Translations under genes and position numbers: made by a program
Source of the DNA: PVC group bacterium
GTDB lineage: Bacteria > Verrucomicrobiota > Kiritimatiellia > CAIKKV01 > PXCX01
Assembly: GCA_003567575.1 (NCBI GenBank)
Contig: PWZG01000382.1
Location: forward strand, 1 to 33,207
Length of the DNA: 33,207 nucleotides
Reading direction: 5' to 3'
Part shown: positions 1 through 33,207 of the stretch, in pieces
Numbering within the stretch: the first letter of the stretch is position 1
Layout: each line of letters starts with the position of its first letter
Notes under the pieces: model-generated
Databases searched by the model: none
What the model was told of the DNA's origin: nothing
The model's input: the letters and a program-made list of their open reading frames with translations, nothing else

Positions 1-2
1 CC

Positions 3-458
3 TTAGAGCAATGGCAGTCTAACGGTTGGTTGAAGCCACATACGGTCACACGGCGGGAAGTTGATAACCTGCTTGCCATAGTGCGCCGTGATTTGATTGA
101 TGCGCGCCAAAATGCCATTTCAGACGACTGGCGTTTTGGGATCGCCTACAATGCCGCGTTAAAGCTTTGCACGGTACTTCTGAACGCCGCCGGTTACCGT
201 CCTTCACAGAATTTGGCACATTATCGCACACTGCAAGCACTTCCCATCATTCTGGGCGCCGAACGTAAGGCTGATGCGGAATATCTGGACGCCTGTCGTA
301 CCAAGCGAAATGTTGTGGAGTATGATTATATCAATGGAGCGACGGCTGCCGATGCGGATGAACTGATCGCGTTTACAGAGTCGTTGGATCGAGATGTACG
401 TGAATGGCTTACAAGGCATAATCCTCATCTGATCGGAGTCAGCGAACGCAGTCGATGA
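3..458 (+). CDS. HEPN-domain protein (toxin-like component of a HEPN/MNT-type pair), probably 5' truncated by the window edge
   Basis: The listed ORF is 30..458 with a TTG start, but the frame stays open back to position 3. The helical sequence ends with LDACRTKRNVVEYDY...DADELIAFTESLDRDVREWL. That matches the R-x(2)-RN-x(3)-Y plus acidic helix layout of PF05168-type HEPN proteins. No partner gene is visible in the window. Confidence 0.6.
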   Translation, partial: LEQWQSNGWLKPHTVTRREVDNLLAIVRRDLIDARQNAISDDWRFGIAYNAALKLCTVLLNAAGYRPSQNLAHYRTLQALPIILGAERKADAEYLDACRTKRNVVEYDYINGATAADADELIAFTESLDRDVREWLTRHNPHLIGVSERSR

Positions 459-575
459 CTGGCTCCACGGGGTCAGTCTTAGCGTGCGCGTGGTACCGAA
501 GAATCCGGGAAACCGCCCCCAGCGGAAGCCGGAGGAGGGACGGGGCACGCCGGGATAAATATGACGGAATCGTTA

Positions 576-825
576 ATGGGAAACACGGGAGATACAATGG
601 AATCTCGGACAGTGTACACGAGACAGCAACGAATAGCGGAGCTGGCGGGATAAACGCCGCGCTTTCGCCTGGTGTCATTGAATCAGTATCTGGATGTGGA
701 GTGGTTGCAAGAAGCCTACCGGCTGACGCGCAAGAGTGATACGGCGGCTGGTGAGCAAGTGGCTTCATGCGGGAGTGATGGAAGAAGGGGCCATTTGGTA
801 CCCGGTCATTAGGGTGACATCTTAA
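576..825 (+). pseudogene. Relic of a group II intron-encoded reverse transcriptase/maturase (N-terminal region only)
   Basis: The frame from ATG 576 reads MGNTGDTMESRTVYTRQQRIAELAG, then an in-frame TAA at 651-653, then TPRFRLVSLNQYLDVEWLQEAYRLTRKS. This is the characteristic N-terminus of bacterial group II intron RTs (..QRIAELA..P...F.SLNHYLD..WL.EAY.RTRKDGA.GVDG). The frame degenerates after RKS and stops at 810-812. A shifted frame gives G.IWYPVIRV, resembling G.Y.P.PVRRV.I. The RT palm, maturase domain and ribozyme domain V are absent. Confidence 0.5.
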
Positions 826-962
826 CATGTAACAACCATCTTGACGTATTTAGTGCCTTAAACACACGAAACCGCCATAAAAAACAAGAAAACCGTTAGC
901 CGTTCACTCGCGTGGTCTCCCTCTCCCTCTGGGAGAGGGCCGGGGTGAGGGTTGGCGAAGCC

Positions 963-1058
963 ATTAGTGACTTATTCAAGCATGTTTGCGCAGAAAAACA
1001 AGAAGATTTATGCGGAACTGATGAATGGAATCGGGTGTCGGGTGTCGAGTGTCGGGTT
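963..1058 (+). repeat. Interspersed repeat copy A: conserved core plus a GTGTCGG heptamer tract
   Basis: attagtgacTTATTCAAGCATGtTTGCGcagAAAAACAAGAAgatttATGCGGAactgATGaATGGaaTCGGG aligns by hand to 32773-32845 with most positions identical and one 1-nt indel. It is followed by GTGTCGG GTGTCGA GTGTCGG at 1033-1057. A short extra fragment, ataaaaaacaagaaaacc, lies at 878-895. Confidence 0.6.
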
Positions 1059-1508
1059 GTTTCCGGAAGATGATTTGGCACAATCATCGCCGTGGATCCA
1101 TGGGGCGCATGTCGCCTGCCTGTGCCGCCACGGCAGACAGGGCCCGACGTACGCCGGGAAAGTTCGACCTCGGGCCCGGACGTCGCCCTCCGGGCACCGG
1201 CGGGTACGCGAGGTCGTGCCATGGGATGCCGAGGTCGGGCCGACCTCGGCCACAAAGAGCCGTGAACATGATCTACGCGAAGCGATGCCTTGCTAACTTC
1301 GATGTTGGACGTTCGCCTCGGCCGGGACGGTTTGCCTATCGTCTTGGGGTTGAAACACCAACACGCGAATGGCACCTTTTCCCTTGAAATCCGCTCCTTA
1401 TGGCAAAACTACAGGTCCCCAGAGTTTGCATCTTGCCGTGGATCGTGGTATCGTTCGCTTTTCCCAAGCGGGGTAACAGTTTTTAAAACGCAATCAAGGA
1501 GAGAAATC

Positions 1509-2870
1509 ATGAGTTCCAACGAAATCGTTTCTATCGGATCACGGCGCGAATTATTTATCGATGACGTGATGATCGCTTCGCTGACGGGCGGCGCGCGACG
1601 TATTGCGCATGCGCCGCAACCGCGCGGCATAGTGTTGGAACACGATCGCGTTTGGGAAGGGAATACCAGCGCGTATCACAGTTTTTTTCCGGACGGCGGC
1701 GGTGTGCGCGTGTATTATCGCGGTTCGCAAAGTAATCCCCGCCTCGGCGGCGGCGGCTCGCATCAGGTGGCCTGCATGGCCGAAAGCGATGACGGCATCC
1801 ATTTTCGTAAACCCGTACTCGGTGTCATTGAATTCCAGGGATCGACCGCCAATAATATCGTGCATGACGGCATCGCCAAACACAATTTCGCGCCGTTCAA
1901 GGATAGCCGGCCGGGTTGCCCGTCCGAACAACGCTACAAAGCCTTGGGCGGCAGCGGCAAGACCGGTTTGATCGCCTATTACTCGCCGGACGGCGTTTAC
2001 TGGAAACCGGCATCCGACAAACCTGTGATCACCGACGGCAAATTCGATTCGCAGAATTTGGCGTTTTGGGATAGTGTACGCGGCGAATATCGCGCCTATT
2101 ACCGCGACTTCAAAAAACATGATCCGGAACAGCAGGGCATACGCGACATCAAAACGGCGACATCGCAGGATTTCATTCAATGGACGGAAGGTCAATGGCT
2201 GGAATATCCCGGTGCGCCGGTGGAGCAGCTTTATACCAACCAAGTGACGCCATGTCCGGGCGCACCCCATTTGCTGATCGGGTTCCCGACCCGCTATCTG
2301 CCGGATCGCGGCCAGATCACCGAAGGGTTACTAATGTCGAGTCGTGACGGCGTGGTGTTCCAACGCTGGGGCGAAGCCCTGATCCGGCCGGGATTAAACC
2401 GTGAACGATGGGGTAATCGCTGCAATTATGTCTGGCATGGAATCATCGAGACCCCTTCCGATCTTCCCGGCGCACCCAACGAATGGTCGATTTACTCGAC
2501 CGAAAGCTATTACGAGGGCGCGGTCAACCATGTGCGGCGCTTTACGGTACGGATGGAAGGGTTCGTTTCAGTCAACGCAACCCTGTGCGGCGGCGAGATG
2601 ATTACCCGGCCATTGACGTTCACCGGAAACCGCTTGCTGCTGAACGTCTCAACCGCCGCCGCTGGCGCACTGCGGGCTGAAATCCAGACACCCGATGGCC
2701 AACCGATCAAGGGATTCGAGATGGCGAACTGCGAGGAAATATGGGGCGACACTCTCGAAAGGGAAGTTGTCTGGAAAGATCAACCCGATCTTGGCGCCCT
2801 TGCCGGACAGCCGGTGCGTCTGCGGTTTACGTTGAACGACGCAGATCTTTATAGTTTTTGTTTCGTATAA
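1509..2870 (+). CDS. Putative glycoside hydrolase, five-bladed beta-propeller fold with a C-terminal beta-sandwich; no signal peptide
   Basis: ATG 1509 is preceded by caAGGAGagaaatc. The N-terminus is MSSNEIVSIGSRRELFIDDVMI. Repeated blade-like segments include VRVYYRG, LIAYYSPDGVYW, YRAYYRD and SIYSTESYY. The C-terminus reads GQPVRLRFTLNDADLYSF. This pattern is typical of uncharacterised GH43/GH32-clan-like proteins. The listed ORF start at 1290 is an upstream in-frame extension through repeat DNA. Confidence 0.65.
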   Translation: MSSNEIVSIGSRRELFIDDVMIASLTGGARRIAHAPQPRGIVLEHDRVWEGNTSAYHSFFPDGGGVRVYYRGSQSNPRLGGGGSHQVACMAESDDGIHFRKPVLGVIEFQGSTANNIVHDGIAKHNFAPFKDSRPGCPSEQRYKALGGSGKTGLIAYYSPDGVYWKPASDKPVITDGKFDSQNLAFWDSVRGEYRAYYRDFKKHDPEQQGIRDIKTATSQDFIQWTEGQWLEYPGAPVEQLYTNQVTPCPGAPHLLIGFPTRYLPDRGQITEGLLMSSRDGVVFQRWGEALIRPGLNRERWGNRCNYVWHGIIETPSDLPGAPNEWSIYSTESYYEGAVNHVRRFTVRMEGFVSVNATLCGGEMITRPLTFTGNRLLLNVSTAAAGALRAEIQTPDGQPIKGFEMANCEEIWGDTLEREVVWKDQPDLGALAGQPVRLRFTLNDADLYSFCFV

Positions 2871-2877
2871 GTGTCAT

Positions 2878-3048
2878 CCTATGGAATAATGGAATATTGG
2901 AATAATGATAGAAGGCCAAAACCGCTATCTTGCAAGCGGAAAAGATGCAATGCAAAATTGGTCCAATGCCTGACGCTGAAACCGTAACCGTCAGAGTGCC
3001 ATAAGTTTCCATCATTCCAATGTTCCCATATTCCAACATTCCGCTAGG
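2878..3048. repeat. Imperfect inverted repeat built from degenerate octamers, flanking a roughly 90-nt centre
   Basis: The left arm at 2878-2915 is cctat GGAATAAT GGAATATT GGAATAAT gatagaag. The reverse complement of the right arm at 3005-3048 is cctagc GGAATGTT GGAATATG GGAACATT GGAATGAT ggaaac. The centre contains small hairpins (ccgct..agcgg and ctgacg..cgtcag). The element lies between the stop at 2870 and the start at 3061. Confidence 0.55.
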
Positions 3049-3060
3049 GAGAAGTAGATT

Positions 3061-3516
3061 ATGATTGTAGACGATATCAGAAACGCGGTGCTTTATGGCG
3101 GAATCGCCGATCGGATGCGAAGTGCATTCGAATATCTGGTTGTGACGGATTTCGACGATATGGCGTTGGGCAGATACGCGATTGATGGCGACAACCTTTT
3201 CGCGTTGGTTCAGCAGTATGAAACCAAGGCACGAGACCAGGGCGTATGGGAAGCTCATCGCCGGTACATTGACGTGCAATATATCGCTACGGGTATAGAA
3301 ACAATCGGATATGCGCCTATCGATGGATTGAAGGTCACCCAACCTTATGCAGATGATAAGGATTGCGTGTTGCTTGCCGGAAACGGCGATTTCCTGACAG
3401 CCCGCGCCGGGACTTTTTTCGTGTTTTTCCCGGAAGACGCTCACATGCCGGGGTTAACCCATACCACGCCGGGCACGGTGCGTAAGGTGGTCGTCAAGGT
3501 CCTGATTGGGGCCTGA
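3061..3516 (+). CDS. YhcH/YjgK/YiaL family protein (DUF386, beta-galactosidase beta-subunit-like cupin; E. coli YhcH is linked to sialic acid metabolism)
   Basis: The RBS is agGGAGaagtagatt before the ATG. Family hallmarks seen: GRYAIDGDNLFALV, HRRYIDVQY, FFVFFPEDAHMPG and VRKVVVKV. Confidence 0.9.
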   Translation: MIVDDIRNAVLYGGIADRMRSAFEYLVVTDFDDMALGRYAIDGDNLFALVQQYETKARDQGVWEAHRRYIDVQYIATGIETIGYAPIDGLKVTQPYADDKDCVLLAGNGDFLTARAGTFFVFFPEDAHMPGLTHTTPGTVRKVVVKVLIGA

Positions 3517-3533
3517 ACTGGAAAGCGGGCCGC

Positions 3534-4916
3534 ATGAATACCAGGATGCATTTCGCCAACGGTGACGTGCCTGCTGTTCTTCCCGACCAGACGGATGTTC
3601 TGCGGTTGCCCGCCCAGTCCGCCGCCGCCGCGCCGGGATGGCTTATCCGACAGGCCTTGGATAATCCCGCCGACTCGCCTGTATTGTCGGAAATCGTGCG
3701 CGCCAAGATGCTTTCGGTAAAATATCCCCGTGTCGTTATCGTGGTATCGGATAATACGCGACCCATTCCATACAAGGGTTCATCCGGAATTCTCGCGCCC
3801 TTGATCGAGACCCTCCTAACCGCCGGTATCCGGGCAAAACACATTACGCTGTTGGTTGCGACCGGCACCCATGCACCCATGGATGATAAGGCGTTGCGCC
3901 GCATGCTCGGCGATCAAGTTTTCAAAGCCGGTATATCGGTTCGCAACCATGATTGTACCGACTCATCCGGTCTTATCCATCTGGGCCGGAGTTCGAGAGG
4001 CAATATGGTTTACGTGAATCGTACGTATATGGAAGCGGATATAAAAATTCTGACCGGTTTGGTGGAAAGCCATTTCATGGCCGGCGCCTCCGGCGGCAGG
4101 AAAGCTATTTGCCCGGGAATTATCGGCGAACAAAGTACGTTTGTCTTTCACGGCGCGGCCATCTTGTCGCATCGCAATGCCCGCGACCTGGTCCTTGACG
4201 GTAATCCGGTCCATGAAGAAGCCTTGGAAATCGCCGGTATGGCGGGGGCGGATTTTAGCGTGAACGTCACTCTCAATCGCCGGCATGAAATGACCGGCGT
4301 CTTTGCGGGTGGTCTGGACACCGCGCATCGGCAGGCCGTGGAAACCTTGCGCAAACATGTGGAAATACCCATCCACCGGACGTATGATATGGTCGTGACC
4401 CACGGCGGCTATGTGGGGGTCAACCATTACCAGTGCGCCAAGGCCGCGGTGGCGGCCATCCCCGCCTTGCAGTCCGATTCCATTCTCTTTATGCCGGCCA
4501 GTACCACCGATGTGGAGCCCGTCGGAAGCGTACGTTACAAAAAAGTACTGGCCTTGCTTAAGGAAACGGGCGCCGCCGGGTTTTCGAGACAAATTCTCGA
4601 AGCGTCCTGGGATTTTGTTCCCGAACAATGGCAGGTCCAGATGTGGGCCAAGGTTTTTCAGATTATCCCGACATCGAATTTCTATTTTTTCAGTCCGTAT
4701 CTCACGCAAGACCATTGGGCTGATTTACCGGGGAACAATGCCGCCGATCTTGTGACAGCGTTGCCACCGGCCGCCAATCCGGAAACCCGGATCGGCGCCG
4801 TTACGCAAAATGGCGTGACCTGCTTGATCGATAGATTTCGAAGCGCGCATGGCCGCAACCCGAGTATCGCATTTCTCGCCGACGGTCCGTACGGCGTGCT
4901 GAAACGAACATTTTAA
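3534..4916 (+). CDS. LarA-like nickel-pincer-nucleotide-dependent racemase/epimerase homolog (DUF2088 family)
   Basis: LarA active-site motifs are all present: VVSDNTRP (S-D-x-T-R), ATGTHAP (the His108 equivalent), [18 protein letters not shown] (the His174 and cofactor-tethering Lys184 equivalents) and GNPVHEE (the His200 equivalent). Confidence 0.85.
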
Positions 4917-5842
4917 TGCATTTCGGTGTCAACCGTGCCGATTCCCGCCCGATAGAAGTGGAAATGCACGTTGGGATGATCGGCCAGCAGCGACATCGGA
5001 ACGGCCGAATCGGCAATGCGCTTGGAAATCATCAGGGTCGTCAAACGCATGCCGAACGGATTATCATGCATGCCGGCTTGCCAGATGGATACCTTTTCCG
5101 ATTTCCAGGTTTCGACCGGTCCCACCGTGGTGGCCTGGGTTGGTACCAGCGAGATGTTGCCGCCGCCCGAGGTGCGGGCGTTCTGCGCAATCGTCAACGG
5201 ATGCAAGTCCACGACGCGTGCCGACAGTTTGCGGTATTCCGCCGCCGGCATCGGTTCGTTTTTATATTTCCCTTTGCGTTTTGGCGGATCGTTGAAAGCC
5301 CAGTGTTTCACATCTCCCTGACCGCCCTGCATGACTACGCAACGCACATCGTCGAAACTGCGCGTGTAGGCGGACAGGTCACCGGAGGGAAAGTGTAACT
5401 GCGCTTTCGGGATACGCAGTTTGCGATCGATCTTGTTAAAACACAAATTGTCGTCGGCCTTAGAGAACGACAACGGATGATTGGTTGCGACCGGTTTGCC
5501 GTCCTCAACCCATTCGTCCATGCCCCAGAAATGGGCGTCTTTGAGATTCAATGCCAATGCATTGACGATGCGTGCAACCAGTGGAAGTTGTTCGGTGGGG
5601 CCGATCGGACCGCAGATGCCGGCGGGATTGTCGGGCGTGGATTGACGCCAGGCCGAAATGTATTCCAGCGCTTCCGCGGTGTAGAAATCTTCCAGGGTAT
5701 CGTAAAACGATACTTGAAATCCCGGGCGCGAGAGCTTGCGCAGATCGTTTGCCTTCAGTCGGGCGGCGTCCTGGATCAGGTCCGTTTCCAGCGTGGTGTA
5801 ATCCCACCATTGCGGGGCGACTTTGCTGATGGGTCTTGACAT
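4913..5842 (-). CDS. Glucosamine-6-phosphate deaminase/isomerase (NagB)-like superfamily protein, divergent
   Basis: A strong RBS (AAGGAG) lies 8 nt upstream of ATG 5842. Motifs GMDEW and [15 protein letters not shown] correspond to the NagB G(M/L)DE(Y/R) and G.G..GH.AFNEP blocks. The gene is translationally close to the upstream LmbE-like gene, with a 19-nt gap. Confidence 0.75.
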
Positions 5843-5861
5843 GGTATGGTACTCCTTCTTT

Positions 5862-6680
5862 TTACTGGTTTAACCATTCGGTATAAGCCGGATCGATACG
5901 ATAATTCTTGCCCAGGGCGTCGGCCAATGGATCGGCCGATTGCGGCCCGAATCCCAGGGCGCTGTGCCGGCGCCAGCCTTCGGCAGACGTGAAAACTTGC
6001 GATTGTTCGCCGACCATCCTGGCGAACCGCGCCATGTCATCAAGATAGGCATCCATTCCCTGCGTCTGGTCAAGCCATTCCTTCTGTGAACGGTGACAGG
6101 CCAGCATGGCGCGCTTTTTATCCATATACGGCGTAATATCGACATAGCCCTCCACCGGTACCCGTCGCCGCATGTTGTCCCGCAATCCGTGTGGCATGGC
6201 ATGATATATCGCCGTGTCGCCATCCCATATCGGTTGCGGGGGATCCGTGACATGATTGATGCTGGCACGGGAAAACGCGCCCGTGACGACAAGTCGCGCC
6301 GTGTTCTGGTGGTCTTCCATATAGTCTTCCAGCGAATGGGTCAGGATAATATCGGGCTTGATTTCTCGAATGACGGCACTGACCTTCAGCAACAGCGGGC
6401 GGTCGTAGAAAATATAGAAATCGTCGGTGATCGACGGATGCATCACGGCGCCGGCCAATGCGGCGGCATCGCATGCCTCTTGCCGGCGCGTACGGACGAT
6501 GCGTTCGCGATCAAGCGTGGCCGTACCACCGGAACCGGTTCCAATCGTCCACATATGAATCCGGGCGCCGGCATCCTGCAGCCGAAGCATGGTTCCGATC
6601 ATCGCGAACTCAATATCGTCGGGATGCGCACCGACGCCCAGCACCGTTAATGTGTCGCCAGCGTTGGACTGATTATTCAT
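5862..6680 (-). CDS. PIG-L/LmbE family N-acetylglucosaminyl deacetylase
   Basis: The N-terminus [19 protein letters not shown] carries the AHPDD.E zinc-binding signature. A downstream [10 protein letters not shown] block is also present. Confidence 0.85.
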
Positions 6681-6682
6681 AA

Positions 6683-6720
6683 TTTTCCATCATTCCAATG
6701 TTCCAATTTTCCATCATTCC
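6683..6720. repeat. Solitary arm of the octamer (ATTCCAAT-type) repeat, followed by a perfect palindrome gcatccctaagggatgc
   Basis: ttttccatc ATTCCAAT GTTCCAAT tttccatc ATTCCgca resembles the right arm at 3005-3048. It sits immediately upstream of the LmbE-like start codon at 6680. On the minus strand it reads ggaatgatggaaaatt directly before that ATG. Confidence 0.4.
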
Positions 6721-6921
6721 GCATCCCTAAGGGATGCTGGTGGTTTTGTTAATACAACCACGTCATGTCTTGATATCAACCTGTATCACATACGGGCTTC
6801 AATCCGCTACCCAGAGGTCGCGGCACGCGACACCCGGCACCCGTAACTATTACCGTGTTGAAGACGAAGAATCAAGCATATTATTGAGCGGCGGACGCTC
6901 ATTTGGTAAATTACCGGCGAT

Positions 6922-8064
6922 TTATTGGGTGTTATTATCCGCAAAATCGGATAATGCATCGAGCACGGCGGCGACAGCGTCGGTTTCGGGCAGGGTTTTA
7001 CAGTATTGGCCCCGGATATATAGCGCCACTTTACCCGCTCCGCCGGCGATGGCGATATCGGCTTCGCGCGCTTCGCCCGGTCCGTTGACCATGCAGCCCA
7101 TGACCGCGATCAGCGGCGCTGTCTGCATGCTTTGGGCGTGGCGTCCGCCGTAACGGCGATTGACGACGGTTTCAATACGTTGCGCCATCGCTTGCACGTT
7201 GACCGATGTGCGGGCGCATGTCGGGCAGGAGATGACCCGCGGTGCGGGCGCACGCAGTCCGAGCGATCGTAGAATATCCAGCCCGACCTTGACTTCGTGC
7301 CATGGCGCCGCCGTCAGTGAAACGCGGATCGTATCGCCGATTCCTTCCGCCAGCAAGATACCCAGCGCTACGGATGATTGCACTGCGCCGCTCAAACGGG
7401 TGCCCGCTTCCGTTACGCCGAGATGCAGCGGGTAATCGGTCTGACGGCTAAGTAAACGATAGGCTTTAATCGTGCGGATGGTATCAGATGCTTTGACGGA
7501 AATCTTTATGGCATCGAAGTTTGCCGCTTCCAGCAGGCGTACATGGTGCAGTGCACTTTCAACCAAAGCCGCCGCGGTCGGCGCGCCGTGTCGCGCGAGA
7601 ATATGTTTTTCCAATGAACCGCTGTTGACGCCGATACGGATCGGCGTACCGCGGTCGCGGGCGGCGCGCGCCAGTTCACGCACCTTGATATCGCTGCCGA
7701 TATTGCCGGGATTGATGCGTAATCCGTGGACGCCCGCTGCCAGTGCGGCCATGGCCAGTTTGTGATCGAAATGAATATCGGCCACCAGCGGGATGCGGCA
7801 GCGCGCGCAATAAACGCGTAATGCATCCGCCGCCGCCATGTTTGGAATTGCCAGGCGCACCAAATCGGCGCCGCATGCTTCCAGTCGCCGGATTTGGCGC
7901 AGGGTAGCGACGGTATCGCGCGTATCGGTCTTGGTCATCGTCTGGACCGAAATCGGCGCATCGCCGCCGATTTTCAAATCGCCGATCGTAATCGCGCGTG
8001 TTGACCGTCTCGCGGCTGTGACGGCCTCCGCCACGTTGTGGGATGATGGATTGCAGCCGCTCAC
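6922..8064 (-). CDS. ispG: 4-hydroxy-3-methylbut-2-en-1-yl diphosphate synthase (IspG/GcpE), MEP pathway
   Basis: Motifs seen: IGGDAPISVQTMTKTDTRD, VRLAIPN, ISCPTCARTS and VMGCMVNGPGEAREADIAIAGG. I place the start at GTG 8064 (gcGAGGtttaccc before the GTG). The listed ORF reaches 8379, which would overlap rseP by 300 nt. Confidence 0.9.
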   Translation of the reverse strand: MSGCNPSSHNVAEAVTAARRSTRAITIGDLKIGGDAPISVQTMTKTDTRDTVATLRQIRRLEACGADLVRLAIPNMAAADALRVYCARCRIPLVADIHFDHKLAMAALAAGVHGLRINPGNIGSDIKVRELARAARDRGTPIRIGVNSGSLEKHILARHGAPTAAALVESALHHVRLLEAANFDAIKISVKASDTIRTIKAYRLLSRQTDYPLHLGVTEAGTRLSGAVQSSVALGILLAEGIGDTIRVSLTAAPWHEVKVGLDILRSLGLRAPAPRVISCPTCARTSVNVQAMAQRIETVVNRRYGGRHAQSMQTAPLIAVMGCMVNGPGEAREADIAIAGGAGKVALYIRGQYCKTLPETDAVAAVLDALSDFADNNTQ

Positions 8065-8078
8065 GGGTAAACCTCGCT

Positions 8079-9467
8079 TTACTCGTCTTCGTTCAATGTC
8101 GTGTTTTGTTCGCCTCGCCACAGACGCGGTATAAATTGGGTGACATCGCGGAAGGTAAGCAACAACATCAGGGCGATCAACAACACGGCGAAGACATGGA
8201 GCAATGCGTGCAGCACGCGCGGATGGACGCGTCGGCGCGTGATCATCTCGAACAAGGCGAACATGATATGCCCGCCGTCCAAAATCGGGATTGGCAGCAG
8301 GTTGATGATGGCCAGGTTGATATTCAGAAAACGCGTAAACGTCAGGGCGCTCATAAGGCCGGCGCTGACCTGTAACCATAACATCGTCAGGACGGTGACC
8401 GGACCGCCGACGCCGCGCGTGGCTTCCCGTCTTTCCGTTCGCCGGAATAACGCGGTGAGTAAACGGAATACGGGCGCCGCATCATTGCGCAATTGGGTCA
8501 GGGGACGCGGCACCCCTTCTTCGGCGAATTCGATGCCGATCAATGGACGTTCGAAAACCGGATGCATTTCCGGGACAACCGCAATTTCAAGGGTTTCTTT
8601 TTTTCGTTGCACCGTCAAGACAACTTCCTGGCCGTCGCGTTCGCTGATCAGGGTGATCATGTGGATCGGGCTTCCCAACGGTATGCCGTCCAGCGCCAGA
8701 ATCCGATCATTGCGCAAGATACCGGCGGCTTCAGCCGGCGACTCCGGTTGCACCGAACGGACGACGCACGGACCGCCCGGATAAAGGCCGGGGATCATCT
8801 GAATGTCGAAATCCATTTTTTCCGTCGGCAACGTTACTTGTTGTGGCGCGTCAACGCCGCGTTGGACGGTGAGCACAGGTTCTTCCGACAAGGCAGCGAC
8901 TTGGATGAATCCGGTCCAGCTCGATACGCGTTCGCCGTTGACACTGAGAATGCGGTCGGCCGCGCGCAAGCCGGCATCGTACGCTGCGGTGTTTTCCTGT
9001 ACCATGCCGATGACTACGCCTTCGCCGGATGGATCGGCCGCGGGGGCCGCGCCGTAAAACGTCCATGCCAGCCAAGCTAGGATCAGGGCCAAAATGACGT
9101 TTCCCGTTGCGCCCGCCAGCGAGACGACGATCCGTTTCCAGGTCGCCACCGGCGGTAACGGTTCCGAACGTTCGCCACTGTTTTCCTGGTTCGCCTCCTG
9201 TTCGCGTCGTTCAGCCGACGGCGGTTCCATCTGGGGTAAGGCGACATAGCCCCCGAACGGAATCGCGGCGATTTTATAGGTAATCCCGTTGCGTTTGGTC
9301 TGCCAAAGCGCCGGTCCGAATCCGATCGAAAACACATCAACCACCATGCCGCATAGTCGCGCGGAAATGTAGTGACCGAATTCATGAACCAGGATGGTTA
9401 ATCCCAACAGCAGAAAAGCGCCGATAACACTCAGTACGATAATCAGTATGGTCGAAATAGATTCCAT
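8079..9467 (-). CDS. rseP: RIP (site-2) zinc metalloprotease RseP
   Basis: An HEFGHY (HExxH) motif sits in the first TM segment. Central PDZ-like regions are present. The C-terminal membrane motif NLLPIPILDGGH is present. Confidence 0.9.
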   Translation of the reverse strand: MESISTILIIVLSVIGAFLLLGLTILVHEFGHYISARLCGMVVDVFSIGFGPALWQTKRNGITYKIAAIPFGGYVALPQMEPPSAERREQEANQENSGERSEPLPPVATWKRIVVSLAGATGNVILALILAWLAWTFYGAAPAADPSGEGVVIGMVQENTAAYDAGLRAADRILSVNGERVSSWTGFIQVAALSEEPVLTVQRGVDAPQQVTLPTEKMDFDIQMIPGLYPGGPCVVRSVQPESPAEAAGILRNDRILALDGIPLGSPIHMITLISERDGQEVVLTVQRKKETLEIAVVPEMHPVFERPLIGIEFAEEGVPRPLTQLRNDAAPVFRLLTALFRRTERREATRGVGGPVTVLTMLWLQVSAGLMSALTFTRFLNINLAIINLLPIPILDGGHIMFALFEMITRRRVHPRVLHALLHVFAVLLIALMLLLTFRDVTQFIPRLWRGEQNTTLNEDE

Positions 9468-9560
9468 GGGTATTTCCTGGCCGGATATTCGCGACGGTTG
9501 CTTCCCGTGTTACGGGTACGGCATTATCGTGAACCGGTTGTCTGGTCGTGGTGATGTGGA

Positions 9561-10763
9561 TTAATGCGTCGCGGCCGCTTCGATACGCGCCCACTTATCC
9601 GTTTCCAATATGGCATCCAAGCCGGGGTGGGGGATTGTGTCGTGTCGTTCCATAACACGCTCTACTATACGCCAAATACCCGCAAAAGGCAAGTCGCCAT
9701 CAAGAAATCGTTGTACCGCCACTTCGTTGGCGGCGTTGAGCGCGGCCGGAAACGTGCCGCCCCGGTCCGCTGCCACGCGGGCAAGTTGTAAACACGGAAA
9801 TCGCTGCATATCCGGCGACTCGAAATGTAATGCCGCTGCCTGGGCGAGATCCAGCGGCGGCAAGCCCCCGTCCAGCCGGTCGGGCCAGGTTAAGGCATAC
9901 TGGATGGCGTAACGCATGTCCGGCGGACTCAATTGCGCCAGCAGGTTGCCGTCTACAAACTCGACCAGCGAATGCACCAGGCTTTCGCGGTGTAACAGAA
10001 CGGTAATGCGGTCGACGGAAACCCCGAATAACCAGTGGGCTTCCATGATCTCGAGGCCTTTATTCATCAGTGTCGCGGAATCAATACTGATTTTACGGCC
10101 CATACGCCAACGTGGATGATTCAGCGCCTCTTCGGGGGTCACCTTCTCGAAGTCGATATCCGGGCGGAACGCGAACGGGCCGCCGGACGCCGTCAGCAAC
10201 AGACGTCGGACCGATCTTTCGGGTTCGCCGTGTAAACACTGGAACAGCGCGTTGTGTTCGCTGTCGACCGGCAGGATCGGAACTTGCGCCTGCCGGGCCG
10301 CGTCCATGACCAGTTCGCCGGCCGCAACCAATACTTCCTTGGTTGCCAGCGCGATGCGGCAGCCGCGATGGATCGCTTCCAGCACCGGCAGCAGACCGGC
10401 CACACCGTTGACGGCGCAAACCAGTATATCGGCCGTCTGGTCGTTGATCAATTCAACGCAGGCATTCGCGCCGCGGAAAACACGTACGCCGTCCAGCTTG
10501 GTGACCGCCGTCTTGTGTGGCGCTGTAATCGCCAGATGCGATACCCCGTACGCGACCGCCTGCGCGAATAAACGGTCGATGTTGGTTTCCGCCGCCAAAC
10601 CGACGATTTCGAAACGGCCCGGCAAAGAGGAGACAACCCGCAACGTATTTTCGCCGATCGAACCGGTGCTGCCCAGGATAATGATCCGTTGCGGCGCCGC
10701 CGATCCATCGCGAACCGAATCGCCGCGCCCTGCCGTGGAAATAACCTGTGTCGTTGTCTTCAA
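9561..10763 (-). CDS. dxr: 1-deoxy-D-xylulose 5-phosphate reductoisomerase
   Basis: Motifs seen: ILGSTGSIGENTL, PVDSEHNALFQ, LTASGGPF and NKGLEIMEAHWLF. The only in-frame start is TTG 10763, giving a roughly 25-aa N-terminal extension. Confidence 0.9.
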   Translation of the reverse strand: MKTTTQVISTAGRGDSVRDGSAAPQRIIILGSTGSIGENTLRVVSSLPGRFEIVGLAAETNIDRLFAQAVAYGVSHLAITAPHKTAVTKLDGVRVFRGANACVELINDQTADILVCAVNGVAGLLPVLEAIHRGCRIALATKEVLVAAGELVMDAARQAQVPILPVDSEHNALFQCLHGEPERSVRRLLLTASGGPFAFRPDIDFEKVTPEEALNHPRWRMGRKISIDSATLMNKGLEIMEAHWLFGVSVDRITVLLHRESLVHSLVEFVDGNLLAQLSPPDMRYAIQYALTWPDRLDGGLPPLDLAQAAALHFESPDMQRFPCLQLARVAADRGGTFPAALNAANEVAVQRFLDGDLPFAGIWRIVERVMERHDTIPHPGLDAILETDKWARIEAAATH

Positions 10764-10802
10764 GAGTAATCTTCGCTTCGCCCGATTGTTTTCAGAGCTG
10801 CC

Positions 10803-10830
10803 ATAATATCACTCTTGGCCGGATCTGCAA
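10803..10830 (-). promoter_or_regulatory. Candidate sigma70-like promoter for dxr-rseP-ispG
   Basis: The minus strand reads TTGCAG (10830-10825), a 16-nt spacer, then TATTAT (10808-10803), about 40 nt upstream of the dxr start. The promoter consensus of this lineage is unknown. Confidence 0.25.
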
Positions 10831-10894
10831 GTTATCTCAATCCTCGCCGTTTTTTCCTCTCACAAACCGGCACCCCGCATACCAACGCTCACGT

Positions 10895-12292
10895 TCACTT
10901 TCCTCGTGCCGGCGGCAGATGGATGCAATGACCGTTGGCGGCCTCCGCCGCTTCCATCCAGGATTCCGACAGGGTGGGGTGGGCATGGATCGTGTGCGCA
11001 ATTTCCGTCACCGTCAATTCGGCGCGAATGGCTACCGTCGCTTCGGCAATCAATTCTGTGGCGTGCGGACCAACGGACTGCGCGCCCAGTAACTGGCCGG
11101 TGTCGGCGTCGGCAATCCATTTGACGAAACCGGTGGTGTCTCCCAGCGCCATGGCTTTGCCCAGCGCCATGAACGGGAATCGTCCGGATATCACGTTACG
11201 TTCCTGCTCCCCGGCCGCCAGTTCTCCCATGCCGACCGCACCGACTTCCGGGGTCGTGAAGATACAGGCGGGAACCAACGTCTCCAGGCGGGCACGTTCT
11301 TTGCCGAACCAATTGTCGACGATACGCAACGCCTGACTGGTGGCGGCATGTGCCAGTTGGGGTCCGCCGTTGACGTCGCCGGCGGCGGCAATCGATGCCG
11401 TACGCGTCAGGCCCCAGGCATCGACAGGAATGTAACCGCGTTCATCAAGCGACAGACCGGCTTTTTCCAATGCTAATCCCTCAGTGACCGGAATCCGGCC
11501 GACCGCGGACAGCAACAGTTCCGCGTTTACGGACTCGTCGCCGCAACGGCCGCTAACTTTTTTGTCATCGGCTTCGATATCTTGCAGCGCCTGTCCCGTA
11601 AGGATCCGGATTCCGAGATTCTTTGTCATTGCATCGCGTACGGTACGGCGCACATCTGTATCCAGAGTCGTCAGAATATCATCCAACAATTCGACAATCG
11701 TCACCTTGACGCCCAGACGGGCGGCCATGCAGGCGAATTCGCAACCGATAATGCCGCCGCCGAGTACAATCAATGATTTGGGTAAACTGTCGATATCGAG
11801 AAACCCGCGACTGTCAACCACCCGCGCATGATCCGGCAGAAACCGCGGTCGCGCCGGGGTGGTACCCGTGGCGATCAGCACGCGTTTTGCCGACACGATC
11901 TCTTCCACGCCGTCGGCCTTTTGCACCACGATATGGGTGCGGTCCCGGAACCGTGCGGTCCCCGTAAGGTGCTCAATCTTGTTCCCTTTGAGCAAGCCCT
12001 TGATGCCTTTACGCAATCCGTCGACCACCGAATTCTTGCGCGCGATCATTTTTCCGTAATCTACCGTCGGTTTACCGTGTTGAATCCCGTAATCGGCGGA
12101 CTCCATGGCCGACGCGTAGCGGTCGGCCGCCGAAATCAGGGTTTTGGTGGGAATACATCCCCAGTTCAGACACGTGCCGCCCAGTTGTTCCCGCTCGATG
12201 ATGACGACGCGCGCACCGTGTTGTGCCGCGCGGATCGCCGCCGGATAGCCGGCGGGACCGGCGCCAATAACTACGAGGTCAACGTTTTCCAT
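10895..12292 (-). CDS. lpdA: Dihydrolipoyl dehydrogenase (E3)
   Basis: Motifs seen: VVIGAGPAGYPAAIRAA (FAD fold), GGTCLNWGCIPTK (redox disulfide) and a C-terminal HAHPTLSE block. The RBS GGAGGA lies inside the 3' end of the E2 gene. The two genes overlap by 22 nt. Confidence 0.9.
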   Translation of the reverse strand: MENVDLVVIGAGPAGYPAAIRAAQHGARVVIIEREQLGGTCLNWGCIPTKTLISAADRYASAMESADYGIQHGKPTVDYGKMIARKNSVVDGLRKGIKGLLKGNKIEHLTGTARFRDRTHIVVQKADGVEEIVSAKRVLIATGTTPARPRFLPDHARVVDSRGFLDIDSLPKSLIVLGGGIIGCEFACMAARLGVKVTIVELLDDILTTLDTDVRRTVRDAMTKNLGIRILTGQALQDIEADDKKVSGRCGDESVNAELLLSAVGRIPVTEGLALEKAGLSLDERGYIPVDAWGLTRTASIAAAGDVNGGPQLAHAATSQALRIVDNWFGKERARLETLVPACIFTTPEVGAVGMGELAAGEQERNVISGRFPFMALGKAMALGDTTGFVKWIADADTGQLLGAQSVGPHATELIAEATVAIRAELTVTEIAHTIHAHPTLSESWMEAAEAANGHCIHLPPARGK

Positions 12293-13665
12293 AACTCCAT
12301 ATCCTCCAGTTTGTCTTTGACGGCATTGATGAACCGCGCACCGACGGATCCGTCGATGATGCGGTGATCGCTCGATACCGTCATTTTCATCATTGAGCGT
12401 ACCACGATCTTCCCGTCGCGAACGACGGCCTTCGGCTGCGTCGAGGCGACCGCCAGAATGGCGCCTTCGCCCGGATTAATGATCGCGGTAAAATTCTCCA
12501 CATTCAACATGCCCATGTTGGAGACGGTGAACGTGCTGCCGCTCATTTCATCCGGCAACAGTTTCCCGTCGCGTGCCTTGGTCGACAACGTAACGATCTG
12601 CTGTTGCAATTCAGATAGGTTCAGCGTTTCCGCATCACGTATGACCGGGACCACCAGGCCCTCTTTCAGCGCGGTCGCCATGCCCAGATGAATATGGCTG
12701 TTCCAAATCACCGTATGATCTTCGTAACGGCTGTTGACGACCGGAAACGCTTCCAGCGCCAGGATTACCGCTTCGATAATAAATACCGTTACCGTATAGT
12801 CCTTGCCCGTTTCCTTGAGCTGACGCCGTAGTTGCAGTAATTCGGTCATATCGACGTCTACCGTAACATAAAAATGCGGCGTTGTGGTAAAACTCTGCGT
12901 CAGGCGGTCGGCGATGACCGAGCGCATGCGGTTCATTGGCTGCGGCCGTTCCGCCAATGCGCGCCGGATATCTGTAACCAGGATGCGGCCACCGTCACCG
13001 CTGCCGCGGACGCTCAATACGTCGATCCCTTCCGCAATCGCCAATACCAGTGCGGCAGGCGTTATCGGGCGCTGATCGTAACCTTGCTCGGATAGATAGC
13101 GGCGAACGTCGGCTTCAACAATGCGGCCGCCGGGTCCCGTACCGGCAATCGAACGGTAATCGATCGCCGAACGCCTTGCCAATGCACGGGCACGCGGCGA
13201 AATCGCTTTCCGTTCCACGGTTGGCGCCGGCGTCGGCGCGGTGGCGGGTGCGGATGCCGGACGCGATACGGCCGGCGTTGCGGCGGATACCGTTGGTTGC
13301 GGCGTTGTCGCCGGGGCCGCGGCCGCGGGAGCGGTCGATTCCGGTTTGGCTGTGGCGGCGGGTGTCGCCGCAGTCGCAGCCGCCGGTGCCGCCGGTGCCG
13401 CCGGCGGCGCATCAGGGATAGTTTCGCCCGGTGCGCCGATGTATCCGACAACCGACATCACGGGAACGGTTTCCCCTTCGTCGACGAATGTTTTCAGTAA
13501 GGTGCCTTCAAAGAAGCTTTCGACTTCGAGCACGGCTTTATCGGTCTCGATCTCAAAGAGAATGTCTCCTTTATCGATCTTGTCGCCAACGGTTTTATGC
13601 CATTTGACGATGGTTGACTCTTCGGCTGTTTGGCCGAGTTTGGGCATTGTAATCGCTTGTGCCAT
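12271..13665 (-). CDS. Dihydrolipoamide acyltransferase (E2) of a 2-oxoacid dehydrogenase complex
   Basis: The protein has a lipoyl domain (EIETDKAVLEVES), an Ala/Pro-rich linker, a peripheral-subunit-binding segment (SPRARALARRSAIDY) and a catalytic domain with SSDHRIIDG. Confidence 0.9.
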   Translation of the reverse strand: MAQAITMPKLGQTAEESTIVKWHKTVGDKIDKGDILFEIETDKAVLEVESFFEGTLLKTFVDEGETVPVMSVVGYIGAPGETIPDAPPAAPAAPAAATAATPAATAKPESTAPAAAAPATTPQPTVSAATPAVSRPASAPATAPTPAPTVERKAISPRARALARRSAIDYRSIAGTGPGGRIVEADVRRYLSEQGYDQRPITPAALVLAIAEGIDVLSVRGSGDGGRILVTDIRRALAERPQPMNRMRSVIADRLTQSFTTTPHFYVTVDVDMTELLQLRRQLKETGKDYTVTVFIIEAVILALEAFPVVNSRYEDHTVIWNSHIHLGMATALKEGLVVPVIRDAETLNLSELQQQIVTLSTKARDGKLLPDEMSGSTFTVSNMGMLNVENFTAIINPGEGAILAVASTQPKAVVRDGKIVVRSMMKMTVSSDHRIIDGSVGARFINAVKDKLEDMELWKTLTS

Positions 13666-13738
13666 GATGTGGCTCTCCCTTTTTATAATGTCGTGTCGTT
13701 CAAGGCGCTGACCATTGAACGGTTGAACCCTTCATGCT

Positions 13739-16036
13739 TCATACCAATTGTTTGGCGGCGTTGACAATGTCGGCGGCCGTCGGCAGAAAGGCGGCTTCCA
13801 GAATATGCGATTGCGGCGCAATCCCGTTCTTGGCGCCAACCCGCAACACCGGCGCGTCCAGGTCGTCGAAGGCTTCAGCCATAATCGTCGAGGCGATTTC
13901 GCCGGTAAAACTACCAATATTGATGGCCTGCGACACCACGATGCAGCGACCGGTCTTACGGACCGATGCCAGAATGGTGTCCATATCCAGCGGTACCAGG
14001 CAGCGGATATCGACGACTTCCACGTCGAGTCGCATCTCGGTCCCGATGATGTCGGCGGCTTTCAGCGCATCCGCGACGGCGGGTCCCCAGGTGACGATCG
14101 TCAGATCCTTGCCCGCCCGTTTGATGTCGGCCGTGCCCAACGGGATGATGGTGTCACCCTCCGGGACGACCGATTTCTCGCCGTAAAGCAACTGGGATTC
14201 GACGAAAAGCACCGGGTTATCGTCGCGAATCGCCGCTTTCAGCATGCCTTTGGCGTCGGCAGCGGTTGACGGATAAGCCACGTACAGACCCGGGATATGG
14301 GCAAACATGCTTTCCAGCGTTTGCGAATGCTGGCCGCCGTATCCTTTGCCGCCGCCGACCGAGGCACGGATGACGAGCGGAATTTTTACGTTGGCGCCGG
14401 ACATATAATGCCACTTGGCCGCCTGATTGCTGATCGCGTCGGAAGCCATCAAGGCGAAATCCATATACATCAGTTCGACCACCGGACGCAGCCCCGACAT
14501 CGAGGCGCCGACCGCCGTACTGCAGATCGCGGCTTCCGAAATCGGCGTATTGAATACGCGCTGACGGCCGAAGGTTTCCAGCAGATGTTTGGTGGCCTTG
14601 AAGGCGCCGCCGTAATCGGCCACGTCTTCACCATAAAAAATCACCCGGTTATCGCGAATCATTTCCTCGAGCAACGCTTCCTTGATTGCATCGCGGTACG
14701 TCAGCATGCCGTCGGCCGTCCGCTTGATTTCCGGCGGAGGATTGATCAACGTCGTCTTGGCATGAGCCTCGGGAACCTTGTCCGCACACGTGTCGGTGTA
14801 CATGAACTTGATCACATCCGCCGGATCCGGATCGGCCGCCGCCGCTGCCGCGCGCGCTGCCGCCGCGTTACGGTCGATGACGCGTTGCTGCAACGTCTTC
14901 AACGTTTTCGGCGTCAATATCTTGGCATCCAGCAGTTGTTGCGAGTAGGTAGCGATCGGATCGACCGTACGCCATGCTTCTTCTTCCTCGCGCATACGGT
15001 ATTCGTTGCGCGGATCGCTTAGCGAATGACCGTAGTAACGGTAGGTATCCACTTCGATCAAATACGGACCCTGTCCCTTGCGGCAACCGGCCGATGCCCG
15101 GTGGATCGCGTCGCGAACCGCCAGAACATCCATGCCGTTGACCGTTTCCGCGTGCATGTTGTTGTCCGCGAACCCGGCTGCGCGACGGGCCAGCGGATCA
15201 ACGCCCAGGACTTCCTCGTCGGCACGGCCCGTCATGCCATAGTGATTGTTCAAGATGACAAAGATAATCGGCAACCCGAAGGCGTCATCTTTGGCCAGAT
15301 GATTGGTAAACTGTTTCTGGGCAGCCCAGTTGAGCGATTCCAAAACAATACCGTTGGCATAGGCGCCGTCGCCCGCGAACGATAAAGTCACACGCCCGTT
15401 CTTGAGGTAGCGGCACGTCATCGCCGCTCCCGTCGCAATCGGTACGCCGCCGCCCACAATCGCGTTCGCACCCAGATGGCCCAGCGCAAAATCGGCAATA
15501 TGCATGCCGCCGCCGCGACCGCGACAATAACCGGCTTCCTTCCCGAATAATTCGGCGATGGTTCGGAAGATATGATCCTCCAGTGCCGCATCCAGCAATT
15601 GTTTACGCGTTTTAGCTTCAGATTCCGGTACGCGCTGCCGTAACGCATCGGTATCGAGCGAACGCAACGCAATCATTCCCTTGGCAATACTGTCGCCATG
15701 GCCGCGGTGTGTTGAGGTAATGTAGTCCAACGGCGCCAACCCCGTGCAGGCGCCGACGGATGCCGCTTCCTGGCCGATCGAAACATGCGTCGGCCCGCGG
15801 TAATTGAAACCTTGAATCGGTTCGTAGGCGTCGGAACGCAGTTTGACGATCATCTCCTCGAATTCGCGGATCGTCAGCATGTCTTCCAATAAGTCGATGG
15901 CTTGCCCGCGCGTCACGACGCCGGCATCCAGTTCTTGTTTAACTGTGCCTTTGTAACCATAACAAGGGATTGTGCCGCAGGATACTTTGCGCGGTTTGAA
16001 TACCGGTTGCAGGTTGCTCAGAAAGTTCGGACTCAT
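13739..16036 (-). CDS. Fused E1 alpha-beta subunit of a thiamine-diphosphate-dependent 2-oxoacid dehydrogenase
   Basis: The N-terminal half carries the E1-alpha TPP motif (GDGAYANG...NN). The C-terminal half is E1-beta-like (FGEDVADYGGAFKATKHLLETFG, FNTPISEAA). All of this lies in one 765-aa frame. The RBS AAGGAG precedes ATG 16036. Confidence 0.9.
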   Translation of the reverse strand: MSPNFLSNLQPVFKPRKVSCGTIPCYGYKGTVKQELDAGVVTRGQAIDLLEDMLTIREFEEMIVKLRSDAYEPIQGFNYRGPTHVSIGQEAASVGACTGLAPLDYITSTHRGHGDSIAKGMIALRSLDTDALRQRVPESEAKTRKQLLDAALEDHIFRTIAELFGKEAGYCRGRGGGMHIADFALGHLGANAIVGGGVPIATGAAMTCRYLKNGRVTLSFAGDGAYANGIVLESLNWAAQKQFTNHLAKDDAFGLPIIFVILNNHYGMTGRADEEVLGVDPLARRAAGFADNNMHAETVNGMDVLAVRDAIHRASAGCRKGQGPYLIEVDTYRYYGHSLSDPRNEYRMREEEEAWRTVDPIATYSQQLLDAKILTPKTLKTLQQRVIDRNAAAARAAAAAADPDPADVIKFMYTDTCADKVPEAHAKTTLINPPPEIKRTADGMLTYRDAIKEALLEEMIRDNRVIFYGEDVADYGGAFKATKHLLETFGRQRVFNTPISEAAICSTAVGASMSGLRPVVELMYMDFALMASDAISNQAAKWHYMSGANVKIPLVIRASVGGGKGYGGQHSQTLESMFAHIPGLYVAYPSTAADAKGMLKAAIRDDNPVLFVESQLLYGEKSVVPEGDTIIPLGTADIKRAGKDLTIVTWGPAVADALKAADIIGTEMRLDVEVVDIRCLVPLDMDTILASVRKTGRCIVVSQAINIGSFTGEIASTIMAEAFDDLDAPVLRVGAKNGIAPQSHILEAAFLPTAADIVNAAKQLV

Positions 16037-16079
16037 AATGCTACTCCTTTTTTTTGATGAAAATGTTTGTTGTAGAAGG

Positions 16080-16859
16080 TTAAACCGTTGTTACGCGAAT
16101 TCCCTGTTTGCGCAACGTACGCGCCGTTGCCGCACGCAGATTACTATCGGTAATCAAGGTATGAATGTTTTTCGAATCGCCAAAATGTACAAACGATGTC
16201 CGCCCGATTTTCGTGCTGTCGGCCAGCAATACCGTTCGCCGCGCGCGCGCCATTATCAGGCGCTTGGTAAACGCTTCATTGGGATCGGTCGTCGTCATGC
16301 CGTTCTCAACCGTCAAACCGAGGGTACCCACGAATGCAATGTGGGCCTGTATCTGCTCCAATAAAAACCCGGTCAGCGGCCCCACGAACGTCTGACTCAG
16401 GCGCCGCAACTCGCCGCCCGTAAGGATCAGGCGCGGACCGCCTCCGGAAAGCTCGACGGCGACACGCAACGAATTGGTCACAATGGTTATGTCGGACCGT
16501 TCCCGTAAAAGCAGCGCCAGCGCCAGCACCGTGCTGCCGCCGTCCAAAAAAACTGAATCGCCGCGACCGACCATGCGCGCCGCCGCCGCCGCAATCCGGC
16601 GTTTCTCGCGCACGGCGCGTGCCGTCTTGTCGTCGAATACCGGCTCTTCCATGGCGCCGTCGCGCGAGACCGCGCCGCCGTGAACCCGCTGCAACACACC
16701 GTTACGTTCCAGCGCCAGTAAATCTCGACGGACCGTCGCCGCCGATACGCGCAACGTCCGGCTGAACTCGGTCACGCTGACAACATGCCGCTCGCGCAGG
16801 ATTTTCCGCATTGTTTCCCGCCGTTTGGCGGCCAGATCTTTGTTGTTACGATTGCTCAT
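16080..16859 (-). CDS. DeoR family transcriptional regulator
   Basis: The N-terminal wHTH reads RETMRKILRERHVVSVTEFSRTLRVSAATVRRDLLALERNGVLQRVHGGA. A C-terminal DeoR sugar-phosphate-binding domain follows. The start is either ATG 16859 (preferred) or ATG 16889. Confidence 0.85.
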   Translation of the reverse strand: MSNRNNKDLAAKRRETMRKILRERHVVSVTEFSRTLRVSAATVRRDLLALERNGVLQRVHGGAVSRDGAMEEPVFDDKTARAVREKRRIAAAAARMVGRGDSVFLDGGSTVLALALLLRERSDITIVTNSLRVAVELSGGGPRLILTGGELRRLSQTFVGPLTGFLLEQIQAHIAFVGTLGLTVENGMTTTDPNEAFTKRLIMARARRTVLLADSTKIGRTSFVHFGDSKNIHTLITDSNLRAATARTLRKQGIRVTTV

Positions 16860-16869
16860 GAATGCATGG

Positions 16870-16901
16870 ATATGATCAAAAGGAAGCATATTTGATCATA
16901 T
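16870..16901. promoter_or_regulatory. Candidate operator: 11-bp perfect inverted repeat ATATGATCAAA-N10-TTTGATCATAT
   Basis: The arms are at 16870-16880 and 16891-16901. The site lies directly upstream of the DeoR start at 16859, within the divergent intergenic region shared with the FAD oxidoreductase gene. Confidence 0.35.
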
Positions 16902-16967
16902 ATGTGCGAAAAAAGCAAGCATAAAAAATCAGTTTAGCATCTTAATCTAGCGCCTCTCGTGTAAGTA

Positions 16968-17024
16968 CAAAAAAATGATGCGGAGATTATGGATGGGATT
17001 CAGTGTCGGGTGTCGCGTGTCGCC
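16968..17024 (+). repeat. Interspersed repeat copy B (right half of the core plus a GTGTCGS heptamer tract)
   Basis: caaaaaaATGATGCGGAGattATGGATGGgattca GTGTCGG GTGTCGC GTGTCGC matches the right half of copies A, C and D. It is followed by ggcgaagcc (17032-17040), which precedes the core in copy A (954-962). Confidence 0.5.
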
Positions 17025-17226
17025 GACCAGGGGCGAAGCCCGTCTTAGACCATGGTTGGTCGTTTAAGTCGACACAAGATTGCACAAAAATAATGCTTCG
17101 CGGGTTCATCAAAAAAGATACACGCAAAAGACATGTATGCGCGCCGAAAAGACTATAAAACACCAAATTTTGTCCTGTACTTTTGGTTTATCCGCGGGTA
17201 TGATTGAATTCGAATAGAGAGAGCAG

Positions 17227-18570
17227 ATGATTGAAACGATACAGAGCGATGTTATGGTTTGCGGCGGCGGTCCGGCGGGGATCGGCGCGGCTGTGGCTGC
17301 CGCGCGTTTAGGCCGGCAGGTGACGCTGGTTGAGCGTCATCCCATGCTGGGCGGTATGGGAACGGCGGCGTTGGTCAATAATTTTTGCCCGGCACATTTT
17401 GACCGGGAACGTTTTATTATAGGCGGTATATTTGCCGAATTGCGCGACCGACTGATTTCACGCAAGGCGCTGTACGCGATCCGCCCCACGGACACTGTTC
17501 ATCCCAGGATGGAACCCTATGATCCGGACGTGTTCGCGGAAGAGGCGCTGGCTTTTTGCCGTGACGCCGGCGTGGATGTTCTGCTTGAACGCCGGGTAGC
17601 CAACGCCGATTTCCAGCCAGCGCTTGCGTGCGCTGTTACTTTCGATGACGGCACGCAACGGAAGGCCGACGTAGTCGTGGATGCGACCGGTGACGCCGAA
17701 ATCGCGGCGGCCGCAGGCGTGCCGTGCTTGTTTGGGGAGGACGGCACACAGGCCGTCATGCCGCTGAGCTTATGCTACCTGATGGGGCCGATTGATCTTG
17801 ATGTCGCGCAACGCGAATTCCCGGAATCGGTATCGTATGATCCGAACCTTGACGAACATTATTTCTACTATACCGGAGCCAATCCCCGCGTACTTGCCTG
17901 GGTAGCGGACGCGCGCCGTTTAGGCGAACTGAGTATCCCCGTCAAAGGTATTGCCGCCATCATGAGCCTGCCGGGGCGGCCGTGGATTGCCATGGTAAAT
18001 TTCGGGCGCGTGGATATCCAGGACCCAACTGATCCGCGACTACTGGCAGACGCCACGGACGCTGGACGCCGACAAGTCGAGGAGGGGATACGCTTCTTCC
18101 GCAAGCACATGCCGGGAATGGACCGCGTCGAATTGGTGCAACTGGCACACCGGATCGGCGTGCGTGAATCGCGCCGGATTGTCGGCCGCTATACGCTGAC
18201 GGGCGGGGATGTCCGCGCCGGCCGCCAGTTCGATGATTGCATCGCGCAATGTTGCTATGCCATTGATGTGCATCATAATGGCCGCGATACGACCCTGCTG
18301 GAACCTTTTATGCGCGGTCGGCATTTCGATATCCCGTGGCGCAGCCTGGTGCCCATCGCCGGCCCTCCGAATCTTGTCGTTGCCGGACGCAGTATCGGCG
18401 CGGAGCGGGAGGCCATGAGCAGTTTTCGAGTTAGCCCGAGCTGTATGGCCATCGGTCAGGCGGCCGGCGCCGGCGCCGCGCTTGCGCTACAAAGCGGCGG
18501 TGTGATCGGTGACGTGGATTACGACGATTTGCGTCGCGTCCTTCTCGATCAAGGCGCGATTATTGCCTGA
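17227..18570 (+). CDS. FAD-dependent oxidoreductase (PF12831-like)
   Basis: The N-terminal dinucleotide fold is VMVCGGGPAGIGAAVAAARLGRQVTLVERHPMLGGMGT. There is no signal peptide. Confidence 0.85.
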   Translation: MIETIQSDVMVCGGGPAGIGAAVAAARLGRQVTLVERHPMLGGMGTAALVNNFCPAHFDRERFIIGGIFAELRDRLISRKALYAIRPTDTVHPRMEPYDPDVFAEEALAFCRDAGVDVLLERRVANADFQPALACAVTFDDGTQRKADVVVDATGDAEIAAAAGVPCLFGEDGTQAVMPLSLCYLMGPIDLDVAQREFPESVSYDPNLDEHYFYYTGANPRVLAWVADARRLGELSIPVKGIAAIMSLPGRPWIAMVNFGRVDIQDPTDPRLLADATDAGRRQVEEGIRFFRKHMPGMDRVELVQLAHRIGVRESRRIVGRYTLTGGDVRAGRQFDDCIAQCCYAIDVHHNGRDTTLLEPFMRGRHFDIPWRSLVPIAGPPNLVVAGRSIGAEREAMSSFRVSPSCMAIGQAAGAGAALALQSGGVIGDVDYDDLRRVLLDQGAIIA

Positions 18571-18639
18571 TAATTTGATATACGAAAAAAGGACCGCGCG
18601 TCGAACATGCCATCCTCCGTTTACTTACTTCCGACATTT

Positions 18640-18946
18640 CTGTGCGCAAACTGGACCATAGAACTTGGGTTCGCCGGCACGGCCCAGTTCATCACTATTT
18701 TTACAAGGTAAGTGTTTGACCATAATACGTGCAAAATGTACGATGCCTGGGCGAGATATCAATGCCCGAGTATATCGTCGGTTAATCTCTGATCAGTGCC
18801 GAGACCTACGCCTGTTTCGCCGTGGTCCGCACTGGGATGGCGTATCCGCGCGAAGCTCTGGAACAGGCGTGGAAGAACGTGTTGTTCAATCAGTTCAATG
18901 ATATTTTTTGCGGTTGCAGTATTCACGAGGTGCATGAGAATGAATA
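18640..18946 (+). pseudogene. Decayed internal fragment of a GH38 alpha-mannosidase
   Basis: The frame ending at TAA 18944-18946 reads AETYACFAVVRTGMAYPREALEQAWKNVLFNQFNDIFCGCSIHEVHE. This matches the GH38 block ..YP...L...W..LL.NQFHDI.PGSSI.EV. About 80 codons upstream, in another frame, NWTIELGF resembles the GH38 W.GELY.E block. Stops and frameshifts separate the pieces. Confidence 0.45.
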
Positions 18947-20556
18947 AATGTTTTAATCTTCATGACTATACTGTACGCGGTGACGGGGTATCCGACGACA
19001 CAACCGCGTTGACGCGGTGTTTCAGCGATGCCGGGAAGTCCGGCGGCGGATTTGTCATGATCCCGCCTGGCAACTATTTGCTGTCCGGCAAAGTGTCCGT
19101 GCCGCTCTGTTCCGGTCTGACCATACGGGCACACGGCGCTCGTTTCCATTTGCCCGAATGCCTTGGTGATCGCGCCGCGGTGACGCTGTTCAGCGGCAAC
19201 AACATCCGGGATTTTTCCTGGCAGGGCGGTCATTTCGAAGGACACTGTTTCGATCCCCGCCGGACAGACAACACGTGGGAACCGAACGTCAAAACCCGCG
19301 CCATCGCCATCGCCACGACACGGGGCGGATCGACTGCAAATCTGCGCTTCCGCGACATTACCGGGCATCGTCTGGCGGGCGCCGTGATCAGTGTTCAGGG
19401 AGTGGTCGGCGACGATGTATCCGAAGGCCACGTGGATACGTTCGCCAGCGCCGTCAGCGTTCAGGACTGTAATCTGGTGGACTGCGGTAACTTCATGTGG
19501 GATTACGGGTTGCTCTGGCAGATGGTCGTATGGCCGGAAGACTATACGCCGGCGGAAGTCGAACTTGCCTGGCGTTATTTCCGGCAGGATCTCGTGCGAC
19601 GTCCCGTTCTTATGCAGGACGGCGACGACCGCGTGCGCTTCGATAACACGCGCGACCCGATCGCAGCAAGTCGTCTGGCGGTCGATACCGAAACGTGTTG
19701 CTTTTTCGGCGACACGCTGCCGAACAATTTAAAACGGGGCCGTCGTTACTATATCGTGGATGCCGGAAGCGATTACATCCGAGTGGGCGATGCGCCGGGT
19801 GCTCCGGCCCTCCGCTTCGAGGGGTCGGCGGGATCCGAGGTCGGATTGATTGCCAATCTTTCCCAGGCGTATATGCATCTTTACCGCCCAACGGGGTCCG
19901 GGACGGGGAAGGGCGCCATTGATCTTGTCGCCTGCCGCCAGACCCTGCAAACCGGCAACCGGCTCAGCGCGCTGGGCGACACGCATCATCTGCAGTATTG
20001 CCACGACAATGTCCTGGCCAACAACCAGATCACCGGCTCCCGCATGGGCGCGTTCTTTATCGCCGAATATTGCAAGCATACCGTGGCCACCGGCAATACG
20101 GTTGACGGCACCAATGGGTCGCGGGTCATGAGTGTCGAGAAATCGAGCCAGAACGTCACGATCGCCGGCAACATTTTCCGCAACGGCGGCCGCGGCAGTT
20201 GGATTAATCAGCCGCGCGGGGTTATCCTGCGCGGCAACGTGTTTGAGAACAATACGACCAAAGGCGAACGTGATCCGCGGCGCGGACGGCGATCGTATAT
20301 AACCGGCGACTATGAGCGGTTTCCGGAACTCTACTTCACCATCTACGAACCCAAGGGCCACTATGGTCCGGTCATCATTCGCGATAATGTTTTTGTTACC
20401 GGCCCCGAATGCGCGGCGACCCTTGATTTCTCCAGCCACGGTCACGATATTTTCGTTGAGGGCAACAGCTTTGAAGGCGCGGTCCGTTCCATTCAGGTGG
20501 CGCCCGAATGCGAACGGGTGCATATCGGAGAGAATTCGGGACTGGCGGGCGTGTAG
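18934..20556 (+). CDS. Right-handed parallel beta-helix protein (pectate-lyase-superfamily / Pectate_lyase_3-like putative glycosidase or lyase)
   Basis: The start ATG 18934 follows cacGAGGtgc. The N-terminus FNLHDYTVRGDGVSDDTTALTRCFSDAGKSGGGFVMIPPGNYLL is the canonical start of this fold. Repeated N..I.GN turns follow (ANNQITGS, ATGNTVDG, IAGNIFRNG, LRGNVFENN, IRDNVF, VEGNSFEG). There is no signal peptide. Confidence 0.8.
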   Translation: MRMNKCFNLHDYTVRGDGVSDDTTALTRCFSDAGKSGGGFVMIPPGNYLLSGKVSVPLCSGLTIRAHGARFHLPECLGDRAAVTLFSGNNIRDFSWQGGHFEGHCFDPRRTDNTWEPNVKTRAIAIATTRGGSTANLRFRDITGHRLAGAVISVQGVVGDDVSEGHVDTFASAVSVQDCNLVDCGNFMWDYGLLWQMVVWPEDYTPAEVELAWRYFRQDLVRRPVLMQDGDDRVRFDNTRDPIAASRLAVDTETCCFFGDTLPNNLKRGRRYYIVDAGSDYIRVGDAPGAPALRFEGSAGSEVGLIANLSQAYMHLYRPTGSGTGKGAIDLVACRQTLQTGNRLSALGDTHHLQYCHDNVLANNQITGSRMGAFFIAEYCKHTVATGNTVDGTNGSRVMSVEKSSQNVTIAGNIFRNGGRGSWINQPRGVILRGNVFENNTTKGERDPRRGRRSYITGDYERFPELYFTIYEPKGHYGPVIIRDNVFVTGPECAATLDFSSHGHDIFVEGNSFEGAVRSIQVAPECERVHIGENSGLAGV

Positions 20557-20565
20557 CGCCAGATC

Positions 20566-20630
20566 CAAGCATGTTTGCGTAAAAACAAGAAAAAAATGGC
20601 GCGGAGCTATGGATGGTGTCGGGCAAGCGG
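20566..20630 (+). repeat. Interspersed repeat copy C (core, closest to copy D)
   Basis: cCAAGCATGtTTGCGTAAAAACAAGAAAAAaATGgCGCGGAGCtATGGATGGTGTCGGGCAAGcGG starts 10 nt after the beta-helix gene stop. It shares the GTGTCGGGCAAG junction with copy D. Confidence 0.55.
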
Positions 20631-20676
20631 TCTTCTTCCCGCCCTCTCACCTTTGGCTGAATTATCGAGGAGATGC

Positions 20677-20779
20677 CATGCAAGATATCATTTTCCGGTA
20701 CCACGACAATCCGGTGTTACAAGCCTCGGATATTCCCTATCCGGCAACGCTTATCTTCAATGCGCTGTGCACCGCATAA
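20677..20779 (+). pseudogene. 33-codon stub resembling the N-terminus of a GH130 (beta-mannoside phosphorylase/DUF377-type) protein
   Basis: The stub has an RBS (cGAGGAGatgcc before the ATG). It reads MQDIIFRYHDNPVLQASDIPYPATLIFNALCTA then stop. GH130 proteins begin ..R...NP(I/V)L...D.PYPA..(V/I)FN(P/A). The frame ends just before the RBS of the next gene. Confidence 0.4.
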
Positions 20780-20793
20780 AACAGGAGAAAACC

Positions 20794-21933
20794 ATGAATT
20801 CCAAAGAACGAGTGACCGCGGCCATCGCGCGAAAACATGTGGACCGTGTCCCGCTGGGCTTCTATGCCGTTGACCATGACATTATCGAGCGCGTCATCGG
20901 GCGGCCCACGTTGATTCGCAACAAAATCGAGACCCAGATTGCGATCTGGGAAGGCCGTCGGGATGAACTTGCGGAAAGCTACAAGAAGGACAGTGTAGAG
21001 TTCTACCGCAAAATCGATTGCGCCGATCTCATTCTGTTCAAGGAGGCGCCACTCCTGCCGCCCTCCGACTACGAACCGGATCCTCCGAAGAAAATCGGCG
21101 ACGATATTTGGGAAGACCGCCATGGCCGCGTGTGGCAAGCCGACCGCCATGCAAACGATATCATGTGCTTCAACAAGCCTGCCGCCCATCCCAAGATTTA
21201 CTCGGTCGATGACTTTCCGATTCCCGAGTCCGTCCAACCCCCGTCGCCGTCGATCTTCGAAGCGTTCGACCACCTTCTTCGTGAACTGGGCGAGGAACGT
21301 TACATCTGCGGCCCCATGCACGCGGCGCCAATGCCGATGCTCGGATCGTTCGAGGATGCCATGGTCATCTATGCCACGCAGCCCGAATTGATTCATGCCG
21401 CCAACCGGCGCAACGTGGCGATCCAGCGCCGGCTCGATCAATACTACTGTCGCCCGGGTATGGCGGGTGCGCACGGGGGGCAGGACATGGCCGGCACCAA
21501 CGGCCCGTTCATTTCCCCGGCCATGTGGCGCGAAATGTGTTTACCCACCCTGAAACAGCGAATTCGGGATATCAAACAACATGTCGGCCAAGTCAACTTT
21601 CACGGCTGTGGCAAAACCATCGACCTTCTGGACATGATCGCGGACGCGGGCGTGGACTGCTATCAGTCCCTTCAAACCACGGCCGGCATGGAAATCGGCA
21701 TGCTGAAAGAACGGTTCGGTCAGCGCATGGCCTTTTGGGGCGGCCTCGCGATGGAAACACTGATCACGGGAACCCCCGAAACGGTACGTCAAGCGGTGCG
21801 CACCGCCATGGAACGGGGCGCTCCCGGCGGCGGATTCATCCTCGGCCCCAGCCATTCCGTGGCAAAAAACACGAAATACGAAAACTTTATGGCCATGCTG
21901 GACGAATTCGTCAAACTCCGCGACAGGTACTGA
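20794..21933 (+). CDS. Uroporphyrinogen decarboxylase (URO-D) family protein, MtaA/CmuA-like TIM barrel of unknown substrate
   Basis: The RBS is acAGGAGaaaacc before ATG 20794. The N-terminus MNSKERVTAAIARKHVDRVPLGFY is typical of the family. C-terminal FWGGL...GGGFILGPSHSV blocks are present. The listed ORF start at 20575 is an in-frame extension through the repeat and the stub. Confidence 0.8.
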   Translation: MNSKERVTAAIARKHVDRVPLGFYAVDHDIIERVIGRPTLIRNKIETQIAIWEGRRDELAESYKKDSVEFYRKIDCADLILFKEAPLLPPSDYEPDPPKKIGDDIWEDRHGRVWQADRHANDIMCFNKPAAHPKIYSVDDFPIPESVQPPSPSIFEAFDHLLRELGEERYICGPMHAAPMPMLGSFEDAMVIYATQPELIHAANRRNVAIQRRLDQYYCRPGMAGAHGGQDMAGTNGPFISPAMWREMCLPTLKQRIRDIKQHVGQVNFHGCGKTIDLLDMIADAGVDCYQSLQTTAGMEIGMLKERFGQRMAFWGGLAMETLITGTPETVRQAVRTAMERGAPGGGFILGPSHSVAKNTKYENFMAMLDEFVKLRDRY

Positions 21934-21950
21934 AACGCCGTAAAGATATT

Positions 21951-22080
21951 GTCTGAGAGACACCCAATATCCAACATCGAACATCGAAGTGAGCGAAAAC
22001 AGGCGTAATACAGAACTCCGGCAACTTATGCTCCTCCGCGTTGGATGTTGGATGTTGGATGTTCGATGTTTTTCTCAGTC
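21951..22080. repeat. Imperfect inverted repeat built from degenerate heptamers, about 18 nt after the URO-D-family stop
   Basis: The left arm is tctgagaga cacccaa TATCCAA CATCGAA CATCGAA gtgagcg (21952-21995). The right arm is gcg TTGGATG TTGGATG TTGGATG TTCGATG tttttctcagt (22038-22079). The outer ctgaga/tctcag segments pair. About 45 nt separate the arms. Confidence 0.55.
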
Positions 22081-22316
22081 ACCCCCCGAAAAATCCGAGC
22101 TTGCTCAAAGGCCCGACTGACCTCTGGATTACAGTAAAAACCCGCCTTATCGCCTTACATTCAGCATCGATTTTTCACGCTTTTCATTGTCGAATATTAC
22201 CACATATTGTCCTTGCGCACGGTGCTCCAATTTAGTATCCTGTTTTTCATGGATACGAGATAAATCCGCCAAAACATTGCACGGAGAGAAGGTCAACATC
22301 GACGCTGGACGTTCCC

Positions 22317-22332
22317 GGCGCCACGTGGCGCC
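22317..22332. promoter_or_regulatory. Perfect 16-nt palindrome GGCGCCACGTGGCGCC upstream of the DUF4838 gene
   Basis: The sequence is exactly self-complementary. It lies 64-79 nt upstream of ATG 22396. It is a candidate dimeric regulator site or an RNA hairpin in the 5' UTR. Confidence 0.3.
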
Positions 22333-22395
22333 TCGCGCTGCCGCGCGATCCATCCGATTTTCGGGATCGTCTGAAAAACAACAAGGAGGCAACGC

Positions 22396-24840
22396 ATGAA
22401 ACACTGCAAACGAACCCATTATCTGATCTTGACCGCATTGGCGGCGATGATCAGCACGGTTTGGAGCATGGCGGGATCTCCGCGCGCCGTCGAGCTTGCG
22501 CGCGGGACTGAAGCGCGCGCCGTGATTGTCGTTCCCGAGGGCGCGATGACGGAAAACGCCGATCCAGGCGATTTCCTTGAACATATCGCCGAGATCCGGC
22601 GTCAATTACAGCAGGAATCGGTCGAAGATCTGGCGCATTATCTCGGCCGGATGTCCGGTGTCGAGATCGAGCTTGTCGAGAATCTGCCCGCGGACGATCC
22701 ACGGACGCCGATTTATATCGGATCGCGTGCGCAAGCGGTCTTCGGTCCGGTCGGAATATCGAAGGCGGACACGTATGGATTCCGGGTGGTGGCCGACCGC
22801 CGGCGCGGCATCGGGCTTTACGGCGAGACGGAACACGGCACGAGTTACGCGATTTACGAATTACTGCATCGCCTGGGTTGCCGCTGGTATATGCCGACCG
22901 AGCTCGGTGAAGTGGTTCCCGACCGGCCGGATTTGAGTGTCCCGGAAATGGACGCCCAACTGGCGCCGGCAACCCTTAATCGGAGCATGAGCTTACGGAT
23001 TCGGAAGCACGGCACGGACTGGCAGCGCCGCAACCGGTTCAGTCGCGGTGGTGGTCTGGGGCGTATCCCGGGCCCCGTGAACCGGATTGTCTATGGCGGC
23101 GACCGGATTGGGGTTGCCGCCGGCCATAACATGTTGTGGCGCCTGATTCAAGGCAAAGGAATGAGAGATCGGGCATTCAACTGGACCGATCCGGATTTAG
23201 CTGAAGCCATGGCAAATACGATCCTCGAACATATCGAGGCCCATTTCGAGGAAACGCTGGCGGCGGGATTCCCGTTGCATTACCGGCTCAATATGCCGGA
23301 CGGCCAATTCCCCACCGAAGATCCCGAGGAACGCAAGCATGATCCCGAGCCGCGCGTCTGGGAACCGGCCGCCGGACGCTGGTCGATTACCGACCGCTTG
23401 ATTCTGCTGGCCAACCGCATGCTGGAACAGATTACCGAACAACATCCCGATGTGCACCTCGAGTTGTTGGGTTACGTCAATCACAGTATGCCGCCGGAAC
23501 GGTATGAACCACATTCCAATATTTTCTGGACGATTGCACCGATAGATTTCAACCGCCATCATCCGATGACCTGGCCGGATCATCCCAATGAATTCTGGTT
23601 GCGCGAGATGGTCGAGGGCTGGGGCGAAAAGGATGTCCGCCTGGGCGCCTACTGGTACGGCATCAACCTGGCCGAATTGAGCGCGCCCTGCCCCTTCATT
23701 ACAAGATGGAGTACGGATATCGGGATTCTGCTGGAAAACAAGCTGACCGATTGGAAACCGGAAACCATGAACGGCTTTGACTCGATGCTGCCGGGTTATT
23801 ATCTGAGCGCGCGCATGACCTTCGATCCAACCGAGACACCCGCGGAAATTCTCGATGACATGTGGACGCGTTTCTATGGGCCCGCCGCCGAAGCGATGGC
23901 CGGCTACTGGACCGGGATCGATCAAGCCTATCTCGAAGCGCGTGAGTATGCGGGCAGTCCCTACGGTTATCTCAAGATCTTCACCCCCGGGGTGATGGCG
24001 GACGCCCGCGCCGCTTTGGATACCGCGCTGGCGGCGGCGGGCAAGCCCGAAGATGCGTATTACCGGCGCGTAAAATTGATCGATGAATCGTTTTCGTTGT
24101 TCGAACAATACATGGCCATGCGCCGTGACTGGGCTGCCGGCAACCTCGCGAACCTGGATGCCGATTACGCGGCCTGGCGGACCGGCGTCACCAACATGGT
24201 GCACCGCTACGACACACGCTACGGAACCGGGAATGCCGTCCAGGGCCGTCACGGCAATCCGTTCTGGAGCGATCGCTTTATTCGTTCCGCCTACGAAGAC
24301 GGCGCCCGCATGGAACGCGAGTATGCGCGCCTGGGCGAACCGATGCTGGAATGGAAATGGCGGCATAATCCCGGCCCGGAAGAAGAGGCCCTGCCCTGGA
24401 GCGAACCGGATTACGATGACGCGGACTGGCCGGTCAAACACGTGGTGCGCGATACCTGGTCGTCGATCGGCCACCACCTGACCATGACCGATGAACCCTC
24501 GGGCCGCTCCGGCCGGATGGCATACCGCAATACGCAAACCTTGCCCGATATACCGGACGGGAAGCGGATCTTTTTATGGCTCGGCATGACCGACGGCCGC
24601 GCCAAACTCTTTGTCAACGGTCAACATATTCCCTATGTCGTCCCGGAGGAAACGCGCCATCACGAAGCCGGCGAGGCGCTGGACCGTTTCGACGGCTATA
24701 CCGATCCGGCGCGTTTCGACATTACCGCTGCCGTGAAACCCGGCGACAACCAAATCACCATCCTGGCCGAACGCCACCATCTCAACGAGCTGGGCACCGG
24801 CGGCATCATGGGGCCGGTGGTGATCTACCGGGAGAAATGA
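22396..24840 (+). CDS. Secreted DUF4838-domain protein (putative glycoside hydrolase) with a C-terminal galactose-binding-like jelly roll
   Basis: The RBS is cAAGGAGGcaacgc before the ATG. A Sec-type signal is present (MKHCKRTHYLILTALAAMISTVWSMAG). The DUF4838 hallmark GTSYAIYELLHRLGCRWYMP is present. The C-terminus reads IFLWLGMTDGRAKLFVNGQHI...NQITILAE. Confidence 0.8.
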   Translation: MKHCKRTHYLILTALAAMISTVWSMAGSPRAVELARGTEARAVIVVPEGAMTENADPGDFLEHIAEIRRQLQQESVEDLAHYLGRMSGVEIELVENLPADDPRTPIYIGSRAQAVFGPVGISKADTYGFRVVADRRRGIGLYGETEHGTSYAIYELLHRLGCRWYMPTELGEVVPDRPDLSVPEMDAQLAPATLNRSMSLRIRKHGTDWQRRNRFSRGGGLGRIPGPVNRIVYGGDRIGVAAGHNMLWRLIQGKGMRDRAFNWTDPDLAEAMANTILEHIEAHFEETLAAGFPLHYRLNMPDGQFPTEDPEERKHDPEPRVWEPAAGRWSITDRLILLANRMLEQITEQHPDVHLELLGYVNHSMPPERYEPHSNIFWTIAPIDFNRHHPMTWPDHPNEFWLREMVEGWGEKDVRLGAYWYGINLAELSAPCPFITRWSTDIGILLENKLTDWKPETMNGFDSMLPGYYLSARMTFDPTETPAEILDDMWTRFYGPAAEAMAGYWTGIDQAYLEAREYAGSPYGYLKIFTPGVMADARAALDTALAAAGKPEDAYYRRVKLIDESFSLFEQYMAMRRDWAAGNLANLDADYAAWRTGVTNMVHRYDTRYGTGNAVQGRHGNPFWSDRFIRSAYEDGARMEREYARLGEPMLEWKWRHNPGPEEEALPWSEPDYDDADWPVKHVVRDTWSSIGHHLTMTDEPSGRSGRMAYRNTQTLPDIPDGKRIFLWLGMTDGRAKLFVNGQHIPYVVPEETRHHEAGEALDRFDGYTDPARFDITAAVKPGDNQITILAERHHLNELGTGGIMGPVVIYREK

Positions 24841-25157
24841 GAGCATGATCGACCGGGATATGGTTCGGGAATCGCTGGCGGGGCCTGTGACATCAATCCT
24901 GACGCCGGTCCGCCAGACGGCGCGACGGGCGCTGGTGGTGGCCGCCCTGCGCCAGTCTTTCCGACCCGGAAATGGAACAACTCGAAACTGATTTGAGAGA
25001 GGCTGGAATCCTGTGAATTCCAGCGCGAAAAGACAATATACGGGGATGTGAAAGACCATGAAACGAGATCCTTCGGACTGCTTCGCTGGGGCGATCCGGC
25101 AGAGGTTGGTTGTCTGATCGCGACGCGACACGCCTGTTCTCAGAGACGAATTTGGCC

Positions 25158-25184
25158 TCAGATCGTGTGCACGATCTGATTTTT
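25158..25184 (+). terminator. Intrinsic-terminator-like hairpin plus T-tract
   Basis: TCAGATCGTG (25158-25167) pairs with CACGATCTGA (25170-25179), followed by TTTTT (25180-25184). It lies about 320 nt downstream of the DUF4838 stop. A degenerate copy of the same motif lies at 25401-25431. Confidence 0.4.
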
Positions 25185-25547
25185 CAGGGGATGAAAGAAC
25201 GAATATCGCTTGGAGCCGGCCGCCTGCCCGCCCGCGGCGGGTCCCCGGCCGGATGGGAAACCGTGACGACCATGCGAAGAAACGGCGGGGGATCCGCCTG
25301 CGATGCAGTCGCGACGCGCCGCCGTCTCCAGATATTGGCAGAATAATTTAGGACAGGAATAATTTTCGGAAAGTTTTTTAAGTGGTAACGGTTCGGTTTT
25401 GCCTCAGACGGCGTGCGCTATCAGATTTTTCGGAGCACGATTACGGGCGACGATTACGAGACACGAGGATGAGAGCAGAAGTGTCTGTCCCTTTACGGTC
25501 TTACGGTCATTTCAAGCGATGCAAAACATACCGGATATCAATCCTGT

Positions 25548-28500
25548 TTACTCGGGTATAACGCCTTTAAGCAGCAGTCGATAAAATTCTCGATCATCTT
25601 GCGCGGGATCGGGCGGCTCGGGAAGCAACCGGAATTCATTCAGGTTTTTGTCGATCATGATTTCGCCCTGCGCATCATGCCAGTCGATTAAGTTATGACT
25701 GCGCTGCAAAATATAAGACCAATCGTAGCCGTCCAGATTAATGCGGACCGCGGGCGCCGGACCGACGGTAAAATATTCGGATGCGCCGGAAGCCTTCTCC
25801 CACGGAATCACTGTTTGGCCATCGTTTCCGCGTTGAACTCTGATGTAGTCCGCCAGCAATTGTTCCGCGATATCCAACCCGAGTTCCAGCTTGAATATCA
25901 GCGGAATGCCGTCGGCGCCGGCGGCATAACGATCGTCTTCGATGATCACAAATTTGCCGGCAAGACTGTCCGGCACCCAAAGCGCCCGGGGATAATCAGG
26001 ATAATCGGGGTGCTGCACGAAACCATGCGGTTCCGCATTGTCCGGGCGGCGATTATTGTTCAGATCGAGAAAAGCGCGAACATAATAAGTTCCCGAGCGC
26101 AGTCCGCGCAACGTGAAAGGCGGCAAGGCATCCGGCATGGTATTGGATACAATCACCTGCGCAACCGGCCATCCTCCGAATCCCGGCGATTCAAAAGCCT
26201 GCACCACGAAAACGGCGTTGGTTATATTGCCGAAATATTCAATCTCTCCACTGATCGAGAAAGGTCCGTCCTGATCGTCCTGTAAATCTATATGCAGGAG
26301 CGCGGCATCAGAGGATACGGAATTACGGCGATTCGAGGTGATTATGCGCCAGTAATATGAACCGTCGCTCAGATTCCCGTCGCCAGCATAATACGGCAGC
26401 TTGAAACGCACGATTCCATCGTCATCGCTTGGCGGCGCGGGGCCGTAGTGGTTGACGACGAGTTGTTCGAATTTCGCGTCGTCGGCAATTTGCAGGCGGA
26501 TGGCAGCGGTATGTGGATCCATCGTCCATTGGAACGGATTGCGCGCGTAACGCAAAACATCCCCGTCCGGCCATACGATTTCCGGTGGCGCCATGGTTTC
26601 GGGGTATTCCACGTTGAACCACCCGCTGAAAAGCGTCACGCCCGTATCGGGATGTTTAACGTTCCAATCGTACCGGCCCGCAAGCATTCCTTCGAATCCG
26701 TAACCGGCCAGCAGGAAATCCTGGACATGTACATAATGACGCGGCGCCCGGATGTTTCGGTTCAGGACCTCTGGAAAACCGTGATCGCTTTTGTACCAGA
26801 TAACGACCGAATACGCATGCAGTCCTTCGACTGCACCCCAGCCGAAACGCGAAAATCCGGGTGTGGTATCCGTCAGGCCGATGGCGACGGGACCGACGGC
26901 GCCTTGACGCACGTCGACAGGTTGTCCGTAAGCCTTGCCGGCGGCTTCGCCATTGTTCCAGGTTCCGTTTGCATTGCCGTCGATAAAGGCAAAAAACCAT
27001 GTATCGCCTTCTTCAAGAAAACCAGCCGCCGGCTGGCTCAGGGCAATCTCGGCCGGAAAATCAGTTACCGCCGCGTTGAACACCGCTCCGGGTTCGCCAT
27101 CCATGTTCTGGTTATCATAAGCGTGAATCACAACGGTTCCGGTTTTGGTCCCGGTGTATCGCAAATCGAAAACCACGGTCGTCGTCGCAAACGGCGGGGC
27201 GGCATCATCAGAAAGTACGATGGTTAACGGTATTTCCGTTCCCCACTGCACGTTGATCGGCTGATCGTACGCCATGCCGGCGGGTTCGCCATCGTTCCAG
27301 GTTCCGTTTGCATTCCCGTCGATAAAGGCAAAGAACCAGTAATCGCCTTCTCCAAGATCACCCTGGTCGGACTGACTGAGCGTTAATTGAGCCGGAAAAT
27401 TGGTGACGAGCGCCGAATAAACCGCGTCCGGATCGCCGTCCAAATCCTCGTTGTCGAAAGCATGGATGACAACGGTTCCCGTGCTGGCGCCCAAATAGCG
27501 CAGGTCAACGCTCAATGTCGGCGGTTGCACTGGATCCAGGGGATTCGGATCGACGGTATCAAGCGCTTGCGATTGCAATACCTGGATTTCCTCGCGTCCC
27601 GTCCGTTCGCCTCGAAGCGCGACAAGAGGATACCCGTCCTTATCAGAAACCAAGCAGGCTTGGCTGAGAGAGCCGATCGTATTATAAATACCCGGTAATT
27701 CGCCGGATCCTTCCAGTCCGTCCCACTGCGCGCCATCCCATTTTTTCAATAATAGCCGCGAGCCGGAATTGGCCTCCTTGGCCAGCCAGGCAACCATAAG
27801 GTTTCCGGCAGGGGTAAAGGCAATTCGCGTCTTATCAATATCGGCATGCAGCGCGCCGCAAAGGCCGGGATAAACCATCGAATTATTTTGGCCACTCGTC
27901 CCCAATCCCTGCCAATAGGCGCCGCCGCCGGTTTTCAAAGCGGCTCGGACGGTGTTCGTCCCGTTCTTCTCCGCTATCCAGCTTACGGCGATAGCGCCGA
28001 AATCGTCGCAGGCCAGTGCGGCGTCACGTGCCGTGGAATCCCCGATCAGGCCGCCGGCTACCGGTTGCCATTCCGTTCCGGACCACCGCTTCACGCGAAG
28101 GCGATGCGCGGTCGCATCCGTCCACAGCAGGACGGGATATCCGGCGGAATCCACGGCCATTTTGACCGGCGCTTCCGCGGCCGCCGTTGCCACCAGGCCG
28201 GTGACGCATCCGTCAAGTCCCACCCAGTTTACGGCATTCGCATCCCATGTTTTGACCAAAACACGATCGCCTTGCCGGTACGACACGACGGGTTGGTTGT
28301 CCAAGGCGACACGCACGGTGGGCGAAACGACGTTTTCGGGAAAAACAGCGCCGCTTACACCGTGTCCCTGATAGGATTTACCGAGCTGTATCCAGCGGCT
28401 GACGCCATCCCAAAGCGTATTATCCTGCCAATCCGCGGTGAGGTAGAGCAGGTACACGGAATCCGGAATACCGGGATTTTCGTTTTCCTGAATCCAGGCC

Positions 28501-31500
28501 AGGTAGAGCGTATTGTCCTCGTCGAATGCCAGCGTCGGCGAGTGGGCCGATCCCAGTTCGTTACGGCTGACTATTTCGCGATAGGGTCCGTCGCCGTAAT
28601 GGAACCACTTGTTTTCCAGGCGCCGCCATTCGGGCCACCCGTAAGTTTCGCTATCGACCCAACGGCGCACGCCGATTTGTGAGCGCGGGTTACCCGCAGC
28701 GGTATATGCCATCACGGGCGTATTGTCGCGATCCAGCGTCAGTTCCGGATCCCTTCCCATGGGTTCGCCGGCGGACGAGACGCCGCGATTTATGACCAAG
28801 GCAAAAACTTGTCCGCCTTCAGCTCCCTCCACGGGAACCTGCGCGCCTTGAACTACGATACGGTAGTTGCCTGGTTTAAGATCGCGAATGATAATCTGTT
28901 CGACGTTATTTTCCCTGTCATGTAAAAAACGCAACTGCCGTGCATCGCTTAAAACCACGGGCTCGACGGCGGCAAAGCGCCCCGCCGTTACCGTATGCGC
29001 AGGACCGAACTCATGGTTGTCTTTGATGACGATCGGATAACTGGCCATTCCCCATGTATCGCGTCCGAGAAAATTGCCGGCATAAACCGTCTGCTGGGCG
29101 GTGCCGGGCTGGTGATAAACGCGCAAATCAAGATCATTGACCAGGTTCCTCGCCGAACCGGGAGAACCAGGGACATCGCTCCAGGTCAGGGTTATTTTCA
29201 ACGAGCCACCGCCTTCTCCATGAGGCACGTTATAAAAGTGCTGCCAATCAGCGCCGGTGGTAATCGGGGCCACCTGGTGTTCGTCAAAAATGGTTAGTTT
29301 GTTATCGGCGAATGTTCCCGCTCCCAGCACGGCGCCGGCTATATCCAGTTTGCCCCAACCGTCATGAATGACGTCTTCCCGGCGCAGGCCGTCCAGTTGC
29401 TCCGTCAAATCCGGATGAGCGCTGATAACGTAACCCAGACCGATGTCATAATTCTGTTTAATTTCCGAGGCCGACAACTCCGTGTTGTAAAAGCGCAATT
29501 CATCGATATCCGCCGTCAGACCTCCCAACGTCCATTCCGCGGTCTGTATGCCGATGGGCGAAACCACGGCCACATGATTCCAGCCGTCACCCAGATAATG
29601 CACCTGGGCAGTTCCGTTAACATAAATTTTGGCGTTTTCCATGCCGAAAACGCCGATGGCGTTGCCGGGTTTGAGCAGTATCCGCAAGTCCACTTCGTTT
29701 TCCGTTACAAAATCAAGAATCGGGTAGGTATCCATCGCCATACCCTGTACTTTTATCCAGAATTCGATGGTGCGTGCCTGGAACTCGGTATCCTGGCGCC
29801 AGCCGTTGGTGATGGCATTCTCCGTCATCTCGAAATGGACGGAGCCGCCCTTGAAACGAACAAACTGTTCGAAACCGGGATTGGCGTTTTCGTTCTCGAA
29901 TTCGACGACTCCCTCCAAGATGTAACCGGGGATGAAGACGTTGGTGCCGTTGACGGATATCAATTCTTCATCGTTCAAAAAATCGTTCTCGAAAGACCAC
30001 CAGCCGAACACATCGTTATGCGGAACGATCTCGCCTGCATGCGTAATATTCTCTATCGCCAGTGCGGATGAATCCCGTTTGGGTCCCCATTCGTAGGCGC
30101 TGCCGTGCAGGTTGTGCGCGCCGCTGACGAGCAGGGCTTTTATCATCGCCGGACTGGGAGCCGCGCCGTATAAACCTATATAGTGCTGCCGCAGCAGGGC
30201 GGCGGCGCCGGAAGCGAATGCCGTCGCGCGTGACGTGCCGCTCATAAAGGCGTATTTCGAGCCGCTATCTACGTTGCCGTGATTAAAGTCGCGAATTTCG
30301 CCCAGCGGACTGTCAATGATTTCGGTATTGATATCGGACGACTGCAACGAGAGAACATATTCCCCCGGCGCCACCAGGTCCGGCTTTACGCGTCCATGGA
30401 TTGGCCCGCGGCCGCTGTAAGACGCCACCTGCCAGTCGGAATCGGTCGCCTGCAGACTTCTGTACGGGGATTGCGTCAGGTTGTCGGCATCGCGTTGCTG
30501 TTCGATGGCGCCGATAGTTATCACGTTTTTGGCGTTGCCCGGCTGCGATATGGTTCCCGGCGAACCGCTCGTGCCGGAGGTTGTACCCGCGCCGCTGTTG
30601 CCCGCGGCAAAAAATACTGTATAGGCCTTCTTGTCCTCCGTGGACATATCCACGTCCCTGACCAGCGAATCCCATTGCATGCTGGCTATGCCGTATTCGA
30701 AATTATCGCTCGCGCCCCAACTGTTGTTGGCGATGCGGGCTCCGCGTTGATAAGCTTCCATGGCGATCTCGTAAGGCTGAAACGCATTGTAGTCCTCGAT
30801 CATGACGTATTGCGCGTTGGTTGCCATGCCGGCGAACTGGTACGCCGCATACGGCGGGCCGGCCGAGCCCGGCGCGGAATTCACCGTGTCCGACAAGGCG
30901 CCACTGCCGAGTATCGTGCCCACAACATGCGTCCCATGCCCTTCATAATCATGTCCCGGCGTTCCCCCCGGGGGAGCGACATAGCCCTGGGGTACCAAAC
31001 GCCCGGCCAGAGCGGGATGGGAAACGTCCGCGCCGGTATCGCTGACCCCGATGATTTGTCCCGATCCGTCGAGAGAGGGAAGCGTTTTGCGCACCAGGTT
31101 GCGGCGGGTTGTCACAATTCCCAAATCGTTCATGGGCTCGAAACGGGGCACCGGTTCGACCCATTTCACGGCATCGGAATGCAGCAGGGCGTACAAATTA
31201 TCGGAGTCCATGTCGACTTCAGCCACCGCCTGCCGCGGCAAGGCGGGCAATTCACGCATTCGGGCTCCGGCAATTCCGAGGGCGCCGCGGCGCGGGACGA
31301 CCGCCGGCACATCCAGCGAAGGCAGATCTCCCGACGCGTCATGATCAATGGCCGCGGCAACGGCTGTTTCCGGATCGCCAAACAACAACACATGATAACG
31401 GCCGGATCCGGCCCGTGTCGCCGCGGTCTCGGCGTCCGGCGTGCCGGTCAGATACGCCTGCACATCGCTGTTCATCTTGAAAAAAGGATGGAAAGGTTCC

Positions 31501-32066
31501 ACATGACGCACACCTGGAGCGTTTCGCAAGCGCGTAATCGCCTGATGATCGCCGCTGACGGCCAGGGCGCGGTTCGGCACGAAATGTTCGACTCTCAATT
31601 CGCGGTCAGCGATAAAATCCCAGTGCTTGCCGGAAATAGGTTCGTCGAAAACAATAATTGCCCGGCGGTAATCTCCGGACGCGCGAAATTCCTCCGGTAT
31701 CATGGGGCCCGGTCCGCCCCCGCGTATTATATCCGTATCAATGATGGCGTTGCGCAGCATGATAACGGACGGATCCCGCGATAAAATGTCTATCGGCCGG
31801 TCTGCATTGGTCAGGATACCCGCCGCGCTCAAACGTTTTCGTTCGCTATCCGGCATAGAGGACGGTTGCAAAGCTTCTTCCGTGGATTGCAGCGCTACGG
31901 TAGCGGGCAGCGAATCCGGATGGGGAACTTCGCTGATTTCGAAGACCGGCAATTGTTCCGTCGTTGCCGAACGGTCAGCAAACAGCAAACGAAAACCGGT
32001 CCAAGCTACCAGGATTATTGACAAGCCAATAACGAAATAACGCCAGCGTATCTTACGTGTATGCAT
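25548..32066 (-). CDS. Giant (2172 aa) membrane-anchored multidomain subtilisin-like serine protease (peptidase S8)
   Basis: - An N-terminal signal anchor is present (RWRYFVIGLSIILVAWTGFRLLFA).
- Propeptide-like segments follow.
- The S8 triad motifs are VSDTG (Asp codon 31038-31040), HGTHV (His codon 30936-30938) and SGTSRA (Ser codon 30231-30233), with oxyanion NNSWG.
- A LamG-like module ends in DELRFYNTELSASEIKQNY (about 29440-30000).
- A DLDLRVY beta-sandwich is present.
- W-rich propeller-like repeats span about 27390-28770.
- Two tandem 113-aa modules are followed by a third, related module. Confidence 0.9.
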   Translation of the reverse strand: MHTRKIRWRYFVIGLSIILVAWTGFRLLFADRSATTEQLPVFEISEVPHPDSLPATVALQSTEEALQPSSMPDSERKRLSAAGILTNADRPIDILSRDPSVIMLRNAIIDTDIIRGGGPGPMIPEEFRASGDYRRAIIVFDEPISGKHWDFIADRELRVEHFVPNRALAVSGDHQAITRLRNAPGVRHVEPFHPFFKMNSDVQAYLTGTPDAETAATRAGSGRYHVLLFGDPETAVAAAIDHDASGDLPSLDVPAVVPRRGALGIAGARMRELPALPRQAVAEVDMDSDNLYALLHSDAVKWVEPVPRFEPMNDLGIVTTRRNLVRKTLPSLDGSGQIIGVSDTGADVSHPALAGRLVPQGYVAPPGGTPGHDYEGHGTHVVGTILGSGALSDTVNSAPGSAGPPYAAYQFAGMATNAQYVMIEDYNAFQPYEIAMEAYQRGARIANNSWGASDNFEYGIASMQWDSLVRDVDMSTEDKKAYTVFFAAGNSGAGTTSGTSGSPGTISQPGNAKNVITIGAIEQQRDADNLTQSPYRSLQATDSDWQVASYSGRGPIHGRVKPDLVAPGEYVLSLQSSDINTEIIDSPLGEIRDFNHGNVDSGSKYAFMSGTSRATAFASGAAALLRQHYIGLYGAAPSPAMIKALLVSGAHNLHGSAYEWGPKRDSSALAIENITHAGEIVPHNDVFGWWSFENDFLNDEELISVNGTNVFIPGYILEGVVEFENENANPGFEQFVRFKGGSVHFEMTENAITNGWRQDTEFQARTIEFWIKVQGMAMDTYPILDFVTENEVDLRILLKPGNAIGVFGMENAKIYVNGTAQVHYLGDGWNHVAVVSPIGIQTAEWTLGGLTADIDELRFYNTELSASEIKQNYDIGLGYVISAHPDLTEQLDGLRREDVIHDGWGKLDIAGAVLGAGTFADNKLTIFDEHQVAPITTGADWQHFYNVPHGEGGGSLKITLTWSDVPGSPGSARNLVNDLDLRVYHQPGTAQQTVYAGNFLGRDTWGMASYPIVIKDNHEFGPAHTVTAGRFAAVEPVVLSDARQLRFLHDRENNVEQIIIRDLKPGNYRIVVQGAQVPVEGAEGGQVFALVINRGVSSAGEPMGRDPELTLDRDNTPVMAYTAAGNPRSQIGVRRWVDSETYGWPEWRRLENKWFHYGDGPYREIVSRNELGSAHSPTLAFDEDNTLYLAWIQENENPGIPDSVYLLYLTADWQDNTLWDGVSRWIQLGKSYQGHGVSGAVFPENVVSPTVRVALDNQPVVSYRQGDRVLVKTWDANAVNWVGLDGCVTGLVATAAAEAPVKMAVDSAGYPVLLWTDATAHRLRVKRWSGTEWQPVAGGLIGDSTARDAALACDDFGAIAVSWIAEKNGTNTVRAALKTGGGAYWQGLGTSGQNNSMVYPGLCGALHADIDKTRIAFTPAGNLMVAWLAKEANSGSRLLLKKWDGAQWDGLEGSGELPGIYNTIGSLSQACLVSDKDGYPLVALRGERTGREEIQVLQSQALDTVDPNPLDPVQPPTLSVDLRYLGASTGTVVIHAFDNEDLDGDPDAVYSALVTNFPAQLTLSQSDQGDLGEGDYWFFAFIDGNANGTWNDGEPAGMAYDQPINVQWGTEIPLTIVLSDDAAPPFATTTVVFDLRYTGTKTGTVVIHAYDNQNMDGEPGAVFNAAVTDFPAEIALSQPAAGFLEEGDTWFFAFIDGNANGTWNNGEAAGKAYGQPVDVRQGAVGPVAIGLTDTTPGFSRFGWGAVEGLHAYSVVIWYKSDHGFPEVLNRNIRAPRHYVHVQDFLLAGYGFEGMLAGRYDWNVKHPDTGVTLFSGWFNVEYPETMAPPEIVWPDGDVLRYARNPFQWTMDPHTAAIRLQIADDAKFEQLVVNHYGPAPPSDDDGIVRFKLPYYAGDGNLSDGSYYWRIITSNRRNSVSSDAALLHIDLQDDQDGPFSISGEIEYFGNITNAVFVVQAFESPGFGGWPVAQVIVSNTMPDALPPFTLRGLRSGTYYVRAFLDLNNNRRPDNAEPHGFVQHPDYPDYPRALWVPDSLAGKFVIIEDDRYAAGADGIPLIFKLELGLDIAEQLLADYIRVQRGNDGQTVIPWEKASGASEYFTVGPAPAVRINLDGYDWSYILQRSHNLIDWHDAQGEIMIDKNLNEFRLLPEPPDPAQDDREFYRLLLKGVIPE

Positions 32067-32204
32067 AACATCTAATTTTCCGGCAAACCTTTGCTCGGAG
32101 ATATCGGACAGATTTTCCCCGGCTGGATCTCGTCATCCATCAATCACGACACCACACCGTTTTGTTGACAAAGCGTTGTAAGACGTATCAGGGGGTGCGG
32201 CACA

Positions 32205-32354
32205 TCATACGGAGCGCCGTCCCTGAATTAGCCGGACCAACACCATAACGACCGCAATCACCAGAAGAACGTGAACGAATCCGCCCATTGTGGTGCTGCT
32301 TACCAATCCCAGTAACCAGAGAACCAGCAAAACTACCGCTATAGTCCAAAGCAT
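32205..32354 (-). CDS. lmo0937-family small membrane protein (49 aa)
   Basis: This ORF is not in the ORF track because it is under the size cutoff. The minus strand has the RBS tagAAGGGAGtttctc before the ATG. The translation is MLWTIAVVLLVLWLLGLVSSTTMGGFVHVLLVIAVVMVLVRLIQGRRSV. This is the conserved two-helix pattern of the family (MLWTI..(I/V)LL(V/I)LWLLG......GG.(I/V)H.LLVIA(V/I)......L(I/V)QGR). Confidence 0.75.
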   Translation of the reverse strand: MLWTIAVVLLVLWLLGLVSSTTMGGFVHVLLVIAVVMVLVRLIQGRRSV

Positions 32355-32558
32355 GAGAAACTCCCTTCTATTGATTTGATCTTTTTCCTAATGCAATAAT
32401 AATAGTATAGGTGACGGGACAGCCTTTTGCGATGGGGTCTAACCCTACCTCGTGCGGCACAGGATCGATCATCTTCGGGAAGATCAGCCTTTCACAATAG
32501 ATTGCGCTGAAAAACCCTCATGTTCCTGGATTCGGAATGGGCAGGCGCCCCACCACGC

Positions 32559-32646
32559 CGTACTCGTACACATACTGTCATACACGCAACTCTCTGTTTT
32601 TAAGCATATTCCAGATTGGGAGTGACCGAGTAGGTGTACGAGTACG
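32559..32646. repeat. 13-bp perfect inverted repeat with a 62-nt spacer
   Basis: CGTACTCGTACAC (32559-32571) and GTGTACGAGTACG (32634-32646) are exact reverse complements. Four more pairs follow inward after one mismatch. The arms again look quasi-periodic (gtactc gtacac atactg). Confidence 0.45.
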
Positions 32647-32772
32647 AATTTGTCGCTACCTGCGCTCGTCCGGCCGAGGACCCGCCGCGGGCGGGCAAGC
32701 GGCCGGCTCCATATTTTGGAGACGGCGGTCTCCGCCGTTATCAGAGCTCTATGTAGCGACAATTCTGAGACG

Positions 32773-32972
32773 ATTAGTCCCTTATTCAAGCATGGTTGCG
32801 TATAAAAACAAGAAAAATGACGCGGAGCCATGGATGGTGTCGGGCAAGAGGTCAGAGGTCGGAGGTCAGAGGCGAACGTCGAACATCGAAGTTAAGAAAG
32901 GCATCTCAAGATTCCCCATTTCGACGTTCCATGTTGACTTTTCGATGTTCTATGTTGGATATTGGATATTCT
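32773..32972 (+). repeat. Interspersed repeat copy D: full core plus heptamer tracts forming an inverted repeat
   Basis: The core spans 32773-32845. It is followed by AGGTCAG AGGTCGG AGGTCAG AGGCGAA CGTCGAA CATCGAA (32847-32890). A roughly 27-nt centre comes next. The right arm is TTTCGAC GTTCCAT GTTGACT TTTCGAT GTTCTAT GTTGGAT ATTGGAT (32918-32967). Confidence 0.6.
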
Positions 32973-33207
32973 CTCATATCCTGAAAAACCTGAGTCGCCC
33001 AAGTGCCCCCACTCGTTTGAGAGAACAGGGAAAACCTGGGCGAAAATCTTCGGGGGGCGAGAACGATGAGTAAACTACCATTCGCTCACCGATTTGCGGC
33101 CGCTGTAGGACGGGATGCCATCCCGTCCCACGAAAGACGCCACAAAAGGATCTTGAGAGGCATCCGTGGCCAGCAAGATCCGTGACCGGTTATCGTCGTC
33201 GCGATCA

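Follow-up and report, generated by a model that had tools for sequence, protein, structure and literature searches.

A predicted KP-43/SubHal-type subtilase of a Kiritimatiellia bacterium from a soda lake: a Laminin_G_3 module is nested in the final loop of the catalytic domain

A Laminin_G_3 module is nested in the last loop of the S8 catalytic domain, between the final helix and the GWG motif, in a protein of 2172 residues encoded in the genome of an uncultured soda-lake Kiritimatiellia bacterium. This placement is so far undescribed, and departs only modestly from a common type of giant proteases. The window, a stretch of 33,207 nucleotides, carried the gene on the reverse strand as an open reading frame that was real and open throughout, as the initial annotation had proposed. 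Positions in the window, strand and residues of its parts were:

25548..32066 (-), complete gene: 2172 codons and a stop codon, no internal stops
31977..32066 (-), residues 1-30: basic n-region followed by a hydrophobic stretch (11-25) and LFA/DRS, delimited by hydropathy
31080..31976 (-), residues 31-329: pro-region, two modules of beta-alpha-beta-beta-alpha-beta type (pLDDT 85-96, model A)
30102..31079 (-), residues 330-655: first part of the S8 catalytic domain (PF00082), ending with the helix ALLVSGAHNL
29367..30101 (-), residues 656-900: insert, with N-junction 656-682, Laminin_G_3 about 683-880 and C-junction 881-900 containing a short helix
29307..29366 (-), residues 901-920: closing block of the S8 domain, HDGWGKLDIAGAV, with strand and helix (pLDDT 72-86, model A)
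28782..29306 (-), residues 921-1095: beta-jelly-roll of KP-43 type with DLDLRVY (phmmer domains 2 and 3 against 5fax and 1wmd)
27567..28766 (-), residues 1101-1500: predicted beta-propeller of about seven blades, the W-repeats (pLDDT 70-92, model B)
26868..27533 (-), residues 1512-1620 and 1625-1733: a duplicated pair of beta modules in tandem, carrying WFFAFIDGNANGTW (57-62 % identity within the pair), no Pfam match
26277..26849 (-), residues 1740-1930: two further small modules, all-beta (strands in model B, pLDDT 55-86), no Pfam match
25947..26264 (-), residues 1935-2040: third related module with YYVRAFLDLNNN, 31 % identical to module 1 over about 1935-2016
25551..25775 (-), residues about 2098-2172: C-terminal FYR tail (YILQRSHNLIDW...EFYRLLL), 75 bits with a tail HMM whose seed comprised this tail and six metagenome relatives, so that the score includes its own seed membership

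The catalytic domain and its nested module

Pfam PF00082 recognized the catalytic domain with 134.6 bits (gathering threshold 21.8) over the profile positions 1-276 of 288. The catalytic triad, annotated as intact, was found in the expected order in the motifs SDTGAD (D343), GHGTHV (H377) and SGTSRA (S612); these residues and the oxyanion asparagine within AAGNSG all aligned with the residues of KP-43. Judged by sequence, the enzyme is a KP-43/SubHal-type S8 subtilase. KP-43 (PDB 1wmd) and SubHal (PDB 5fax), oxidatively stable alkaline Bacillus subtilases, were the best sequence relatives with E values of 1e-35 to 1e-37, matched on both sides of the insert, and also the best fold relatives with Foldseek TM scores of 0.82-0.83 normalised to the target. 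In all three enzymes, a C-terminal beta-jelly-roll comes directly after the S8A catalytic domain, and the GWG terminal block is present in each. However, the mature Bacillus enzymes comprise about 434 residues with a helix-to-GWG loop of about 15 residues, and they lack the nested module, the propeller and the C-terminal cassette.

The S8 profile broke off at position 276 (residue 653), and GWG was reached 249 residues further on. The terminal block HDGWGKLDIAGAV begins at residue 901, 289 residues past S612, in agreement with the annotated spacing of about 290. GWG occupies the positions 286-288 of the Pfam S8 profile, its last three, and was invariant among 48 aligned homologs. In homologs with a short loop, the profile extended to 287-288 of 288 and ended exactly on GWG or GFG. 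Because GWG closes the S8 profile in these proteins, the LamG module is a true insertion. The helix-to-GWG loop had a length of 30 residues or less in 109 of 114 homologs versus about 246 residues in the query, homolog coverage collapsed across the residues 660-900, the insert was absent from 120 homologs, and the block behind it was modelled with a pLDDT of 72-94. The annotation had itself named a separate domain behind a complete S8 fold as the competing arrangement. This reading, like that of an assembly artefact, is largely refuted and has very little probability left: only about 12 profile positions lie past the insert, and the local alignments still ended at profile position 276, or at KP-43 chain residue 296, when the insert was spliced out in silico, but the invariant GWG at the profile end and Foldseek alignments to KP-43 and SubHal that run across the insert contradict a separate domain. 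The host genome is a fragmented metagenome bin (4.03 Mb, 83 % complete, 630 contigs, a single copy of the gene), which would fit an artefact, yet the insert recurs in the independently assembled genome of a sister species, where its junctions are conserved and its frame is open.

Between the catalytic serine and the terminal block, a LamG/concanavalin-like module had been proposed, and this assignment held: scanned alone, the insert matched Pfam Laminin_G_3 (PF13385) with 32.9 bits versus a gathering threshold of 27.6, while the full-length scan scored 25.4. From FGWWSFEND to DELRFYNTELSASEIKQNY it could be aligned over the full length of complete LamG_3 modules, all 14 of which match Laminin_G_3, and a profile of the insert matched the solved modules PDB 4qvs, 5ho0 and 5hon. 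In the model of the N-terminal half (model A), calculated from a two-sequence alignment, the pLDDT of the insert was below 50.

The sole ortholog found, in the same-genus genome G001 of the sister species, was 58-60 % identical overall and split over several contigs. Its best-kept region was the S8 part with 71 % identity; the insert was 52-54 % identical, both junctions were well kept and the frame was open. About half of the conserved codons in the insert differed synonymously, much as in the flanking domains, and at this sequence level the nested insert is shown to be under purifying selection in the sister species. Contig C286 of G001 was not accepted as the C-terminal end of this ortholog: its upstream region differs (TSP3 and LamG), the contig has an in-frame stop, and it was taken to be a paralog-like cassette copy.

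Apart from this ortholog, the collections searched contained no S8 protein with a LamG insert in that loop. A word-indexed search with residues 655-905 gave no match among proteins of similar length. The exhaustive representative search with the insert yielded 494 LamG matches, none below 1e-30, and among the best 150 of these no S8 similarity was present. The junction patterns of the insert retrieved no metagenome contig and, among the genome contigs scanned, the G001 contig only. The literature searches brought up no LamG-in-subtilase insertion.

Regions flanking the catalytic domain

The protein had been annotated as anchored; the residues 1-30 may equally well be a cleavable signal peptide of the Sec type or a signal anchor, and the N-terminus of the ortholog (LLLLTVLLLLGGWLGFRWLFSPDD) resembled that of the query. 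The pro-region was common to about 50 homologs; it had no match in Pfam, and Foldseek aligned it with ProN-Tk-SP (3afg). The beta-sandwich annotated from the motif DLDLRVY turned out to be the C-terminal beta-jelly-roll of KP-43 and SubHal, with residues 921-1091 aligned to the chain residues 312-431 of 5fax and 1wmd at the same TM scores of 0.82-0.83. The KP-43 beta-jelly-roll is required for propeptide cleavage and maturation and adds to stability and collagen binding in the related enzyme TSS (PMC11294657).

For the W-repeats, a propeller-like fold had been suggested. The all-beta model of about seven blades and its Foldseek matches to six- and seven-bladed propellers of GH145, sialidase, PL24, PL42 and lectin type (TM normalised to the target 0.5-0.6, 10-15 % identity) point to the same fold. 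A GH33 sialidase-type propeller was rejected, as the residues 1101-1500 contained no Asp-box (S-x-D-x-G-x-x-W) and the likeness is one of fold only. The predicted propeller was common to the ortholog and to five giant, insert-less homologs (P0002-P0006).

Model B was poor past residue 1500. Of the three modules annotated as DUF2141-like, all exist and are related to each other, but the family assignment did not stand: DUF2141 (PF09912) scored 15-18.6 bits versus a threshold of 24.4 in the third module only and gave no match for modules 1 and 2. Scanned singly, the C-terminal modules had no match in Pfam or NCBIfam. The two modules of residues 1740-1930 were conserved in the homologs L014 and L019-L024. 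The C-terminus, which had been regarded as unique, proved to be shared: the FYR tail was present in 37 of 121 homologs and on at least seven large open reading frames of the host genome versus a background of two. Its motif W...Y.[VL].....L..W......[FY][FY]R[VLI] was located at the extreme C-terminus, and no family of Pfam or NCBIfam matched. Going by its sequence, the tail is a truncated FN3-like module carried by many exported proteins of the PVC group. Comparison of the gene neighbourhoods revealed no partner gene common to the window, G001 and the P0002 locus, in line with the annotated absence of a visible partner.

Relation to other subtilases and their insertions

Several homologs carry Laminin_G_3 together with S8, and the domain combination, presented in the annotation as unseen in characterised subtilases, was not unprecedented. 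The metagenomic proteins L021 and L022 (at least 3011 and at least 4096 residues) combine S8, five to seven Laminin_G_3 modules, TSP3 repeats and the C-terminal cassette of the query including the FYR tail. Unlike the query, they have TSP3 repeats and a fervidolysin-type prodomain of their own, and their Laminin_G_3 matches lie outside an uninterrupted S8 match, judged by the Pfam match bounds alone. The insert-less P0002-P0006, among them P0004 labelled as Kiritimatiellia, have pro-region, S8, beta-jelly-roll and propeller in common with the query as a shared core, with 39-43 % identity over pro-region and S8 and 27-29 % over jelly-roll and propeller up to about residue 1500. Their loop has 15-19 residues without LamG, and their C-terminal halves differ (Kelch, PEGA, TSP3), although some terminate in the FYR tail. 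Within this bacterial group, giant S8 proteases that combine many domains including LamG are common; the gain is incremental, and the function is a predicted one.

Subtilases, workhorses among enzymes, mostly have their specificity tuned by appended domains or by a PA domain nested between His and Ser. Nested PA domains occur in plant subtilases, C5a peptidase and lactocepin; pyrolysin and tripeptidyl-peptidase II have inserts as well, and all these are located between Asp and His or between His and Ser. As in the query, a whole domain is nested in a surface loop of S8, but in a different loop. The protease domain of clostridial CspB is likewise interrupted by a beta-sandwich, a jellyroll of about 130 residues described as central in the protease domain, which rigidifies the enzyme and aids autoprocessing (PLoS Pathog 2013, PMC3567191). 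This stabilising insert is of Tk-SP type and presumably lies before the catalytic serine, to judge from the quoted positions His183 and Ser494, whereas the insert of the query is a Laminin_G_3 module after the catalytic serine. Membership in the CspB type was rejected on the position of the insert past the serine and an E value of only 0.4 for NCBIfam CspBA.

Three homologs had other modules in the same helix-to-GWG loop: an InhA-like MAM domain in P0055 (47.6 bits), a related MAM-like jelly-roll in P0017 and 345 residues of propeller-type repeats in P0074. The extra segment of P0015, considered as a fourth case, was located before the catalytic serine and was rejected. Because three other homologs independently host MAM-like or propeller-repeat inserts, the loop is, by sequence comparison, a recurrent insertion site in this clade. 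Tentatively, the loop of KP-43-type subtilases might even be a general docking port, into which binding modules were plugged repeatedly to sit beside the cleft and retarget the protease, e.g., to glycoproteins or glycan-embedded proteins. If true, this would represent a natural design principle for substrate-specific subtilases. A lectin-type module in the last catalytic loop also adds a permissive insertion site that could serve the engineering of targeted proteases.

Proposed function

The protein is probably an exported, nutritional pre-pro-subtilase of the KP-43/SubHal type in which the nested LamG module would serve as substrate-binding exosite. Export from the Kiritimatiellia host would proceed via the Sec pathway, with the signal peptide or anchor followed by two propeptide-like modules, the catalytic domain with nested LamG, the jelly-roll, the propeller of about seven blades, five small beta modules and the FYR tail. 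As in other subtilases, the propeptide may be cleaved off autocatalytically; in that case an anchor at the N-terminus would not hold the mature enzyme back, and retention of any kind would depend on the C-terminal tail. The active protease would act extracellularly or at the cell surface in nutrient acquisition, and nested LamG and propeller could hold glycosylated or polymeric substrates near the catalytic domain. The relatives of the insert are of binding type; they include the auxiliary domain of the arabinanase AbnA and LamG_3 modules by the hundred, borne on large proteins of many domains. Kiritimatiellia are degraders of complex glycans, and the nested LamG may bear on how they attack glycan-shielded proteins.

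The P-domain of kexin is another module that stabilises a subtilase catalytic domain or helps it to fold. We consider it unlikely that the nested LamG is, in a similar way, chiefly a structural brace for stability or folding, perhaps as adaptation to saline-alkaline conditions, rather than a ligand-binding exosite. The rigidifying jellyroll of CspB (PMC3567191), the need for the KP-43 beta-jelly-roll in maturation (PMC11294657) and the well-kept insert junctions of both orthologs are consistent with a brace, but the nearest relatives P0002-P0006 retain the same core in the absence of any insert, thus the core folds without it, and typical binding modules are found both in the same loop of other homologs and as relatives of the insert.

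An exported nutritional protease is also preferred over a surface adhesin or scaffold, in which the protease domain would be a pseudo-enzyme or serve self-processing only. About 1500 of the 2172 residues belong to non-catalytic beta modules (propeller, LamG, small beta modules, tail), and the C-terminal tail is common to many exported giants, as would suit an adhesin. This is nevertheless quite improbable: triad, oxyanion asparagine and substrate-binding segments are conserved and align with the active enzymes KP-43 and SubHal, and it is the S8 domain that was kept best between the orthologs.

The catalytic domain and its nested module

The protease gene is located on the minus strand at 25548-32066, open over 2172 codons and single-copy in its own genome, a 4.03-Mb bin of 630 contigs that is 83 % complete. 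The Pfam scan of the full-length protein revealed Peptidase_S8 at residues 334-653 with 134.6 bits and a weaker Laminin_G_3 match at residues 805-870. The catalytic triad, initially annotated as intact, was located at D343, H377 and S612, with the oxyanion Asn within AAGNSG. The terminal S8 block HDGWGKLDIAGAV (GWG block), placed earlier about 290 residues beyond the catalytic Ser, begins at residue 901, a measured distance of 289 residues. SubHal (5fax) and KP-43 (1wmd) are the best solved relatives: their catalytic domain corresponds to residues 330-656 and their C-terminal beta-jelly-roll to residues 921-1091, while some 265 residues in between are without a counterpart. An AlphaFold model of residues 41-1110 was built from an alignment with 48 homologs. 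The pro-region, consisting of two beta-alpha-beta-beta-alpha-beta-type modules, the S8 core, the post-insert block and the beta-sandwich were modelled with confidence. Foldseek ranked 5fax and 1wmd first (TM 0.82-0.83, normalised to target) in alignments of about 800 columns that bridge the insert, followed by ProN-Tk-SP.

Residues 653-900, scanned alone, scored 32.9 bits for Laminin_G_3, above the Pfam threshold of 27.6; the LamG module itself spans about 683-880. The insert matches complete LamG_3 modules of unrelated proteins from the start motif 'FGWWSFEND' to the end motif 'DELRFYNTELSASEIKQNY', and a profile built from this alignment retrieved 4qvs, 5hon and 5ho0, concanavalin-A-like modules of solved structure. 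The insert is a genuine nested Laminin_G_3 module. The pLDDT of the insert was below 50, because just two sequences cover this region, and its fold is assigned from the sequence profiles.

The BLAST coverage by 120 S8 homologs drops to nearly zero over residues 660-900. In the five closest homologs (P0002-P0006), the helix following the catalytic Ser runs straight into the GWG block over a loop of 15-19 residues; GWG is invariant across the 48-sequence alignment. The helix-to-GWG distance is at most 30 residues in 109 of 114 homologs, compared to about 246 in our protein. Since the Pfam S8 profile reaches position 287-288 of 288 in the short-loop homologs, stopping exactly at GWG/GFG, the LamG module lies between profile positions 276 and about 286, within the catalytic-domain model, in agreement with the insertion proposed in the initial annotation. 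After in silico removal of the insert, local alignments still did not run through the loop.

Large inserts also occupy this position in three homologs that are more distant, which makes the helix-to-GWG loop an insertion hot-spot of the S8 domain.

Inserts in the helix-to-GWG loop of distant S8 homologs
P0055: 171 aa, InhA-like MAM, 47.6 bits
P0017: about 195 aa, related (MAM-like) jelly-roll, Reelin-subrepeat-B/BNR-like signature
P0074: 345 aa, propeller-type 'LALD..D.PHISY...W' repeats

The P0074 repeats show a weak similarity (E 5e-5) to the downstream propeller of our protein. P0015, considered as a fourth case, was discarded, since its additional segment lies ahead of the catalytic Ser.

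Distribution and constraint of the arrangement

Subtilases with nested domains are well known, but nesting at this site had no precedent in the literature searched. A word-indexed search of the insert region yielded no other S8 protein with the insert. An exhaustive HMMER search with the insert against 1.84 billion representatives gave 494 LamG matches, none below 1e-30, and S8 similarity was absent from the best 150 of these. No further S8 protein with the insert emerged when genome and metagenome contigs were scanned for junction patterns. Among the data searched, the S8 domain with a nested LamG was seen only in this genus.

A genome of the same genus (PVC group bacterium isolate T3Sed10_310R1) has an ortholog in pieces, on contig PXCX01000155.1, with an overall identity of 58-60 %, including the insert and both conserved junctions. 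The identity was 52 % for the LamG module, 55 % for the beta-sandwich and 71 % for the C-terminal part of S8. In each region, synonymous differences affect about half of the identical codons, so constraint acts on the insert as on the other domains. The insert is no artefact and is under selection. Among the giant PVC-group subtilases, a common class, the protein represents a genuine variant that is conserved and restricted to its genus.

Another contig of this second genome (C286, 1-3045) bears a paralog-like copy, 39-42 % identical, of the C-terminal cassette of small beta modules and tail. TSP3 repeats and another LamG precede the copy, with one in-frame TAA in between; the locus may hold two genes or a pseudogene, or the stop may stem from a sequencing error.

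Propeller, small beta modules and C-terminal tail

The large propeller-like region noticed initially was recovered: the model of residues 1101-1500 shows an all-beta fold with about seven blades, at pLDDT 70-92. The nearest folds, at 10-15 % identity, were the GH145, sialidase, PL24 and PL42 propellers and a fucose lectin, and Asp-boxes were absent from these residues. By its model, this region is a propeller, though not one recognisable as an enzyme. The whole protein has only 4 Cys, all within the propeller.

Residues 1512-1620 and 1625-1733 are tandem duplicates with 57-62 % identity, and a third copy is present at about 1935-2016. Thus, three related modules exist as annotated, but only the third copy resembled DUF2141, at a score below the threshold.

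26868-27533 (-): the adjacent 109-residue modules, an in-gene tandem duplication, with identity measured at the protein level

The C-terminal cassette recurs at six metagenome loci. In two of them (at least 3011 and at least 4096 aa), it occurs together with S8, 5-7 Laminin_G_3 modules and TSP3 repeats, so this set of domains is recurrent and the combination is not unprecedented. At the locus of P0002 (8001-20319), the 1935-aa homolog is followed by a 2176-aa Kelch/PEGA protein with a 20-nt overlap, while P0003 and P0006 have the corresponding parts joined in a single protein of 3500-3800 aa; at the P0002 locus, a gene may have been split or a frameshift may be present.

The last 75 or so residues, 'YILQRSHNLIDW...EFYRLLL', had been regarded as a unique C-terminus. 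They constitute a conserved 'FYR' tail, found at the end of 37 of 121 S8 homologs. In this genome, at least seven large ORFs end in the tail, with the motif 'W...Y.V...L..W...FYR[ILV]', where the background count is 2. A tail HMM, with the tail of our protein among its seed sequences, scored 75 bits on our protein. The tail has no entry in Pfam or NCBIfam and may act as a tag for surface retention or export.

Tail-bearing ORFs of the genome
25551-25775 (-): tail of the protease
Contig C245: tail of a second S8 ORF of the genome
Contigs C221, C297, C305, C327 and C366: tails of further ORFs

Proposed mode of action and gene neighbourhood

Architecture and nesting are the observed part; the following steps draw on established subtilase biology, PMC11294657 and PMC3567191. 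The protease would be exported via the Sec pathway and undergo propeptide-assisted folding and auto-cleavage, so that the mature enzyme would be free of any N-terminal anchor. The beta-jelly-roll would support maturation and stability, while substrate-binding exosites may be provided by the nested LamG and the propeller; the FYR tail might keep the enzyme on the cell surface. The main rival to an exosite is a LamG acting as structural brace, in the manner of the jellyroll inserted in CspB. The nearest relatives have the same core with no insert at all, which weakens this reading.

The gene is convergent with a DUF4838 gene cluster. A small ORF lies upstream:

32205-32354 (-): 49-codon ORF, two-helix membrane peptide, same strand, 138 nt upstream of the protease

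This ORF is absent upstream of the ortholog, where an OmpA/TSP3-type gene was found instead; its linkage to the protease is therefore not conserved. The neighbours of P0002, the closest insert-less homolog, are unrelated. In the comparison of these three neighbourhoods no conserved partner gene emerged, as anticipated from the sequence. The protein is strongly acidic and contains little lysine (D+E 12.7 %, K 2.1 %), a composition that fits a saline-alkaline habitat.

Follow-up and report, generated by a model that had tools for sequence, protein, structure and literature searches.

The 258 bases at positions 32773-33030 had been described in an initial annotation as the best-preserved copy of one composite intergenic element. 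They are a patchwork of three independent, lineage-specific types of intergenic repeat, namely a core, tandem arrays of short units, and a tail. The left half of the core, its right half, the arrays, and the tail each occur independently, and core, hairpin, and tail come together only in the flagged copy (copy C), so that the proposed single element is better treated as several. The broader label given to it, a mobile or regulatory element, still names the right general class, but not for one composite unit. Our best reading, held with slightly less than even confidence, is that a portable 5' module with a regulatory or leader role has been duplicated and is combined with STRR-like heptamer hairpins. 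We infer the regulatory or leader function, and favor this reading, from context: a copied polar module heads gene blocks and carries a quasi-palindrome, an A-tract, and a start that resembles a ribosome-binding arrangement.

The core repeat and its gene context

The window, that is, the whole stretch of 33,207 nucleotides analyzed here, is an entire 33.2-kb contig of a Kiritimatiellia MAG and derives from an uncultured soda-lake bacterium. Positions 7228-19960 align with contig PWKG01000592.1 of GCA_003559795.1 at 99.4% identity (BLAST). The gene set is that of an ordinary chromosome (dxr, gcpE, rseP-like, pyruvate dehydrogenase E1/E2/E3, DeoR, and FAD oxidoreductase) and also includes genes for a beta-helix protein, a URO-D-like protein, a DUF4838 protein, and a 2172-aa S8 subtilase; intergenic DNA makes up 13.9% of the window. 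No transposase, RAYT, or integrase was found among the window ORFs searched against Pfam (one 33-kb contig), and no tRNA or tmRNA was detected in the window. GC skew was considered as a clue to the replication strand and rejected, as it merely follows gene orientation. Kiritimatiellia are polysaccharide degraders that are uncultured or barely cultured. Our literature search returned no paper linking Kiritimatiellia with intergenic repeats.

Both strands of the window were searched by nhmmer with a profile made from core copies. The profile found five copies, all in intergenic DNA and all on the plus strand, with no further window matches (Table 1). Recurrence of the core at the places reported earlier was confirmed by repeat families D3, D4, and D9 and by nhmmer (E = 1e-14 to 1e-23 for copies A to D), as were the plus orientation and the location of every copy outside genes; in copy B the invariant TAG (20554-20556) doubles as the stop codon of the upstream ORF at 18796..20556. 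The strand bias within the window (5/5) reaches a P value of only 0.06. Copy A' contains an exact AAAAACAAGAAAA at 880-892, and this sequence occurs six times at up to two mismatches, compared with 0.55 occurrences expected. Copies B and C are 82% identical over 79 nt in the repeat search (86.6% over 67 nt) and copies A and C are 83% identical over 54 nt; left-half identity among window copies is 77-86%, the diverged D and A' excepted. A resemblance of the DNA left of A' to a remnant of a group II intron reverse transcriptase was unsupported by PDB and NCBIfam searches.

Table 1. Positions of core copies, arrays, hairpins, and tails in the window
Feature	Position	Strand	Description and evidence
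Core copy A'	848..896	+	Partial, left half alone (TTTAGTGCCTTAAACAC..ATAAAAAACAAGAAAAC); nhmmer E = 3e-6; newly found
Core copy A	961..1043	+	Left half 964-1006, right half GCGGAA..ATGAATGG 1007-1036; repeat families D3, D9; nhmmer E = 2e-20
Array TCGGGTG x3.9	1031..1057	+	Expands the 3' end of core A itself; TRF, comparison with unexpanded copy B
Heptamer-type arm TAACTTCGATGTTGGACGTTCGCCTC	1294..1319	+	96% complementary to 32869-32894; inverted-repeat search
Octamer-armed long hairpin, ATGGAATA x3.4 versus TTCCAWYR units	2881..3044	+	Between two plus-strand genes; array of the same class; no core; TRF
Second copy (92%) of the 3006-3044 array	6684..6722	+	Abuts start codon of minus-strand gene; repeat family D10, BLAST
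Core copy D	16933..17011	+	Diverged left half; right half GCGGAG-ATT-ATGGATGG; nhmmer E = 4e-14
Array GTGTCGC x3.0	17003..17023	+	Continues core D; TRF, repeat family D9
Core copy B	20550..20631	+	Without heptamer expansion; repeat family D4; nhmmer E = 2e-20
Heptamer-armed hairpin, CCAACAT/CGAACAT versus GTTGGAT x4.4	21955..22074	+	3' of URO-D-like gene; no adjoining core; inverted-repeat search, TRF; RNA fold z = -3.09
Tail copy CCCCGAAAAATCCGAGCTTGCTCAAAGGCCC	22080..22115	+	After hairpin; sequence
Core copy C (flagged copy)	32771..32852	+	nhmmer E = 2e-23
Array AGAGGTC x3.7	32847..32872	+	Expands single AAGCGGTC unit of copy B; TRF
Three CGAACRT-type heptamers, 26-nt center, eight TTSNATG-type heptamers	32873..32975	+	Sequence, folds, inverted-repeat search
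Tail copy CCTGAAAAACCTGAG..GTTTGAGAGAACAGGG	32980..33030	+	Common to L016 and 22080-22115

With three copies from other assemblies (L001, L003, and L011; see below), the evidence base for the core comprises eight copies. All eight share a stretch of about 45 nt that reads (T/G)TAG, YGCC, TTATTCAAGCATGKTTGCG, A-run, CAAGAA. On its left the core has a sharp edge with an invariant TAG (GTAG in B and L003, TTAG in the others) and no palindrome after it; the right edge is fuzzy. In five of the eight copies (A, B, C, D, and L003), CAAGAA is followed by a right half, GCGGAG-N2-3-ATGRATGG-NNTCGGG (GCGGAG..ATGGATGG). L001, L011, and A' have the left half alone, with unrelated sequences after CAAGAA. 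The spacing from TTGCG to GCGGAG is constant at 21 nt despite the variable A-run.

The gene to the right is co-oriented with the core wherever it is known (A, D, and B), and these downstream genes are mutually unrelated. For most copies the left neighbor is divergently transcribed (firmly for D, C, L001, L003, and L011), the gene left of copy B is co-directional, and no copy lies in a convergent region. The distance to the start codon is approximately 470-550 nt for core A (ATG 1509) and 160-245 nt for core B (ATG 20794), and the features found directly beside a core include a ribosome-binding site, a stop codon, and a truncated ORF. A GC-rich hairpin, separate in sequence from the core, lies immediately 5' of it in A, B, C, L001, and L003. 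No terminal inverted repeats flank any copy, and no flanking direct duplications were found at any copy; in L003 only, inverted heptamer arrays bracket the core.

We suggest that the core may be promoter-proximal DNA, pointing toward the genes that follow, with a quasi-palindrome, CAAGCATGKTTG, and an A-tract. Against this reading, the core itself contains no sigma-70 -35/-10 pair on either strand (search and inspection by eye), and inspection by eye against established consensuses gave no convincing sigma-54, sigma-28, sigma-32, ECF, or Bacteroidetes-type match on either strand. A canonical promoter, TTGCAT-N17-TATCGT, is present at 1426-1454 and is conserved with L011-13; it lies about 390 nt downstream of core A, which indicates that gene 1509 has its own promoter. 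Another canonical promoter, TTGACA-N17-TACGAA with A-tracts, occurs in L016. The arrangement in L011 raised the idea that the core is a minus-strand promoter for the divergent genes on its left. As a general reading this was rejected because the gene left of copy B is co-directional and because TTGAAT/TTGGAT lacks the A at -10 position 2.

The right half of the core contains an A-rich tract, GGAG, 6-7 nt, and a second ATG, and this order resembles real translation starts in the window (GGAGAG-N6-ATG at 1509 and AGGAG-N6-ATG at 20794). Under the portable-module reading, it would supply a ribosome-binding arrangement after the core. It might instead be read as a small gene or uORF, with GGAG-N-ATGGATGG as the start of a short peptide (MDGVGQ.. 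or MVSGKR..) whose translation controls the downstream gene, and the differences within the first four codons do include third-position changes (GGT/GGA/GGG and ATC/ATT). Beyond those four residues, however, the peptides from the conserved ATGs show no similarity. They run for 91, 56, 21, 19, and 22 codons from the first ATG and for 120, 15, 79, and 24 codons from the second, which in L003 begins a frame without a stop before the contig ends. Where heptamers have expanded immediately behind the ATG, the frame is shifted. The 178-aa ORF spanning copy C, also used as a handle for further core copies, found nothing but itself among 5.8 billion proteins. We therefore regard a small gene as highly improbable, the least likely of the explanations weighed here. 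The varying lengths and shifting frames agree with the earlier observation that reading frames are not conserved across copies; we could not reproduce the example given with it, a stop after four codons in copy A, which is open for 91 and 120 codons from its two ATGs.

Core copies in other assemblies and synteny junctions

A whole-collection DNA scan with the 23-base pattern AAGCATGNTTGCG-N0-6-AAAAACAAGAA returned two real relatives, L001 (a PVC-group MAG from soda-lake sediment) and L003 (a soda-lake sediment metagenome). L002, a spirochaete contig, is probably a chance match, being short-spaced and having a weak profile E value of 0.04-0.05. No core was found in viral contigs and plasmids. 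A further copy lies in L011, a Logan contig that stops inside the core; the gene-1509 ortholog of its strain is >90% identical in protein. The suggestion that the element is lineage-specific is upheld, and it is not confined to the window, with copies in three independent assemblies.

The 98 nt that span the core and the AGGTCAG array show 98% identity between copy C and L003, whose flanks are unrelated. Similarity over such a length points to common descent by duplication and not to convergent regulatory motifs. The copies in L001, L003, and L011 all lie within approximately 250 nt of a contig end, and window copies sit about 0.4-0.85 kb from each end of the contig, which is the expected behavior of multi-copy repeats. 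That contigs break at copies in four assemblies suggests many copies per genome. A practical effect is that core and array repeats fragment metagenome assemblies of this Kiritimatiellia lineage.

Presence of the core varies among relatives. L005 lacks it at its 81%-identical ortholog of gene 1509, and the URO-D orthologs in L014 and L015 also lack a core. In L011, 15 nt separate the core from the start codon of a 309-aa gene; at that point the window has a PIG-L gene and no core. The core copies owe their relationship to duplication and are not conserved at orthologous positions. Upstream of its gene-1509 ortholog, L005 carries its own, different repeated element.

Two strain comparisons locate the left edge of the core at a break in homology. 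L016 matches window positions 14207-16937 at 96% identity; immediately past ..TTAG, where core D has its left edge, all homology is lost. L011 and the window likewise cease to be homologous at the core edge, and to the right of both junctions the sequence is wholly different. The left edge is thus a place where conserved DNA repeatedly meets exchanged DNA. No clean pair of an empty and a filled site was found in the strain comparisons. A model of the core as an IS end with TTAG as the target site was rejected by means of L011, which has TTAG where the window has none; TTAG is therefore part of the element. A cassette model, with the core as left end, hairpin and tail as right end, and cargo between them, was also rejected, because alignments of the URO-D orthologs break off at the ends of the gene itself and not at the modules.

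The main rival to a portable regulatory module is selfish or neutral mobile DNA, in which the core would be a non-autonomous REP/REPIN-, PATE-, or MITE-like element with no host function. It could be mobilized in trans, for example by a Y1 HUH enzyme (RAYT, IS200/IS605 type) cutting beside a fixed tetranucleotide, and the bias toward gene starts would reflect where insertions are tolerated, a view compatible with the regulatory-module reading. Sharp left edge, invariant TAG in all copies, constant strand, and absence of terminal inverted repeats and target duplications are together typical of single-strand HUH transposition (IS200/IS605, REP/RAYT). Near-identical copies at unrelated loci, presence and absence among strains, contig breaks at copies, and the GC-rich hairpin 5' of five copies (listed above) also fit this explanation. 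It has more difficulty with a core that is non-palindromic, has a single stem that is weak and without covariation, and ends in a fuzzy right edge, as well as with the absence of inverted doublets and minus-strand copies. The junctions, which provide no clean empty and filled sites and are entirely different on their right sides, likewise argue against simple insertion, and neither a transposase nor a RAYT was found in the window; the 551-aa protein adjoining the L003 copy matches no family. Overall, we consider selfish DNA a serious but rather unlikely explanation.

A quite improbable alternative is that the core is recognized by a hitherto undescribed system of site-specific recombination or one-ended transposition, which would cut at the invariant TAG of the left edge and move or swap whole rightward gene blocks. 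Such a site would explain why homology stops at the edge, why copies abut varied features, why they share one strand, and why carbohydrate-related genes lie in different neighborhoods in close relatives.

The core stands at the head of rightward gene blocks, its sharp left edge coinciding with synteny breakpoints; under the favored reading of a portable regulatory or leader module, it would travel with downstream genes or be captured by them. The copied core marks points of gene-block reshuffling between strains. A role as portable promoter or leader, or as recombination site, would, if established, account for the rewiring of carbohydrate-utilization genes in these genomes.

Heptamer arrays, hairpins, and the tail

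Arrays of period 7-8 characterize the intergenic DNA of this genome in general: 11 of 13 arrays detected by TRF are intergenic (P = 2e-8), and relatives carry such arrays too, with other unit sequences. The heptamers of the flagged copy read as originally claimed (sequence and TRF). They comprise AGGTCAG/AGGTCGG/AGGTCAG at 32849-32869, CGAACGT/CGAACAT/CGAAGTT at 32873-32893, and eight TTSNATG-type units at 32920-32975.

Comparison of core copies captures the origin of the adjoining arrays. Copy B is in the unexpanded state (..ATGGATGGTGTCGGGCAAGCGGTC), with single GGTGTCG and AAGCGGTC units, whereas the count rises to 3-4 tandem GGTGTCG-type units in A and D and to 3.7-4 AGAGGTC units in C and L003. 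The multiples in these four copies, against single units in B, indicate that the core-adjoining arrays are local tandem expansions of the 3' end of the core. Heptamer arrays can thus be seen arising in place from single units, and arrays in general may arise by tandem duplication of local sequence, the 3' end of the core included. A 39-nt array is present in two same-strand copies, 3006-3044 and 6684-6722, abutting the start of a plus-strand gene in one case and of a minus-strand gene in the other, so that its use is independent of orientation.

Arrays that lie close together in inverted orientation form real hairpins, as shown by the folds of 21955-22074 (z = -3.1) and L003 (z = -4.0). Such arrays would be by-products whose STRR-like hairpins, at times stabilizing or terminating, probably affect transcript ends or stability, if anything. 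The flagged copy, for which hairpin arms had been proposed, forms a helix of only approximately 10 bp (32873-32882 with 32920-32929), and its 258 nt fold no better than shuffled sequences (z = -0.10 on the plus strand and -1.44 on the minus strand). No U-runs follow the hairpins at C and D. The possibility that arrays containing GGAUG are CsrA-type GGA decoys was rejected, as other arrays lack GGA and the motifs lie within stems.

These folds bear on a further explanation, that of a structured ncRNA, either a multi-copy sRNA or a cis leader (riboswitch- or antiterminator-target-like) in which the core is followed by a regulatory hairpin. The constant orientation, co-directional with downstream genes, would suit an RNA, as would the strong hairpin into which the L003 core runs (z = -4.0) and the 21.9-kb hairpin (z = -3.1), and the constant 21 nt that separate TTGCG from GCGGAG might represent a loop with CAUGGUUGCG/CGCGGAGCCAUG as its closing stem. 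That stem was rejected for lack of covariation: RNAalifold gave a core consensus of only -4.4 kcal/mol with an unfavorable covariation term (+0.6), a double change in one of 14 pairs, and several pairs broken in A and D. Sequences downstream of the cores have fold z-scores of +0.56 (A), -0.24 (B), -0.52 (C), and -1.6 (D), and the value for the entire element is -0.10; three copies (L001, L011, and A') have the left half only, and the hairpins at C and D lack U-runs. Rfam searches gave no match at gathering thresholds in the window, L001, L003, L011, or L016, in accordance with the earlier view that the element fits no described riboswitch class, and only chance-level matches (E > 2) at E up to 10 in 32500-33207. 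The proposal of a structured ncRNA, raised when the element was first described, is in our view very unlikely, given this consensus energy and covariation and z-scores near 0 for A, B, and C.

The tail, of 30-60 nt, is a module separate from the core. Its resemblance to the sequence at 22080-22115, previously noted, is real, and L016 holds a third relative, in which the tail is followed by CCGGTTATCGTCGTCGCGATC, the same sequence as at the end of the window. Tails follow array hairpins of this kind.

Comparison with known repeat systems

Mosaic intergenic repeats include the BIMEs of E. coli (REP plus linker motifs) and the pneumococcal BOX elements (boxA-boxB(n)-boxC). The window repeats share with these a modular build, in which conserved modules are separated by internal repeats that vary in number, and an intergenic, lineage-specific distribution. 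They differ in having no sequence relation to them, a non-palindromic core, no inverted REP pairs, modules that also occur alone and in varied orders, and a repeated unit of 7-8 nt, not 45 nt. The initial annotation recognized no REP, MITE, or attC, and the defining features of these classes bear it out. In place of a REP palindrome the core is asymmetric, with one weak predicted stem (-4.4 kcal/mol), and nhmmer found no inverted partner on either strand. REP units carry a conserved GT[AG]G on the 5' side of their palindrome; the left edge of the core reads GTAG in B and L003 and TTAG in the other copies, and no palindrome comes after it. Unlike a MITE, it has no terminal inverted repeats and no target-site duplications; unlike an attC site, which is an imperfect palindrome 3' of a cassette ORF, it is non-palindromic, sits 5' of genes, and contains no pair of GTTRRRY boxes.

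Putative mobile promoters, described by Nijveen, Matus-Garcia, and van Passel, are stretches of 50 nt or longer, at least 80% identical, that recur as promoter regions within one genome (PMC3575422). The core is similar in being at least 50 nt long at 80% identity or more upstream of unrelated genes (B/C, 86.6% over 67 nt; A/C, 83% over 54 nt; C/L003, 98% over 98 nt), with no known IS or Rfam family to explain it. It is unlike them in that cores A and B lie outside the zone of -150 to -50 from the start codon used in that definition (PMC3575422) and in that no promoter hexamers are recognizable.

Heptamers just upstream of starts or in 5' leaders are also known from the TAACTGA direct repeats between genes of Beggiatoaceae, cyanobacteria, and Bacteroidetes (PMC4679880) and from phase-variable genes of Haemophilus influenzae with 7-bp repeats in the 5' UTR (PMC12721329); a post-transcriptional role has been proposed there (PMC4679880, PMC12721329). 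TAACTGA is one unit genome-wide, and the Haemophilus arrays are long, perfect, and slippage-prone (PMC4679880, PMC12721329), whereas the window units are locus-specific, imperfect, and often paired with an inverted array.

The arrays most closely recall STRR, the 7-bp tandem repeats that form hairpins between cyanobacterial genes, such as hupS-hupL (PMC2670836). Like these, the window arrays are intergenic runs of tandem 7-nt units whose inverted pairs fold into hairpins between co-directional genes, and a part in transcript stability is possible (PMC2670836). They are STRR-like by description, as tandem, intergenic, hairpin-forming heptamers, with units and phylum that differ: the host belongs to Kiritimatiellia in the PVC group, units are locus-specific instead of being a few genome-wide types, and arrays are short (2-4.5 units), at times octameric, and in some cases born from the 3' end of a dispersed core. 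STRR-like heptamer hairpins are thus not confined to cyanobacteria. Dispersed mosaic intergenic repeats and heptamer arrays are a known kind of thing; what is new is the repeat family itself, its polarity, its behavior at junctions, and the visible birth of arrays from the core.

The URO-D-like gene and its neighbors

The URO-D-like gene to the right of core B, one copy of the dispersed intergenic repeat, shared ~84% nucleotide identity with its orthologs in two other assemblies, L014 and L015, and this homology reached no further than 9 nt upstream of the start codon and 6 nt downstream of the stop codon. The neighboring genes all differed among the assemblies, with a MazE/PIN pair in L014 and a sulfatase and a glyoxalase in L015. 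In these comparisons, the URO-D-like gene behaves like a single-gene cassette. The interval from core B to this gene contains a 33-codon ORF (MQDIIFRYHDNPVLQASDIPYPATLIFNALCTA), which has a good GAGGAG ribosome-binding site. We take the ORF to be similar to the N-terminus of GH130-type glycoside phosphorylases, and it may therefore be a gene remnant; a Pfam search returned no match for it.

Coordinates of features in the window and in other assemblies
Feature	Window	Other assembly
Broken reading frame, frame +3	590-812	
CTCCCTCTCCCTCTGGGAGAGGGCCGGGGTGAGGG hairpin motif	915-950	
CGCCTCGGCCGGGAC-type palindrome	1313-1328	
Motif CTTATGGCAAAACTACAGG	1397-1415	
Sigma-70-like promoter, TTGCAT-N17-TATCGT	1426-1454	
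Repeated upstream element		L005 781-850, 2293-2360
Hairpin and DUF386 gene interval	2865-3490	L011 1536-1580
39-nt TTCCA-type octamer array	3006-3044, 6684-6722	
Palindrome ATATGATCAAA-N10-TTTGATCATAT	16870-16901	
33-codon ORF	20678-20779	
URO-D-like gene	20794-21933	L014 4427-5566, L015 3376-4515
43-nt GC-rich palindromic module	25211-25253, 32669-32711	

Upstream regions of gene 1509 and the DeoR-family gene

Upstream of gene 1509, which lies to the right of core A, a sigma-70-like promoter with an extended -10 was conserved with L011 to L013, and its surroundings were not conserved. The motif just upstream of this promoter was also found in L001, a PVC-group MAG from soda-lake sediment, where it is inverted and immediately follows the core. 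The related MAG L005, in which the product of gene 1509 shows 81% amino-acid identity, lacks a core at this gene and has its own repeated upstream element (AAGGAAACAGAATCGAG..TTCGAGT..TTGACTCG), which ends in a sigma-70-like -35/-10 pair and precedes each of two consecutive genes. At the corresponding site, this element represents an alternative solution.

The palindrome that overlaps position 16889, annotated as the start of the DeoR-family gene, was kept in the relative L016 and is probably the operator of that gene. Translation of the gene may in fact begin at the ATG at 16859.

Strand bias, octamer arrays and palindromes

CAAGCAT occurred eight times on the + strand of the whole window, five of them intergenic, and its reverse complement, ATGCTTG, occurred nowhere in the window. 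Three of the eight occurrences belong to core copies. The two octamer arrays are on the same strand and 92% identical; one adjoins a + gene at its start codon (3061) and the other a - gene at its start codon (6680), so a single double-stranded module serves in either orientation with respect to genes. The related strain represented by L011 lacks the octamer-armed hairpin and the entire DUF386 gene, of which the last ~25 nt alone are retained, ahead of a LarA-like gene.

Both copies of the 43-nt module, 95% complementary to each other, bracket a 2172-aa S8 subtilase gene. Palindromes of the CGCCTCGGCCGGGAC type, akin to this module, adjoin cores in the soda-lake metagenome contig L003. Shortly before core A' ends a broken reading frame (..TVYTRQQRIAELAG*..LNQYLDVEWLQEAYRLTRKSDTAAG..), which we assume to resemble the N-terminus of group II intron reverse transcriptases; PDB and NCBIfam searches did not support this likeness. 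The GC-rich hairpin motif between cores A' and A is presumably of a type that is a frequent intergenic repeat of other bacteria.
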